DNA from: Phycisphaerae bacterium
Lineage (GTDB): Bacteria; Planctomycetota; Phycisphaerae; WQYP01
Direction: 5' to 3'
DNA length: 64,000 nt
Assembly (NCBI GenBank): GCA_035545015.1
Contig: DASZZD010000059.1
Location: forward strand, 58,864 to 122,863
The position numbers and the translations under genes were made by a program. The notes below the pieces were generated by a model. That model saw only the letters and a list, made by a program, of their open reading frames with translations, was not told where the DNA came from and made no database searches. Positions 1 through 64,000 of the stretch are shown here, piece after piece (the first letter of the stretch is position 1; each line of letters begins with the position of its first letter).

Positions 1-859
1 GCCCCACAAACGTCCCGCCGCAGATGAACAGGATGTTCGTCGTGTCCACCTGAATGTACTGCTGCTCCGGATGCTTCCGCCCGCCCTGTGGCGGCACATT
101 CGCCAGCGTCCCCTCCAGCATCTTGAGCAGCGCCTGCTGCACGCCTTCCCCGCTCACATCCCGCGTGATCGAGACGTTCATGTTCGTCTTGCCGATCTTG
201 TCGATCTCATCAATGTAAATGATCCCGCGCTGCGCCGACTCCAGATCGTAATCCGCGTTCTGCAGCAGCTTCAGCAGCAGGTTCTCCACATCCTCCCCCA
301 CATACCCCGCCTCCGTCAGCGTCGTCGCATCCCCGATCGCAAACGGCACGTTCAAACACCGCGCCAACGTCTTCGCCAGCAGCGTCTTGCCTGAGCCCGT
401 CGGTCCGATCAACAGCACGTTGCTCTTATCAATCTCCACCTCTTCCCCGCCCGCCGCATCCGCATGCGCCAGCCGCTTATAATGATTGTGCACCGCCACC
501 GCCATCGCCCGCTTCGCCGCATCCTGTCCGATCACGTACTGATCCATGAACTCCTTGAGCTGCCGCGGACTCGGAATCTGACCGAACATCGGCCGGCTTC
601 CGGAAACCTTCCGCTTCTCCTGCCGAAATATGTTCTGGCACAGCTCCGTGCAGTTCGAACAAATGTAAATGTCGTTCGGCCCCTCCACCATCGGCCCCAC
701 CTCCCGCGACGATTTCCCGCAAAACGAGCAGTTCGTCACCTTCCGGCCCCGAAACCCGCCCCCGCCGCCTCCGCCGCCCCCCACGCTCCCCCCGCCCGAC
801 CCGCCGATCGATCCGCCGTTCCCCACGCCGCCGCCGCCATTGCCCGGTTGATTCGCCAT
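1..859 (-). CDS. clpX: ATP-dependent Clp protease ATP-binding subunit ClpX (N-terminal ~285 aa; C-terminus lies beyond window start)
   Basis: Minus-strand translation gives zinc-finger CSFCGKS...CSNCTELC, Walker [20 protein letters not shown] and IYIDEIDKI; start MANQPG at 859, preceded by a ~35-aa Gly-rich leader. Confidence 0.9.
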
Positions 860-1027
860 GAAATCAGCTTCCTATGCCTGCGCAAGATGGACTGTGTGCG
901 CCGACAACGCCTCCCCACACGCCACGATCCGTTCCAATGTTCGCACGTGCAAAAAAGGCAAAGCCAGCGCCACTATCCATTTATCATAGAGTTTGTCGGC
1001 ATGGCCGTCCAACCGCGGCCATCTTTT

Positions 1028-4000
1028 CTACCGCTTACCGGTCATCAACGCCTCCACCTTCTCCGCCATCCCTTCCCCCCGCAGCCCCGCCGCGACAATT
1101 CGTCCGTGTGGATCGACCAGGTAAATCTGTGGAATCCCCAACGCATACGGCTCCACTTCCGAACTGCCCCACCCCGACGCCGCCGCCTGAACCCACCCCG
1201 CCCCCGTCATCCCCTCCTCCTTCACATATTCCCGGGCCTTGTCCAAATCTCTGTCAAACGTCACCCCCATCACCGCCAGCCCCTCCTTCCGCCCCGCCGC
1301 CGCCGTCGCTTTAATGTTCGGCGTCTCCTCCACGCACGGCCCGCACCACGTCGCCCAGATATCCACCAACACCCACTTCCCGCGCAACTCCGACAAACTC
1401 ACCGCCGAGCCATCCAGCGTCCGCACCGTAAAGTCCGGCGCCTCCTTCCCCACCTTCACCTCCCGCACCGCCCCCATCGACAACTCGCCCACATCCACGT
1501 TCCCGCCATCCTTCGAAACCACGAGGTGACAAATCGTTTCCCCGACCTGCGACAATCCCTGCAACTCCTCCGTATCCACATTCGCATCCGGCGTCCCCGG
1601 CGGCGCCGGAACCGAAATCCGCAGCCGCAACGAATACGTCCCCGGCGGAACATTCGTTACCCGAAACCGCCCATCCGGCTCCATCTCCACCAGCGCCCGA
1701 AACTGATGCTCGTCTGGATTGCTCTTGGGCGCCTCCGGATGCCGCACCAGCCACCCCATCTTCTCTCGCTCGCTCCACCGATTGAACTCCGCCGGCACCG
1801 CCAGCGCCGCACCCTCCGCACTCAAATGACTGTCCGCCCCGGTCCACTTGTCCGCAATCTCCGCTGGCACATCCAGTTTCCCCGTCACCGTCGCCCCGCC
1901 CACCCACTGCACCTCCGTCGTCTTCCCCGACGCAATCGCCACCGGCGCGTCGCCATACCCTAAATCGTCGCGCCACTGAATGTGCCCCTGCTGCACCCGC
2001 TGCATACGCCGAACCGTCAGCTTCCCCTCCGGCACCCGATCCAGCGTCGCCACGCCCGCATCGTCGATGGCCACTTGGCTCCAATCCATGCTCACATGCG
2101 ATGCCGACGCCATGCCGCCCGCGCCGCTCCACAGCACGAACAACGTGCCCCTCGACGGCTTGTCACCCGCCTCGATCTTCAGCCGCAACTTCCCCCACGG
2201 ACGCAGCCGAATCTCCCCCGCCTCAGACTCGCTCACCCACGCATACCCCTCATCGCCGCTCACCCACAACCAGGTGTTCTGCCCCTGCGGATCAAAAGCA
2301 AATCGCCCCGCCGCATCGGTCCGCGTCTGTTCATAGCCGGTCGCCTTGTCATCCCGCACCTCCAAATCCCCGCGCGGATCGGTGCGAGCGACAATCGCCC
2401 CCGAAACGGGTTGCCCATCCGGACCGCGCACGATGCCCTTCGTGGGAATACCTGCCTGTAGCGCCGCCGAAGCCGTCAGATCGCCGGTGTCGTCCGCGAA
2501 TGGCCCGACAATTCTGGCCACATGCCCGGCGGCGCGGATCCGCAGCCAATGCGCGGAACGGTGCATGAAAAACCACGCATTCATGACACCCTGGGAATCC
2601 GCCAGCACCGGCAAGCCGCCACTTCCGCCATAAATGTCCGGTCCGCTCACTTCCGTCGCCTGCGCATCCGAAAGTGCCGCCCCGGTCCCCGCGTCCGTTG
2701 CCTTGATGGTCACTTTGCTGACCGGTGCGCACATGATTTTGTTCTCCCCCTCCGGCGTGAGCATGACCTTACCCTTAGGCGGAAACATGCCTGGCGCATC
2801 GACATACACCTGCACCGCTTCCCCCGGCACTCCCGGCCACACGAACCGCCCGTCCGCATCGGTTTGTGTCGCCCAATCAACACCATTCCATGCGGGCGTC
2901 ACCCGCGCGCCCCCAATCCCCTTCCCCCACCGATTCACCACCTGCCCCCGCAATGGCTTGGACGCTGCCAGATGCATCGTCATCACGACCGTTTCACCCG
3001 CCGCCACGTGCGCCTTGATCACCTGCGCCGCCTGATCGGGGACCTGCACCGCGCCGCTTACCTCCCCCGGCGGCACATCTGTAAGTTCCACCTTGCCTTC
3101 ACGATCCGTCTTGCCCAGCGACTGTGCGCCGGCCATCCCATAGACGCACACGCGCGCCCCAACCGCCGCCGTTCCATCCGCGCGTGTCACGGCCATCCGA
3201 ATGCGGCCCGCTTGCTTCGCTACCAGCCGCATCTGCCGCGCCCGAAGCGCCGGCAACGCCTTCTCGCTCATGTCTACCTCAGTGGTCGGCAAATACCACC
3301 CATCACCGTGTACCGCCACATAGCAAACCGTCCCCTCTCCGATCGGACAGACGCTATGCCACATGCCTTGACCATCCGTCGTCACCGTCTCGTAGGTTTT
3401 GTCCTCCGCAAACGATCCCTCCTCCGCATACCGTCGCGCACGCCGCGCTTGAACGAGCACATGCGCCCCGCCCACCGCCTTTCCCTGCGCATCCACAACA
3501 ATTCCGCCGATTTGCTCCCCCCGCGAAAGCCGAACCTGCGATTCCGCCGGCAACGCCCGAATGCGCGGGGAATCCATCCACATCGTTTCCTGCTGAAGGT
3601 AGCCCGGTGACGAGGTTTCCATATCCCAGTCCGTCGGCTCGCGCGCCGGCAGCGGCACCTCCGCCACCCCGTCCGCCCCCGCAACCACCGATCGCGCCGC
3701 CACGCCAAAGCCATACTCCACCGTCGCCCCGCTCACCGCCTTGCCCGTCGCATCATCCACCACCGTCACCCGCATCTCCCGCTGCCCCACATCCGCCGCC
3801 CGCCCCGCCGCGCAGAACACCCACACCGCGACCGTCGCAACCGCCAGCATCGCGCCTAAACCCTTCACCGCCAGCGTTTTTCTGCCCATCGTCCGCCTCG
3901 CTCCCTTCGCCAATCGTAAAATCGCCGGAGCCGCACGCCCCGTCAGCGTCCCACTTGCCACGCGCCCCGCCAACCCCATCGGCGCCGCCTTCGCGCTCTC

Positions 4001-4561
4001 CGTCACCGCCGCCAGCCCCGCCATTGACCACGCCATCCCCTTCCTCGCCAGCTTCTTCCGCAGCCGCCCCAGCGCCCGTTCCACCTGCTTGCCCGCCCCA
4101 TCCTCCGACGTCCCCAGCGCCTCGCCCACCTCCCGCAGCGTCAGCCCCTGATAAAACCGCAGCAGCACCGCCGTGCGATCCCGCGCCGGCAATCCCATCA
4201 CCAGCACATCGATGATCCGTACGAACTCCGCCTGCTCCACGTGCTCCGCCGCACTGATGTCGCACGACCGCATGGACACCTTCCGTTCATGAATGCTTCG
4301 CCGGCGCCGGGCGCGATTGGCCGCCCGGGCCGTGTGGCACGTCGCGCGAAAAAGCCACCCGCTCACGCGCGCCCGCTTCATCCCCCTCGCCACGCGCGCC
4401 AGCAGCATGAATACCGCCTGCGTCACATCCTCCGCAGTCGCCGGATCCCCGGTCTGCCGGCGCGCAACGGCATACATCCACCCGCTATGCCGGCGCACCA
4501 GCTCATGAAACGCCTCGGCCTCGCCCGCGGCGTAACGGCCCACCAATGTCTCATCATCCAT
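1028..4561 (-). CDS. ECF-type sigma-70 factor domain fused to a TM segment, ~850-aa periplasmic beta-rich region and C-terminal TlpA-like thioredoxin domain
   Basis: ORF 1028..4624; N-terminus has sigma-70 region 2/4 (ETLVGRYAAG...LTLREVGEALG), then a hydrophobic anchor (LGAMLAVATVAVWVF) and a C-terminal WATWCGPC thioredoxin motif; start at 4561 (MDDETL) or 4624. Confidence 0.75.
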   Translation of the reverse strand: MDDETLVGRYAAGEAEAFHELVRRHSGWMYAVARRQTGDPATAEDVTQAVFMLLARVARGMKRARVSGWLFRATCHTARAANRARRRRSIHERKVSMRSCDISAAEHVEQAEFVRIIDVLVMGLPARDRTAVLLRFYQGLTLREVGEALGTSEDGAGKQVERALGRLRKKLARKGMAWSMAGLAAVTESAKAAPMGLAGRVASGTLTGRAAPAILRLAKGARRTMGRKTLAVKGLGAMLAVATVAVWVFCAAGRAADVGQREMRVTVVDDATGKAVSGATVEYGFGVAARSVVAGADGVAEVPLPAREPTDWDMETSSPGYLQQETMWMDSPRIRALPAESQVRLSRGEQIGGIVVDAQGKAVGGAHVLVQARRARRYAEEGSFAEDKTYETVTTDGQGMWHSVCPIGEGTVCYVAVHGDGWYLPTTEVDMSEKALPALRARQMRLVAKQAGRIRMAVTRADGTAAVGARVCVYGMAGAQSLGKTDREGKVELTDVPPGEVSGAVQVPDQAAQVIKAHVAAGETVVMTMHLAASKPLRGQVVNRWGKGIGGARVTPAWNGVDWATQTDADGRFVWPGVPGEAVQVYVDAPGMFPPKGKVMLTPEGENKIMCAPVSKVTIKATDAGTGAALSDAQATEVSGPDIYGGSGGLPVLADSQGVMNAWFFMHRSAHWLRIRAAGHVARIVGPFADDTGDLTASAALQAGIPTKGIVRGPDGQPVSGAIVARTDPRGDLEVRDDKATGYEQTRTDAAGRFAFDPQGQNTWLWVSGDEGYAWVSESEAGEIRLRPWGKLRLKIEAGDKPSRGTLFVLWSGAGGMASASHVSMDWSQVAIDDAGVATLDRVPEGKLTVRRMQRVQQGHIQWRDDLGYGDAPVAIASGKTTEVQWVGGATVTGKLDVPAEIADKWTGADSHLSAEGAALAVPAEFNRWSEREKMGWLVRHPEAPKSNPDEHQFRALVEMEPDGRFRVTNVPPGTYSLRLRISVPAPPGTPDANVDTEELQGLSQVGETICHLVVSKDGGNVDVGELSMGAVREVKVGKEAPDFTVRTLDGSAVSLSELRGKWVLVDIWATWCGPCVEETPNIKATAAAGRKEGLAVMGVTFDRDLDKAREYVKEEGMTGAGWVQAAASGWGSSEVEPYALGIPQIYLVDPHGRIVAAGLRGEGMAEKVEALMTGKR

Positions 4562-4645
4562 GCCCTGTTTCCCTGTCCCCATCGCCATGCCCGCTGACCC
4601 CCAAAATCCGACGCACCTTTTCAAAAATCGCGAAAAATTCCTATT

Positions 4646-5368
4646 TCAGCGATTTTCAAAGAACGCCCGCACCCACGCCGCGGCCGAATCCATCGCAAAC
4701 GGTTTGCCCGTCCAGCCCTCGGCAGTGGCAGCCGGAACGCTGATCGCCGCAATTCCCGCCGAACGCGACACCACCACCGCCGTCGCCCCCTCGCCCAGCT
4801 CCAAAGCGTAGCGAGCGTACTCCTTTTTGTGCAGACCCGTTGTCGCCCGCCGGGCAAGATCCTGCGCAACGGCCGACCATTGCTCAGCCCACACCACCAG
4901 CACGCGCTCCGCACGCCCCGTCGCCAGCAGCCGCCCCGCCGCCGTCAGCGCGCCCGCCACCGCATCCTCGGGCGCAAACGCCAGCGTTTCGCACGGCCCC
5001 TTGATGCCAAACGCAATCGCCACCGCCGCCGCGATGCTCGAATACACGCTGCGCGAAAACAACCGCGGCGATGCGAATTTTCCCCCGGCCTCAAACATGC
5101 TGTCGAGATACCCCACCGTCGCATCGATCGCCCCCCACGCGCTCACGCAGATCAATCCAATTTCTTCCCCCGAAACCTCCACCGAATCGCTCATCGTCCA
5201 CGCCTGATGGGCCGCCCGGATCGCCAGCGCCGCCAGACGTTCTTGCGCCGCCACCTTTTCCACGGGCAAAATGTCGCAGCCGGGCGCGTGGGGAGCCACC
5301 TCCGCGATCGCCGCCACCTCGTCGGTAACGATCCCCGCCCCCGCAAGATACAAGACCCGCTCCATCAC
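4646..5368 (-). CDS. Truncated beta-ketoacyl synthase-like protein lacking the TACSS active-site Cys (chain-length-factor/ApeC-like partner)
   Basis: 240 aa with KS-like GIKGPCETLAFAPEDAVAGALTAAGRLL but no catalytic Cys/His half; ATGA overlap with the upstream KS gene. Confidence 0.7.
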   Translation of the reverse strand: MMERVLYLAGAGIVTDEVAAIAEVAPHAPGCDILPVEKVAAQERLAALAIRAAHQAWTMSDSVEVSGEEIGLICVSAWGAIDATVGYLDSMFEAGGKFASPRLFSRSVYSSIAAAVAIAFGIKGPCETLAFAPEDAVAGALTAAGRLLATGRAERVLVVWAEQWSAVAQDLARRATTGLHKKEYARYALELGEGATAVVVSRSAGIAAISVPAATAEGWTGKPFAMDSAAAWVRAFFENR

Positions 5369-6618
5369 CCTTCCTCCCGCGCGAACACCAGCGCCGTGTT
5401 GTTGCCGCCAAACGCAAAATTTGTGGACATCACCGCGCGCAGAGAACGCTCGCCACCCGCGTATATATGGTTGCGCGGCACAGGAAGCCGCATCGCGGGA
5501 TCGCCATCCCCTTCCTCACTCCCCGCATTCGGTGGGATGCAATTTTCACGGAGGGCCTGAATGCACAGAATCGCCTCCACCGCTCCCGCCGCCCCAAACG
5601 TGTGCCCGGTGCAGCGCTTCGTGGAACTCACCATCGGCAGCGGCGAGATGTTGCCGAAAAGCGTCCCCAGGGCGGCGGCTTCCATGGCGTCGTTGTCCTT
5701 CGTCCCGGTGCCATGGGCGTTGATGTAACCAATGTCGGCAGCCTGCAACCGGGCCCGTGCCAACGCATCGCGCATGGCGCGAATCGCCTGAACCCCGGCA
5801 GGATCGGGAGCGGTGATATGGTAGGCATCGCACGTGACGCCAAAGCCGCGCAAATAGGCAAGGATCGGAGCGTTGCGGGCGCGGGCGTGATCCGGGTGCT
5901 CCAGAATCAGCATGCCGGCGCCTTCGCCAACGGTCATGCCCGGACGATGCGCATCGAACGGCCGGCAACCCTCCGGGGCCGTCACTTTGAGCGCGTGAAA
6001 CCCCGACAACACCACCCGGCAAAGCGCTTCACTGCCCCCCACCAGGGCAATCTCGCATTCGCCCAACGCAATCGCGTCCGCGGCCGCGCCGATCGCCATG
6101 GCGCTGCCCACACACGTCGTCAGGCACACCTCCCGCAGCCCGGGCGAACGCGCCATGCGGTGGCGCCGGGCGAGCAGTTCGCCCACTTCGTAAGGCTGAA
6201 GCCGGCGCATGAGGCGGATATCGGCGGTGTCCGGGTTCTGCCGATATTGCGCGGCGAAGCGTTCGTTTTTGTCCATGCCGCACACGGTCGTGGCGACAAA
6301 CAGGCCGATCTCCTCGCCGTCGCCTTCGCGGAAACGCTCGGGGAGGCGGGCGTCGGCGAGGGCTTCGTCGGCCGCGAGGCAGGCGAGCTGCTGCGTGCGC
6401 GACAGGGCGTTCCAAAGGCGCGGGGGCAAATCGGCGGGGCAGGGTAGGTCGGCGGCACACCGGGCGACCTTCACGGAGCGCAGCGGATGGCCGGCCTCAA
6501 TTTCGGGCCACGGTTGCAGGACGTCGCGGGCGGCGGCGACGCCTTGCCATGTCACGGCAACGCCGATGCCCTGGGCGGTGACCGCCCCCATTCCTGTAAT
6601 GGCCACCGCTGAAGTCAT
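5365..6618 (-). CDS. Beta-ketoacyl-ACP synthase (KAS I/II family, FabF/ApeO-like)
   Basis: 417 aa; Cys in TTCVGSAMAIG, His motifs INAHGTGTKDND and GHTFGAAGAVE, C-terminal NFAFGGNNTALVF. Confidence 0.85.
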   Translation of the reverse strand: MTSAVAITGMGAVTAQGIGVAVTWQGVAAARDVLQPWPEIEAGHPLRSVKVARCAADLPCPADLPPRLWNALSRTQQLACLAADEALADARLPERFREGDGEEIGLFVATTVCGMDKNERFAAQYRQNPDTADIRLMRRLQPYEVGELLARRHRMARSPGLREVCLTTCVGSAMAIGAAADAIALGECEIALVGGSEALCRVVLSGFHALKVTAPEGCRPFDAHRPGMTVGEGAGMLILEHPDHARARNAPILAYLRGFGVTCDAYHITAPDPAGVQAIRAMRDALARARLQAADIGYINAHGTGTKDNDAMEAAALGTLFGNISPLPMVSSTKRCTGHTFGAAGAVEAILCIQALRENCIPPNAGSEEGDGDPAMRLPVPRNHIYAGGERSLRAVMSTNFAFGGNNTALVFAREEG

Positions 6619-6624
6619 AAGGCG

Positions 6625-7677
6625 TCACTTCTTGATGCCGTACATGTCGGGCGTGGCGGGGAGGATGGTGATCGATTCGATGACCGGCTTGGGTCCCTTG
6701 ACGGTGCCGTTGTCGTCGGAGACGGGGGTTTTGGCGATTTCGTCGACGACGGGCATGCCGTCGATGACCTGTCCGAAGGCGGTGTATTGGCCGTCGAGGT
6801 TGCTGTTTTTGGCGTGCATGATGAAGAACTGGGAGCCTGCGGAGTTGACGTCCTGGGAGCGCGCCATGGAGAGCACGCCGCGATCGTGTTGTTTGTCGGA
6901 GAACTCGGCGGTGATTTCGTAGCCGGGGCCGCCGGTGCCGGCGCGTCCCTCGACGTTGCCGGTCGAATCGCCGCCCTGGATCATGAAACCTTTGATGATG
7001 CGATGGAAAACGCTGCCGTCGTAGAACTTCTGGCGGGCAAGATTGATGAAATTGTCATCCGTGTGCGGAGCGACGTCGTAGGCAAACGTGACCTTGATGT
7101 CACCTTTATCCGTTTTGATGACGGCATATTGGAGCGGAACGATGTGCAGCACCGTGGGGCTGTAGCGCTGCAGGATGTCTTTTCGCTGGGCGTCCGGCAG
7201 GCCGCCGATTTCATTCTTGAATTTTGCGAATTCCTTGGCGCCCTGGCCGGGGTTGTAGAGGTTTTCGATCACGAGGGGCTCGGCATCTTTCCAGACGAGG
7301 ATGTAAGTGCCGCCGGAGCGGATGTCGGGATAGATGTTGTCGAGATTGATTTTGGTGGGATCGGCGCCGGGCGTTCCCGTTTTCGGATCGACCTTCTGGC
7401 CGTCGAAGGTGTAGAGGGTGAAGGCGGGCATGCCTTTGTCGTCGAGCGCATCTTTCGCGGGAGTGTAACCGTCCTTCAGGGCGGAGGCGTCATCGGCGAG
7501 GTGCACCGCTTTGGTGGGACCGTTGTAGAAGCCGAGGAGGAGGGGTTCATCGGGTTTGTCGTACCATTTGACGGGAAGGACGACATCGGCGCGGGCGGCG
7601 GTGGCGACGGCGCCGAGCAGAAGGGAAGAAAAGGCCGTTGCGAGGAATGCTTTTGTGAATTTATGCCGGGCGAGCAT
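6625..7677 (-). CDS. Secreted cyclophilin-type peptidyl-prolyl cis-trans isomerase with ~170-aa N-terminal extension
   Basis: C-terminal HRIIKGFMIQGGD...FFIMHAKNSNLDGQYTAFGQV cyclophilin fold; signal peptide MLARHKFTKAFLATAFSSLLLGAVATAARA (start at second Met, 7677); 7-bp gap to the KS gene. Confidence 0.85.
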   Translation of the reverse strand: MLARHKFTKAFLATAFSSLLLGAVATAARADVVLPVKWYDKPDEPLLLGFYNGPTKAVHLADDASALKDGYTPAKDALDDKGMPAFTLYTFDGQKVDPKTGTPGADPTKINLDNIYPDIRSGGTYILVWKDAEPLVIENLYNPGQGAKEFAKFKNEIGGLPDAQRKDILQRYSPTVLHIVPLQYAVIKTDKGDIKVTFAYDVAPHTDDNFINLARQKFYDGSVFHRIIKGFMIQGGDSTGNVEGRAGTGGPGYEITAEFSDKQHDRGVLSMARSQDVNSAGSQFFIMHAKNSNLDGQYTAFGQVIDGMPVVDEIAKTPVSDDNGTVKGPKPVIESITILPATPDMYGIKK

Positions 7678-7895
7678 GAGGGTCTCCGGAAAAGAGTTGA
7701 TGTGAATGGGAGATTGTATGCGGAAAGTTGCGCAAGGGGGAGGCTGGCGACGGCGGAGTGCGTTGTGTGTGACGGTTTTGCGGGAACTCGAGCGACAGAC
7801 ATCCCACAATGCATGAAATCTTACGCAAGCGCTTCTCCTGAGAGGCTGCCACATGTGGTTGATACGAAGACGGAAGCACTTCTTGCGACGTTGCG

Positions 7896-9497
7896 TTAGT
7901 GTGGGGCGGCTGCGGCTTGTTTGGCGGCGGCGCGCTGGTAGTAGGCGTAGCGGTCTTTGCCGCCGAGGGTGGGCAGGTCGATGTCGTTGCCAAATTGTTT
8001 GGAGAGGTCGAGGAAGGCCTGGTATTGGCGGCAGAGGAAGGCGGCGTTGAGGAGGGCGCTGCGGTCCTTGAGGTAGAGCGGCCGGTCGTCGGTGAGGCGG
8101 GACTTGTCGGAGAGGACGACATTGTAGGCGGCGTGGAGGTCCTGCCAGACCTGGGGGTCCTGGTAGAGGGAACCGGGGGGATCGACGAAGCCGTTGAGGC
8201 TTTGATAGACGGAGACGATGGTGAGGGAGATGCGGTTACGGGGGGTTCCGGTTTTGATGCATTGGCGGCCGAAGGTGACGGCGTCGGAGGGGTCGTTGTG
8301 CCACTGGGGGGAGAGGTAGAAGGCTTTGTTATCGCAGGCCTGGAAGTCGTCGGGGTCGGCGAGCATGGCGCGTTGGAACCAGGATTCCATGGTGTCGTCG
8401 CCGAGCTGGAGGTCCATGGAGAGGCGGACCATGTAGTCGGAGGCGGCGGCGTCGAAGGGGTCTTCGTGCCAGGCGGCCTCGGCGGCGTCGCGGGCTTTTT
8501 TGCAGCGTTCGTCGAAGAGTTGCCAGCCCTGGTCGGAGACGGTGTCGGCATATCCGCCGCCGCGGGCGACCCAGCCCCATTCTTCATAGAGGACGGCGAG
8601 GGCGACATCGCGTGCGGCGGTATGGGGGAGGACTTGATCGAGAACGGGTGTGAGTCGCGGGATGGCGGCTTCGGGGCCGGGCTGGTGGACGAGGGCGAGG
8701 CTGATGGCGAGGACGTTTCGTTCGAGGCGGGCCTGTCCGGGATGCTCGGCGACGAAGGCGGGCAGCAGCGCCAGGACGCGGGCGAGCTCCGAGTCGCTGG
8801 TGGCCTTGACGGTGACGTTGGAGGGCCAGTGGACGGAGTTCATGCAGGAGAGCAGCCAGCGGTGGAGGATGAATTTGACGCCGTCGGAGTAGGAGGAGTT
8901 GTCGAGCGCGGCGATGGCGGGATCGAGTTGTTTGACGGCGTGGTCAAGGGCCATCTGCTCGGAATTGAGGCCGTCGATGACATAAGCGAGATGGATGGCG
9001 GGGTCGCCGGGCTGGATATTGGCGGCGGCCTGAGCATCGATGGCGGCTTTGAGGGTGGGGTAGTCGATTTTGTCTGCGGCGATAACCCGGAGGGCGGGTT
9101 CGATTTTGTCGAGGATCTGTCCGCCGGTGGGGCCGTTTTTGTAGGGTGTGAGGAGGTAACGCTGGGTCCAGGCGTCATCGCGTTTTTGGTCACTGGCGGA
9201 GCGCGCGGCGCGGAGGTGTTTGGCGAGGTCGGGGAGGTTGGCGGCGAGGACATCGCGGACGGCGGGGCCGGTGTCGGGGCTGGCGGCGGCTTCGACGAGG
9301 GGAGCGAAGGCGTCGGCGGGAAGCGAGGGGATACGTGCGGTGGCGCTGTCGCGGGAGTCTGGATTCTGGAGTTGCTGGAGAAAGGCGGGGGCGTCGAAGG
9401 AATGGTCATCCGGGGTTTGGGCGTGGGCGAGCAGGGCGAGAAGCGGGGCGAGGGTGAGGGCGAGGGCGGCGGCGGCGAATGGTGGCAGGGGTTTCAT
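7896..9497 (-). CDS. Hypothetical secreted protein (possibly DUF4034-like)
   Basis: 533-aa ORF with cleavable signal peptide MKPLPPFAAAALALTLAPLLALLAHAQ; non-repetitive composition; the opposite-strand 666-aa ORF is a Gly-rich shadow. Confidence 0.6.
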   Translation of the reverse strand: MKPLPPFAAAALALTLAPLLALLAHAQTPDDHSFDAPAFLQQLQNPDSRDSATARIPSLPADAFAPLVEAAASPDTGPAVRDVLAANLPDLAKHLRAARSASDQKRDDAWTQRYLLTPYKNGPTGGQILDKIEPALRVIAADKIDYPTLKAAIDAQAAANIQPGDPAIHLAYVIDGLNSEQMALDHAVKQLDPAIAALDNSSYSDGVKFILHRWLLSCMNSVHWPSNVTVKATSDSELARVLALLPAFVAEHPGQARLERNVLAISLALVHQPGPEAAIPRLTPVLDQVLPHTAARDVALAVLYEEWGWVARGGGYADTVSDQGWQLFDERCKKARDAAEAAWHEDPFDAAASDYMVRLSMDLQLGDDTMESWFQRAMLADPDDFQACDNKAFYLSPQWHNDPSDAVTFGRQCIKTGTPRNRISLTIVSVYQSLNGFVDPPGSLYQDPQVWQDLHAAYNVVLSDKSRLTDDRPLYLKDRSALLNAAFLCRQYQAFLDLSKQFGNDIDLPTLGGKDRYAYYQRAAAKQAAAAPH

Positions 9498-9627
9498 GAT
9501 CTCCTCCCGGGGCGAGAAAAGTGCGCGGAACGTTGGTCCCTTGGGGATGCAGACGTGTTAAAGTATGCCGCGGAAGGGATGGGGAGCAAGAGAATTCAGC
9601 AGATGCGTTTGCTGGAGGAGGTGTTGG

Positions 9628-10764
9628 ATGCGACGTGTGCAGTGGGCCTTGGCGGTGGTTGGGATGGCGCTGGCGGCGGGGGCGGTGTTTGCGCGGGGGG
9701 CGAAGCGTGCGCCGGCGGGCGACGACGCGCGTGCGGCGGCGGAGGAGGGGATGGTGAGTTTGAAGGGGCATACGGACGGGATTACGGCGCTGGCGTTTTC
9801 ACCGGATGGGAAGCTGCTGGCGTCGGGGAGCGGGGACCGGACGATCATCATCTGGGACGTGCATTCGGGGAAGCAGTTGCATCGGCTGGAGGGGCATGAG
9901 GCGGCGATCACGTCGCTGAATTTTTCGCCGGATGGGAAGTACCTGGTCTCGAGCGCGGCGGAGTCGACGATCGATTTGTGGAATACCAAGACGTGGCAGA
10001 TCGACAGCTTGTATCAGGATGTGGATCCGGTGCTGACGGTGCGTTTTCTGGGGGCGTCGGACGGGTTCGTGTCGTTTGGGCCGTGGGCGCTGAGCATGTG
10101 GCAGGTGGGGAGCGGGGCGGCCAAGGCGCGGCGGATGTCGCCCGATGCGTTGCTGTCGGCGATGACCATCGCGAACGATGAGATTGTTTACGGGGACCGC
10201 AACGGGAACCTGGCGGTGTGGGATGGGACGGACCAGGATCCGACGGTGATTCATCGGCGGCCGAAGGCCTCGAAGGGTAGGAACTTCGTGGTGGGGTTGG
10301 GGCAGGGACGTGCGGGACATGTGATGGTGACGGATGAGGATGGGTTGTGGGATTGGGATCGGGGGACGGACAAGCTGTCGCTGGTGGCGCAGGATTGGTG
10401 GGGGGATCCGGTGGTGATGGATCATGGCAAATATGTGGCGACGGCCTATGGGGCGCGGTTGTGGCTGTGTGAGCCGGAGCTGAAAGAGGGAACGATGGTG
10501 TTCAAGACGGGATTTCCGGTGCATGCGGTGGCGGTGTCGCCGACGGGAGAGTATTGGGCGTATGGCGGCCGCGGGGAGTGGTCGAGCATGACGGAGTGGC
10601 GTCGGGGGTATGCATCGGAGGTGCGGCTGCTGAAGGTGGGGAATCTGGCGCATGCGTTTGCGTTGGCGGCGGCGCAGGGAGGAGAGGAGGAAGGGACGGG
10701 CGCCGGGCCCGCGCGGATGGTGGGGTGGGACGAGGAGGGGGGAGGGGACGCGGGGACGCCGTGA
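9628..10764 (+). CDS. WD40-repeat protein with signal peptide
   Basis: LKGHTDGITALAFSPDGKLLASGSGDRTIIIWDV and LEGHEAAITSLNFSPDGKYLVSS WD repeats; signal MRRVQWALAVVGMALAAGAVFA from Met at 9628. Confidence 0.75.
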   Translation: MRRVQWALAVVGMALAAGAVFARGAKRAPAGDDARAAAEEGMVSLKGHTDGITALAFSPDGKLLASGSGDRTIIIWDVHSGKQLHRLEGHEAAITSLNFSPDGKYLVSSAAESTIDLWNTKTWQIDSLYQDVDPVLTVRFLGASDGFVSFGPWALSMWQVGSGAAKARRMSPDALLSAMTIANDEIVYGDRNGNLAVWDGTDQDPTVIHRRPKASKGRNFVVGLGQGRAGHVMVTDEDGLWDWDRGTDKLSLVAQDWWGDPVVMDHGKYVATAYGARLWLCEPELKEGTMVFKTGFPVHAVAVSPTGEYWAYGGRGEWSSMTEWRRGYASEVRLLKVGNLAHAFALAAAQGGEEEGTGAGPARMVGWDEEGGGDAGTP

Positions 10765-10822
10765 GGCGACCGGTGAGGAGGTGGCCGGTATAATCGGCGC
10801 GCGTTGTGGTTGAGGAGTTTTC

Positions 10823-11731
10823 ATGCGCGTGCTTGTGACGGGCGGGGCGGGGTTTATCGGGTCGAATCTGGCGAAGCGGCTGGAGCGGGAGGGGCATGGG
10901 GTGACGGTGCTGGATAATTTTTCGTCGGGGAGTTTTGCGAATCTGGTGGATTTCGAGGGGGAGGTGGCGAGCGGGGAACATGGGGCGAATGAGCCATGTA
11001 CGAAGTGCGAGGTGATTTTTCATGAGGCATCGATCACGGACACGACGGTGACGGATCAGTTGCAGATGATGCGGAACAATGTGGAGGGGTTTCGGCATGT
11101 CTTGGGGTGGGCGGCGCGGTGGGGGGCGCGGGTGGTGTGGGCGTCGAGCGCGGCGGTGTATGGGAATCAGCCGGCGCCGAACCGGTTGACGGACAAGCCG
11201 GAGCCGTTGAATGTGTACGGGTATTCCAAGCTGGCGATGGAGCGGCTGGCGAAGCGGTGGGCGTCGGAGCATTCGGACGTGCCGATCATTGGGTTGCGGT
11301 ATTTCAACGTGTATGGTCCCGGGGAGAAGCACAAGGGGAAGTTTGCGAGCATGATTTATCAGTTGGCGCAGCAGATGAAGGGGGGGCATCGGCCACGGAT
11401 TTTCAAGTTTGGGGAGCAGAAGCGGGATTTTGTGTCGATCGAGGATGTGGTGGCGGCGAATCTGCTGGGGATGAAGGCGGATCATCCGCCGCAGGCGGGG
11501 GTATTTAACGTGGGGAGCGGGGCGGCGCATACGTTTAATGAGGTGGTGGCAGGGTTGAACGCGGCGCTGGCGACGGCGTACGAGCCGGAGTACATCGATA
11601 ATCCGTATGCCTTTTTTCAGGTGCATACGGAGGCGGATATCACCGAGACGCGGCGGGTGCTGGGGTATGCTCCGAAGTATACGGATGTGAAGGAGGGGAT
11701 ACGGGCGTATGCGGAGGCGGGGGGGTTGTAG
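10823..11731 (+). CDS. NAD-dependent epimerase/dehydratase (ADP-L-glycero-D-manno-heptose 6-epimerase-like)
   Basis: VLVTGGAGFIGSNL Rossmann motif, YGYSKL catalytic YxxxK, RYFNVYGPGEKHKGKFASMIYQ typical of HldD-type epimerases. Confidence 0.85.
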   Translation: MRVLVTGGAGFIGSNLAKRLEREGHGVTVLDNFSSGSFANLVDFEGEVASGEHGANEPCTKCEVIFHEASITDTTVTDQLQMMRNNVEGFRHVLGWAARWGARVVWASSAAVYGNQPAPNRLTDKPEPLNVYGYSKLAMERLAKRWASEHSDVPIIGLRYFNVYGPGEKHKGKFASMIYQLAQQMKGGHRPRIFKFGEQKRDFVSIEDVVAANLLGMKADHPPQAGVFNVGSGAAHTFNEVVAGLNAALATAYEPEYIDNPYAFFQVHTEADITETRRVLGYAPKYTDVKEGIRAYAEAGGL

Positions 11732-11792
11732 GGAAAAATTGGAAAAATTGGGTCGATGGGTTCAATTGGGGAGGGCGCGGTGTGGAGGTTTG

Positions 11793-12587
11793 ATGGGATT
11801 GGTTGTGCGACAGGGTGTGTGGGTGGCGGTGGTGTTGGTGGTGGGGGGGGGGGCGGTGTTGGGTATGGGGGTGGCGCGGGGGGAGGGTGGGGATGCGGGG
11901 GGGGGGGATGCGGTGAAGGTGTTGGGGGAGCGGTTGGGGGAGATGAAGGATGTGCGGACATTGCATGCGCGGTTTGTCTGTGAGAAGGATTTGGCACTAT
12001 TGGAGACGCCGCTGGTGAGTTCGGGGGAAGTGTGGATTCGGCGGGGCGGGGAGGGGGAGAAGGAGGGCGGCGCGGGCAGCGGGGCGGCGGTGCGATTTTC
12101 GACGGAGAAGCCGTATGTGTCAGAGTTGATTCTGGTGGAGGGGAAGGTGTATGCGCGGTCGCAGCATGAGGAGTCGTGGAGCAAGAGCAATCAATCGTCG
12201 CGGCCGGGGTTGACGGCGGTGATGGGGCAGTTGGGCGGGTGGGCGACCGGGGACGCGGGGAAGGTGTCGCAGATGTACAGCGTGGCGTTGGCGGCGGGGA
12301 AGGAGGCGGAGATACCGGCGGTGCCGAAGGAGGGGGGGGAGTTGCATGTGGAGGCGGGTGGGGGGGGGAAGGGGGTGGATGTGTTCGTGTTGACGCCGAC
12401 GAATGAGGATTTGGCGAAGGCGGTGAAGAAGATCACGTTGGCGGTGGATCGGGGGACGGGGGGGCTGGAGTATATTTCGATAGAGACGGAGCAGGGGGAT
12501 GTGACGCGGTATTGGTTTGGGGATGTGGAGCGGAATGGGGAGTTGCCGAAGGATGTGTTTGAGGCGAAGGAGGGGGAGGCCCGGTGA
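11793..12587 (+). CDS. LolA-like outer-membrane lipoprotein carrier family protein
   Basis: Signal peptide from Met 11793 (MGLVVRQGVWVAVVLVVGGGAVLG); LolA-like beta-barrel pattern (LHARFVCEKDLALLETPLVSSGEVWIRR...ILVEGKVYAR); sits before the MMPL gene. Confidence 0.6.
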   Translation: MGLVVRQGVWVAVVLVVGGGAVLGMGVARGEGGDAGGGDAVKVLGERLGEMKDVRTLHARFVCEKDLALLETPLVSSGEVWIRRGGEGEKEGGAGSGAAVRFSTEKPYVSELILVEGKVYARSQHEESWSKSNQSSRPGLTAVMGQLGGWATGDAGKVSQMYSVALAAGKEAEIPAVPKEGGELHVEAGGGGKGVDVFVLTPTNEDLAKAVKKITLAVDRGTGGLEYISIETEQGDVTRYWFGDVERNGELPKDVFEAKEGEAR

Positions 12588-12647
12588 TGGCGGTAAATGG
12601 CCACGAAAAACACGAAGGGCACGAAAGACGTGGTAATTGCTATGACC

Positions 12648-13241
12648 TCAGGGGGGCGGGGGCAGCGGGGATTGGGGCTGGGTGAGTAAGACGGGGAAGG
12701 CGGCTTCTGCGGGGGAGCGCTTGGTGATGGCTTCGTCGAGGACGCGGCGGAGGGTTTCGAGGTCGATGCCGGGGAGGGCGCCGGTGGGGATGGGGATGAA
12801 GGAGTTGACGGAGACAATCAGGAGGAAGCGGGGCTTGAGGAGGGCGGTGGCGAAGTTGTACCAGGGGGTGGTCTGTGCGTGTTGGGCGTGCTCAATATGA
12901 AGCGTGTCGGCGGTGAGGCGGAGGCGGACGGGGGTGGAGACGGGAATTTCGGAGCGGCAGCGGACGGTGGCGGCGCGGATGAAGCTGATGAGGAGGGGGA
13001 GGAGGGGGGCGGCGAAGAGGGCTGTGCGCAGGAGCATGTCGGGCAGGGGGTCGGGCGCGGCAGTTGTATCCGGAGGGAAGCGGGAGACGAGGATGCTGGC
13101 GGATGTGCCGCCCGCGAACAGTAGGAAGAGGAAGATGTAGAGAACGAGGCCGGTGGTGTTGCCCCAGCGGAAACGGCGGATGATCGATTGGGCTTCGGCG
13201 AGTTCTTCGGGGGAGAGGGTAAATTCGAGGGGGATGTCCAT
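12648..13241 (-). CDS. Hypothetical membrane protein
   Basis: 197-aa ORF with two hydrophobic helices (GLVLYIFLFLLFAGG; LLRTALFAAPLLPLLISFI); no recognisable family. Confidence 0.35.
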   Translation of the reverse strand: MDIPLEFTLSPEELAEAQSIIRRFRWGNTTGLVLYIFLFLLFAGGTSASILVSRFPPDTTAAPDPLPDMLLRTALFAAPLLPLLISFIRAATVRCRSEIPVSTPVRLRLTADTLHIEHAQHAQTTPWYNFATALLKPRFLLIVSVNSFIPIPTGALPGIDLETLRRVLDEAITKRSPAEAAFPVLLTQPQSPLPPPP

Positions 13242-13339
13242 GGGGGCATTCTAGCGACGGGCGGGAGGGGAGGCGGGGGCGGGAGGGGGAGGGTTGGTTT
13301 AGAATGCGGGGGTTGTTTGGCGCGCGTGGTTGATGGAAT

Positions 13340-16300
13340 GTGATGGGCATGGATCGGCGGGTGATGCGGCGTGCGGGGGTGGTGGTGGTGCTGGGGGTGA
13401 TGGGGGCGGTGTTTTCGTGGCTGTCGGCGGGGGTGCGGTGGAATGGGGATGTGCTGGCGTTTTTTTCGTCGGGGTCGGCGGAGGTGGGGAATGTGCGGGC
13501 GGCGGTGGAGGGCGGGGGGAGCGAAGGGCCGGGCGGAGAGTTGCGGATCGATGTGCATGGGGTTGATGGGAAGGCGGCGTCGCGGGCGGCGGTGGAGGCG
13601 GGCGCGCGGGAGTTGGCGGAGCGGTTGCGGGGGACGGGGTTGTTTCGGTGGGTGTGGAGCGGAGTGGACCCGGCGCGGGCGGCGGCGGCGTATGGGGAGC
13701 TGGTGGGGGAGGCGCCGGTGCTGGAAGATGTGGATGCGAAGGGGTTGGAGGGGCGGATGTCGGCGGGGGCGCTCGAGGCGCGGTTCGCGGCGGTGAAGGG
13801 GAAGCTGGCGGATCCGGATGGGGAGCTGTTGCTGCGGCAATTGCAGGGGGACCCCTTGGGACTGGGGAGCGCGGTGGGGGAGCGGCTGAGGGCGCTGGCG
13901 CCGGGTGGTGAGGGAAGTGGCGCGAGTTTGGACGATGGGGTGTTGGCGGCGCGGGATTCAGGCGGGGGGTGGCATGCGATGGTGGTGGCGGAGCCGGTGG
14001 CGGCGGCGTCGGACATGAAGGGGGCGGAGCAGGTGGTGGCGGCGACGGACGCGGCGGTGGCGGGGTTGAAGGGGCAGGGGTTGGCGGGGTGGGTGGTGGG
14101 GGCGCATCGGGGGTATGTGGAGAATGCGCAGCGGGTGAAGCGGGATGTGATGTGGGTGTCGGCGGCGGGCACGGTGGGGGTGGCGTTGCTGATTGCGGGA
14201 TTTTTTCGGCGGGTGCGGGCGGCGGCGTTGTGCATGATTCCGCCGTCGATCGGGGTGGGGATTGCGCTGGGGATAGCGGGGATTTTTCGCGTGGAGTTGC
14301 CGCTGCTGCTGTTGGGGTTTGCGGGGTTGTTGTGCGGGTCGACGACGGATTACGGTATCCAGTTGATCGCGGAGTGCCGGCGGCTGGCGCGGGAGGCGGG
14401 GGGCTGGCGGGAGGAGATTCCATGGCGTGCGGCGCGGCGGATGGTGGGGCCGATCTCGATGTCGGTGGCGACGAGCGTGACGGGGTTTGCGGCGTTGGGG
14501 CTGTCGGAGGCGCCGGGGCTGCGGGCGATGGGGTTGTTCGTGGCGGGGGCGACAGTGTGCATCTGGGTGGTGACGTTTGCGGTGATTCCGGTGTTTCTTG
14601 GGCCGTGGGTGTTGGGTTTCGCAAGCGGGAGGACTTGGCGGGCGCGGCGATGGATTTGGTGGGTGGGTGTGAGCGCGTTCGTGGTGGTGACGGTGGGGGT
14701 GTTTTTGCCGGCGGCGGGGCGGGTGCGGTTCAATGCCGATGCGCGGCGATTGGATGGATCGTCGGCGGCGCTGCTTTCAGACGAGGACAGTTTTTACAAG
14801 GTGTGGGGGGATATTCGGAATCAGGCGGTGGTGCTGGTGAGCGCGCCGACGGCGGCCGGGGCGCTCGAGGCGCAGGAGCGGGTGGCGGATTACCTGGGGG
14901 ATTTGCAGCGGGATGGGCGGATTGCGGGGGTGACGTCGGCGGCGGGGATTTTGCCGGATGAGGCGACGGCAGCGGCGCGCGTGGCGGCGTGGAAAAAATT
15001 CTGGACCCAGGAGCGGCGCGGGGAATTGCGGGACCGGTTGGCGGCGGCGGCGCGGGCGAATGGGTTTGCGCCGGCGGCGTTCGCGGCATATGCGGATCGG
15101 GTGGCGGAGGTGGCGGCGCCGGATGCGGAGCGGGAGTTGAAGGATTCGCCGGCGGCGCTGTTGCCGGGATTTATCAGCAAGGGGGCGGACGGTTCGGTGA
15201 CCTTGGCGATGGTTGTGCGGATGAATCCGGTGGGGGAGGCGGTGGGGGATGTGTCGTTGCGGCTTGCGACGGCGTGGGCGAAGGAGTTGCGGTTGCGGTT
15301 TGAGCAGTTGCCGGGAATAGAGACGCCGCGGATTCTTTCGGGGAACGTGCTGCTGTTTGATGCGACGGATCGGGCGCGGGCGGAGGCGGAGCGTTTTGCG
15401 CCGTGGTGCCTGGTGGCGATTTTGGTGCCGCTGTGGATTTACTACCGGTCGCTGCGTCGGGCGTGGCTGGTGACGGGGTGCCTGGTGGTGGGGTTTGTGT
15501 GGGTGCTGGGGGCGGCGGGGCTGATGGGGGGCGGATTGAATTTGTTGTCGCTGGTGCCGCTGCTGTTCACGCTGGGGGTGGCGGTGGATTATGGCGTGTA
15601 TGCGGCGGCGGGGGCGCGCGGGGATTTTTCGGAGGAGGAGGCGGGGCGGAAACGGCGGGCGACGGCGCTGTGCGCGATGACGACGATTGTGGGGTCGGGG
15701 GCGCTGGTGCTGGCGGGGCATCCGGCGCTGCGGTGGCTGGGGCTGACGCTGGTGGCGGGGATTGCGGGGGGGTATCTGACGGCGTTGTTTGTGGTGGGGC
15801 CGGTGGTGCGGTGGTCGGCGGCGCGCGCGGCGGGGATGCGGCGGTCGGTGGTGCGGCGCGTGGGAGGGTGGGTGTTGACGGCGGGGCTGGCGATGTTGAC
15901 AGTGCTGGTGGCGTTGCCGCCGTTGGTGGAGTGGCGGTTGTCGGCGGAGAGGCCGGCAGTGATCGAGGCGAAGGGGGATGCGCCGTTGCGGCAGATTGGG
16001 AGGCGGCAATTTGCGGTGGGAGATTCGTGGATGCGGTATCGGGCGACCTCCGGCGAGGCGGGGATTTGGGAAATTCGGCTTGCGGGGACGCCGGCGGAGC
16101 GCGGGCGGGCGGTGAGTCTGCTGGCGAGCCCGCTGGATTGCCGGATTGAATCGGAGATGCTGGATCAGTTGGATACACTGCTGCCGGCGGAGTGGTCGCG
16201 GTGGCTGCTGCTGCGGGCGGTAGGGGTGGATTTTGCGAGCTTGCCGGCGTGGATACCGGCGGAGGACCAGCAGGAGTTGTATGCGGCGGCGACCTCTTAT

Positions 16301-17608
16301 GAGGATCCGCATTCGTATCTGGCCCCGACGTATTCGCGGCTGTTGGCGTATCACGCGCTGCATGATGTGTCGCAGATGCTGATCGACAATCCGCTGATCG
16401 TGCCCAACACGTTTGCGTGCACGGGGGTGGTGTCGTTGCCGGGATATACGGGGGGTGGGGGGGGGGATGGGCATCTGCTGCTGGGGCGGGATTTTGATTT
16501 TGAGGGGGGGGAATCGTTCGGGCGGCAGAAGTCGGTGACGCTGGTGATACCGCCGGATGGCGAAGGCATTCCGTATGCGCATGTGGCGTGGCCCGGCTTG
16601 GAGGGCTGCGTGACGGGGATGAACCGGGAGAAGATTGCGTTGTTCATCAACGCGGCGGCGACAAAGGATTTTCGGCGGATCGGGACACCGACGATTCTGA
16701 TGGCGCGCGAGGTGCTCGAGCAGGCGCGGTCCATCGCGGATGCGGAGCGGATCATTCGGGGGACGCAGGTTTTCGTGTCGGACATCCTCGTGGTGGCGGA
16801 TGGAAAGACCGGCCAGGCGCGGGTGTTTGAGAAATCGCCGGGGGCGACGGCGGCTTACGATGTGGACGAATCCGTGGCGGTGACGAATCATCTGGTGACG
16901 CCGACGTTTGCGGATGATCCGGTGAACAAGGGGCGGATCAGCGACAGCACGACGATGCAGCGCTATCAGCGTGCGCGCGAGCTGCTGGATGGGATGAAGG
17001 GGAGCGTGACCCCGGAGAAATTGGCGGGGCTGCTGCGGGACAAGAAGGGCGTGGGGGGGAAGGACCTGGGGTATGGGAATCGCAATGCGATCGACGGGCT
17101 GATCGCGTGTCATTCGGTGATCATGGATGTGACGGCGGGGCGGATGTGGGTGGCGGGCTGGCCGAACGCGGAGGGGGAGTATTTGTGTTTTGATGTGCTG
17201 GGGCTGCTGAGCGGGCGGAGTGTGGCGGCGAGTGCGCCGAAGGGGGAGGGGGAGGATGTCTCGCGGGGGGCGATTCCTGCGGATAGGATACTGACCGATG
17301 GGCCGCCCTCGACCTGGCAGCGGGTGCTGGAGGGGCGGCGCGCCGGGGAGCGTGCGCAGGCGGCTTTTGCGGCAGGGGATTTGCGAGGGGCGCTGGCGGC
17401 GGCGGAGGAAGTGGTGGCGGCGAACCCGGGATTTTACCTGGGGCACGCGCTGCGGGGCCGGGCGCTGTTTGGCCTGGGCCGGTATGAGGAAGCGAAGGCG
17501 GCGTTGGAGCGGGCGCTGGATGCCGATCCGCCGTATGCGGCGCGGCGCAAGGGGCTCGAGGAACTTTTGGAGCAGTGCAAGAAACGGTTACACGACGGTA
17601 AGACATGA
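13340..17608 (+). CDS. MMPL/RND-superfamily exporter fused to a C-terminal peptidase-C45 (acyl-CoA:6-APA acyltransferase-like Ntn hydrolase) domain and TPR repeats
   Basis: Single 1422-aa ORF: two 6-TM bundles with large periplasmic loops (MMPL topology), then NTFACTGVV...LLGRDFDFEGG...GMNREKIALFINAA (C45/Ntn motifs) and C-terminal TPR (GDLRGALAAAEEVVAANPGFYLGHALRGRALFGLGRYEEAKAALERAL). Confidence 0.8.
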   Translation: MMGMDRRVMRRAGVVVVLGVMGAVFSWLSAGVRWNGDVLAFFSSGSAEVGNVRAAVEGGGSEGPGGELRIDVHGVDGKAASRAAVEAGARELAERLRGTGLFRWVWSGVDPARAAAAYGELVGEAPVLEDVDAKGLEGRMSAGALEARFAAVKGKLADPDGELLLRQLQGDPLGLGSAVGERLRALAPGGEGSGASLDDGVLAARDSGGGWHAMVVAEPVAAASDMKGAEQVVAATDAAVAGLKGQGLAGWVVGAHRGYVENAQRVKRDVMWVSAAGTVGVALLIAGFFRRVRAAALCMIPPSIGVGIALGIAGIFRVELPLLLLGFAGLLCGSTTDYGIQLIAECRRLAREAGGWREEIPWRAARRMVGPISMSVATSVTGFAALGLSEAPGLRAMGLFVAGATVCIWVVTFAVIPVFLGPWVLGFASGRTWRARRWIWWVGVSAFVVVTVGVFLPAAGRVRFNADARRLDGSSAALLSDEDSFYKVWGDIRNQAVVLVSAPTAAGALEAQERVADYLGDLQRDGRIAGVTSAAGILPDEATAAARVAAWKKFWTQERRGELRDRLAAAARANGFAPAAFAAYADRVAEVAAPDAERELKDSPAALLPGFISKGADGSVTLAMVVRMNPVGEAVGDVSLRLATAWAKELRLRFEQLPGIETPRILSGNVLLFDATDRARAEAERFAPWCLVAILVPLWIYYRSLRRAWLVTGCLVVGFVWVLGAAGLMGGGLNLLSLVPLLFTLGVAVDYGVYAAAGARGDFSEEEAGRKRRATALCAMTTIVGSGALVLAGHPALRWLGLTLVAGIAGGYLTALFVVGPVVRWSAARAAGMRRSVVRRVGGWVLTAGLAMLTVLVALPPLVEWRLSAERPAVIEAKGDAPLRQIGRRQFAVGDSWMRYRATSGEAGIWEIRLAGTPAERGRAVSLLASPLDCRIESEMLDQLDTLLPAEWSRWLLLRAVGVDFASLPAWIPAEDQQELYAAATSYEDPHSYLAPTYSRLLAYHALHDVSQMLIDNPLIVPNTFACTGVVSLPGYTGGGGGDGHLLLGRDFDFEGGESFGRQKSVTLVIPPDGEGIPYAHVAWPGLEGCVTGMNREKIALFINAAATKDFRRIGTPTILMAREVLEQARSIADAERIIRGTQVFVSDILVVADGKTGQARVFEKSPGATAAYDVDESVAVTNHLVTPTFADDPVNKGRISDSTTMQRYQRARELLDGMKGSVTPEKLAGLLRDKKGVGGKDLGYGNRNAIDGLIACHSVIMDVTAGRMWVAGWPNAEGEYLCFDVLGLLSGRSVAASAPKGEGEDVSRGAIPADRILTDGPPSTWQRVLEGRRAGERAQAAFAAGDLRGALAAAEEVVAANPGFYLGHALRGRALFGLGRYEEAKAALERALDADPPYAARRKGLEELLEQCKKRLHDGKT

Positions 17609-18342
17609 GCAACGATGCGAAGAGATTTGGCCGGGCGATGCTGGTGATGATGTGCGGGGCGGCGGTAACGTGGGGTGGCTGTCAGAGCGCGGGACAGCAG
17701 ACGGTGGGGGTGTCGGCGCCGACGGCGGAGCAGATGCGCGTGAAGGCGGCGCTGGCGCAATGGCCGCCGGAAGCGCCGGCGGGTTCGCTGACGGGCGTGA
17801 AGCGGACGTTTTTTTGCACGATCCGGATTTTGGGGCAACGGACGACGGCATCGGGGGTGCTGAGCTATTACGGGCCGCGGGATTTTCGCATCACGGCGGT
17901 GACGGAGCTGGGGGTGATTTTGTTTGATGCGCGGATGAATTGGGCGGGGGTGACGGTGCTGCGCGAGATGCCGGGGTTGCCGGTATCGAGCGTGGAGGCA
18001 TTGGTGGGGGATTTGTCGGCGGTGTTTCATTTGCCGGAGAATTTGAACGGTTTGTCACCGGCCGGCGGAGATCGGCTCATCCTGAAGCGGACGGAGGCGG
18101 ACACGCACAAGTACACGTGGACGTTTGACGCGGCGAGCGGGCGGCTGAAACAGATCGATGTGGATATGGGGGCGTTCGATACGCTGCACGTGCAGATCAA
18201 GGGCTATGACGGGCGGGGTTGGCCGATGGAACTGGTGATCTCGCGGAAGGCGCGGTTTTACACAGTGAATCTGAGTTTCACGGATGATCCGGTGGTGCGC
18301 CGGGACGGGGGCGCGGGCGGGAGCATGAGGGTGGGACCGTGA
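17605..18342 (+). CDS. Hypothetical lipoprotein
   Basis: Lipobox MLVMMCGAAVTWGGC; ATGA overlap with the MMPL stop and 4-nt overlap with the downstream ligase, so translationally coupled. Confidence 0.6.
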   Translation: MSNDAKRFGRAMLVMMCGAAVTWGGCQSAGQQTVGVSAPTAEQMRVKAALAQWPPEAPAGSLTGVKRTFFCTIRILGQRTTASGVLSYYGPRDFRITAVTELGVILFDARMNWAGVTVLREMPGLPVSSVEALVGDLSAVFHLPENLNGLSPAGGDRLILKRTEADTHKYTWTFDAASGRLKQIDVDMGAFDTLHVQIKGYDGRGWPMELVISRKARFYTVNLSFTDDPVVRRDGGAGGSMRVGP

Positions 18343-19634
18343 GTGGGTGGGGCGAGCATTTGTTCTGGGAAGAGGAGCGGTGGCGGGAGTTGCAGGCGCG
18401 TCGTGCGGCGGCGCACCTGCGGCAGGCGGCGAAGAGCGGGTTGTATGCGGGGCGCGGGTTGGAGGGCGTGGGGCAGATTGCGGCGCGGGAGTTGGAGAGC
18501 GTGTGGGGGCAGCTTCCGCTGACGAGCAAGGATGAACTTTCGGCGGCGGGGCGAAACGCGTGGGCCGTCAGAGCGGAAGATGTACGCGAATGGGTGTGCA
18601 CGTCGGGGACGACAGGGCGGCCGCTGGATGTGCCGATGACCGCGGGAGATTTGGAGCGATTGGCGGAGAACGAGGCGGCGGCGCTGTCGCTGGCGGGATT
18701 GCGTGCGGGGGATTTGTGCGTGCTGGCGGTGGGAATGGATCGGATGTTCGTGGCGGGGCTGGCGTATCACCGGGGAGCGCAGAAGATCGGGGCGGCGAGC
18801 GTGCGAGCGGGGGCGATCGTGGCGGCGCAGGGGGGGATGTTGCGGGAAATCGTGGGGCGGGTGGGAGGGCGTGGACAAAGAGTTTTTGTGATTGCGGTGC
18901 CTTCGTTTTTGACGGGGGTGGAGCGGCCAGATGGCGGGGTCGAAGCGGTGATTGCAATTGGGGAGCCGGTGCGGAATGAGGATGGCTCGGCGAATGTGTT
19001 GGCGCGGCGCGTGGGGGAACGTTTGGGATGCGCGGTGTTCTCGACGTATGCGTTGACGGAGACGTGCACGACGTTTGCGGAGGGGCCGGGATGCGTGGGC
19101 GGGCATGTGAATCCGGCGCTGGGGGTGGTGGAGATTGTGGATCCGGAGAGCGGGCGCGCGATGGAGGAGGGAGCGGTGGGGGAGGTGGTGGTGACGCCGC
19201 TGGGAGTGGAGGGGATGCCGCTGGTGCGGTTTCGGACGGGGGACATGGCGTGGCTGCGCGGGGGTCGGTGCGCGTGCGGGCGCACGACGCCGCGCGTGGG
19301 GCCGATCGTGGGGCGCCGGCAGCAATTGCTCAAGATACGGGGGACATCGGTGTATCCGGCGGCGATTCTGGAGGCGGTGCGCGGGACGGCGGGCGTGGCG
19401 GATTGCTGCATCATCGCGGAGAGCGAGCATGCGCTGAGCGACCGGGTGACGGTGGCGGTGGCCGTCGTTGAGGGGAAGGGAGAGGGCGTGCGCGGGGAAT
19501 TAAGCGGGCGCTTGCGGGCGCTGTTGCGGGTGGCGCCGGAGGTGCGGGTGGTCGGCGCGGGCGAGTTGCAGGAGCTGCAGCTTGCAGGAGGGCGGAAGGT
19601 GCAGCGGTTTGTGGATCGGCGGCACGGAATGTGA
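18339..19634 (+). CDS. Adenylate-forming enzyme of the phenylacetate-CoA ligase / CoF390 synthetase (PaaK) family; possible acyl-ACP/CoA synthetase
   Basis: AMP-binding motif TSGTTGRP, LLKIRGTSVYPAAILEAV typical of the PaaK family C-terminus. Confidence 0.8.
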   Translation: MSGWGEHLFWEEERWRELQARRAAAHLRQAAKSGLYAGRGLEGVGQIAARELESVWGQLPLTSKDELSAAGRNAWAVRAEDVREWVCTSGTTGRPLDVPMTAGDLERLAENEAAALSLAGLRAGDLCVLAVGMDRMFVAGLAYHRGAQKIGAASVRAGAIVAAQGGMLREIVGRVGGRGQRVFVIAVPSFLTGVERPDGGVEAVIAIGEPVRNEDGSANVLARRVGERLGCAVFSTYALTETCTTFAEGPGCVGGHVNPALGVVEIVDPESGRAMEEGAVGEVVVTPLGVEGMPLVRFRTGDMAWLRGGRCACGRTTPRVGPIVGRRQQLLKIRGTSVYPAAILEAVRGTAGVADCCIIAESEHALSDRVTVAVAVVEGKGEGVRGELSGRLRALLRVAPEVRVVGAGELQELQLAGGRKVQRFVDRRHGM

Positions 19635-19705
19635 AAAATCTTGTGAGGTCTGATGGGTGGGATTAAAGTGGAGCGCGGAGGGACATTCTCGGGCGGAGGA
19701 TTTCC

Positions 19706-20626
19706 ATGCAGAGCAATTGGCGTCGGGAACGGGCGAATCTGGCACTGATTATCACGTGCGGGGCGGTGGGCCTGGCGGTGGCGGTGCCGGCGATCGGGCA
19801 GGCGCGCGGCAACGCGCAGCGGACAGCGTGCGCGTCCAATTTGCATCAGTTGGGCATCGCGCTCAATACGTATGCGGCGGAGTTTGATTCATGGATGCCG
19901 CTGACGGGGACAAACTCGGCGACGCGCTACAACGTGCGGATGGCGGGAGACAAGGCGCCCAAGGGCGAGGCGCTGACGGACAACGATCCGTCGGCGGCGT
20001 TGTGGCTGGTAGTCGCCGACGGGATTGTCCGGCGGACGACGGTGTTTTTGTGTCCGGCGGATCCGTTTGCGGGACCGAATGGCGGCGGGCAGGCGGCGGC
20101 GCTGAAGGATGACAGCGGCAAGGCATACGAGACGTTTCAATCCGGCAAACAGTTGAGTTATTCGTCGCGCTATCCATGGACGGAGACGGACAAGGCGGCC
20201 AAGGCGGGTCCGTGGATGAGGCTGGTCACCATTCCGAGAGATGAGCCGGTGATGACGGACATGGCGCCTTACCTGAGTGCGAAGGCGCAGGCGGGGGAAG
20301 CGGTGACCGGACCGGCGGCGGCCAGTGCGCCGGCCGGGGGCAACGGCGGGCTGGTGCTGGGCGGCGGCTTGGACGCCGGACCCATGGTGAATTCGCCGAA
20401 CCACAACCAGGAAGGGCAGAACTTGTTGTTCGGAGATGCCCATGTCGAGTGGTCGGACGCGCCGCACTGGCAGGGGACGGGCGATCATTTGTGGACCGAA
20501 GTGGTGGATGACAAGCAGGTGGCGATCGATGCGGGGGAACTGCCGGCGGTGATTCCCGGCGGGGCGAAGGGGCCGTATGACATTGTGATGGTGCCCACAC
20601 GCTCGGCCAAGGGGGAATTGAAGTAA
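19706..20626 (+). CDS. DUF1559 / H-X9-DG-type prepilin-like protein
   Basis: N-terminal hydrophobic pseudopilin-like helix plus QRTACASNLHQLGIALNTY, and C-terminal HNQEGQNLLFGDAHVEW (H-X9-DG-like); family typical of Planctomycetota/Verrucomicrobiota. Confidence 0.7.
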   Translation: MQSNWRRERANLALIITCGAVGLAVAVPAIGQARGNAQRTACASNLHQLGIALNTYAAEFDSWMPLTGTNSATRYNVRMAGDKAPKGEALTDNDPSAALWLVVADGIVRRTTVFLCPADPFAGPNGGGQAAALKDDSGKAYETFQSGKQLSYSSRYPWTETDKAAKAGPWMRLVTIPRDEPVMTDMAPYLSAKAQAGEAVTGPAAASAPAGGNGGLVLGGGLDAGPMVNSPNHNQEGQNLLFGDAHVEWSDAPHWQGTGDHLWTEVVDDKQVAIDAGELPAVIPGGAKGPYDIVMVPTRSAKGELK

Positions 20627-20638
20627 CGGCGCGGGAGT

Positions 20639-21229
20639 TCAGGGAGCCGCGGGTTGAGTGGCGGGGCGGGCTTGGGCGAGTGCGTTGTAGCGTTGGACGG
20701 CGTCGTTGCGCTGGGAGATGAGGGACTGGATCGAGGCGGCGGCCTGTTTGAGCTCATCGACGGCTTTGTTGTATTGGGTGGCGAGATCGTTGTAACGGGA
20801 GACGGCGGCGTTGCGGTCGGCGGCGAGGGCTTCGACGCGCGCGGCGGAAGCTTTGAGGGCGGCATCCCGGGCATTGACGGCGGCGCTCCATTGGGTGAGG
20901 GCTTTTTTCTGTGCGTCGACCGTGGCCTGGAGGTCCTTGCGCTGGCTGGTGAGCCTGGCGACATCCTGGCGCGCGGTGTCAAGGTCTTTTTGGGTGGATT
21001 GGAGGGCGTCGTCGGTGCGGTTGATGCGGCTGCGGAATTCATCGAGATCGTCGTGGAGAGCGGCGATGGTTTTGGTCTGATCGTCGAGTTTGGCGGTGAG
21101 CGTTTGTTGGGCGGCTTGAGCGCCGAGGAGTTCGAGGTGGAGGGTGCGCGAGGCGGACCACTGGATGGCGCAGAGGCTGGCAAGAGTGAGCACGCCGAGG
21201 AAATTGATGCAGGTGAGAACGGTTTTCAT
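20639..21229 (-). CDS. Coiled-coil protein with N-terminal signal anchor (ExbBD-TonB operon accessory)
   Basis: MKTVLTCINFLGVLTLASLCA anchor, then Q/A/L-rich heptad coiled coil; 4-nt overlap with the exbD stop. Confidence 0.55.
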   Translation of the reverse strand: MKTVLTCINFLGVLTLASLCAIQWSASRTLHLELLGAQAAQQTLTAKLDDQTKTIAALHDDLDEFRSRINRTDDALQSTQKDLDTARQDVARLTSQRKDLQATVDAQKKALTQWSAAVNARDAALKASAARVEALAADRNAAVSRYNDLATQYNKAVDELKQAAASIQSLISQRNDAVQRYNALAQARPATQPAAP

Positions 21230-21672
21230 GGGGTGGGTGCTCCTGCGGCGACGGGTGTGTTGCCGATTTCGAAGGCGACTTTGTCGATGCCGGCGAGACG
21301 CGCCGCATCGAGCGCGCGGATGACGTCGCCGTGATGGGCGTCCTTGTCGGCGCTGATGAAGACGCGAAGGGCGGGGTTGGCCTGCCGGGCGGATTGGAGG
21401 GTGGCGGTGAGCTCATTGGTGGCGACGGGTTTCTTGTCCAGGAACAGACCGCCGGTTTTGTCGACAGAGATGTCGGCGTAATCCTTTTTGACATCGGTGG
21501 CGGCGGAAACGGCGGTGGGGAGGTTCACCGGGACGCTTTTGAGGTTGACCATGGAGAGGCTCACGAGCATGAAGGAGGCAAGGAGGAAGAACATGATGTC
21601 GATGAGGGGGATGATTTCGATGCGCGCTTCGGCGTTGTCCTGATGGAGGGTGGAGGAGAGTTTGAGGGGCAT
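21226..21672 (-). CDS. exbD: Biopolymer transport protein ExbD/TolR
   Basis: IEIIPLIDIMFFLLASFMLVS TM helix and periplasmic domain with ALRVFISADKDAHHGDVIRALDAARLAG. Confidence 0.85.
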   Translation of the reverse strand: MPLKLSSTLHQDNAEARIEIIPLIDIMFFLLASFMLVSLSMVNLKSVPVNLPTAVSAATDVKKDYADISVDKTGGLFLDKKPVATNELTATLQSARQANPALRVFISADKDAHHGDVIRALDAARLAGIDKVAFEIGNTPVAAGAPTP

Positions 21673-21690
21673 GGGAGGCCTTTCGATTGG

Positions 21691-22365
21691 TCAGTGGTCA
21701 GCGGTCAGGGAGGGGGTGAAGGATTCGAGGTCGTGGCCGTGGTGTTTGGCGGAGTGGGCGAGGAGTTCAGCGTGGTTGATGGTGCGTTCGAGGCGTGAGC
21801 GAAGGTGGGCGATGCGGCGGTTGAAGAAGTTGTAGGGCAGGAGGCAGAGGATGGCGATGGAGAGGCCGCAGGCGGTGGCGATGAGAGCTTCGGCGATGCC
21901 GCCGGAGACTTTGGAGGCGGCGAGTTGCTGGTCGCCGACGAAGCTGAAGGATCGCATGATGCCGGTGACGGTTCCCAGGAGGCCCAGGAGCGGGGAAAGG
22001 GTGATGAGGGTTCCAAGGATCCATTGGAGCCGCTCGGCGTGGGTGAGTTCATCGGAGGCTTTGAGCTGCATGGCGCCCAGGAAGGAGGAGCGGGCGTGGA
22101 GGAGGCCGGCATGGAGGGTGGAGAGGAAGGGATCGGCGGGGTTGTTGGACAGGCGGAGTGCGTCGGTGAAGCGGCCATCGGCGAGGGCGTCGAAAGTTTG
22201 GTCGAGAGTGTCGGCGTGCGTGCGCCGGCGGAGGTTGGCCCACCAGAGGGAGCGTTCGAGGATGACAGTGAGGGCGGCGAGGAGCGCCAGCAGGATGGGC
22301 CACATGATGGGGCCGCCCTTGATAAAGTAATCGACGAGGAGGTTTGCGAGCGGGGGGATGTGCAT
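21691..22365 (-). CDS. exbB: MotA/TolQ/ExbB proton-channel protein
   Basis: Three-TM ExbB pattern with [14 protein letters not shown] and [17 protein letters not shown]. Confidence 0.85.
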
Positions 22366-22388
22366 GGGACGTCCTTATGTGTTTGGAG

Positions 22389-23126
22389 TTAATGAGCGAG
22401 TTGGAACTCGATAGGGACTTCGTAAAGGCGGGGCTTTCCGGGGGGAAAATGCCAGGTATGGAGGACGGCGTCGCGCGCGGCCTGGTTGAGGAGTGGCCAT
22501 GGGGAGGGAGCAATGATGTCGATGTGGGTGACTTTGCCGGCGGGATTGACGGAAAACCGGAGGCGCACGGTGCCTTGCTGGTGTTCCAAGATGGCTTGGC
22601 GTGGATAGTCGGGGAGGGGCTGGTTGCCTTCACCTTGGCCGAGAGTGAGCTGCGCGACCTGCGGCGGCGGGGGCGGCGCAGGCGGAGGGGGGCCTGGGGC
22701 ACCGGCATGACCGTCGCCGGCGGCGCCTGAGGGGGGCATCGCGCCGGAGGCTTGTTCAGGGCTCACGAGGCGTGTAAGGCCGGCGATGGGGACGGCGAAG
22801 GAGAGCGCGGGATCCGGGGCGGCGACGGGGATCATGGCGGGGGCGGCGGGCAGGGCGGGAGGCTGGGGCGCGGCGGGGGCAGGGAGAGGGGTGGCGACGG
22901 GCGCAGGCTGGGGCGTGGGCGAGGGCGGCGGCGCCGGTTGAGGTTGCGGTGCCAGCGTAGCCTTGATCATCCGGGCCTGGACGGGCAGTGGCGGGGGCGG
23001 CTGAGACGTTGGGCGCGGGTAATGCAGGAGGAGGCCAAGCGTTCCCACGGCGGCGGCGAACAGCCAGAGCACGAGGGTAAAGAGCCCTGTGAGCGGGAGG
23101 GCATTGGTGTTGTTTTCAGAAGGCAT
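22389..23126 (-). CDS. tonB: TonB energy transducer
   Basis: Start MPSENNTNAL at 23126; N-terminal TM, Pro-rich spacer (PQPQPAPPPSPTPQPAPV), C-terminal TonB domain (GTVRLRFSVNPAGKVTHIDII...ARDAVLHTWHFPPG); the upstream part of ORF 22389..24020 is shadow. Confidence 0.8.
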   Translation of the reverse strand: MPSENNTNALPLTGLFTLVLWLFAAAVGTLGLLLHYPRPTSQPPPPLPVQARMIKATLAPQPQPAPPPSPTPQPAPVATPLPAPAAPQPPALPAAPAMIPVAAPDPALSFAVPIAGLTRLVSPEQASGAMPPSGAAGDGHAGAPGPPPPAPPPPPQVAQLTLGQGEGNQPLPDYPRQAILEHQQGTVRLRFSVNPAGKVTHIDIIAPSPWPLLNQAARDAVLHTWHFPPGKPRLYEVPIEFQLAH

Positions 23127-25410
23127 AGGAGAGCCCCAGGAAAAAGCCGCGGCGTTCGCCGTATTGGGCGGCAGAGACGCCAAGGCCGGAGCCATCGCGA
23201 AGCTGGTAACGTTCATCGAAGAGGTTGACGATATCGAAGCGGAGCTTGATGGTGTTGCGTCCCCAACTGTCGGCGTGGAAGGTGTGCTCGTAGCCGACGT
23301 TGACGGGATAGTAAGCGGGTTGCTGGCCGGTGTTGGCGAAGCCGGAGCGAAGACCGGAGGCGATGAGGATGTCGGCGTAGACGCGGTCGTCTTTCCAGGT
23401 ATAGGCGGCGCCGGCGGAGACGGTGAATTCGGATTCGTGGTCAAGCTTGATGTTGTGGTTCTGGATATAGGCGAGTTCGTCGTTGTCGAATTCAAACTGC
23501 TGGCTGACGATGTTGCTGGCGCTGGTGACGACCCAGCCGAAATTGCCGAAGAGGGAGAGGCCGCCGTCGGTATAGGTGGAACTGACTTCGGCGCCGTAGA
23601 CCTGTCCCTGGGCATAGTTATAGGGAGAGAGGATGACGGCGCTGCCGAACTGGCCGAGGTCGACGAGGTTACGGGCGTGTTTGTAGAAGGCGTCAAAGCC
23701 GACCTGCCAGGGCTTTGTGATCTGGCGGGTAATGCCGGCGTCGAAATAGTGGGAACGTTCAACGCGCGGGGGTCCGTCGAGGAAGTTGGCGGGGGCGTTG
23801 GTGGTGTTGGCGAAGAGATTGAGGGTGGAGGCGTGGACATCCTGCACGGGGGGCGGAACGAAGTAGCGGGCATAACCGGCGTGGAGAGTCGTTTTGTCGT
23901 CGAGCTTGAAGACGGCGTTGATGCGCGGGCTGATCTGGCCTTCGTGGTCGAAGTTGGCGTCGAAGCGGTCGAGGCGCAGGCCATAGTTGAGTGTGAGCTT
24001 GGGGGTGAGCTTCCATTCATCCTGGATGTAGGCGCCGGCTTCCATGGCGCGGTTGGCCGAGTCGTCGCCGATGGTCAGGGGACTGTCGGATATCTGGTTT
24101 CCATCGGGATCGGTAGGGAAGACGGCGGTCTGGGTATCGAGGTTCTCGGTGGTGTCGTCGAGGAGGAAGCCGCCGCGGAGGGTGTGCTGGTCGTTGAGGA
24201 TCAGCGAGCTGTCGAACTGGAGACCGTTGGTGACGAAGTTGTTGTAGACCTGCCCGGCGACGCCCTGGAAGATCAGGTCGTTCTGGAAATCCGGGACGAA
24301 ATCCAGGAGGCCGTAGCGGCTGAAGGCGGAGGCCTGGAAGGAGAAGTTGTCGAGGGTCTTCTGGAAAGAGAGGACGGTGTAGTATTCCTGCTCGTTCTGG
24401 TTTTCGTTGACGAAGCGAGAATCCGCTGCAGCGCCGTTGGCGGGTTGTCCGGCGAGGGAGAAGGCTGGGGCGAGACCGGGGGTATTAGGGAGCTGGAAGT
24501 TGGAATAGGAGGAGTTGACGAGGAGGCTGACGCGGGTTTCGCTGTCAATGCGGTAGTTGAGGTAAGAGAAGAATTTTTCCTGGTCGGTGTAATCGTGGAG
24601 GGCGTGGTGGGAGGCCGTGGGATTTTCGATGCCCAGGTCATCATGGGTATAGGAGCCGGAGAAGAAGTAGTCGAAGTTTTTGACAGAGCCGCCGGTTTCG
24701 AAGGAGGTGATAAGCTGGTCGAAGGAGCCGCCATAGATGGAGAATTCGGAGCCTTGGAGTGTTTGGCCGGACTTGGTTTGGACGTCGATGATGCCCGCGG
24801 TTCGGAAGCCGAATTGGGCGGGGAGGGTGCCGTCGATGAGGGAGGCGGAGCTGATGAGGTGGGTATCGAGTTCCTGGCCGAAGCCATTGAGAGGCTCGGG
24901 CAGGAGGACGCCGTTGACGCGGTAGGTGAGATTGCCGTGCTCGCCACGGACATGAACTTGCCCCAGAGAATCCTCAACGACGCCCGGAGCGCGGAGGAGG
25001 ACCTGCTGGAAGGAAGCATTTTGGCCGCCGGGGGTGTTTTGGATTTGATTCTGGCCAAGGGTGTAGGTTTCGGCGCCGAGGCTGGGAGCGATTTGTGAGC
25101 GGACGAGATCGAGGTCCGAGGAAACGACGACTTTGTTCAAGGAGGTGGCGGAGGCCGCAGGCTGCTTGGCGGGGGCCGTGACGGCTATGGGCTGGGGGGT
25201 GACGGCCATGACGCCAGAAGGCTGAGTGGTTGGCGGAGCTTGGGTAAGGGGCGCTGGGACGGTGGTGGGTGCGGGCGAGGGCGTGAGGACCGGAGCAGGA
25301 GTGATTTGAGGGAGAGAAGGAAGAGGCGCCAAGGGTTCGGTGGTTTGTGCCCAGGCGGGGCAGGAAGCAGCGATGGCGGCCATCGCCAGCAGAGGACGGA
25401 CAGGGATCAT
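23116..25410 (-). CDS. TonB-dependent outer-membrane receptor
   Basis: Signal peptide from Met 25410 (MIPVRPLLAMAAIAASCPAWAQ), plug region, C-terminal beta-barrel ending GFFLGLSYAF; overlaps the tonB start by 11 nt. Confidence 0.85.
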   Translation of the reverse strand: MIPVRPLLAMAAIAASCPAWAQTTEPLAPLPSLPQITPAPVLTPSPAPTTVPAPLTQAPPTTQPSGVMAVTPQPIAVTAPAKQPAASATSLNKVVVSSDLDLVRSQIAPSLGAETYTLGQNQIQNTPGGQNASFQQVLLRAPGVVEDSLGQVHVRGEHGNLTYRVNGVLLPEPLNGFGQELDTHLISSASLIDGTLPAQFGFRTAGIIDVQTKSGQTLQGSEFSIYGGSFDQLITSFETGGSVKNFDYFFSGSYTHDDLGIENPTASHHALHDYTDQEKFFSYLNYRIDSETRVSLLVNSSYSNFQLPNTPGLAPAFSLAGQPANGAAADSRFVNENQNEQEYYTVLSFQKTLDNFSFQASAFSRYGLLDFVPDFQNDLIFQGVAGQVYNNFVTNGLQFDSSLILNDQHTLRGGFLLDDTTENLDTQTAVFPTDPDGNQISDSPLTIGDDSANRAMEAGAYIQDEWKLTPKLTLNYGLRLDRFDANFDHEGQISPRINAVFKLDDKTTLHAGYARYFVPPPVQDVHASTLNLFANTTNAPANFLDGPPRVERSHYFDAGITRQITKPWQVGFDAFYKHARNLVDLGQFGSAVILSPYNYAQGQVYGAEVSSTYTDGGLSLFGNFGWVVTSASNIVSQQFEFDNDELAYIQNHNIKLDHESEFTVSAGAAYTWKDDRVYADILIASGLRSGFANTGQQPAYYPVNVGYEHTFHADSWGRNTIKLRFDIVNLFDERYQLRDGSGLGVSAAQYGERRGFFLGLSYAF

Positions 25411-25548
25411 AGGAAATCTCCAGTGGCGGCTGCGCGCGTCCGTGGGCACAGGGTCGCGATGACCCGCGCGCAGCGGTACGTGCGAAGGCGCTCGCATTTT
25501 TTGGAAAATGGCAGGAAAACGATCAGGCGCCGCCGAAGGCGGCACAGC

Positions 25549-25896
25549 TCAAGCCGATGCGTTCACATCGATGAGCGCCGGCGGGCCCCGGCACAAAATG
25601 ATCGTGATGAGAGGGGAGGGGTGCTGGCTGACGGATTGCATGGAAACGAAGGGAAGCCAGTCGCCGGCGATCATGATGTGAAGGGCGCCGGATTGAGAGA
25701 AGAGCGGTGCATGAAAGGCAGCGCAGACGGGGCAATTTTGCTCGGAGTGGTGATGCAGGGGCGGGAGGTAGTGAGGAGAACCTGCAGCTTGGATGGCATC
25801 TTCATGAGCGTGGTCGAGCTCGTGGTAGTATTGCGGCACGCCGGAAGCAAGTGCGGCAATCACGCCGAAGAGCAGTATGGCCACGAATTTCCACAT
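25549..25896 (-). CDS. Small secreted His/Cys-rich protein (DUF2946-like, putative metal-binding partner of the receptor)
   Basis: Signal peptide MWKFVAILLFGVIAALASG; HELDHAHED...LHHHSEQNCPVCAAFH motifs; directly upstream of the receptor gene. Confidence 0.45.
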   Translation of the reverse strand: MWKFVAILLFGVIAALASGVPQYYHELDHAHEDAIQAAGSPHYLPPLHHHSEQNCPVCAAFHAPLFSQSGALHIMIAGDWLPFVSMQSVSQHPSPLITIILCRGPPALIDVNASA

Positions 25897-26019
25897 GCAA
25901 GTCATTGTCATGTAGTGGTGGGTCGATGTCAATCCTGACGGGCAGTGTTTGGCAAAAATTTTCCGGCCCTGCGTTTGCGTGTCTGAACGCTTTGCAGTTC
26001 CTTTTCAGGAGAACCGATC

Positions 26020-26601
26020 ATGGCTCAACAGGATAAGTTGAAGAACAAGCGGGTCGCCATTCTGGCGACCGATGGGGTGGAGCAGGCGGAGTTGCTCGAA
26101 CCGAAGAAGGCTCTGGAGGAGGCAGGTGCGCGGGCGGAGGTGATTTCCGTGAAAGCCGGGAAGATCCGCGGGTGGGACATGAAGGACTGGGGGCAGGATA
26201 TCCCCGTGGACAAGACGCTGGATTCGGTGCGGGCGGAGGATTACGACGCGTTGGTGCTGCCGGGCGGGGCGATGAATCCGGACAAACTGCGGCGTCTGCC
26301 GGCGGTTCACAAGTTTGTATTGGCGTTCTTCGATGCGGGCAAACCGGTCGGCGCGATTTGTCACGGCCCATGGATTTTGATCGACACGGGCGTGGCGCGC
26401 GGCCGGAAACTGACCAGCTATGAGTCGATCCAGAGCGATTTGAAAAATGCGGGGGCGTTCTGGGTGGATGAGGAGGTCGTCGTGGATCAGGGACTGGTGA
26501 CGAGCCGGAAGCCTGCGGATCTGCCGGCGTTCAACAGAAAGCTGATCGAGGAGATCGGCGAAGGCATCCACGCCGGGCAGCGAGAGAAGGTGCATGGGTG
26601 A
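26020..26601 (+). CDS. DJ-1/PfpI family protein (type-1 glutamine amidotransferase-like)
   Basis: RVAILATDGVEQAEL...DALVLPGG...AICHGPW nucleophile-elbow Cys. Confidence 0.85.
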   Translation: MAQQDKLKNKRVAILATDGVEQAELLEPKKALEEAGARAEVISVKAGKIRGWDMKDWGQDIPVDKTLDSVRAEDYDALVLPGGAMNPDKLRRLPAVHKFVLAFFDAGKPVGAICHGPWILIDTGVARGRKLTSYESIQSDLKNAGAFWVDEEVVVDQGLVTSRKPADLPAFNRKLIEEIGEGIHAGQREKVHG

Positions 26602-26622
26602 GAGCGCGAGCGTATGGAAACG

Positions 26623-26656
26623 AAAAAGGCCGCTCCGATGGGGCGGCCTTTTTGTT
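26623..26656. terminator. Bidirectional rho-independent terminator between convergent genes
   Basis: AAAAAGGCCGC-tccgatgg-GGCGGCCTTTTTGTT: 10-bp GC stem flanked by A-run and T-run, between the DJ-1 stop (26601) and the SDR stop (26676). Confidence 0.6.
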
Positions 26657-26675
26657 GACGTGAGGGAGGCGGGCG

Positions 26676-27692
26676 TCAGTGGCCGTTGCGGCGGGATTGG
26701 GCGAGGGCGAATGTCGTCACGGCCGCGGTGGCGGCGCCCAGGGCGATCCAGTTGCGGTTTTTGTTGGCCCACACCTGGAGCGAGCGGGGTTTCGATTGCG
26801 AATCAAAGGGGCCGTGGGATCCTCGGTCGCCGTGGACGGGCTTCCAGAAGTTGTTGGGTTTGTCGTGGTCGGCGAGCTCGGGACGCTGCGAGCCGTCCCA
26901 GGCCGCATTGGCGAGGTAATGATCCAGGGCGGACGAAGCCAGTTTCTGGACCTGTGTGGATTCGATAGTTGGCCAGCCGACGAGAAATTCCTTGCGTTTG
27001 TGGTGAGCGGCGAAGTAGATAGCGTCGGCGGCGACTTCGGGCTGGTAGATGGTGCCGACGGGTTTGCTCTCGTGGGGCATTTTATTGAGGGTCCATTCGA
27101 ATTGCGTGGTGTTCACGCCGGGCAGGTGGACGAGGGTGATGTGGACGTTGGACTTCATGTGGAAGAGTTCGGTGCGGATGGATTCGGAGAATCCGACGAT
27201 GGCGTGTTTGGCTCCGCAGTAGGCGGATTGCAGGGGGATGGAGCGCTTGGCGAGCGCGGAGCCGATTTGCACGATGGTGCCCTTGTCGCGCGGAAGCATG
27301 TTGCGCAGCGCCGCCATGGTGCCGTAGACCTGGCCGAGGTACGTGACTTCGGTGATGTGTGCGAATTCCTGGGGAGAGAGCGCCACGAAGGGGGCGTAGG
27401 CGGAGACCATGGCGTTGTTGATCCAGACGTCGATGGGGCCGAATTCCTTGACGACGCGATCGGCGGCGGCGAAGACCTGGTCGGATTTGCTGACGTCGGT
27501 GGGAATGACCAGGGCTTTGGCGCCGTGATGCTCCACCTCGCGCTTGGCGGCGAAAAGCGCATCGACGTTGCGCGCGAGCAGCGCGAGCCGGGCGCGCTCC
27601 CCGAGACGCTGGGCGAATTGCCGGGCGGTTGCGCGGCCAACGCCGCCGGAGGCGCCCGTGATGACGACGGTTTCAACGGTATCTGCGGACAT
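26676..27692 (-). CDS. Short-chain dehydrogenase/reductase (SDR) with C-terminal membrane anchor
   Basis: VVITGASGGVGRA Rossmann motif, NNAM, catalytic YCGAKHA; C-terminal hydrophobic helix WIALGAATAAVTTFALA. Confidence 0.85.
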   Translation of the reverse strand: MSADTVETVVITGASGGVGRATARQFAQRLGERARLALLARNVDALFAAKREVEHHGAKALVIPTDVSKSDQVFAAADRVVKEFGPIDVWINNAMVSAYAPFVALSPQEFAHITEVTYLGQVYGTMAALRNMLPRDKGTIVQIGSALAKRSIPLQSAYCGAKHAIVGFSESIRTELFHMKSNVHITLVHLPGVNTTQFEWTLNKMPHESKPVGTIYQPEVAADAIYFAAHHKRKEFLVGWPTIESTQVQKLASSALDHYLANAAWDGSQRPELADHDKPNNFWKPVHGDRGSHGPFDSQSKPRSLQVWANKNRNWIALGAATAAVTTFALAQSRRNGH

Positions 27693-27729
27693 GGAACAGG
27701 CCTTCGAAAGACAAAAGGAACCGGATGCG

Positions 27730-29517
27730 TCAGGCGCCGTGCGGCACCATGCGATCCACCATCGACTTGATCGATTGCTTGATGATCCCCGCCTCGTTGG
27801 GATCGCCCTTGAGGACCGTCTTCGTGAAATTTTTGGCCTCTTCCAGGCTGATATGCGGCGGCAGGATGAACGTGTCCGGATCCGTCATCGCCTCGAAGAT
27901 CACCGGGCGATCGGCGGCCAGGGCGCGGTCCCACGCGGCGGCGACATCGTCCGGCTTTTCCACCCGAATGCCGGTGAAACCGAGCTGCTCGGCGAAACGG
28001 GCGTAGGGGAAATCAGGCAGGTCCTGCGAGGCTTCAAACTTGATGTCGCCGGTCATGATGCGCTGTTCCCAGGTGACCATGTTGAGATCGCGGTTGTTGA
28101 GCACCAGGCAGATGAGGCGCGGGTCGGACCATTCTTTCCAGTATTTGGCGGCGGTGATCATGGAATTGAGGCCGTTCATCTGCATCGCGCCGTCACCGGT
28201 CAAGGCGATCGAGACGCGGTCGGGGAAGCAGATTTTGGCGGCGACGGCGTAGGGAACGGCGGCGCCCATTGTGGCAAGATTGCCCGAGCCCGAGGCCATC
28301 ATGCCGTCGCGGATTTTCAGATCGCGCGCATACCAGTTGGCGGCGGTGCCCGAGTCGGCGGAGAGAATGCATTTGTCCGGCAGGCGCGGGGAAAGCTCCC
28401 AGAAGATGCGCTCCGGATTGATCGGCGTGGCGGTGTTCATCGACTGGGCTTCCACTTCCTTCCACCACTTGGCGATGCCTTTCTCAATCGTCTCGCGCCA
28501 GGAACGATCGGTCTTCTTTTCCAGCAGCGGAAGCAGCGCCTCGATGGTTTCGGCCGAATCGCCTTTGAGGTTCACTTCCATCGGATAGCGCAGCGACAGC
28601 ATGCGTCCATCGATGTCGATCTGCACCGCCTTCGCCTTGCCAATCTTGGGATAAAATTCGGGGTACGGGAAGGACGACCCGATCACGAGAAGCGTGTCGC
28701 AATCCATCATCAGGTCGTAGGAGGGCTTGGTGCCCAGCAGGCCGATGCAGCCGGTCACGTAGCCAAACGTATCCGGCAGGACCGCTTTGCCCAGCCACGC
28801 TTTCGCGACGCCGGCGCTTAGTTTTTCCGCGATGGCTTCCACCTGGTTGCGGGCGCGCAGGGCCCCGGCGCCCACGAGGATCGCCACGCGCTTGCCTTTG
28901 TTGAGCACCTCGGCGGCGCGCTGGAGGTCCTGCTGCCGCGGAATCATGCGCGGCGTTGGACAGCCCAGACCCGTGTGGATCGAATCGTGCACCTGCGGCG
29001 GCTCTTCGACGGCTTTCTCTTCCTGAATGTCCTTGGGAATGATCACGCAGGTGACGCTGCGCTGATCGATGGCGATGCGCAGGGCGCGGTCGATGGCGTG
29101 CTTGGCCGCCTTGGGCGAGGAGACCGTCGTGATGTACTCGGAGGCGACATCTTTGAAGAGATTCTGCAGGTCGACTTCCTGCTGGTAGCTGCCCCCCAGG
29201 ACGGCGGTGGCGGACTGGCCGATGATTGCGACGACCGGCTGGTGGTCCATCCTGGCGTCATACAGGCCGTTGAGCAGGTGGATCGCGCCGGGGCCGGAAG
29301 TAGCCATGCAGACCCCGACATCGCCGGTGAATTTGGCGTGCGCGCAGGCCATGAAGGCGGCAAGTTCCTCGTGGCGGGATTGCATGAAGCGGGGTTTGTC
29401 GTTCGCCCGGCGCAGCGCTCCCATCAGGCCGTTGATGCCATCACCGGGATACCCATAAATGCGTTCGATGCCCCATTGACTCAGGCGGGAAACGACGAAA
29501 TCGGAAACAGTTGCCAT
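27730..29517 (-). CDS. Thiamine-diphosphate-dependent pyruvate oxidase / pyruvate dehydrogenase (quinone)-like enzyme
   Basis: 595 aa; N-terminal IYGYPGDGINGLM, central FAD domain, ThDP-binding GDGAMQMNGLNSMITAAKY...NNRDLNMV. Confidence 0.85.
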   Translation of the reverse strand: MATVSDFVVSRLSQWGIERIYGYPGDGINGLMGALRRANDKPRFMQSRHEELAAFMACAHAKFTGDVGVCMATSGPGAIHLLNGLYDARMDHQPVVAIIGQSATAVLGGSYQQEVDLQNLFKDVASEYITTVSSPKAAKHAIDRALRIAIDQRSVTCVIIPKDIQEEKAVEEPPQVHDSIHTGLGCPTPRMIPRQQDLQRAAEVLNKGKRVAILVGAGALRARNQVEAIAEKLSAGVAKAWLGKAVLPDTFGYVTGCIGLLGTKPSYDLMMDCDTLLVIGSSFPYPEFYPKIGKAKAVQIDIDGRMLSLRYPMEVNLKGDSAETIEALLPLLEKKTDRSWRETIEKGIAKWWKEVEAQSMNTATPINPERIFWELSPRLPDKCILSADSGTAANWYARDLKIRDGMMASGSGNLATMGAAVPYAVAAKICFPDRVSIALTGDGAMQMNGLNSMITAAKYWKEWSDPRLICLVLNNRDLNMVTWEQRIMTGDIKFEASQDLPDFPYARFAEQLGFTGIRVEKPDDVAAAWDRALAADRPVIFEAMTDPDTFILPPHISLEEAKNFTKTVLKGDPNEAGIIKQSIKSMVDRMVPHGA

Positions 29518-29728
29518 GGAAAGAGGCCCTCCGCTGCATACGGCAATCCTGTTCGCCTAGCAAAGCGCGTGCGCGAGCTGGCCGGCCGGAGTCAGCCCAA
29601 GCGTTGCAAATGTTTTTTAAACCCGCTTCCGCGGGGTATTTCGTGCACTTTGCAAATCTTTAGCGGAGGTATTCCTCTTCCAAGGCATTTCATTTGCTGC
29701 CTAACCATGGGAAAAAACCTTGTGAGGA

Positions 29729-31024
29729 GTGCTTGTGCGTGTCACGTTCGACTATCCCAACTACCAGGGAATCGCTCCGGTCGACGTGCCGGACGAACGG
29801 CTGATGGGAGTCTGGGGGGTAAAAATCCTCGAAAATCACGATGAAATGGCGGAAATCCACCGCGGAATGAGTCAGCCCATCGGCAAACGCCGACTCCGCG
29901 AAGAGGCCGCGGGGAAGAAAAATGCCCTCATCCTTGTCGATGACGGCACGCGCGGCACGCCCGTGGCCAAGTTGTTGCCTCCGGTCATCGACGAACTCCA
30001 CGCGGCAGGACTTAAGGATGAGCAGATCCGCATCCTCACCGCTCAGGGCACCCACCGAAAAATGACCGACGATGAACTCAAAAAAAAGCTTGGCTCCTAT
30101 TTTGGAAAGCTCCAGGTCCATCAGCACAACTGGAAAGATGAGTCCAGCCTGCATGTGTTCGGCAAAACACAGGACGGAACGCTCGTCCGCGCCAACCGCC
30201 TGTTGAAGGAATCCGACTTCGTGATGGGCATCGGCGGCATCGTGCCACACCGGGTGAAAGGGTTCTCCGGCGGCGCGAAGATCGCCTTTCCCGGCGCCGC
30301 CGGCCCGGAAATCATGGACCGCAACCAGTGGGAAGCCTCCATGCAGATGAGCGAAACGGTCATGGGCGTGCCCGAAAACTCGATGCGCCTGCGCATGGAA
30401 GAAGCCGGCGAAATGGCTGGGCTGCGCTATATCGTGAACGTCGTGAGCGACGGCGCGGGCAAGATCGGCGGGTGCTTCTGCGGCGACGTTGTGGCCGCCC
30501 ATCGTGCCGGATGCAGGTTTTCACGCGAACTCACCGCCGCCAACATGCCCGGACGCGCCGATGTGCTGCTCATCGATTCCTATCCGGCGGACCGCGATTT
30601 CTGGCAGTCCGCCAAGGGACTCTATTCCGGAACCATGGCCGTCAAACGCGGCGGCACGATCATCATGGTAAGCCCGAACCCCGAGGGCGTCGCCAGCAAC
30701 CACAAGAACGTTCTGGAGATTGGTTATAAGCCCCATGCCGAGCTCGTCGCCATGGTGCAGCGGGGCGAGGTCGATGATCTTGTAGGCGTCGCAATTCTTG
30801 CCGACGTCGCGCAGATTCTCGACCACGCCCGCTGCGTCCTGGTTTCTCCGGGCATTAAGCCCGAGGAAGCGAAAAAGCTCGGCATGCACTGGGCGCCCGA
30901 CGGCACGTCGGCCGTGAAAGAAGCGCTTCAACACCATGGGCCATCAGCGAGGATCGCAGTTCTCAAGCATGGAGGCCACATTCTGCCCTTGGCAGATGAC
31001 AAGGCGATGGCTCGACCATCCTGA
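29729..31024 (+). CDS. Lactate racemase LarA-family (DUF2088) protein
   Basis: GTG start; LarA N-domain pattern LILVDDGTRGTP...LTAQGTHRKMTDDEL...GIGGIVPHRVKGFSGGAKI. Confidence 0.8.
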   Translation: MLVRVTFDYPNYQGIAPVDVPDERLMGVWGVKILENHDEMAEIHRGMSQPIGKRRLREEAAGKKNALILVDDGTRGTPVAKLLPPVIDELHAAGLKDEQIRILTAQGTHRKMTDDELKKKLGSYFGKLQVHQHNWKDESSLHVFGKTQDGTLVRANRLLKESDFVMGIGGIVPHRVKGFSGGAKIAFPGAAGPEIMDRNQWEASMQMSETVMGVPENSMRLRMEEAGEMAGLRYIVNVVSDGAGKIGGCFCGDVVAAHRAGCRFSRELTAANMPGRADVLLIDSYPADRDFWQSAKGLYSGTMAVKRGGTIIMVSPNPEGVASNHKNVLEIGYKPHAELVAMVQRGEVDDLVGVAILADVAQILDHARCVLVSPGIKPEEAKKLGMHWAPDGTSAVKEALQHHGPSARIAVLKHGGHILPLADDKAMARPS

Positions 31025-31041
31025 ATGGGGAGTCACGTTTC

Positions 31042-32328
31042 ATGCACCACCTGGCTCGAATGCTTCAGCGCAAGCCATCCGCACGCCCCTTTCTTTTTGC
31101 CACCGGCCTTGAATGCAGTTATCCGACGATCACCGACCACGACGGAAAAAAGATCCGTCGTGACGAGTATGAATCGACGGGCCACTACCGGCGATGGAAG
31201 GAGGATTTTGATCTCGTAAAGGACATGGAAATCAGCGTGCTGCGCTACGGGCCGCCCTATTACAAGGTGCACCGGTCGCGTGGACACTACGATTGGGATT
31301 TCGTGGATGAAACTTTCAACCGCCTGAAGCATTTGAAAATTTCGCCGATCGCCGACCTGTGTCATTTCGGCGTGCCCGACTGGGTTGAATCGTTTCAGAA
31401 CCCCGAATGGCCGGAGCATTTCGCGGAGTATGCGCGTGCGTTCGCCAAGCGCTATCCATGGGTCGGGATGTTCACGCCGGTCAATGAAATCTACGTGGCG
31501 GCCAGTTTCTCGGCGCTCGAAGGCGCGTGGAACGAACAACTCAAAAGCGATCACGCCTTCGTGAATGCGCTGAAGAATCTGATCAAGGCGACGATTCTGG
31601 CCGAGCGGGCGATTCTGGAAGTCAATCCCGATGCCGCATTCATTCAAAGCGAAGCCACCACCTACTATCATGCCTCCGATCCCGCCGCCCTGTCGCGCAC
31701 CCATTTTTTCAACGAGCGGCGCTTTTTGAGCCTCGATCTTTGCTATGGGGTGGAAGTGAGCTCCATGATGTATCAATATCTCCGGGATCACGGCATGAAA
31801 CGCGAGGAATATGAGTGGTTCATGTACAACGCGCGCGAGGTGGGGCCGGCCTGCATCATGGGGAACGATTATTACGCCATGAATGAGCATATGGTTCCCC
31901 CCGGCGACGGGCCGCCGACCGTGGCGGGGGAAGTTTACGGCTACTACATCCTCACCCGACAATACTACGAACGCTATCGCATGCCCGTCATGCACACCGA
32001 AACCAATCAGCTCAGTTGCAACCGGTCCGGGGATATCTGGCTGCGCAACATGTGGCTCAACATGCTGAAGCTCAAGGAAGACGGCGTGCCCCTCGTCGGC
32101 TTCACCTGGTATAGCCTCATCGACCAGGTCGATTGGGACAGCGGCCTGCGGCAGAACGCGGGGCACGTGAATCCCGTCGGCCTCTTCGATCTGGATCGCA
32201 AGGAGCGCGTGGTGGGCGGCAAGTACCGTGAAATGATCCGGAAATGGGGCCCCATGCTCGCCCGGGAAAGCCGCCGCCTCGATACGCACGTATTGGGGGA
32301 AGGAGGTTCCGGCGTCGGAGAAATTTGA
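31042..32328 (+). CDS. Glycoside hydrolase family-1-like protein
   Basis: FLFATGLECSYP N-terminus, TPVNEIYV (acid/base NEP-like) and HTETNQ (nucleophile TENG-like) regions. Confidence 0.6.
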   Translation: MHHLARMLQRKPSARPFLFATGLECSYPTITDHDGKKIRRDEYESTGHYRRWKEDFDLVKDMEISVLRYGPPYYKVHRSRGHYDWDFVDETFNRLKHLKISPIADLCHFGVPDWVESFQNPEWPEHFAEYARAFAKRYPWVGMFTPVNEIYVAASFSALEGAWNEQLKSDHAFVNALKNLIKATILAERAILEVNPDAAFIQSEATTYYHASDPAALSRTHFFNERRFLSLDLCYGVEVSSMMYQYLRDHGMKREEYEWFMYNAREVGPACIMGNDYYAMNEHMVPPGDGPPTVAGEVYGYYILTRQYYERYRMPVMHTETNQLSCNRSGDIWLRNMWLNMLKLKEDGVPLVGFTWYSLIDQVDWDSGLRQNAGHVNPVGLFDLDRKERVVGGKYREMIRKWGPMLARESRRLDTHVLGEGGSGVGEI

Positions 32329-32392
32329 GCCCTCTTCTCTAGTTGTGGAATCCCTTGTGATTTTGTGAGTTTTGTTAGCAGCAGGCGTGTTT

Positions 32393-35300
32393 ATGACTGA
32401 TCTCGTGCATTTGCGGCAACTCGTGGAGCAACCCCGCGTCCAGCGGCAGGATCATGAACAGCGCCGCGCCAAGGGCAAGGGCTTTGAGGTGGATGCCGGC
32501 GCGCTCGCGGCGCGCCTGGCGGACGAACTTGAAGGCGAAGTGCGCTTTGACCGCGGAAGCCGGGCGCTCTATTGCACCGATGGTTCCAACTATCGCCAGG
32601 TGCCGATCGGCGTGGTGCTGCCGAAACATGCCCGGGATGTGATCCGCACGGTGGCGGCCTGCCGGGACTTTGGGGCGCCGCTCTTCTCGCGCGGCGGCGG
32701 CACGAGCCTGGCCGGCCAGTCCTGCAATGTCGCCGTATGCATGGATTTTTCAAAATACATGAACGCCGTGGTGGAGATCGACACCGCCCGCAAACTCGGA
32801 CGCGTCTTGCCGGGTTGTGTCCTCGATGATTTACGCACCACCGCCAGAAAAAAAGGCCTCATGTTCGGCCCTGATCCCGCCACCCACACGCGCTGCACCC
32901 TCGGCGGCATGCTCGGCAACAACTCCTGCGGCAGCCACTCGCACCTCTCGCAATGGAACGGCCTGGGCGTCCGCACCAGCGACAACACCCATGAACTCGA
33001 GGTACTCACCTACGATGGCGTGCGGATGAGGGTGGGACCAACCAGCGACGAGGAATTGGAATCCATCATTCGCGCCGGCGGGAGACGCGGCGAAATTTAT
33101 GCCGGGATGAAGGCCATCCGCGATAAGTATGGCGACCTCATCCGCCAGCGCTATCCCAAAATTCCGCGCCGCGTCAGCGGTTACAACCTCGACGAACTGC
33201 TCCCTGAGAAGGGCTTTCACGTGGCGCGGGCGCTCGTGGGAACGGAGTCGACCTGCGTCACCATTCTTGAGGCGACGATGCATCTCGTGCCCAATCCGGA
33301 GCATCGCTCGCTGCTGGTGCTGGGATTCGAGGATATTTTCCAGGCCGGGGATCATGCGACGGATGTGCTCGAGTGGAAGCCGCTGACCTGCGAGGGCGTG
33401 GATCGGCTGCTCTTTGAATGGGAGCAGCAGCGCGGTGGACATGGCGAGGGACTGAAGCTGCTGCCCAAAGGTCATGCGTGGCTATACCTGGAATTCGGCG
33501 GGTCCACCAAGGAAGAGGCCGACGCCAATGCAAAGAAAGCCATGGAGGGCGTGAAAAAGTGGAAAAACGCGCCCAGTATGAAACTATTCGACGACAAGGA
33601 ACAGGAGGAGACGCTGTGGCAGGTGCGCGAGGGATCGCTGGGGGCGACGGCGTGGGTCCCCGGGCGTAAAGATAGCTGGGAAGGATGGGAGGATTCCGCC
33701 GTGCCGCCGGACCGGGTCGGCGACTATCTGCGCGATTTTCGCAAATTGCTCCAGAAGTTTAACTACGACACGAGCATTTACGGCCACCTGGGGCAGGGGT
33801 GCGTCCACTGCCGGATTCCCTTCGATTTCTACACCGCGGAGGGCGTGAAAACCTACAAAAACTTCGTCGAGGAAGCCTCCGACCTCGTGATGAAATATGG
33901 CGGCAGCTTCTCCGGCGAGCACGGCGACGGGCAATCGCGCGCGGAACTCCTTCCCAAGATGTTCGGCGAAGAACTCATCAACGCCTTCCGCGAGTTCAAA
34001 CGCCTCTGGGACCCGCAAAGCAAAATGAACCCCGGCAAGGTGGTCGATCCCTATCGCCAGACCGACAACCTGCGCCTCGGCCCCGACTACAACCCGCCTC
34101 AGCCCGAAACGCATTTCCACTATCCCACCGACAAGGGGTCGTGGTCGCGCGCCATCCTGCGCTGCGTCGGCATCGGCGCTTGCCGCAATCACGGCGGCCA
34201 GACCATGTGTCCCTCTTACATGGTCACGCGCGAGGAAGAACACTCCACACGCGGCCGCGCGCGGCTCCTGTGGGAAATGATGAACGGCGACGTGATCGAA
34301 GAAGGATGGAAAAGCGAGGAGGTCAAGGATTCGCTCGATCTCTGCCTCTCCTGCAAAGGTTGCAAGCATGATTGTCCGGTCAACGTGGACATGGCGACTT
34401 ATAAGGCCGAATTTCTGTCGCACTATTACGAGGGAAAAATTCGCCCGCGCCACGCGTTCGCGTTTGGCTTCATTCATGTCACCAGCGTGCTGGCATCCAA
34501 ATTCCCAGCCATCGCCAACCTGTTTACCCAAACGCCGCTGCTGAGAAACGTCGCCAAATTCATGGCCGGAATGGAGCAGAAACGGTCCATCCCGCCCTTC
34601 GCCCCCCAAAGCTTCAAAGACTGGTTCCGCAAACGCCCGCCCAGGAACGTTGGCAAACCCACCGTCATGCTGTTCGCCGACACCTTCAACAATTACTACA
34701 AGCCCGAAACTTCCAAGGCCGCCGTGGAAGTGCTCGAAGATGCCGGTTTCCACGTGCACGTGCCCATGGCCGATATGTGCTGTGGCCGCCCGCTTTATGA
34801 CTACGGCTTCGTGCCCACCGCCAAGCGCTGGGCGATGGATTTGATGATCAAGATGCAGCGCGAAATCGAAGCGGGCCTCCCGGTGGTCGTGCTGGAGCCA
34901 AGCTGCGCCGCCGTTTTCCGCGATGAGATAACCAACCTCTTTCCGCAGCAAAAGCTCGCCCAGCAGCTCGAAAAACAAACCTTCGTGCTCAGCGAATTCC
35001 TCGAAAAGCACGCCCCGAACTATCGGCCCCCGCGCCTGCTCCGCAAGGCCCTGCTGCATGGCCACTGCCACCACAAAGCGATCATGCACATGGATGATGA
35101 AAAAGCGCTGCTCAAAAAAATGGGCCTGGATTTCCGCGAGCCCGAGGATGGCTGCTGCGGCATGGCCGGCGCGTTCGGCTACGAAAAAGGCGATCACTAC
35201 AAGGTGAGCATCGGCGCCGGCGAACGCGTGCTGCTGCCCGAAGTGCGCAACGCCGCCCAAGACGAGCTCATCATCACCGACGGCTTCAGTTGCCGCGAGC

Positions 35301-35551
35301 AAATCGAGCAGGAAACCGACCGCCACGCGCTGCACCTGGCCGACGTGCTGGCCATGGCCATTCGCCATGGCGAGCACGGCGTCCCCGGTTTGCCCGAGCG
35401 CGAGCTGGTGCACAAAGAGAAAGCCGCACACCGCCGGGCCAATCTCCGCGCCGCTCTGGCCGCCGGAACCCTCCTGGCCGCCGGCGCCGCCGTCTGGTGG
35501 ACTCTCAAACAATCGCGCCCAAAACCACCACTTCCCGCCGCGCGCCGGTAG
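32393..35551 (+). CDS. FAD-linked oxidase fused to 4Fe-4S and CCG domains (YdiJ/D-2-hydroxyacid dehydrogenase-like)
   Basis: ~1050 aa; FAD-binding RGGGTSLAGQS, HGDGQSRAELLPKMFG, ferredoxin CxxCxxC (CLSCKGCKHDCP) and C-terminal CCG motifs (CCGMAGAFGY); ORF 32372 with probable start at 32393. Confidence 0.85.
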   Translation: MTDLVHLRQLVEQPRVQRQDHEQRRAKGKGFEVDAGALAARLADELEGEVRFDRGSRALYCTDGSNYRQVPIGVVLPKHARDVIRTVAACRDFGAPLFSRGGGTSLAGQSCNVAVCMDFSKYMNAVVEIDTARKLGRVLPGCVLDDLRTTARKKGLMFGPDPATHTRCTLGGMLGNNSCGSHSHLSQWNGLGVRTSDNTHELEVLTYDGVRMRVGPTSDEELESIIRAGGRRGEIYAGMKAIRDKYGDLIRQRYPKIPRRVSGYNLDELLPEKGFHVARALVGTESTCVTILEATMHLVPNPEHRSLLVLGFEDIFQAGDHATDVLEWKPLTCEGVDRLLFEWEQQRGGHGEGLKLLPKGHAWLYLEFGGSTKEEADANAKKAMEGVKKWKNAPSMKLFDDKEQEETLWQVREGSLGATAWVPGRKDSWEGWEDSAVPPDRVGDYLRDFRKLLQKFNYDTSIYGHLGQGCVHCRIPFDFYTAEGVKTYKNFVEEASDLVMKYGGSFSGEHGDGQSRAELLPKMFGEELINAFREFKRLWDPQSKMNPGKVVDPYRQTDNLRLGPDYNPPQPETHFHYPTDKGSWSRAILRCVGIGACRNHGGQTMCPSYMVTREEEHSTRGRARLLWEMMNGDVIEEGWKSEEVKDSLDLCLSCKGCKHDCPVNVDMATYKAEFLSHYYEGKIRPRHAFAFGFIHVTSVLASKFPAIANLFTQTPLLRNVAKFMAGMEQKRSIPPFAPQSFKDWFRKRPPRNVGKPTVMLFADTFNNYYKPETSKAAVEVLEDAGFHVHVPMADMCCGRPLYDYGFVPTAKRWAMDLMIKMQREIEAGLPVVVLEPSCAAVFRDEITNLFPQQKLAQQLEKQTFVLSEFLEKHAPNYRPPRLLRKALLHGHCHHKAIMHMDDEKALLKKMGLDFREPEDGCCGMAGAFGYEKGDHYKVSIGAGERVLLPEVRNAAQDELIITDGFSCREQIEQETDRHALHLADVLAMAIRHGEHGVPGLPERELVHKEKAAHRRANLRAALAAGTLLAAGAAVWWTLKQSRPKPPLPAARR

Positions 35552-35581
35552 AATCGGCCCCGTCTTTCCGGCGGTGCTCTT

Positions 35582-36499
35582 TTGGCGGCAGATGGTTCCA
35601 AAGTGGTCGTGATCGCGGCGGCGACGGTCAATATCGCCATCGCTATCGCCAAGTTCGTCGCCGCCGCACTCACCGGCTCCCCCTCCATGCTCTCCGAAGC
35701 CATCCACTCCGTCGTGGATGCCGGCAATGAACTCCTCCTCATCCTCGGCATGCGCCTCGCACGCCGGCCCCCCGATGACAACCATCCCTTCGGCCACGGT
35801 AAGGAAATCTACTTCTGGTCCTTCGTCGTCGGCATGGTCATCTTCGGCGTCGGCGGCGGACTCTCCCTCTATGAAGGCATCCTCCACCTCGTCCATCCCG
35901 GAGACCTCGCCGGCGCCGCGTGGAATTTCATCATCCTCGGCGTCGCCTTCGCCCTCGAATCCGTCTCCTGGTCCATCGCCATCCGCGAGTTCTGGCGCCG
36001 CAAATCCCGCGCGCAGGTCTCCATCTGGCAGGCCATCCGACGCACCAAAGACCCCACCGTCTTCATCGTGCTCCTCGAAGACACCGCCGACATCCTCGGC
36101 CTCCTGGTCGCCGCCGCCGCGCTCCTCCTCGTGCGCCTCACTCACTGGCCCTATTGGGATGGAATCGGCGCCGTGCTCATCGGCCTGATGCTCTGCGCCC
36201 TGGCACTCATCATGGTCCGCGAAAGCAAGGGCCTCCTCCTCGGCGAAAGCGCACGCCACGAAATCGTCGCCGCCGTCCAACGCATCGCCGCCGCCGATCC
36301 CCTCGTGCTCGAAGCCCGCTGCCCCCTGACCATGCAGCTTTCGCCGCAGCAGGTGCTGGTGAATCTCGAAATCGCCGTCAAGCCGGGCCTGACCGTCGAG
36401 GAGCTGCGCGAGGTGGTCGAGCGCATCGAGCGCGCGGTCCAGGCGCAGTTCACCGAGGTCGAACGCCTGTTCATCGAAGCGGTGCCTCCCGAAAAATAA
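35582..36499 (+). CDS. Cation diffusion facilitator (CDF) family metal efflux transporter
   Basis: 6-TM N-terminal domain with HSVVDAGNELLLILG and C-terminal cytoplasmic domain; ~300 aa. Confidence 0.85.
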   Translation: MAADGSKVVVIAAATVNIAIAIAKFVAAALTGSPSMLSEAIHSVVDAGNELLLILGMRLARRPPDDNHPFGHGKEIYFWSFVVGMVIFGVGGGLSLYEGILHLVHPGDLAGAAWNFIILGVAFALESVSWSIAIREFWRRKSRAQVSIWQAIRRTKDPTVFIVLLEDTADILGLLVAAAALLLVRLTHWPYWDGIGAVLIGLMLCALALIMVRESKGLLLGESARHEIVAAVQRIAAADPLVLEARCPLTMQLSPQQVLVNLEIAVKPGLTVEELREVVERIERAVQAQFTEVERLFIEAVPPEK

Positions 36500-36671
36500 T
36501 CCACATCATTCGATGCTCACGGCCGGGTGGGGGTATGTCCTTTGCAGGGTTAGCGCGTCGCGGTGCTGTCCATTCCAATTTTGGACAGCATCCACCGTTG
36601 CGCGTTCATCGCCCCCGCCGCCACTTCGCGTTTTTGTGGGAAGACCAGTGGCACAACTCTTTCACCCAGCC

Positions 36672-37337
36672 ATGAATACGGTCGCCCGCGTGCTTATCGT
36701 GGGAATTCCGCTCCTCTCGATTCTCGCCGGCACCGCCCTCACTTATGGCGTGGGCTGGTCCGACTGGGTGACGTACCGCCAACTTTTCCGCCAGCAAAAC
36801 GACGGTCCCGCCGAAGGCGGCCCCGGCGGAGTGCCCTTCTCCCACGCACATCACGTCAAAGGCCTCGGCATCGATTGCCGCTACTGCCATGCCACCGTCG
36901 AACAATCTCCCTTCGCCGGAATGCCCTCCACCAACACCTGCATGACCTGTCACTCCCAGATGTGGCTCCACGCCCCCATGCTGGCCCCCGTCCGCCAGTC
37001 CTGGATCACCAACACGCCTCTCCAATGGACCCGCGTCCACGATCTTCCCGATTACGTCTACTTCGATCACAGCATCCACGTCGCCAAAGGCATCGGCTGC
37101 TCCACCTGCCACGGCGATGTTTCCGAGATGCCCCTCATGCGCCGCGTCGTCGATCTGCAAATGCGATGGTGCCTCGATTGCCACCGCGATCCCGCAAAAC
37201 ACCTCCGACCACGCGATCAAATCTTCAACCCAAGCTGGGTCGAGCCCCCCGATCAACTCCAGCGCGGCCGCGCGCTGCTCCAGCAGTACCACATCCAGGT
37301 GGACCAACTCACCAATTGTTCCCTCTGTCACAGGTAG
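36672..37337 (+). CDS. actA: Alternative complex III subunit ActA (pentaheme cytochrome c)
   Basis: Five CxxCH motifs (CRYCH, CMTCH, CSTCH, CLDCH, CSLCH), N-terminal anchor; start at Met 36672 inside ORF 36513. Confidence 0.85.
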   Translation: MNTVARVLIVGIPLLSILAGTALTYGVGWSDWVTYRQLFRQQNDGPAEGGPGGVPFSHAHHVKGLGIDCRYCHATVEQSPFAGMPSTNTCMTCHSQMWLHAPMLAPVRQSWITNTPLQWTRVHDLPDYVYFDHSIHVAKGIGCSTCHGDVSEMPLMRRVVDLQMRWCLDCHRDPAKHLRPRDQIFNPSWVEPPDQLQRGRALLQQYHIQVDQLTNCSLCHR

Positions 37338-37338
37338 C

Positions 37339-40300
37339 AATGCGCGCCGACGACACGCAAACTCCGCACGACCATGAGGCCGAAGAACCGGTCTGGGAGA
37401 CCTGGCGCGAAGAATTCGCGCCCGGCGCCACCGACGCCGCTGCCGCCGCCTTCGATCGCCGCACGTTCATGAAGTTGACGGCCGCCAGCGCCGCGCTCGC
37501 CGCCGGCGCAGGCGCGCTCGGCGGATGCGAAGAACCCCAGCCCCCCGAAAAAATCGTCCCCTACGTCAACGCCCCCGAAGGCGTTATCCCCGGCGTGCCC
37601 GCCTTCTACGCCAGCGCCCTCACTATCGACGGCTGGGGATACGGCGTCATCGTCGAACAGCACGAAGGACGCCCCACCAAGGTCGAAGGCAATCCCGATC
37701 ACCCCTCCTCCCTCGGCGGCACCAACATCTTCGTGCAGGCCTCCATCCTCCAGCTTTACGATCCCGATCGCTCCCGCACGCTCCTCAAACTCGGCGGCTC
37801 CGACACCTGGGGCAATTTCCTCGAAGACCTCCGCCCCCACCTCGCCGACAAGAACGTCCGCATCCGCATCCTCACCCCCACCGTCACCTCCCACACCCTC
37901 GCCGACCAGATCGCCACCCTGCAAAAATCATTTCCCAACCTGCGCTGGCACCGCCACGATGGCCTGGGTACCAGCAACCGCTCCGCCGGCCTGCGCCAGA
38001 TCGCCGGCAACACCCCCCTCACCCCGGTCTACGATTTCACCAGGGCCCGCCGTGTCGTGTCGCTCGACGCCCATTTCCTCTTCGACGAGCCCGGCTCCAT
38101 CCGCTACGCGCGCGAAGTCGCCCAGCAACGCCGCATCCCCTTCAAAGACTTCGGCCCGCTCCCCACGCACCACGATCCCGCCAAACCCGTGCCGCGAAAT
38201 CTGCCCAAAGCCGACGATCTGCTCCGCCTGTACGTTGCCGAAAGCGCGATCACCTTCACCGGCGCCCGCGCCGATCACCGCCTGCCGACCAAAGCCGGCG
38301 ACATCCCCGCCCTCGCCGCCGGTCTCGCCCGCGCGCTGCAAAACCAAGACAGTCATCTCACCGGCGATCAGGCCGACTGGGTGCGCGCCGCTGCCGCGGA
38401 CCTCCAAAAAGCCGGCGACGCTTCCCTCATTCTCGTCGGCGAAAATCAGCCGCCCGAAGTCCACGCCCTCGCCCACGCGCTCAACGCCCAGCTCCAAAGC
38501 AAAGCCGTCCGCTACCTCCAACGCGTCGATTTCTCCGATGCCCGCAACCCCGACGATTCCCTCGCCGCCCTCGCCGACGATATGCACAAAGGCGATGTCG
38601 ATCTCCTCTTCATCCTCGATTGCAATCCCGTCTACACCTCCCTCGGCGACATCAACTTCGGCGACATGCTCGAACGCTATTCCAAATCCGGCCGCCTCGC
38701 CGTTCACCTCGGCCTCTACAGCGACGAAACCGCCGGCTACTGCCACTGGCACGTCCCGCTCTCCCATCCGCTCGAAGCCTGGGGCGATTGCCGCGGACAC
38801 GACGGCACCGCCTCCATCATCCAGCCGCTCATCCAACCCCTCTGGGCCAGCAAAAGCGCCATCGAATTCCTCGCCGGCCTCATCGCGCTCTCCGGAGGCT
38901 CCATCTCCGACCTCTACGCCAACGGCTACGACCTCGTCCGCCGCTACTGGCTCCCCACATGGAACGGTTCCGCCGGCGAGAAAGAGATGCGCTGGCGCAA
39001 GGCCCTCCGCGATGGCATCCTCCCCGATACCGCCGCCAAAGAAGTTCCCAACGTTCAAAACGCCCTGCGCAGCGCCCTCGCCCAAACCCTCGCCGCCGTC
39101 GATCGCCTCCCTCCCGCGCCCAAGCTTGAAATGAATTTCCGCCCCGATCCCTCCATCGGCGATGGCACGTGGGCCAACCACCCCTGGCTCCAGGAACTCC
39201 CCAAGCCCATCAACCGCATCACCTGGGACACGCCCCTCCTCATCAGCCCCAAAACCGCGCGCGATCTCCACCTCGCCGACACCGCCGAGCACAAAAACCG
39301 TGAACTCGGACCCATGGCCCGCTTCTCCCTCAACGGCTACGAGCAGGATGTCCCCGTCTGGGTCCAGCCTGGACAGCCCGATGACACCGTCACCGTCTAT
39401 CTCGGCGGCGGACGCTGGCGCGGCGGACACGTCCAATACAACATCGGCATCAACGTCAACCCCATGCGCACGCGCGACAATGCCTGGTCCGCCCCCATCT
39501 CCCTCGCCAAGGGCCCCAATCGTCACTCCGTCGCCTGCGTGCAAAACAGCCAGATCCTCGCCGACCGCGAAATCATCCACACCACTACCGTCGACGATCT
39601 CCCCAAAGCCGGCGGCCTCCACGCGCCCGATCTCTACGGCACCCAGACCGACTCCAACGGCCGCAAAGTCCACCTCTCCCTCTACGATGAAGACCGCTAC
39701 ACCGGCTACAAGTGGGGCATGGTCGTCGACCTCGCCGCCTGCATCGGCTGCAACGCCTGCGTCATCGCCTGCCAGGCCGAAAACAACATCCCCACCGTCG
39801 GCCGCGAGCAGGTCCTCCGCGCCCGCGAAATGCAATGGCTCCGCATCGACGCCTACTTCGGCAAAAAAGACACCCTCACCGCCGACGAACTGCCCCCCAA
39901 CCCGCGCATCCTCTTCCAGCCCATGATGTGCCAGCACTGCGAAGACGCCCCCTGCGAGCTCGTCTGCCCCGTCGGCGCCACCACCCACTCCAGCGAAGGC
40001 ATCAACGAGATGACCTACAACCGCTGCGTCGGCACGCGCTATTGCTCCAACAACTGCCCCTACAAAGTCCGCCGCTTCAATTTCCTCCAGTACAACGCCC
40101 ACGGCGATCTCACCGAGGAAATGCAGAAGAATCCCAACGTCACGGTGCGCAGCCGTGGCGTCATGGAAAAATGCACCTACTGCATCCAGCGCATCAACAT
40201 GGCCCGGATCGACGCCAAGCGCGACTGGTCGCGCAACGATGCCGCCGGGAAACCCACCACCATGCGCCGCACCGCTGCCGACCCCTGGGCCCCGCCCGTC

Positions 40301-40558
40301 GCCCTTCCCCAACTCAGCGTCGTGACCGCCTGCCAGCAGGCTTGCCCCGCCGAAGCCATCATCTTCGGCGATCTCAACGACATCGACACCTACGCCGCCA
40401 TCCTCAAAACTCAGGAACCCTGGGCTGCCGTCAGCTTCGGCGTCTTCACCGAGCTCAATACCCAGCCGCGCACCAGCTATCTCCCGCGCATCGAAAACCC
40501 CAACCCCGATTTCCACGCCCCCTCCTCCGCCGCCCAGCAGGGAGGGAGCCTCCAATGA
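37339..40558 (+). CDS. actB: Alternative complex III subunit ActB (molybdopterin-oxidoreductase-like Fe-S protein)
   Basis: Tat signal DRRTFMKLTAASAALAAGAGA; ferredoxin motifs CIGCNACVIAC, CQHCEDAPCELVCP, CSNNCPYK; start MRADDT at 37339 within ORF 36563..40558. Confidence 0.85.
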
Positions 40559-42012
40559 CCACCCACCTCGTCCCCGCCTTCCCCGATGAGGATCGCCGCG
40601 ATCCCGACATCAATCCCCACTTCACCTACGCCACCGCCACCGACAAAATCACCGGCATCGTCCACCAGCCCGTCTCCGCCGCCTGGCTCTTCGGCTTCGG
40701 CATCTCCTTCCTCGGCCTCATGCTCTTCAACGTCGCCGTCACCTGGCTCCTCGTCTGGGGCATCGGCGAATGGGGCGTCGATATCCCCGTCGGATGGGGC
40801 CTCGCCATCACCAACTTCGTCTGGTGGATCGGCATCGGCCACGCCGGCACCTTCATCTCCGCCTTCCTCCTCCTCCTCCGCCAGGAATGGCGCACCAGCA
40901 TCAACCGCTTCGCCGAGGCCATGACCCTCTTCGCTGTCATGTGCGCCGGCATGTTCCCGCTCCTCCATCTCGGACGCCCCTGGCTCTTCTACTTCCTCTT
41001 CCCCTATCCCAACACCATGGACCTCTGGCCCCAGTTCCGCAGTCCCCTCATCTGGGACGTCTTCGCCGTCTCCACCTATTTCACCGTCTCCCTGGTCTTC
41101 TGGTATGTCGGCCTCATCCCCGATCTCGCCACCCTCCGCGATCAGAAAACCCGCTCCCTCCTCTCACGCAAAGTCTACGGCTTCCTCTCCCTCGGCTGGC
41201 GCGGCGCTTCCCGACACTGGCACCGCTATCACAAGGCCTACATCCTCCTCGCCGGCCTCGCCGCCCCGCTCGTCGTCTCCGTCCACTCCGTCGTCGGTAT
41301 GGATTTCGCCGGCGGTATCGTCCCCGGCTGGCATTCCACCATCTTCCCTCCTTACTTCGTCGCCGGGGCCATTTACTCCGGCTTCGCCATGGTCGTCACC
41401 CTCGCCGTCCCCATGCGCGCCTTCTTCGGCCTCCAGGGCATGATCACCACCAAGCACCTCGATAACTGCGCCAAGCTCATGCTCGTCACCGGTCTCATCG
41501 TCTGTTACGGCTACTACACCGAAACCTTCCAGGGCTGGTACTCCGGCTCCCCTTACGAAATCGGCATGATGCGCGACCGCTGGTTCGGTCCCTACTGGCC
41601 CGCCTGGTGGCTCATCGTCTTTTGCAACTGCGTCGTCCCCCAGTTCTTCTGGTCCTATCGCATCCGCCGCTCCCCCTGGATCCTCTTCCTGTTGTCCAAT
41701 CTGATTCAATTAGGCATGTGGCTCGAACGCTTCGTCATCGTCTGCCAGTCCCTCCACCACGAATACCTCCCCTCCAAGTGGGCCATGTACTACCCCACCT
41801 TCTGGGATTGGGCCACCCTCGCCGGTACCCTCGGCCTCTTCTTCACCCTCTTCTTCCTCTTCTGCCGCTACCTCCCCGTCATCGCCGTCGCCGAAATCCG
41901 CGAGCTCGTCCACCGCAAAGCCGCCGGTGAAGGCACCGCCGCCGCCGTCCGACAGGTCGGCATGGCGCCTCCCTGGAACGATCCCCAGCGGGAGGTGAAC
42001 GCCCGTGAGTAA
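40555..42012 (+). CDS. actC: Alternative complex III subunit ActC (NrfD/PsrC-like membrane quinol-binding subunit)
   Basis: ATGA overlap with actB; ~10 TM helices; NrfD-like WLFGFGISFLG...GWGLAITNFVWWIGIGHAGT. Confidence 0.85.
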   Translation: MTTHLVPAFPDEDRRDPDINPHFTYATATDKITGIVHQPVSAAWLFGFGISFLGLMLFNVAVTWLLVWGIGEWGVDIPVGWGLAITNFVWWIGIGHAGTFISAFLLLLRQEWRTSINRFAEAMTLFAVMCAGMFPLLHLGRPWLFYFLFPYPNTMDLWPQFRSPLIWDVFAVSTYFTVSLVFWYVGLIPDLATLRDQKTRSLLSRKVYGFLSLGWRGASRHWHRYHKAYILLAGLAAPLVVSVHSVVGMDFAGGIVPGWHSTIFPPYFVAGAIYSGFAMVVTLAVPMRAFFGLQGMITTKHLDNCAKLMLVTGLIVCYGYYTETFQGWYSGSPYEIGMMRDRWFGPYWPAWWLIVFCNCVVPQFFWSYRIRRSPWILFLLSNLIQLGMWLERFVIVCQSLHHEYLPSKWAMYYPTFWDWATLAGTLGLFFTLFFLFCRYLPVIAVAEIRELVHRKAAGEGTAAAVRQVGMAPPWNDPQREVNARE

Positions 42013-42547
42013 GCATGTCCCCAAAATCTACGGCATCGTCGGCGAATTCTCCTCCGCCGACGCCATCCTCGATGCCGCCAAACACGCCACCGAGGCCGGA
42101 TACACCCACGCCGAAGCCTATACCCCCTTCCCCGTCGAAGGCCTCGCCGAAGCCCTCGATTTTCATCACTCCCCCGTCGCCTTCCTGACGCTCATCGCCG
42201 GAATCCTCGGCGGCGCCACCGGCTTCTTCATGTGCTGGTACGCCAACGTCATCAGCTACGCCTGGGATGTCGGCGGACGCCCGCGCAACTCCTGGCCCGC
42301 CTGGATCCCCATCACCTTCGAACTCACCGTCCTCTTCGCCGCCCTCACCGCCGCCATCTCCATGATCGCCCTCAACGGCCTCCCGCGCCTCCACCACCCC
42401 ATCTTCGAAACCCCCCACTTCACCGACGCCTCCCGCGACCGCTTCTTCCTCTGCATCGAAGCCAAAGACCCCAAATTCACCCCCGAATCCGCTACCACCT
42501 TCCTCCACCACCAGGGCGCCCTCGCCGTCTCGGAGGTGATGGAATGA
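42005..42547 (+). CDS. actD: Alternative complex III subunit ActD (DUF3341)
   Basis: IYGIVGEFSSADAILDAAKHATEAGYTHAEAYTPFPVEGL plus 2 TM helices; overlaps actC and actE. Confidence 0.8.
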   Translation: MSKHVPKIYGIVGEFSSADAILDAAKHATEAGYTHAEAYTPFPVEGLAEALDFHHSPVAFLTLIAGILGGATGFFMCWYANVISYAWDVGGRPRNSWPAWIPITFELTVLFAALTAAISMIALNGLPRLHHPIFETPHFTDASRDRFFLCIEAKDPKFTPESATTFLHHQGALAVSEVME

Positions 42548-43200
42548 GGCTGGAAAAATACAAAAACCAAATCCTCTTGCCCCCGCACCTCCATTGCTGC
42601 TCTTCGTGGCCCTTCGTGTTCCTCGTGTTCTTCGTGCTGAACGTCGTCGGCTGCAAGCGCCAGGACATGGCCGACCAGGCCCGCTTCAAACCCTTCGCAC
42701 CCAGCAGCTTCTATCCCGATGGCGCTTCCGCCCGCCTCCCCGTCCCCCACACCGTCTCCCGCAGTACCCCCGACATCAACCTCGACGAAGGCCAGCTCTG
42801 GCAAACCGCTCTCCCCCTCACCACCCCCGCTCCCTTCCCCATCACCCCCGCCGATCTCCGCCGCGGACAGCAGGTCTTCACCATCTACTGCACCCCTTGC
42901 CACGGCCAGCTTGGCGACGGCAACGGCATGATCCCCCAGCGCGGCTTCCTCCACCCGCCCACCTACCACTCCGACCGTCTCCGCAACGCCCCCGACGCCT
43001 ACTTCTACAACGTCATCACCAACGGCATCGGCGCCATGTACCCCTACGCCGACCGCGTCGCCCCCGATGACCGCTGGCGCGTCGTCGCCTACATCCGCGC
43101 CCTGCAACTCAGCCAGTACGCCCCTCCCCAGGACGCCCCCGGCGCCGCCCCAACCGCAACCGCCCCAGCAACCGGCAACGGTAGGGGGGCTACGCCATGA
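42544..43200 (+). CDS. actE: Alternative complex III subunit ActE (monoheme cytochrome c lipoprotein)
   Basis: ATGA overlap; lipobox NVVGC; single CTPCHG heme motif. Confidence 0.8.
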   Translation: MRLEKYKNQILLPPHLHCCSSWPFVFLVFFVLNVVGCKRQDMADQARFKPFAPSSFYPDGASARLPVPHTVSRSTPDINLDEGQLWQTALPLTTPAPFPITPADLRRGQQVFTIYCTPCHGQLGDGNGMIPQRGFLHPPTYHSDRLRNAPDAYFYNVITNGIGAMYPYADRVAPDDRWRVVAYIRALQLSQYAPPQDAPGAAPTATAPATGNGRGATP

Positions 43201-44393
43201 TGCGCCGCAACCCCATCGCCATCTTCCTCCCCCTCCTCATCGGCATCGCCGCCGGCATCGCCTGCCTCATCGCCGCGCTCAATCCCGCCACCCGCACCGA
43301 TTTCTTCGTCGCCTATCTCTTCGCCTGCTGGTTCTGGCTCGGCATCTCCCTGGGCGCGCTGGTCATGCCCATGCTCCACACCCTCACCGGCGGCGAGTGG
43401 GGCCGCGCCGTCCGACGCATCGGCGAAGCCGCCTCCCTCGTCACACCCCTCATGCTCATCCTCTGGATCCCCCTCGCCTTCGGCCTCCCGCACCTCTTCG
43501 TCTGGGCCAACCCCGATATCGTCGCTAAAGAAACCGTCCTCCAGCACCGCACCCCCTACCTCAACGTCCCCTTCTTCCTCCTCCGCACCGCCGGCTACTT
43601 CGCCATCTGGATCGCCCTGGTCTTCATCCAGTTCACACTCTCCCGCAAGGTCGAACGCACCGGCAATGAGCACACCCGCTCCGCCCTCCGCGGTTGGTCC
43701 GCCGCCGGCCTCATCATCTACCTCATGACCATGACCCACGCCTCCTACGACTGGCTCATGTCCCGCGACATCGACTTCTACTCCACCACCTACGGCTTCG
43801 TCATCACCACCGGACAAACCCTCGCTGGCCTCGCCTTCATCACCCTCATCCTCGCCTTCGTCGGCCGCCACGAAAAACCCCACCCCCTCGCCCTCTCCAC
43901 CAAACGAGGCATCCTCATCGACGTCGGCAACATCCTCCTCACCCTCGTCATCCTCTGGACCTACGTCACCTTCATGCAGCTCCTCGTCATCTGGATGGGA
44001 AACACCGGCGAAGACAACAACTACTTCCTCCAACGCGGCCTCGGCCAGCCCTCCCCCTGGCGCTGGATCGGCCTGGCCATCATCCTCCTCCATTTCTTTG
44101 TCCCCTTCTTCCTCCTGCTCTTCCGCGGCGCCAAGGGATATCTCCCCGCCCTCACCTCCATCGCCGCCGTCCTCTTCCTGATCCACTTCGTCGAAGTCTT
44201 CTGGCTCATCGCTCCCTCCGGCGAGCACAAAGGCCCCGTCTTCCATCTCGCCTGGGTAGATTTCGTCGCGCCCGTCGCCGTCGGAGGCCTCTGGCTTGCA
44301 CTCTTCTTCTTCCTCCTCCCCGAACGACTCGCCGCCGCCGCCGCCGCTATCAACAATCCGCCTCCCGCCGAAAGCGAGGTGGCCCATGCCTGA
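43197..44393 (+). CDS. actF: Alternative complex III subunit ActF (second NrfD-like membrane subunit)
   Basis: ATGA overlap; ~10 TM, NrfD-like. Confidence 0.8.
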   Translation: MMRRNPIAIFLPLLIGIAAGIACLIAALNPATRTDFFVAYLFACWFWLGISLGALVMPMLHTLTGGEWGRAVRRIGEAASLVTPLMLILWIPLAFGLPHLFVWANPDIVAKETVLQHRTPYLNVPFFLLRTAGYFAIWIALVFIQFTLSRKVERTGNEHTRSALRGWSAAGLIIYLMTMTHASYDWLMSRDIDFYSTTYGFVITTGQTLAGLAFITLILAFVGRHEKPHPLALSTKRGILIDVGNILLTLVILWTYVTFMQLLVIWMGNTGEDNNYFLQRGLGQPSPWRWIGLAIILLHFFVPFFLLLFRGAKGYLPALTSIAAVLFLIHFVEVFWLIAPSGEHKGPVFHLAWVDFVAPVAVGGLWLALFFFLLPERLAAAAAAINNPPPAESEVAHA

Positions 44394-44898
44394 CGCCCCA
44401 CGCCCCGCCCCCGCCTCCATCCACGCAGGTCACGAACTCAAAGGCGTCGCCCACCGCGGCATCGGTATCTTCATCCTCTGGTTCTTCGGCACCGCCGTCG
44501 CCCTCTTCATCCTCCTCTGGCTCTTCCTCGCCTACGAAGTCCACCGCGAATCTCGCAATGAGGCCGGCCCCTTCGCCCTCGGAACCGACCGCCCCACCAC
44601 CCTCCCTCAGCCCCTCCAGCCCAGTATCGCCCGCAACGTCCTCCCCTGGCAGGACCTCCCCCCGCTCCGTGACGGCCAGCTCCAACACCTTAATTCCGCC
44701 GGCCCCATCCCCGGTGACCCCGCCCACGTCCACATCCCTATCGACCACGCCATGCAGCTCTTCCTCCAACACGGCGGCCTGAGCACCAAACCCAACCCCG
44801 CCGCCACCACCCCCGCCTCCCCCCCCCGCTCCGCCGAAACCCAACCCTGGATCATCCCCAACCAGGACCGCCCACGCACTGTGGAGAACCGCACATGA
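44386..44898 (+). CDS. Small single-TM membrane protein (possible ActG-like subunit)
   Basis: Start MPDAPRP at 44386, overlapping the actF stop; one TM (GIGIFILWFFGTAVALFILLWLFLAY); position matches ActG of some ACIII operons. Confidence 0.45.
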   Translation: MPDAPRPAPASIHAGHELKGVAHRGIGIFILWFFGTAVALFILLWLFLAYEVHRESRNEAGPFALGTDRPTTLPQPLQPSIARNVLPWQDLPPLRDGQLQHLNSAGPIPGDPAHVHIPIDHAMQLFLQHGGLSTKPNPAATTPASPPRSAETQPWIIPNQDRPRTVENRT

Positions 44899-45848
44899 CC
44901 CGCGTCAGCGCAATTACCCATTACCATTTACCAATTACCAAAACGCTCCTCGCGCTGACCCTCCTCCTCGCCGCCGCCCTCCCCCTGCGCGCCGAAGTCC
45001 CCACCGCCTCCACCCGCCCCGCCCAGCTCGACGGCGTCAAAATCATCCAGCTCCTCGGCCACAAAGTCCCCGGCGATATCCAGTTCCACGACGAACACGG
45101 CAACACCGTCACCCTCGCACAACTCCAGTCCGGACGCCCCGTCGTCCTCGCCCTCGTCTACTTCTCCTGCCCCGCCCTCTGCACCGTCATCCTCAACGAC
45201 ATGCTCTCCACCCTCAAGGTCATGCCCCTCACCCTCGGCAAAGATTACGACGTCTGGACCATCAGCTTCGATCCCCGCGAAACCCCCGCCGTCGCCTCCG
45301 CCAAGCACGACGAATACGTCCGCGCCTACGACCACACCAAATACTTCGGCAACGCCGCACCCCTCGGCAACACCGGCGCCAACTGGCATTTCCTCACCGG
45401 CGACCAGGCCAACATCACACGCCTCACCCAGGCCGTCGGCTTCCATTACAAATGGGACAACGCCTCCCAGCAGTTCTATCATCCCGCCGGCCTCACCATC
45501 CTCTCCCCCGACCGCACCATCTCCCGCTATTTCTTCGGCGTCAATTTCGAACCCACCGATCTCCGCCTCTCCCTCGACGAAGCCGCCCACGGAAAAGTCG
45601 GCTCCATCACCGACACCATCCTCCTCTGCTGCTATCACTACGATCCCACCACCGGCCGCTACGGCCTCGCCGTCGTACGCCTCCTCCAGATCTTCGGCGC
45701 GCTGACCATCCTCGTCATCGGCGGCGGCCTCGCTTACCTCTTCCACATCGACCGCCGACGCACCAGGGCGCTCCTCCCAGCCTCCACACGCTCCGCCCGC
45801 ACCTCCGTCAGCCTCGGATCGCCCGCGCCGGGGAGGCCCTATGAATAA
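44895..45848 (+). CDS. sco1: SCO1/SenC copper chaperone (thioredoxin-like)
   Basis: CPALC (CxxxC) motif with downstream His, signal peptide; 5' end overlaps the heptamer-repeat array, so the start is uncertain. Confidence 0.75.
   Translation: MTRVSAITHYHLPITKTLLALTLLLAAALPLRAEVPTASTRPAQLDGVKIIQLLGHKVPGDIQFHDEHGNTVTLAQLQSGRPVVLALVYFSCPALCTVILNDMLSTLKVMPLTLGKDYDVWTISFDPRETPAVASAKHDEYVRAYDHTKYFGNAAPLGNTGANWHFLTGDQANITRLTQAVGFHYKWDNASQQFYHPAGLTILSPDRTISRYFFGVNFEPTDLRLSLDEAAHGKVGSITDTILLCCYHYDPTTGRYGLAVVRLLQIFGALTILVIGGGLAYLFHIDRRRTRALLPASTRSARTSVSLGSPAPGRPYE
44911..44943. repeat. CAATTAC heptamer tandem array (copy 1, at the 5' end of sco1)
   Basis: caattac-ccattac-catttac-caattac-caaaacg. Confidence 0.6.
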
Positions 45849-46809
45849 CGGCTTCCATCTCGTCCCCCCGCGCGCCTCCACGATGGCTTACCACATCGAC
45901 AGCCTCGTGCTGTTCCTCCTCTGCGTCACCGCCTTCTTCACCATCCTCATCTTCACCCTCATCATCGTCTTCGTCGTCAAGTACCGCCGCAAACACCCCT
46001 CCGACATCGGCAAAAATATCGGCGACCACCACTGGCTCGAATGGACCTGGATCATCATCCCCTCCCTCATCGAAGTCGTTATGTTCGTCTGGGGCGCAGC
46101 TCTCTACATCCGCATGTCACGACCCCCCGCCAACGCGCTCGAAATCCAGGTCATCGGCAAACAGTGGATGTGGAAAATCCAGCACCCCTCAGGCCGCAAG
46201 GAAATCGACGAACTCCACGTCCCCGTCGGTCGCCCCATCAAGCTCGTCATGACCTCCCAGGATGTCATCCACTCCTTCTTCATCCCCGACTTCCGCATCA
46301 AACAGGATGTCGTCCCCGGACGCTATTCCACCGAGTGGTTCACCCCTACCCAGATTGGACAGTACCACCTCTTCTGCTCCGAATACTGCGGCACCGGCCA
46401 CGCCAGCATGGCCGGCCGCGTCGTCGTCATGTCCCCCGGCGACTACGCCAAGTGGGAAGCCGACGTCCCCCTCGACCAGTCCCCCGAAGCCTCCGGCGCC
46501 AAGCTCTTCCTCCAGTACGGCTGCATGACCTGCCACGGCCAGCAGGCCCCCTCCCTCGCCGGCATCTACGGCCGCCAGCAAACCATGTCCACCGGCGAAG
46601 TCGTCACCGTCGATGACAACTACCTCCGCGAATCCATCCTCAACTCCCGCGCCAAAATCGTCGCCGGATACCCCCCCGTCATGCCCGGCTATCAAGGCCA
46701 ACTCTCCGAAGAACAGGTCATGGACCTCATCTCCTACATCAAATCCCTCAAAGGCGCCGCCACCCCCCCCGCCCCCAACCTCCCCCAAAACGGAGGAAGC
46801 CCGCCATGA
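45841..46809 (+). CDS. coxB: Cytochrome c oxidase subunit II with C-terminal cytochrome c domain (caa3-type)
   Basis: CuA site HSFFIPDF...[12 protein letters not shown] plus CMTCHG heme c domain; 2 TM. Confidence 0.9.
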
Positions 46810-46831
46810 TCCGCCCAAGCGCATCGAAGTC

Positions 46832-46865
46832 CCAATTACCAATTACCAATTACTCAATTACTTCG
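46832..46865. repeat. CCAATTA heptamer tandem array (copy 2, coxB-ctaD intergenic)
   Basis: ccaatta-ccaatta-ccaatta-ctcaatta-cttcg; the 20-mer ccaattactcaattacttcg matches the right arm at 50964-50983. Confidence 0.65.
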
Positions 46866-46873
46866 AGCCTGCT

Positions 46874-48559
<1,686 letters not shown>

Positions 48560-48560
48560 C

Positions 48561-48593
48561 CCAATTGCCAATTACCAATTACCAATTACTTCC
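48561..48593. repeat. CCAATTA heptamer tandem array (copy 3, ctaD-coxC intergenic)
   Basis: ccaattg-ccaatta-ccaatta-ccaatta-cttcc. Confidence 0.65.
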
Positions 48594-48608
48594 CTCGAAC
48601 GGTGCAAA

Positions 48609-49247
48609 ATGACCAGCACCCCCTTCATCCACCACCAGTTCGACGACGCGCTCCAGCAACGCGAAGCCGCCACCCTCGGCATGTGGACCTTCCTCGCCAC
48701 CGAAGTCCTCTTCTTCGGCGGTCTCATGATGTCCTACGTCATCTACCGCTACACCTGGCCCGAAGCCTGGGTCGAAGGCTCCCACCACCTCAAGGAATAC
48801 CTCGGGGCCACCAACACCGGCGTCCTCCTCACCTCCTCCCTCACCGTCGCACTCGCCGTCCACTTCACCCAGCTCAAAGCCCGCATCCCCACCCTCGTCT
48901 GCCTCATCCTCACCCTCATCCTCGGCCTCTGCTTCCTCGGCATCAAAGGCACCGAATACGTCATCGAATATCACGAGCACCTCATCCCCGCCATCGACTA
49001 CCACCCCACCGACGTCATCGACATCCGTCACGTCCAGCTCTTCATGCTCTTCTACTTCCTCATGACCCTCCTCCACGCCACCCACATGACCGTCGGCATT
49101 GGCCTGCTCGTCTTCCTCATCATCCAGGTCTCCCGCGGCCGCTACGTCGACGGCAACCCCAACCACGTCGAAATCATCGGCCTCTACTGGCACTTCGTCG
49201 ACCTCGTCTGGATCTTCCTCTTCCCACTCCTCTATCTGGTGAGATGA
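48609..49247 (+). CDS. coxC: Cytochrome c oxidase subunit III
   Basis: 5-TM subunit III pattern ([18 protein letters not shown]...[14 protein letters not shown]...[19 protein letters not shown]). Confidence 0.9.
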
Positions 49248-49648
49248 TGTCCGAGGAATCCCACAAAATCATCACCATACCCTGGATGTTCATCGTCTAC
49301 ATCGCCCTCATGATCCTCCTCGGATCCACCATCCTCGCCGCACATTTCACCATCGGCGCCCTCGGCCTCCTCATCGCCCTCATCATCGCCGCCACCAAGG
49401 CCTTCCTCGTCATCCTCTATTACATGCACATCCGCGTCGAATCCCGAACCACCTGGATCTTCGTCGGCGCCGGATTCATCTGGCTCACCATCATGATCTG
49501 CCTCACCGCCGGCGACTACGTCACACGCCCCTGGCTCGCACGCACCGACGAAGTCAACCCCCACGAATCCATGATCATCCCCCCGCCCCCTGGCATGCGC
49601 CGCCAACCCCCCCAATCCCCCACCATCATCCCCTTCCAAAACCGCTGA
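49244..49648 (+). CDS. caa3-type cytochrome oxidase subunit IV-like small membrane protein
   Basis: ATGA overlap with coxC; MMSEESHK start at 49244; three hydrophobic helices. Confidence 0.6.
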
Positions 49649-49796
49649 ATCTAAAACTATTCATTCGTGTCAATGTGTATGACTATCTCAAAACTCCTCC
49701 CTTCGCCCACAAGATCGTCCCGCCGCAATCCCATCATCGGCGTCCATCGGTCGTCCCTCGCCAGCCACATCCCGCTCCCTCCAATCCTCCCACCTC

Positions 49797-49943
49797 CATT
49801 CGTGTAAATTCGTGCACATTCGTGGACACTTCCCGTCGTCGTCCCCTTTCGTGTTCTTCGTGCCTTTCGTGGCCATTTACGTCGTCGTCGGGGGAGGTGG
49901 GGGGGACCCGCCGTCGTCCTCCGTGCCCTCCGTGCGCTCCGTG
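49797..49943. repeat. Periodic YTCGTG direct-repeat array (3 blocks of 3 units, 9-10 bp period) interleaved with CGTCGTCGTC motifs, upstream of the FNT gene
   Basis: cattcgtg/taaattcgtg/cacattcgtg ... tttcgtg/ttcttcgtg/cctttcgtg ... cctccgtg/ccctccgtg/cgctccgtg, with ccgtcgtcgtcc, acgtcgtcgtcg and ccgtcgtcct spacers. Confidence 0.7.
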
Positions 49944-49994
49944 GTTAACTTTTAATTGCCGCCTCGCCCCGACATGAACTTTCGTGGAGCGGTT

Positions 49995-50870
49995 ATGCCC
50001 GAAACCTCCCAGCAAACCCAGGCCAAGGTCGATAAACGCAAGTCTCCTTCCGGCAAAATTCTCTACGGCGCCATCGTCGCCGAAGCCGAGGAAGAACTAG
50101 ACCGCCCCTCCTCAGGCCTCTTCTGGTCCGGCCTCGCCGCCGGACTCTCCATGGGCTTCTCCATCTTCACCATGGCCCTTATCCACTCCCACCTCCCCCA
50201 CGAAAAATGGGCCCCGCTCCTCGTCAGCTTCGGCTACTCCCTCGGTTTCCTCGTCGTCATCCTCGGCCGCCAGCAGCTCTTCACCGAAAACACCCTCACC
50301 CCCATCCTCCCCCTCCTCCGTCGCCCCTCCGTCTTCGTCTTCTTCAACGTCCTCCGCCTCTGGATCGTCGTCTTCGTCGCCAACATGATCGGTGCCTGCG
50401 CCATGGCCCTCGTCCTCGCCAAATGCCCCGTCCTCCCCGAAGAAGCCCGCAAAAGCCTCATCGAGCTCTCCATGCAGGGCATGCACAAACCCTTCGGCAC
50501 CATGGTCCTCCGCGCCATCTACGCCGGCTGGCTCATCGCTCTCATCGTCTGGCTCTTGCCCTTCGCCGAGGCCGCACGCATCTGGGTCATCATCATCATC
50601 ACCTACGTCGTCTCCCTCGCCGAGCTCCCCCACTCCGTCGCCGGTGCCGTCGAAGCCTTCATCACCTCCTGGCACGGCGATGCCTCCTGGCCCGATGCCC
50701 TCTTCGGCTACATCGCCCCCACCCTCATCGGCAACGCCATCGGCGGCGTCACCCTCGTCGCCGCCCTCAACCACGCCCAGGTCCTCGCCTCCGGCGAATC
50801 CCTCGACACCGCCCACCAACAATCCCAACAATCTCAACAATCCCAACCCAAAGACACCGGCCTCCCCTGA
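49995..50870 (+). CDS. Formate/nitrite transporter (FNT) family channel
   Basis: FNT signatures GRQQLFTENTL (ELFTGN-like), LPHSVAGAVE (FEHSIANM-like), IGNAIGGVTLV; 6 TM; ORF 49956 with probable start at MPETSQ. Confidence 0.8.
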   Translation: MPETSQQTQAKVDKRKSPSGKILYGAIVAEAEEELDRPSSGLFWSGLAAGLSMGFSIFTMALIHSHLPHEKWAPLLVSFGYSLGFLVVILGRQQLFTENTLTPILPLLRRPSVFVFFNVLRLWIVVFVANMIGACAMALVLAKCPVLPEEARKSLIELSMQGMHKPFGTMVLRAIYAGWLIALIVWLLPFAEAARIWVIIIITYVVSLAELPHSVAGAVEAFITSWHGDASWPDALFGYIAPTLIGNAIGGVTLVAALNHAQVLASGESLDTAHQQSQQSQQSQPKDTGLP

Positions 50871-50877
50871 CCCCCTC

Positions 50878-50983
50878 GAAGTAATTGAGTAATGAAGTTA
50901 ATTGAGTAACTGAGACCCGCGATCCCAACCCCCGCATCGCTAGTCCCAATTACTCAATTAACCCAATTAACTCAATTACTTCG
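50878..50983. repeat. Inverted pair of CAATTAC heptamer-repeat arms around a GC-rich spacer (large hairpin, MITE-like or bidirectional terminator) between convergent genes
   Basis: Left arm gaagtaattgagtaatgaagttaattgagtaactgag; right arm cccaattactcaattaacccaattaactcaattacttcg; the arms are approximate reverse complements. Confidence 0.6.
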
Positions 50984-51938
50984 TCCCCCTCCTCCTCCCC
51001 ACCATCACCACCGCCCCCATCACCAGCACCCCCACCGTCGCCGGCTCCGGCACCTCCGGCGCCGTCGCAAACACCGTCCCCGAATCCGCCGTATAACTCG
51101 CCAACGGATCATCCGAAAACACCACAAATTGCGCCGTGTTCCCCGCATCGATCACCGCCTGACCGTCCCCCAGATTCGCAAACGCATCCGCCTGCAACGT
51201 CGCATCCACGGAAATCGCCACGCCTCCGCCCCCCGGCACGAAAAACGTCACCGCCTCCGTCGGCGCTGTCGAATCGTTGATCACCGTCCCGTCCGCGTGC
51301 AGCGATTTCGTCACCCCCAACCCCAGCGTCGTCAGCGGCATGTTCGGAAGACCGTGAATCACCGCCGACGCCGATACCTCACCCGTGAAAAAACCCCCAA
51401 ATACCGCATCCCCCGTCGTAAAATTTCCCTCCGGCGTCACCGCCACCTCCAGCGACAACTCCAGCGTGAACTTCGACCCCACCGGATTGCTCGACGTGAA
51501 ACGCAAAACATCCCCCCACTTCACCGTGTCCGCCGCATGCGCGTTCGCCACCCCGTCCGCATCGATCGAATCCGCCCCCCCAGCATCCGAAAACGCCGAA
51601 ATCGTCGAATGCAACGCCCCGATCTCCGCCTCATCCTCCACATTTCCCCCCGCCGCCTGGGGCTCCAGCAACATCTTGTCCGGTATCCACGCCGTCCCCG
51701 ACGTGTTCGCAAACGTCGTCCCCGTGATCCTCGTCTTCGCCACCTCCCCGTCGCTCGAAAAATTGTGGCTATCCATCCCCTGATTCCCCATCTCCGTCCC
51801 ATCCACCACCACCCCAACCCCCGCCGACGCCGTCACCGCCCCGTTATCCTGCACATAAAAACCCTCTGCCCCCGTCCCCCCCGCCATCACCGCCGCCCCC
51901 GCCACAACCACCCACAAAAAACCGCGCTGCCGCCTCAT
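50976..51938 (-). CDS. PEP-CTERM sorting-domain secreted protein
   Basis: C-terminal VPEPATVGVLVMGAVVMVGRRRGTK (PEP + TM + Arg cluster); signal peptide MRRQRGFLWVVVAGAAVMAGG from Met 51938. Confidence 0.75.
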   Translation of the reverse strand: MRRQRGFLWVVVAGAAVMAGGTGAEGFYVQDNGAVTASAGVGVVVDGTEMGNQGMDSHNFSSDGEVAKTRITGTTFANTSGTAWIPDKMLLEPQAAGGNVEDEAEIGALHSTISAFSDAGGADSIDADGVANAHAADTVKWGDVLRFTSSNPVGSKFTLELSLEVAVTPEGNFTTGDAVFGGFFTGEVSASAVIHGLPNMPLTTLGLGVTKSLHADGTVINDSTAPTEAVTFFVPGGGGVAISVDATLQADAFANLGDGQAVIDAGNTAQFVVFSDDPLASYTADSGTVFATAPEVPEPATVGVLVMGAVVMVGRRRGTK

Positions 51939-52065
51939 ACCCAGCTCCTTCTTTCCGACCACACCTCAATCCACAAACCCACAACCCACCACCATACTCC
52001 CCGCCACCCCTCTTGTCATCCATATTTCTACGCCTTTCGATACAAAGCATGCCGCCCCAAAGGTG

Positions 52066-52090
52066 GCATCGGCGTCCCGCCGATGTTCAT
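52066..52090. repeat. Palindromic 22-25-mer tgNCATCGGCGtcccGCCGATGttc (copy A)
   Basis: Perfect 8-bp inverted repeat catcggcg/cgccgatg with a 4-nt spacer; identical copy at 54274-54299. Confidence 0.6.
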
Positions 52091-52108
52091 CCACCGACCA
52101 ACCGCAAC

Positions 52109-52150
52109 CCCCTCATATAGCCCCCGGCTTGCCGGGGATCACGCCCCGCC
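52109..52150. repeat. ~40-bp hairpin repeat atatagCCCCCGGCttgGCCGGGGatcacgccccgc (left copy)
   Basis: The reverse complement matches 61521-61560 (25/25 identical core atccccggcaagccgggggctatat, plus flanks with one small indel). Confidence 0.6.
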
Positions 52151-52221
52151 GCCAAACCTGTATACGCAGCATCGCCCGTGAGTATCTATGGGATAGTCCA
52201 ACGACGTTCACACCACCACCA

Positions 52222-52560
52222 TCACCCCCCACCGCCACAAAAATCCCCGCGGCTTTCCATGAAGCCCGACAGCCACCCCGCGACCGCCGGCCAAGCCCGC
52301 TTTGTTTTCCACAGGTCCTTCATTACCTCGACCTCAACATCGCGCTCCGCCAGCAGCCGCTTGAGCCGGACGTTCTCTTTCTCTAGCTCGCGCAGCCGCT
52401 CGACCTCCGGCTGCTCCATCCGCCGAACTTACGCCGCCACGCATGGACACTCGACTCCGACACGCCCTGCCCCCCGCGCCAGCTCCACCACCGTGACCTG
52501 CCCCGACTCGGCCTCCGGCAGCAGCGCCGCCATCTGCTCTTCGCTGAACCGCTTCTTCAT
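52222..52560 (-). pseudogene. IS3-family transposase OrfA remnant (frameshifted; no orfB)
   Basis: Minus-strand MKKRFSEEQMAALLPEAESGQVTVVELARGQGVSESSVHAWRRKFGG, then after a 1-nt deletion MEQPEVERLRELEKENVRLKRLLAERDVEVEVMKDL (HTH + leucine zipper of IS3 OrfA); no DDE transposase follows. Confidence 0.65.
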
Positions 52561-52851
52561 ACGACTTCCTGCCTTTCTTGGCTGGAAAGTCTATCCACCC
52601 GGTGGCGTCATTTTAGGGCGCACGGCAATGATCAGCGGCTGCTTGCTTCCTTGACCACCATGCAATTATCATGAACGTCTTCGCTGCAACGCTGACCACA
52701 CCGACGGTCGACCGTCTCACAACTCCACGGCGCTTCAGCGGGTGTGGCACGACTATCCGATTGAACCGGCGAAGTGAACAAAATTTCCGCTCTTTTGATT
52801 TCCCTTGAATCGGGTCCTTGGGAAAAGTTCTTTAACGTTGAGGACTCGCAG

Positions 52852-53973
52852 ATGGGTATATACGAATCGCGAATTCCGTCGCTGGCATTAGCCTCGCTCG
52901 TCATCCTTGGAATCAACTTGGCAGCGGGCGCCGATGAGCCGCCCAAGCCCGTCACATCTGTTGCCGGGGCGGCATGGGCGCAATATGAGGAGCTGAAACT
53001 TGCGCAGCAGAAGTATCCGACATTCGCTTTACCTACGGCGAAAGAGACAAGCAACGCGATGAATTTAGGCTGGCTTTCGGCGAACTACACCGCGCGCTTT
53101 GCCGCGGCGCGATTCATCTGGGAATCATTCCCGAACGATGCTCGGAAATGGGATGCGGCTTTCGAGGTGGTCTCCCTGGGTAGTTTCCTGGGAGACCGCG
53201 GCATCCTTTCGCCGGAAGAAAAGCAGTTGGCAGAAAGACTGCAAGCACTGCTGCTAAGCGATCCCACTGTGCCTGCGGATACAAGAGGCCGTGCCGCCGT
53301 CGTGGATTTCAGCCAGCGGTTGAAATCTGCAGCGAAAGACGGCACAGGACGCAACATGGCCCTCTTGGCAACCCAGCTCGACGAGTTGGGCCAGCAGTAT
53401 CCAAAGGCGGATGGGCTGGACATGCTCGCTTATGACGCTTATCGAGCGTTGCAGCACACCGATCCCGCCGCCGCCGAGGAGTGGGCCCGAAAAACTCAGG
53501 CTAATCCAAACCAGTCTTTGGCTGGCTACGCCAAGGGTATTGTCGCGAAAATCGACTCCGCTCGCCGCCCGATGGAAATGAAATTCACCGCGTTCGATGG
53601 CCGGGAAGTGGACCTGAGCAAACTGCGCGGCAAAGTGGTGTTGCTCGATTTCTGGGGCACGTGGTGCGGCCCGTGTGTCGAGGAACTTCCCTTCATCCGG
53701 AAGCTCCACGCCTCGTATGGTAGCCAGGGTTTGGAGATAATCGGCATTCTGGCGGATGGCGCATCCCGGGAAAAGCTCACCAGTTTTTTGGAGAAAAACG
53801 AAATCACTTGGCCGCAGGATTACGACGGGAAAGTCACTGACAATGAATTTGCGAAAAAATACGCCGTGAAGGAGTTTCCGACAATCATGCTCCTGAACAA
53901 GGAGGGCGTCGTCGTTTCCAACGCGCGAGGAGAAGCGCTTGAAAAACAAATCCGGGAACTCCTCGGATTGTGA
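52852..53973 (+). CDS. TlpA-like periplasmic thiol-disulfide oxidoreductase (thioredoxin fold) with N-terminal helical domain
   Basis: WGTWCGPCVEELP active site; signal peptide after Met 52852 (ORF from 52774); lower GC than neighbours. Confidence 0.8.
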   Translation: MGIYESRIPSLALASLVILGINLAAGADEPPKPVTSVAGAAWAQYEELKLAQQKYPTFALPTAKETSNAMNLGWLSANYTARFAAARFIWESFPNDARKWDAAFEVVSLGSFLGDRGILSPEEKQLAERLQALLLSDPTVPADTRGRAAVVDFSQRLKSAAKDGTGRNMALLATQLDELGQQYPKADGLDMLAYDAYRALQHTDPAAAEEWARKTQANPNQSLAGYAKGIVAKIDSARRPMEMKFTAFDGREVDLSKLRGKVVLLDFWGTWCGPCVEELPFIRKLHASYGSQGLEIIGILADGASREKLTSFLEKNEITWPQDYDGKVTDNEFAKKYAVKEFPTIMLLNKEGVVVSNARGEALEKQIRELLGL

Positions 53974-54273
53974 ACAGTTAAGCGAACACGACGGATCCAG
54001 AAAAGACTGCTATTTATAAATCGGGGCTAATAAGGGAGTCAGGAGTCATTTCAACGGGGGGGGGGGGAAACATGCGACGCCGCCAACTCCAAATATCGCG
54101 AAAAACCCGCAAGATATAAAAATGTAAACATCATGCCATGCGACACGCCCAGCGCTTCCTCGCACCCGCCCTCACCCCGCACCGCCTCACTCGCCACTCT
54201 ACCCCCGCCATCCCGCCCGCGTCCATAAAAATCGCCCTCATCCCTCTTCCCGGATGTGGCCATCTTTTTGTGA

Positions 54274-54299
54274 CATCGGCGTCCCGCCGATGTTCGGCC
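54274..54299. repeat. Palindromic 22-25-mer (copy B, direct orientation)
   Basis: gacatcggcgtcccgccgatgttc; flanks the IS3 remnant plus the TlpA-like gene together with copy A. Confidence 0.6.
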
Positions 54300-54473
54300 G
54301 AAGGCCGATGGCTGAGGGCGCGCGGATGCTTATTTTCGGACACCGGCCCTCTGCGGGCTGGACTCACCCCGCGGAGGGGGGGGTGGGCGTGTGGAGTTGG
54401 CGGTTGGTGGGGTGGTTTGCGGAGGCACAAGGGACCCACCCCGCGGTGGGGGTGGGCTTGGGTGCGTGGGGGG

Positions 54474-57400
54474 TTAGGGAGAGGTGAGGGCGGTGCGCAT
54501 GTTTTGGAGGGTGTCTTTGGGGGGGATGTGGGGGAGGTCGCGGTAGGGGTCGGTGGAGGGGTCGAAGGGACAGAGGGAGGAGAATTGGCAGTCGGTGCAG
54601 GGGGCTTGGCCGCGGGAGCGGTAGGGGGAGGGGGCGATTTTTCCGGAGACGAGTTCGGCGGCGAGGGAGGCGACTTTCCAGCGGGCGAAGTCGAGGAGGA
54701 GCTGGAAGTCCTGGTGGGGGAGCATGTCGGAGTTTTTGGGGATGCCGCCGTCTTTTTTGTAGCCGATGTTGAACCAGTTGCTTTTGTCGCCGGCGTCTTC
54801 GGAGGGGAGGATGGCGTGGTCGAGGAGGTGGGCGGCGGATTCATCGACGATGCCGCGGGGTTTTTGGAATTGCTGGTAGAAGGCGTCGGAGTTTTGGTCG
54901 GGGGCGTCTTCGGGGGCGGGGACGCTTTTCTGGCGGATGCCCAGGGGGATGTAGAGCGCGGCGCGGGGTTGTTTGTGGGCGAGGTCGCGCATGACGAGGC
55001 CGTAGACGGGGAGTTGGAGGGAGAGACCCCAGAAGACCATGGCGAGGTCGAGATCGCGTTTGGCGGCGCTTTTGTAGTCCATGACGGAGACGTCGGGGAC
55101 GGAGACGTTGGGAGCGGGAGCGTTGCCGTGCGCGGGAGTGGCGTCGACGCGGTCGATTTTTCCGGTGACGGCGACGGAGCGGCCGTTGTTCATGGGGATG
55201 CGGAGGACGGGGAGTCGTCGGAGGGTGCCGGGGGGCGGATTTGGGGGCGGGTCGGGGTCGCGGGTTTTGCCGAAGGTGACTTCGACGCCGATGGGCCGCA
55301 TGTCGCCCTGGCAGGCGCGGCGCCGGTCGGCTTCGAGGACGATGCCGAGGGAGCGTGTGGTGCGTTGGCGTTGTTTGTCGTAGCTGGGGAGTTTTTCCTG
55401 GAGCTCTGCGTGGAGTTCGCGGGCAGCGGCGTCGACTTCGTGTTCGAGGGCGCGGCGGAGGTCATGCTCGTGGCAATCGGGCCAGAGGAAGTCGCCGGCG
55501 ATGACGCGGGCGTAGAAGCGTTCGAGGATGCGGTGGTAGAGGGTGCCGAGGTTGAGGGCGTCGAGGGCGAGGAGCTGGCGGGGCTTGAGGCCGAGGGTGT
55601 AGTGCATGAAGTATTGGAGGGGGCAGGCGGCGAATTTTTCGAGCTGGCTGACGGACATGCGGAGTTCGTCGGCGGGGGGGTAGAAGCGCTGGGCGAGGGG
55701 GAGTGCGAGGCGGATTTCCTGGCGGTCGCGGACGCTGGGCCAGACGGCATTGCGGGCGGCGGCGACTTTGGGATCGGTGGTGGTGACGACCCAGTCGTAG
55801 AGCGGGATGAGGGGATCGGCGGGATTCACGGTGTTGCGGTCGATGGCGCGGCGGACCCAGGAGACGGTGGCGGCGAGGAGATCATCGACGGTGGAGAGGC
55901 GGTCGATGCTGGTGCGGGTGGCGGCGTCGAAGGAGCGTTTGACGGGGCGGAGGTGGTGGCGTTCGAGGGAGCGTTCGATGTGGGCGATGTAGCGGCTGCG
56001 GACGACGGCTTTGCCGGCGCGATCGGCGAGGGGGTAGCTGATGATGAGGGATTGAGAGGCGCGGGTGAGGGCGAGGTAATCGAAGAGGATTTCGTCGCTG
56101 AGAGTTTCGGGTTCGGGCTCGCCGTCGAGGAGGGCGCGCTGGGTGGCGGAGAGGAGTGCGTCTTCATCGAGGACGCGGGGGAAGGCACCTTCGAGAGCGC
56201 CCAGGAGGAGGACGAGTTTCATTTCGGGGACGCCGCCGCCCCAGGCGCGGGAGACGGTGCTGACGACGACCTGATCGACGGTGGCGGGGATGAGGCCGAG
56301 GGTGAGGCGTTCGAGAGCGGTGGCGAGGACTTCGGCGAAGCGCGGCCAGGAGATGGGGCGGTTGAGGAGGAGATTTTCGAGGGCGCCGGAAGGGCCGAGG
56401 ATTTCGGCGATACCGTTCCAGGCCTGCTGGTGGAGCATGGCGTCTTCGTTGCGTGCGGAGCGGCGGGCGGTGTCGACCCAGGCGGCGAGCTGGTCTTCGG
56501 CGTGGAGGGTGCGGAGGAGTTGCCAGAGCCAGCGGACTTTGGCGGCGCCATCGTCGGAGAGCACGGCGTCGGGGTCTGCATGTTGCGTCGGGGAAGGCGG
56601 GGCGAGGAGCTGGTGGGTGTGTTGGCGGAGGGTGTTGAGGCGGGCGAGGAGGGCGGGAGCTTCGGGGTCGTTGGGGTCGGCCCATTGCCAGGGGGCGGAC
56701 CAGTCGCCGCGGAGGAGACCGTGGGCGAGGACGTAGTTTTCGAGTTCGGCGACGGCGTCTTCGGATGCGCCGGCGAGGCCGGTTTTGAGGAAGAGGAGGA
56801 GGTCTTCGCCAGCGGGGGAGGCGGCGGCGGTGTGGACGCGGACGGCGACGGCGGCGCGGAGGAGTTCGACGAGGGGGTGGTGGCTGACGCTGCGGCGCTG
56901 GTCGATAAAGAAGGGGATGTCGTGCTGGGCGAAGATGCGGCGGACGGCGTCACCGTAGCCGGAGGGGCCGTCGAGGCGGGGGACGATGAGGGCGATGTTG
57001 CGGTAGCGGAGGGCGGCGGAGAGTGCGCGTTCGCGGATGGTTTGGGCGGCGGCGCGGACTTCGGTTTCGGGGTCGCTGGATTGCCAGAGTTCGACGGCGG
57101 GGGAATCGGCGGGCGGAGGGGTGAGGGTGGAGAAGAGGTCGGGGGTTTCGGTGCGGGGGGCGGTGCGCACGGGGGAGGGTTCGTCGAAAAGGGATTCGAC
57201 GGCGCGGAGTTCGGGGGCGGCGAGTCGCCATGGGTCGCGCATGGGGGCGATGCCTTCGATGGGGAGGGAGTGGCGGCGGAGTTCGTCGCGCAAGCGCCAG
57301 TACATGCGCGTGGTGCGGGCGAAGGGGGAGGCGTCGGCGGGCGGTTTGCGGGTGGGGTGGTGGGTTTGGGCGGCGAGGGAGGGATCGGCGAGGATGGTGA

Positions 57401-58205
57401 TGGTGGTGTGGAGGGCGCGTTTGGCGAGGGCGACGAGGAGGCGGATTTCGAGATAGGACATGGTGGTGAAGCCATCGACCCAGAGTTGGGGTTGCTCTTC
57501 GGGGGCGCCAATGATGGCGGCGAGGGCGGGGGCGTGGGGGTTGGGGTCGGGGCGTTCGAGATCGAGGGCGGCGCGGTGGAGGACTTTTTCGAAATCCCAG
57601 GCGTCGGCGCGTTCGATTTTGTCGGACCAACCTTCGAGGATGATGGCGAGGTCGAGGAGTTTGCGGATGGCGAGGTCGCCGCCGAGACGGTCGGGAGGTG
57701 ACTGCGCGATGAGGTCCCGGAGGCTGGCGCCGGTGTGGCCGGCCTGGCGGAGTTCGCGGAGGAGGGAGTCGAGTTTTTCGATGAAGCCGCGGCGATGGGC
57801 GACGGAACGGAAGGCGTGGAGTTGGGAGCGGTGTTCGCGGAGGACTTCGTCGAGGAGGACGGCGCGGGCGACGTCGTCGAGGATTTTTTTGCCGGCGGGG
57901 GCGGCGCCGTGGGTGTCAGCGAGCCAGCCGGCGTCGCGGGCGATGAGGGTGGCGAGGCGTCGGAAGCTGACGACTTTTGCGCGGAAGGAGCCGATGGGCC
58001 TTTCGTTGGCGCCGCCGCCAGTGAGGAGGAGGCGTTCGGCGGTGAAGGTGCCTTGTTCGGGGACGATCCACCAGAGGGGTCCGCCGCCTTGGCCCGGTGC
58101 GGTCCCGGCGCCGAGGGGATCGCGCTGGAGTTCCTGGCGGAGTTGCCGGGCGCAGAGCCAGGTTTTGCCGGTACCTGCGCGGCCGATGAGGAAGCGGATG
58201 CCCAC
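54474..58205 (-). CDS. AddB-like PD-(D/E)XK nuclease / helicase-nuclease subunit B family protein (no AddA partner in window)
   Basis: GTG start; N-terminal P-loop GRAGTGKTWL; C-terminal RecB-like nuclease with Cys cluster CTDCQFSSLCPF (AddB-type Fe-S). Confidence 0.8.
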   Translation of the reverse strand: MGIRFLIGRAGTGKTWLCARQLRQELQRDPLGAGTAPGQGGGPLWWIVPEQGTFTAERLLLTGGGANERPIGSFRAKVVSFRRLATLIARDAGWLADTHGAAPAGKKILDDVARAVLLDEVLREHRSQLHAFRSVAHRRGFIEKLDSLLRELRQAGHTGASLRDLIAQSPPDRLGGDLAIRKLLDLAIILEGWSDKIERADAWDFEKVLHRAALDLERPDPNPHAPALAAIIGAPEEQPQLWVDGFTTMSYLEIRLLVALAKRALHTTITILADPSLAAQTHHPTRKPPADASPFARTTRMYWRLRDELRRHSLPIEGIAPMRDPWRLAAPELRAVESLFDEPSPVRTAPRTETPDLFSTLTPPPADSPAVELWQSSDPETEVRAAAQTIRERALSAALRYRNIALIVPRLDGPSGYGDAVRRIFAQHDIPFFIDQRRSVSHHPLVELLRAAVAVRVHTAAASPAGEDLLLFLKTGLAGASEDAVAELENYVLAHGLLRGDWSAPWQWADPNDPEAPALLARLNTLRQHTHQLLAPPSPTQHADPDAVLSDDGAAKVRWLWQLLRTLHAEDQLAAWVDTARRSARNEDAMLHQQAWNGIAEILGPSGALENLLLNRPISWPRFAEVLATALERLTLGLIPATVDQVVVSTVSRAWGGGVPEMKLVLLLGALEGAFPRVLDEDALLSATQRALLDGEPEPETLSDEILFDYLALTRASQSLIISYPLADRAGKAVVRSRYIAHIERSLERHHLRPVKRSFDAATRTSIDRLSTVDDLLAATVSWVRRAIDRNTVNPADPLIPLYDWVVTTTDPKVAAARNAVWPSVRDRQEIRLALPLAQRFYPPADELRMSVSQLEKFAACPLQYFMHYTLGLKPRQLLALDALNLGTLYHRILERFYARVIAGDFLWPDCHEHDLRRALEHEVDAAARELHAELQEKLPSYDKQRQRTTRSLGIVLEADRRRACQGDMRPIGVEVTFGKTRDPDPPPNPPPGTLRRLPVLRIPMNNGRSVAVTGKIDRVDATPAHGNAPAPNVSVPDVSVMDYKSAAKRDLDLAMVFWGLSLQLPVYGLVMRDLAHKQPRAALYIPLGIRQKSVPAPEDAPDQNSDAFYQQFQKPRGIVDESAAHLLDHAILPSEDAGDKSNWFNIGYKKDGGIPKNSDMLPHQDFQLLLDFARWKVASLAAELVSGKIAPSPYRSRGQAPCTDCQFSSLCPFDPSTDPYRDLPHIPPKDTLQNMRTALTSP

Positions 58206-58251
58206 GAGCGTGCTCCGATGATGCTGATCCCTGCGCCCCCAATTTTGTGAA

Positions 58252-58467
58252 TTAAAGATCTTGCGGTCTCAACCCGGTGCTACGTGCGATGCGTGCCATC
58301 ATGTGCGGTCCGATCTCGACTCCATCGTGAAAGGCCCACACCTAATCTGGCCATCCATGTCGCGACAGAACCCGATGAGAGCCTCCCGCGCCCCGCTTGA
58401 TCGTCCACTCGATTCGGAATAGCGCGGCGAGTACGCGCTTGGCCTTGTGACTGCCCCACGCGCTCAA
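58252..58467 (-). pseudogene. hicA: hicA-like mRNA-interferase toxin gene, apparently inactivated (no ATG; in-frame TAG)
   Basis: Minus strand: (TTG)SAWGSHKAKRVLAALFRIEWTIKRGAGGSHRVLSRHGWPD-TAG-VWAFHDGVEIGPHMMARIARSTGLRPQDL; HicA/YcfA-like with an internal stop. Confidence 0.5.
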
Positions 58468-58673
58468 GCGGCCTCCACGAAATGCTGGGCGATGGATGGG
58501 ATTTTTTCTCCGTGCTCGATCCGGTCCGCCAGCACGCGCAGAGCCAGTGCCTGGGCTTTCATCGTCGCCTGCTTGCGCGTGCGGCCGTAGACGAGGACTC
58601 CTGGCAGATCTCGCACCTCGGCGATCCAGCGTTTATCTGTCTCTCGTTCAACTTCCACGGTAAAGTGCGTCAT
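58464..58673 (-). CDS. hicB: HicB-family antitoxin
   Basis: MTHFTVEVERETDKRWIAEVRDLPGVLVYGRTRKQATMKAQALALRVL (UPF0150/HicB N-domain); start at 58673 within ORF 58464..58700. Confidence 0.7.
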   Translation of the reverse strand: MTHFTVEVERETDKRWIAEVRDLPGVLVYGRTRKQATMKAQALALRVLADRIEHGEKIPSIAQHFVEAA

Positions 58674-58818
58674 CGTCAACCTCGTTGTTGCAAAAATCAC
58701 TTCGCGCTTCGAGTCAGGCGCGGCGAGCGACGTTCGGCGATTGTATCCCTTCGCTTCACTGGTTGCCTACCATCGTCATCGTTGTGCGGTCCTTTGCACC
58801 TGCTTGATGGGAGTTCTC

Positions 58819-59808
58819 ATGCAATACACGCGGCTTGGCAATACGGGGCTTCATGTTTCGCGGGTGTGTCTGGGGTGCATGTCGTATGGGGCGCCGGGGC
58901 GGGGGACGCATCCGTGGTCGTTGGATCTGGAGGCGTCGCGGCCGTTTATTCGAAGGGCGCTGGAACTTGGCATTACGTTTTTTGATACGGCGAATGTGTA
59001 CTCGGATGGGACGTCGGAGGAGTTTCTGGGGACGCTGGTGAAGGAGGTGGCGAGGACGTATCCGCGGGAGTCGCTGGTGATCGCGACGAAGGTGCATGGG
59101 CGGATGCGGCCGGATGCGAATGGGCGCGGGCTTTCGCGGAAGGCGATTTTGCAGGAGATCGATGCGTCCTTGCGGCGGTTGGGAATGGAGTATGTGGATC
59201 TGTATCAGATTCACCGGCTGGATGCGGAGACGCCGATCGAGGAGACGCTCGAGGCGCTGCATGATGTGGTGAAGGCGGGCAAGGCGCGGTATGTGGGGGC
59301 GTCGTCGATGTATGCGTGGCAGTTTGCCAAGGCGCTTTTTGCGGCGGATCGGTTGGGGCTGACGCGGTTTGTGTCGATGCAGAATCATTACAATCTGCTG
59401 TATCGGGAGGAGGAGCGGGAGATGAATCCGCTGTGCCGGGATCAGGGGGTGGGGATTATTCCGTGGAGTCCGCTGGCGCGCGGGCGGCTGACGCGGGCGT
59501 GGCAGACGCAGACAGAGCGGACGGCTTCGGATGTGTTTGGGGGGAAGTTGTATGGGCAGACGCAGGAGGCGGATCGGGCGGTGGTGGAGCGGCTGGGGGA
59601 GGTTGCGGAGCAGGTGCAGCGGCCGCGGGCGCAGGTGGCGCTGGCGTGGCTGTTGGCGCAGCCGGGGGTGACTGCGCCGATCATTGGGGCGACGAAGATG
59701 GGGCACCTGGAGGATGCGGCGGCGGCGGTGGATTTGCGGTTGTCAGCGGAGCAGGTGGCGGCGCTGGAGGAGCGGTATGTGCCGCATCCGGTGCTGGGGA
59801 TTTCCTAA
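58819..59808 (+). CDS. Aldo/keto reductase
   Basis: MQYTRLGNTGLHVSRVCLGCMSYG, FFDTANVYSDGTSEE, catalytic tetrad context, ~330 aa; start at Met 58819 within ORF 58741. Confidence 0.9.
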   Translation: MQYTRLGNTGLHVSRVCLGCMSYGAPGRGTHPWSLDLEASRPFIRRALELGITFFDTANVYSDGTSEEFLGTLVKEVARTYPRESLVIATKVHGRMRPDANGRGLSRKAILQEIDASLRRLGMEYVDLYQIHRLDAETPIEETLEALHDVVKAGKARYVGASSMYAWQFAKALFAADRLGLTRFVSMQNHYNLLYREEEREMNPLCRDQGVGIIPWSPLARGRLTRAWQTQTERTASDVFGGKLYGQTQEADRAVVERLGEVAEQVQRPRAQVALAWLLAQPGVTAPIIGATKMGHLEDAAAAVDLRLSAEQVAALEERYVPHPVLGIS

Positions 59809-59817
59809 AGTAGCCCA

Positions 59818-60096
59818 TTGGTGCGTCACTGCCCACGGGTTACAATCGCTGGCGTGACACTTGCGATCAAACAAAACGTGACCATTCAACCGGGTGGTGT
59901 CGTTCATCTGGCATCACCGGAGCTTCGGGAGGGGGCGCAGGCGGAGGTTATCGTGCTGGTCACCGATGCGGCCGACGCGGGGAGTCGGCTTGATGCGTTC
60001 CGTGCGTTGCAGGAAAGCCTGGATCTTACGCCGGCCGGCGCCGAGAAGTGGGCCGCCGATGCCGCGGCTGAGCGACAAGCGTTCGGCGCGCAATGA
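59818..60096 (+). CDS. vapB: AbrB/MazE-fold VapB-like antitoxin
   Basis: TLAIKQNVTIQPGGVVHLASPELREGAQAEVIVLV swapped-hairpin pattern; alternative GTG start at 59854; GC3 ~70 %. Confidence 0.5.
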   Translation: MVRHCPRVTIAGVTLAIKQNVTIQPGGVVHLASPELREGAQAEVIVLVTDAADAGSRLDAFRALQESLDLTPAGAEKWAADAAAERQAFGAQ

Positions 60097-60360
60097 TCCA
60101 TCTCGACACCAATTTTCTGATTGCAAGCTTGCTCCCCCGGAACATCGGAAAACCAGCGACTTTCGCAATGGCTTGCCTCCGGGCAGGCCGTAGGTCTGGA
60201 TGTGATCGTCTGGGCAGAATTTCTGTGCGGTCCGGTGGTACCGCAGCAAGCTGCGCTGGCGGCGGGCGCAATCGCGGTCACGTCCAGCGAAAACCTTGTG
60301 AATGACAAGGTCCTCGGCGGAGCACGTCGTGATGCCAACGCTTGGCGCCATTTCCCATAG
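60093..60360 (+). pseudogene. vapC: vapC-like PIN-domain toxin remnant (frameshifted and truncated)
   Basis: MIHLDTNFLIASLLP in frame 0, then in frame +1 ...LSQWLASGQAVGLDVIVWAEFLCGPVVPQQAALAAGAIAVTSS; ATGA overlap with vapB; the C-terminal PIN acidic residues are missing. Confidence 0.4.
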
Positions 60361-60645
60361 CGTGGCACGATCTACGGTTTGCTCTTCAAAGGGAAACGCA
60401 CCGAGCGCCATGTCGATGTCGATGCCGGCGCTGCTTCTGACAAGCAACACGCGGTGTTCCAGGGCAAATTTTCGCGCGTCGCGCAACCGTCCCGGGAAAT
60501 GCTCCAGGACCGGATCCACGTAAGCGGCTTCTGCCCCGAGCCCCGTCAGCAGCGTCAGGTCGACATCCTGCGTGTACGCGGCATTCCCCAGCGTTGCACG
60601 GCCAAACCGCCGATGAAACAGAATCGCCAGCTTCGCTGCCGGCAA
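60270..60645 (-). CDS. Nucleotidyltransferase-like fragment (possible TA/Abi-type NTase), C-terminally degenerate
   Basis: MPAAKLAILFHRRFG...HRVLLVRSSAGIDIDMALGAFPFEE...EDLVIHKVFAGRDRD, then junk composition; overlaps the antisense of the vapC remnant. Confidence 0.3.
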
Positions 60646-60691
60646 AACGCTTCCACTTCCACGGCCGCTGCCAGAACCCCCGAAAGTTCAC

Positions 60692-60910
60692 TCACGACTT
60701 TCTCGGACGCATGAAGAGGGCTTGCTGTTCCACCAGGCCGGACCAGTTTGGCCGGTCGCGCCATGCATTTTGTATCGTTCCCAGCGAGTGCAGTTTGCGA
60801 AGGGCTTCCTCGTCGGTCATCGCGGCGGCTTCCTGGACGCGGATGCGCTCCAAGGCTTCCGCGGCTTCGAGGTATTTCCTGGTCGGGAATTCCGTGGGTG
60901 GATGCTTCAT
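60692..60910 (-). CDS. Hypothetical small protein
   Basis: 72 aa from Met 60910 (MKHPPTEFPTRKYLEAAEALERIRVQEAAAMTDEEALRKLHSLG...); GC3 ~73 %. Confidence 0.35.
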   Translation of the reverse strand: MKHPPTEFPTRKYLEAAEALERIRVQEAAAMTDEEALRKLHSLGTIQNAWRDRPNWSGLVEQQALFMRPRKS

Positions 60911-60914
60911 GCGT

Positions 60915-61373
60915 TTAGTATACCGCGCGGGAACGGGCATTCTCTCCCCGCTCCGCCCATGGTCGCCGGCACCAGTGCCACACCCCCAGTTCTCCCGCGA
61001 GCACTGCGGCCAGGACCACTCCGGTGACGATTCCGCCCAGCATCCACTGCGCTTCCGATGCGGTGATGGCTCCGCCCAGTGCCAGGTCCCCGAGCCCCGG
61101 TCCGGCGGCGAGGGTTCCCTCGAACCCAGCGGCCGCGGTTCCCAGCAGGACAAATGTCCACCAGCGCGGCAGAAAACGCGTCACGTGAAACGCTCCCACC
61201 ATCATCACCAACATGCCCAGCAGCTCCCGGCCGTCATATCCGCGCTGCAACGGCGCGGTACCACTTCCCGCTACCGCCATCGTGAGCAGCATCAATATCC
61301 CGTAGACCAGCATCAATGCCACGCCCGCCACGATCCGCGGCAGCGGCCTGTCTAGCATGCGTTGGGCAGCCAT
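60915..61373 (-). CDS. Hypothetical 4-TM membrane protein
   Basis: 152 aa with four hydrophobic helices; GC3 ~75 %. Confidence 0.4.
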   Translation of the reverse strand: MAAQRMLDRPLPRIVAGVALMLVYGILMLLTMAVAGSGTAPLQRGYDGRELLGMLVMMVGAFHVTRFLPRWWTFVLLGTAAAGFEGTLAAGPGLGDLALGGAITASEAQWMLGGIVTGVVLAAVLAGELGVWHWCRRPWAERGENARSRAVY

Positions 61374-61520
61374 GGGCGGCTTCCTTCAACCGTACTTTCC
61401 ATCCCTCCTACGGCTGCGGGGGCCTCCAGGTTCGGATGCTTCTCGGTGCTGGCGGGCCAAGGTGATCGCATCTGAAGGGTTCAGATTGTGCCTATCCGGT
61501 TTGATCGACGACCTTTAGTG

Positions 61521-61560
61521 CTGCGGGGCTATCCCCGGCAAGCCGGGGGCTATATGGGAT
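61521..61560. repeat. ~40-bp hairpin repeat, inverted copy of 52109-52150
   Basis: ctgcggggctatccccggcaagccgggggctatatgggat. Confidence 0.6.
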
Positions 61561-61566
61561 TGAAAA

Positions 61567-62430
61567 TCAACCTTCGCCCGCACTTGGCTGGCCTTTGCCG
61601 TCGTCGGCGTCGTAGGCGCCGGCCTGTTCGGTGCCTTTGAGGTCGAGGCGTTCGACGCTGAGGGCGTGGCCGCCGATGTCGTCGATGGAGGCGAGGATGC
61701 CGCACATGCGGGGGTCGCCGGTGGCGACTTCGAAGAACTGGGGCATGCCGGTGGTCATGAATTTGAGGATGCGTTCCTTGCGGCGGCCGAGGATGCTGTC
61801 ATAGGGGCCGCACATGCCGAGGTCGGTGACGAGGGCGGTGGTGGCGCCGTTGTCGCCGCGGACGATGCGGGCGTCGGCGGTGGGGACGTGAACGTGGGTG
61901 CCGAAGCAGACGGAGACGCGGCCGGCGACGTACCACCCCATGGCGACTTTTTCGCTGCTAACCTCGGCGTGGAAATCGAGGACTTTGATCTTCACCTCTG
62001 GCGGGATTTTGGCGAGAAGGGCGTCGACGGTGCGGAAGGGATCGTCCATCGGGGGCTGCATGTGAAGGCGGCCCATGACGCTCATGACGGCGACCTTTGT
62101 GCCGTTTTTGGCGGCGACGATGGTAAGGCCCTTGCCGACGGCGGTGGGGGGGAAGTTGCCGGGGCGGACGAGGCGGTCGCTGGTTTCGAGGAGGGGGAGG
62201 ACCTCGCGTTTGCGGTAGGTGTGGTCGCCGAGGGTGCAGCAATCGACGCCGGTGCGGAGGATTTTTTCGAAGAGGAGGGGGGTAAGCCCGCTGCCTCCGG
62301 CGGCATTTTCGGCATTGGCGACGACGAAGTCGATGCCGCGTTCGGTGATGATTTTGGGGAGGAGTTCGGCGACGACCAGTCGGCCGGGCTTTCCGACGAT
62401 GTCCCCGATGCAGAGGATTTTGATGGACAT
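61567..62430 (-). CDS. ymdB: YmdB-family metallophosphoesterase (2',3'-cyclic-nucleotide phosphodiesterase)
   Basis: MSIKILCIGDIVGKPGR...VVANAENAAGGSG...GDHTYRKRE, characteristic of TIGR00282. Confidence 0.85.
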   Translation of the reverse strand: MSIKILCIGDIVGKPGRLVVAELLPKIITERGIDFVVANAENAAGGSGLTPLLFEKILRTGVDCCTLGDHTYRKREVLPLLETSDRLVRPGNFPPTAVGKGLTIVAAKNGTKVAVMSVMGRLHMQPPMDDPFRTVDALLAKIPPEVKIKVLDFHAEVSSEKVAMGWYVAGRVSVCFGTHVHVPTADARIVRGDNGATTALVTDLGMCGPYDSILGRRKERILKFMTTGMPQFFEVATGDPRMCGILASIDDIGGHALSVERLDLKGTEQAGAYDADDGKGQPSAGEG

Positions 62431-62596
62431 GGGAGCACTGTACCGGCGCGCTGCCGGGCCGCCAAACGGCGGGGGTGGGAGCTTAAGTTTCGTCCGTGCG
62501 GAGAGGACGGGACATTCGTCTTGAAGGCTCCAGACTCAAGCACGAAGAGATAAAGGGATGAAGGGCACGAAGGCGCTGGGGAGAATCGGAAAAAGA

Positions 62597-62645
62597 ACGC
62601 CCCGCACATGCCTGCGAGCAGTGTGCGGGGCGTAGCCAGTTGTAA
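62597..62645 (-). terminator. Rho-independent terminator read on the minus strand
   Basis: Minus strand ACGCCCCGCACA-ctgctcgcaggca-TGTGCGGGGCGT followed by TCTTTTTCC; lies at the end of an ORF-free low-GC region. Confidence 0.55.
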
Positions 62646-63117
62646 CGTTGGATGGGGGCTGGGGTCTGGGTTGTGAGCTCAGAAATTTTTAAAAAATCGC
62701 GTTGGCGTAAAGTATGAGATTGGCGGGAATGTCCGCCAAAGTGTCCGAAGACCCACATTATGTCGGTGTTAAGATGCCGCACACATGGGCGTTCGGTGTC
62801 AAAACAACAGGTAAAGACCCCTAAGTACGTTTCCTATCTTCACAAGTAAGGGCTTTACGAGCCTTTACGGACGTTATACACAGGTTATCCGCAAGAGATG
62901 TGCCAATCTCCTACCGAACACAGGGGGATACAGGGGAGTCACAAGTCGGTTTGTTGGCTGTAGTTAGGGGTGGTGAGAACGTGTTGCAACGAGGACTGGC
63001 GGGGGTGGCGGGGGGGAGCGGATGACTTTTCCCCAGAGATGCGGAAAGAGGGACGGGCAAGGAACGTTCGGCGCATGGGCGGGCGCGGGGCGGGAAAGCG
63101 GATAGAATGGTGTTCTT

Positions 63118-64000
63118 ATGACCGCTGATGCCCCATCGTCTGAGTCCGCCTTTCCGGAGCCGGCGCCTGTGGAGGGCGCGGGGGAAGCCTTGCCGGTGGG
63201 GGCGGAGGAATCGGCGGGCGGCACGGAAGAGGCACCGCTGCGGCCGGACCCGGCGCAGATTCACCAGTTGCGCTTTGCGCTCAAGCACGATTTGCAGAAA
63301 CGGATCGATGTGTATTTGCGCGATCGGCTGCCGGCGTATTCGCGGGCGATGATCCAGAAGCTGATTCGGACGGGGGCGGTGATTGTGAACGGGCGGGCGG
63401 CGAAGAGTTCGACGGTGTTGCGGAACGGGGACACGCTGGAGGTGCTGCTGCCCAAGGCGCGGCCGGACCGGCTGTTTCCGGAAGACATCCCGCTCAACAT
63501 TGTGTATGAAGACGACCAGCTCATCGCACTCAACAAGCAGGCGAATCTGATCGTGCATCCGGCGCGGGGCCATTGGTCGGGGACGCTGATCAACGCGCTG
63601 CTGCATCATGCGCAGCAGACGCACTCGACGCTTTCGAGCGGATCGGATCCGTGGCGGCCGGGGATCATTCATCGGCTGGACCGGGACACGACGGGGCTGA
63701 TTCTGATCGCCAAGACGGACGAGGCGCACTGGCGGCTGGCGGGGCAGTTCGAGCGGCGGACGATCAAGAAGACGTACCTGGCGATCGTGCATGGGAACGT
63801 GGAGCTGGATTCGGATCTGATCGATGCGCCGCTGGCGGTGCATGCGAAAACGCGCGAGAAATATGGGGTGCGGCCGGACATCGGCAAAGCGGCGCAGACG
63901 GTGTACACGGTGCGGGAGCGGTTCCAGATTTCGAGCCATGCGCATTACACGCTGGTGGAGCTGGCGCCCAGGACGGGGCGGACGCACCAGTTGCGGGTGC
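63118..64000 (+). CDS. rluD: RluA-family pseudouridine synthase with S4 domain (RluD-like), 3' end beyond window
   Basis: S4 domain (RIDVYLRDRLPAYSRAMIQKLIRTGAVIVNG) and catalytic HRLDRDTTGLILIAKT; no stop before the window end. Confidence 0.8.
   Translation, partial: MTADAPSSESAFPEPAPVEGAGEALPVGAEESAGGTEEAPLRPDPAQIHQLRFALKHDLQKRIDVYLRDRLPAYSRAMIQKLIRTGAVIVNGRAAKSSTVLRNGDTLEVLLPKARPDRLFPEDIPLNIVYEDDQLIALNKQANLIVHPARGHWSGTLINALLHHAQQTHSTLSSGSDPWRPGIIHRLDRDTTGLILIAKTDEAHWRLAGQFERRTIKKTYLAIVHGNVELDSDLIDAPLAVHAKTREKYGVRPDIGKAAQTVYTVRERFQISSHAHYTLVELAPRTGRTHQLRV

Follow-up and report, generated by a model that had tools for sequence, protein, structure and literature searches.

The HicAB, VapBC, and AbiE toxin-antitoxin modules (types II and IV) are typical small mobile cassettes that are placed between host genes, and an excess of T at the third codon positions of a G-rich strand is a classic leading-strand signature. 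In related Phycisphaerae, the genes of the AddAB (RexAB) helicase-nuclease occupy a normal addB-addA operon. The RAYT-linked REP/REPIN elements are extragenic palindromes with a canonical GTAG tag (Bertels & Rainey 2011, PMC3116915; Di Nocera et al. 2013, PMC3733652), and GTAG-tagged REPs have been described from the PVC superphylum, where Opitutus terrae has a GTGG variant (PMC3733652). The GC skew of bacteria is typically about 2.5% (SkewDB, PMC8941118).

Here, we analyzed the segment from 52.07 to 61.56 kb of a 64-kb stretch of DNA, referred to as the window (Table 1). We estimate a probability of about 75% that the segment combines old host genes with small recent insertions in a patchwork, and is not a single mobile element. 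The patchwork would be situated in a gene-sparse, rearrangement-prone part of the Phycisphaerae chromosome. All of the sequence features listed for the segment in an earlier note were present, and its observation was thus confirmed, while its interpretation as a whole was partly supported.

Table 1. Features of the 52.07 to 61.56 kb segment and its right flank, in window coordinates
Feature	Position	Strand	Remarks
REP-B copy 1	52063-52088	+	GTGG tag, 8-bp stem, TCC loop, then TTC; -13.2 kcal/mol as ssDNA
REP-A copy 1	52114-52156	+	(C)ATAG tag, CCCCGG-CTTG-CCGGGG, GCCCCGC tail
IS3-family orfA remnant	52222-52560	-	2 frame changes; HTH_Tnp_1, 54.1 bits after repair
Unskewed lower-GC patch 1	52570-54100		TlpA gene and G12 run; probably a recent acquisition
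TlpA-like thiol-disulfide oxidoreductase (TlpA/redoxin)	52852-53973	+	GC3 0.65
G12 homopolymer	54056-54067
C-rich non-coding spacer	54100-54273		Skew -0.55; last piece of left-hand polarity
REP-B copy 2	54270-54310	+	GTGA tag variant and adjoining small hairpin; -17.7 kcal/mol
addB (AddAB helicase-nuclease subunit B)	54474-58205	-	Intact, long resident; C3 = 0.77; ADDB_N and PDDEXK_1 domains
Unskewed patch 2	58249-58700	-	hicB 58464-58700, hicA 58249-58470
Aldo/keto reductase (AKR)	58813-59808	+	Long resident; G3 = 0.69; Pfam E = 9e-75
Unskewed patch 3	59818-61513		The 5 features that follow
vapB-like ORF	59818-60096	+	No family match
PIN (vapC) remnant	60093-60360	+	Frameshifted, truncated; weak PIN match, E = 0.016
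AbiEii-like nucleotidyltransferase fragment	about 60290-60764	-	Frameshifted, truncated; weak match, E = 0.002
orf82	60692-60940	-
152-aa membrane protein (orf152)	60915-61373	-
REP-A copy 2	61514-61556	-	11 nt beyond the stop codon of ymdB
ymdB (right flank, host gene)	61567-62430	-	C3 = 0.74

Two families of REP palindromes

The 2 palindromes in the segment are both REP elements and represent 2 tagged families, REP-A (ATAG) and REP-B (GTGG or GTAG). The REP-A unit consists of (C)ATAG followed by CCCCGG-CTTG-CCGGGG, and the REP-B unit of GTGG or GTAG followed by CATCGGCG-TCC-CGCCGATG. The REP-A hairpin had been noted for its recurrence in inverted orientation with a 25-bp core, and the copies in fact share an exact core of 26 nt, CATATAGCCCCCGGCTTGCCGGGGAT, at 52114-52139 on the plus strand and 61531-61556 on the minus strand, with 81% identity over the extended arms of 43 nt. 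The plus strand does carry the REP-B 22-mer, CATCGGCGTCCCGCCGATGTTC, twice in direct orientation, at 52067 and at 54274, but the earlier position of 52066 was off by one. The REP-A 21-mer and the REP-B 22-mer each had 2 matches in the window when up to 3 mismatches were allowed, a number reached in none of 100 shuffles. As single-stranded DNA, REP-B folds strongly (z = -4.65 for copy 1 and -4.05 for copy 2); the single copies of REP-A fold weakly (z = -0.44 and -1.51) and are not significantly stable hairpins alone.

The REP-A 20-mer was identified in 51 genome stretches, 33 of which came from one 9.8-Mb Planctomycetota MAG, in which nearly all copies formed doublets, CACATAGCCCCCGGCTTGCCGGGGA-(5-10 nt)-CCCCCGGCAAGCCGGGGGCTATGTG, with ordinary genes on either side. 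It was also found in Gemmataceae and in the skewed Phycisphaerae relatives L005, L037, and L035; the copy in L005 was 93% identical to REP-A copy 2 over 43 nt. Exact matches in this lineage were located in the MAG of a 93% relative (one) and in the JTS-RE9 MAG (two). The REP-B 19-mer was present in at least 120 metagenome contigs, and among the listed matches the 5' GTGG/GTAG tag was conserved and the element was often paired with CATGGCCGGGACGGCCATG-CCAC. Both palindromes belong to dispersed REP families with copies in many other genomes and contexts. The occurrence at hundreds of sites that would mark generic REPs has been shown for other Planctomycetota only, and REP-A appears to be low-copy in this lineage. 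Elsewhere, both families form inverted REPIN-like doublets; in the window, each copy stands alone in non-coding DNA. A RAYT gene was neither identified nor linked to either family, and neither REP had a match in viral contigs. All 4 REP copies of the 64-kb window fall within these 9.5 kb (P ~0.06, given that the segment holds about half of the non-coding DNA of the window), which leaves room for a local cause of the clustering.

Strand bias separates probable old residents from unskewed patches

The surprising feature is the genome-wide strand bias. The GC skew of the genome is ±0.3 to 0.6, independent of gene orientation, with a polarity that changes about every 20 kb, and it amounts to about ±0.8 at the third codon positions of long-resident genes; non-coding DNA is also skewed. 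The plus-strand GC3 skew was -0.75 for the PEP-CTERM gene, +0.04 for the TlpA gene, +0.82 for addB, -0.13 (near zero) for hicB, +0.79 for the AKR gene, about 0 for the patch at 59.8 to 61.4 kb, and +0.75 for ymdB. The flip from C-rich to G-rich coincides exactly with REP-B copy 2 (54,274).

The tag-bearing strand of REP-A is the C-rich strand in both window copies (for copy 2 on the basis of the G-rich ymdB domain next to it), and likewise in L005, L037, and L035. For REP-B, 10 of 13 skewed contigs agreed with this, as did both window copies: copy 1 is located upstream of the PEP-CTERM gene, where the DNA is C-rich (negative polarity), and copy 2 was judged by the C-rich DNA to its left. Spread of the REPs would be mediated by RAYT-type HUH transposases acting on single-stranded fork DNA, and this would tie REP orientation to strand polarity. 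The REP-A copies would then be mutually inverted because the polarity flips between them, which replaces their proposed role as terminal inverted repeats. We know of no description of a coupling of REP orientation to extreme strand bias.

The genes addB, AKR, and the flanking ymdB are probably old residents, with third codon positions that are saturated by the strand bias; addB and AKR are located on opposite coding strands and have equal DNA-strand polarity. The AKR gene was present as previously described, with a start at 58813 inferred from the MQYTRLG motif within an ORF that opens at 58741. The orphan AddB-like nuclease was likewise recovered as addB without an adjacent addA. A relative shares only the region 54421-58208 (addB), with 92.9% nucleotide identity, 91% protein identity, a dS of 0.12, and a dN/dS of 0.34, while both flanks differ. 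In 4 outgroup genomes, addA directly follows addB in the order tsaB / addB-addA, and the coding-strand bias of addB in the window is opposite to that of the outgroup orthologues. Judging from the outgroups, addB is an ancestral Phycisphaerae gene that has since been separated from addA. The flip at 54,274 appears to coincide with the point where addB lost addA, and is most likely an old rearrangement junction that would later have gathered REPs and insertions. The region downstream of ymdB also differs among relatives, the block as a whole was not syntenic in relatives, and none of the relatives showed a clean empty site.

The accessory, acquired, and decaying DNA that had been recognized earlier comprises the IS3 remnant and 3 small unbiased patches. 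The patches, namely the TlpA cassette, hicB/hicA, and vapB/vapC'/AbiEii'/orf82/orf152, would be recent arrivals that are now decaying, the equation of unskewed with recent having been validated directly for TlpA only. The TlpA region has a GC content of 0.56, compared with about 0.64 for the window, and only positions 52847-53974, essentially the TlpA ORF, matched contig L179 (82.9% nucleotide identity). In this unskewed contig, the homologue is located beside the 3' end of a tRNA and a fragment of IS66; the horizontal mobility of the TlpA cassette is thereby shown. In the second patch, hicA lies downstream of hicB and contains one in-frame stop (PF07927, 27.8 bits), in agreement with the description of a dead hicA. 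A vapB gene with a dead vapC was recovered in part, as a PIN remnant, but the supposed vapB lacked a family match; the nucleotidyltransferase-like fragment was present. The IS3 orfA remnant, which has no space for an orfB, has a skew of -0.3 to -0.5, which already matches that of the left-hand domain and would make the remnant an older arrival.

The junctions are real. Independent assemblies reproduce positions 60342-64000, the TlpA neighborhood to about 54.5 kb is reproduced in an independent assembly by the layout of called genes alone, and matching gene calls for patch 3 are present in the same-strain contig L001.

Alternative explanations

The segment had been interpreted as one old integrated island or composite transposon with the inverted hairpins as its ends and decayed toxins inside. 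Inverted repeats of 26 to 43 nt at both ends, the IS remnant and toxin-antitoxin debris between them, the foreign TlpA gene, the lack of synteny in a relative, and the clustering of the REP copies all agree with such an element. However, the end repeats belong to dispersed REP families, the foreign-looking DNA is divided into 3 separate patches, and two of the genes inside, addB and AKR, have fully adopted the strand bias of the host, addB being ancestral to the class. Furthermore, there is a single IS fragment and no integrase in the segment, searches of the window for tRNAs, Rfam families, and defence systems gave no match, and a strand-symmetrised 4-mer scan did not flag the block. We consider this model largely refuted, and highly improbable.

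It is unlikely, but conceivable, that all or part of the block was turned around by recombination between REP or IS copies in inverted orientation, with the edge REPs as substrates, an event that would have created the switch at 54.27 kb and parted addB from addA. The REP-A copies are inverted, REP-B copy 2 is located exactly at the flip, which the IS3 remnant adjoins, the break in the addB-addA operon lies no more than about 200 nt away, addB has the reversed bias noted above, and gene order is scrambled at a dS of 0.12. Yet a segment bounded by REP-A contains exactly one flip in either orientation, with the result that the present layout fits both alike, repeats of 26 nt are short substrates for homologous recombination, and no addA turned up at the other REP copy. 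Since addB shows a fully re-equilibrated bias, and the relative has the same bias, any inversion would be old and predate the unskewed patches. Quite unlikely, finally, is a flip that, rather than being a scar, marks a fixed and functional start or end site of replication, or of another strand-asymmetric process, where REPs and foreign DNA would gather because the site is non-coding and tolerates insertions. The independence of polarity from gene orientation and the skew of non-coding DNA are consistent with such a site, as are the sharp negative-to-positive flips at 54.27 kb and in L055, L178, L180, and L181 (spread over about 1.3 kb at 5.2 to 6.5 kb of the window) and the gradual positive-to-negative changes over 8 to 10 kb (25 to 36 kb of the window, L177, L178, and L180). 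Moreover, 3 outgroup genomes (AddB 72% to 79% identical) flip sharply at the syntenic tsaB / addB spot, and one of the flips in the window lies within a KAS operon that is intact and whose genes are translationally coupled. This sample is small, however, with about 9 boundaries, all from MAGs and metagenome contigs; L177 has no flip at tsaB / addB, a DnaA-box cluster is absent at either flip, and ymdB orthologues switch polarity between relatives, which fits rearrangement. To our knowledge, polarity units of about 20 to 50 kb are without precedent in bacteria.

Comparison with known systems

The patchwork of resident genes and small insertions resembles a genomic island or composite transposon in its horizontally acquired DNA, IS fragment, toxin-antitoxin modules, and flanks that vary between relatives, but it lacks an IS pair, an integrase, a tRNA, and an att site, has generic REPs as its end repeats, and includes ancestral host genes between the 3 separate foreign patches. 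The hicB-hicA pair, the PIN remnant behind a small ORF, and the AbiEii-like nucleotidyltransferase resemble HicAB, VapBC, and AbiE modules, although all 3 toxins are inactivated, hicA by a stop and the others by frameshifts and truncation, and the HicB, PIN, and AbiEii matches fall below the Pfam cut-offs. AddB resembles that of other AddAB enzymes in its ADDB_N domain, its PD-(D/E)XK nuclease domain, and a conserved C-terminal cysteine motif, whereas addA is not adjacent here or in the 91% relative, the split being located right after the addB stop codon.

Like REP/REPIN elements, the palindromes are short, GC-rich, and extragenic, with 4 unpaired nt at one end as a tag; they are dispersed in many copies in some genomes, often form inverted doublets separated by short spacers, and occur in the PVC superphylum, but are single in the window and apparently few in the lineage, with ATAG instead of GTAG in REP-A and a RAYT gene linked to neither family. 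Like GC-skew polarity switches at origins, termini, and inversion scars, and the skew N-domains of eukaryotes, the flips are step-like, and the strand that is rich in G is rich in T as well at third codon positions. In contrast to these, the negative-to-positive flips are sharp and the reverse changes gradual, the main exchange is of G for C at constant GC3, 3 flips occur in 64 kb, and the amplitude is about ten-fold the usual, 30% to 60%.

Hairpin repeats in the block and in other genomes

The block between 52.07 and 61.56 kb of the window was read in the earlier note as an island or composite transposon, bounded by inverted copies of a hairpin repeat and containing a second palindrome twice in direct orientation. 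Both repeats were present in these orientations. The first, here called REP-A, shared an exact core of 26 nt (CATATAGCCCCCGGCTTGCCGGGGAT) with extended arms of 43 nt that were 81% identical between the copies, and consisted of a 6-bp stem with a CTTG loop, the stability of which was not significant as a single copy (z = -0.44 and -1.51). The second, REP-B, was a 22-mer (CATCGGCGTCCCGCCGATGTTC) with a stem of 8 to 9 bp and z-scores of -4.05 and -4.65 for its fold as single-stranded DNA. For each family, exactly 2 matches were found in the 64-kb window with up to 3 mismatches allowed, a number that was reached in no shuffle. All 4 copies were single and placed in non-coding DNA, and all 4 were located inside the block, which holds 49% of the non-coding DNA of the window (P ~0.06).

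Coordinates and strand polarity of features in the block, on its right flank and in related loci
Sequence	Feature	Position	Composition of + strand	Comment
Window	REP-B1, REP-A1 and IS3 remnant	to ~52.55 kb	C-rich	REP-B1 starts at 52067 (+); REP-A1 core 52114-52139 (+)
Window	IS3 orfA remnant	52222-52560		two frame changes, no orfB
Window	TlpA patch	52.57-54.10 kb	unskewed	GC3 0.65
Window	G12 run	54056-54067
Window	170-nt spacer	54.10-54.27 kb	C-rich
Window	REP-B2	54,274 (+)		polarity flip point
Window	addB	54.47-58.2 kb	G-rich
Window	hicBA	58.2-58.7 kb	unskewed
Window	AKR	58.8-59.8 kb	G-rich
Window	toxin-antitoxin debris, orf82, orf152	59.8-61.5 kb	unskewed
Window	REP-A2	61.51-61.56 kb		core 61531-61556 (-)
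Window	ymdB	from 61.57 kb	G-rich
L055	toxin-antitoxin-like cassettes/IS fragments	1299-1944, 9403-9989, 13859-14083
L178	toxin-antitoxin-like cassettes/IS fragments	3805-5587
L178	tsaB/addB spacer flip	7575-8000
L180	tsaB/addB spacer flip	9812-10000
L181	tsaB/addB spacer flip	9714-10000

Both families were also identified elsewhere. A scan of species-representative genomes with a REP-A 20-mer gave 51 stretches, 33 of which were exact copies in a single 9.8-Mb Planctomycetota MAG, CAVYEC01, where, with few exceptions, they were paired as inverted doublets of the form CACATAGCCCCCGGCTTGCCGGGGA-(5-10 nt)-CCCCCGGCAAGCCGGGGGCTATGTG and lay between ordinary genes. A Gemmataceae MAG contained 4 exact copies, and the exact core was low-copy in Phycisphaerae MAGs (1 to 2 per MAG). 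The variant seen in the window (CATATAG...GGGGATA..GCCCCGC) occurred as single copies in Phycisphaerae MAGs, including the closest relative of the window, L005, and nearly all planctomycete copies carried the (C)ATAG tag. The REP-A copies in loci L009 and L014 were placed between ordinary genes; a RAYT gene between their close doublets was rejected, as the genes there were malate dehydrogenase-like and ABC ATPase genes of ordinary housekeeping type. No RAYT (Y1/HUH transposase) gene was identified in the window.

For REP-B, a 19-nt palindrome scan of metagenome contigs matched at least 120 contigs. Among the matches listed, the 5' tag was conserved, most contigs having GTGG and several GTAG, and a related hairpin in inverted orientation (CATGGCCGGGACGGCCATG-CCAC) often accompanied the palindrome. 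Inverted doublets similar to REPINs were seen for both families, and only in other genomes and contigs. It was also noted that L163 contained a tandem array at 2463-2822 of five units of ~84 to 86 nt, each with a copy of REP-B and a second, GAGAC-loop hairpin (CACGGGCGAGACGCCCGTGCCAC); the array is not CRISPR-like, since the units are near-identical throughout. Neither REP-A nor REP-B matched any viral contig, and a phage origin of the palindromes was rejected. GTAG-tagged REP/REPIN elements are known from the PVC superphylum, with a GTGG variant in Opitutus terrae (PMC3733652), and REP-A and REP-B have the same anatomy. The proposal that the hairpins are the ends of an element was not borne out, the two families being dispersed in other genomes.

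Strand asymmetry and the composition of the block

The window had a GC skew of ±0.3 to 0.6, and of ±0.6 to 0.89 at third codon positions. The skew of a typical bacterium is ~2.5% (PMC8941118), and that of the window is about 10 times the usual size; no report of a comparable skew in Phycisphaerae was found in the literature. The G-rich strand was also T-rich at third positions, the main exchange being G for C at constant GC3, and the non-coding DNA of the window was skewed too. The + strand was G-rich across addB (-), AKR (+) and ymdB (-), and C-rich across the FNT gene (+), a PEP-CTERM gene (-) and a sigma/redoxin gene (-) at 1028-4624. The asymmetry tracks the DNA strand, independently of gene orientation, and transcription was rejected as its cause, because Pfam-verified genes of both orientations had the same polarity within a domain. 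With third positions that are ~75% C or ~70% G depending on the DNA strand, the bias provides a built-in marker that separates old residents from recent arrivals, and its extreme size reveals polarity flips at kilobase resolution.

The inventory described for the DNA between the hairpins (an IS3 orfA without orfB, a TlpA gene, a G12 run, addB, hicB with a dead hicA, AKR and toxin debris) was confirmed in the sequence, including the TlpA/redoxin, AddB, HicB and AKR genes, and YmdB was confirmed on the right flank. The IS3 remnant contained no orfB because only ~70 nt were available between the end of orfA and REP-A1, and it is old, since it is already C-rich like the surrounding domain. The TlpA gene is foreign: its ORF alone (52847-53974) was 82.9% identical in nucleotide sequence to a gene on an unskewed metagenome contig of 55% GC, where it adjoins the 3' end of a tRNA and an IS66 fragment, and the named full-length homologues were from Verrucomicrobiota. 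This identity validates the reading of "unskewed" as "recently acquired" for the TlpA patch, and we infer that the hicBA patch and the patch at 59.8 to 61.5 kb are also recent arrivals.

Both of the latter patches contained decaying genes. The hicA gene, located downstream of hicB, was recognized by PF07927 at 27.8 bits (cut-off 27) and had one in-frame stop at ~58342-58344; the HicB match was weak (18.5 bits, cut-off 27). The PIN remnant was frameshifted and truncated and the AbiEii-like fragment was frameshifted, each with a weak match, and defence-system models gave only weak AbiEii and weak Cas4-like nuclease-domain matches. Small toxin-antitoxin-like pairs and IS fragments, most of them unskewed, were also wedged beside addB in the relative L055 and in the outgroup Phycisphaerae genome L178, including an 89-aa ORF with a PIN domain, a 108-aa ORF with DUF2283, and DUF433. 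This suggests that toxin-antitoxin cassettes turn over fast around resident genes in the lineage.

Several other features of the window were noted. The G12 run is not unique, since G or C homopolymers of 9 to 11 nt occurred within genes at 11843-11853, 11897-11907, 12360-12368, 16457-16466 and 44819-44827. The intragenic homopolymers always agreed with the local strand polarity; they seem to have arisen as a side effect of the strand bias, and frameshifts could be frequent in them. A stretch of 8 kb with near-zero skew and lower GC at 27,700-35,500, with metabolic genes for a TPP enzyme, a LarA-like protein, a GH1-like protein and an FAD/FeS oxidase, is either a second, larger recently acquired patch or a diffuse polarity transition zone.

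The orientation of the repeats was linked to strand polarity. In 10 of 13 skewed contigs, and in both copies of the window, the tag of REP-B was carried by the C-rich strand, with B2 judged from the C-rich DNA to its left. The REP-A tag was on the C-rich strand in both window copies, with the polarity at A2 taken from the G-rich ymdB domain next to it, as well as in L005, L037 and L035. Because the polarity flips between them, REP-A1 and REP-A2 must be mutually inverted, and a function as terminal inverted repeats is unnecessary to explain their orientation. Spread via single-stranded DNA at the replication fork has been shown for IS200/IS605 relatives. If REPs were to spread in this manner, their orientation would be expected to follow strand polarity, and the orientation seen here fits such a spread.

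The addB gene and its surroundings in related genomes

Both domains of AddB were identified, PF21445 (ADDB_N) with E = 5e-38 and PF12705 (PD-(D/E)XK) with E = 3e-34, and the C-terminal Cys motif was conserved with the relative. The gene is ancestral: the order tsaB / addB-addA-(PHO4)-phoU was kept in 4 outgroup Phycisphaerae genomes (L177, L178, L180 and L181), whose AddB proteins were 72% to 79% identical among themselves and 45% identical to that of the window. No addA gene was found in the window, nor beside addB in the relative L055. The "orphan" status noted previously is therefore real, derived and lineage-wide, since the outgroups keep addB-addA and addA is gone from this place in the window and its relative, and the gene itself is otherwise intact (91% amino acid and 92.9% nucleotide identity between window and relative, dS 0.12, dN/dS 0.34). 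The 1198-aa ORF of the sigma/redoxin gene was rejected as an addA candidate; it combines ECF sigma-70 regions 2 and 4, CarboxypepD_reg repeats and a C-terminal redoxin/AhpC-TSA domain, the second TlpA-type domain of the window, and would be unusual if it is a single gene.

Homology between the window and this relative was limited to 54421-58208, with different flanks on both sides, and the downstream flank of ymdB also differed in relatives. The comparison agreed with the lack of synteny predicted for the block. Absence of the block as a unit was not seen: the relative has addB, a gene of the block's interior, in a different setting, and no clean empty site was identified via ymdB relatives, whose contigs were too short or too distant to show one. 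The layout is unlikely to be an assembly artefact, because independent assemblies reproduced 60342-64000 and the called genes around TlpA, to ~54.5 kb, were arranged in the same order in an independent contig (gene layout only).

Two observations were made in these comparisons. At the ymdB gene of an 84% relative (L182-L185), 4 independent assemblies ended at the same base, 31 nt past the stop codon (...CACAAATGAACACGAATGG), which suggests that a multi-copy element begins there; in this organism ymdB was G-rich on the coding strand, opposite to the window. Furthermore, the non-coding DNA upstream of the gene for the formate/nitrite transporter contained a 73-nt segment (49808-49880) that was 87.7% identical to L005 4186-4255, which sits in an unrelated gene context. 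The window segment had no Rfam match, and may represent either a small regulatory RNA or a further dispersed repeat.

Polarity flips and the origin of the block

Three polarity flips were identified in the 64 kb, at ~5.2-6.5 kb, at ~25-36 kb and at 54,274, and extreme strand asymmetry was also observed in L005, L037, L055, L177, L178, L180, L181 and L182. Flips from negative to positive were sharp at 54.27 kb in the window, in a 290-nt spacer in L055, and in the tsaB/addB spacer in L178, L180 and L181, that is, at the same syntenic spot in 3 of the 4 outgroup genomes, L177 being without it. The negative-to-positive change at 5.2-6.5 kb in the window took ~1.3 kb and crossed an intact, translationally coupled KAS operon. 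Changes from positive to negative were gradual and extended over 8 to 10 kb of core genes (window at 25-36 kb, L177, L178 and L180), with the positive polarity fading near rbsD-polyExp-motA in these 3 outgroup genomes.

No DnaA-box cluster was found at either of two flips of the window. The sole adjacent pair of DnaA-box-like 9-mers (TTATACACA and TTATCCGCA) was located at 62874-62893, in a spacer of low GC (51% to 56%) upstream of the neighbor of ymdB and off any flip. The motif TTTTGCAA, present at several flips of other loci, was rejected: it resembles the -35 element of the addB promoter and was absent at the flip of the window. An AT-rich inverted repeat at 50890-50969, with 34-nt arms (79% complementary) and a 12-nt spacer, is located where the FNT and PEP-CTERM genes converge, and probably acts as a bidirectional terminator.

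No simple model fits the flips. Many recent inversions would leave sharp edges whichever the direction of the flip, and the positions would not be conserved; a bias set by a single replication origin would predict domains of megabase length. The shape of the flips would be matched by many fixed start sites with diffuse ends, an arrangement that would be unprecedented for bacteria, as would a multi-site, origin-like organization with a ten-fold exaggerated G/C strand bias. The flips are presented as an open observation and not as a finding, given that the sample is small and that all data are from MAGs and metagenome contigs.

We favor, with a probability of about 0.75, the interpretation that the block is a patchwork in a gene-sparse, rearrangement-prone zone, and that an old rearrangement junction is the probable origin of the flip at REP-B2, the point of separation of addB from addA. 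The block would then combine single REP copies and resident host genes with three recent, small and decaying insertions and one old IS scrap. As for the island of decayed accessory DNA proposed in the earlier note, the accessory and decaying nature of the contents was upheld and the single hairpin-bounded unit was not. A strand-symmetrised 4-mer scan in 1-kb windows did not pick out the block, with no value above z = 2 between 52 and 61.6 kb. We regard it as very improbable that the block is a single hairpin-bounded island or composite transposon.

An inversion of the block via REP or IS copies would have created the flip at 54.27 kb; we consider such an event unlikely. It is, in our view, distinctly doubtful that the flip at 54.27 kb is a fixed functional boundary, one of many fixed strand-polarity boundaries of the lineage, to which the tsaB/addB flip in the three outgroup genomes would be the parallel and against which the lack of bacterial precedent weighs. 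If true, the chromosome would be divided into units of ~20 to 50 kb with defined starts and diffuse ends, in which copying, or else asymmetric mutation or repair, would take place, and polarity-oriented REPs and foreign DNA would accumulate at such boundaries. The inversion and the fixed boundary concern the origin of the flip and are both compatible with the patchwork, and our estimates are not meant to sum to one. As a candidate mobile element, the patchwork is ordinary: its components are REPs, a TlpA gene that moves horizontally, toxin-antitoxin cassettes in decay and a scrap of an IS. It would be wrong to classify it as a hairpin-bounded island. The strand bias and the flip merit separate follow-up, as the cause of flips every ~20 kb that are sharp in one direction and gradual in the other could bear on replication and chromosome rearrangement in these little-studied bacteria.

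In comparison with known systems, a composite transposon has two flanking IS copies, whereas the block contains a single IS3 orfA remnant, and its end repeats are REPs of 26 to 43 nt. A genomic island is uniformly atypical and absent as a unit, whereas in the block host-like pieces alternate with unskewed ones; no integrase was identified among its ORFs and Pfam hits, no tRNA, tmRNA or Rfam family was found at its edges, and its end repeats are inverted REPs, where an island would have flanking direct repeats. IS3 elements encode an orfA with an HTH domain and an orfB with a DDE/rve domain joined by a -1 frameshift, of which only a broken orfA is left here, and HicAB toxin-antitoxin systems are intact adjacent pairs, whereas here hicA has a stop codon and HicB falls below the cut-off. 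The AddB protein retains both the helicase-like ADDB_N domain and the C-terminal PD-(D/E)XK nuclease domain of the AddAB subunit B; addA, adjacent in the 4 outgroup genomes, is missing from its side in both the window and L055. REP-A and REP-B resemble REP/REPIN elements in being GC-rich stem-loop palindromes with a terminal tetranucleotide tag, extragenic location and doublets in other genomes, and their copy numbers range from 33 for REP-A in CAVYEC01 through 4 in the Gemmataceae MAG to 1 to 2 in Phycisphaerae MAGs, with 2 per family in the 64-kb window. The comparison documents two REP families that are common to different Planctomycetota classes, and whose orientation is linked to strand polarity.
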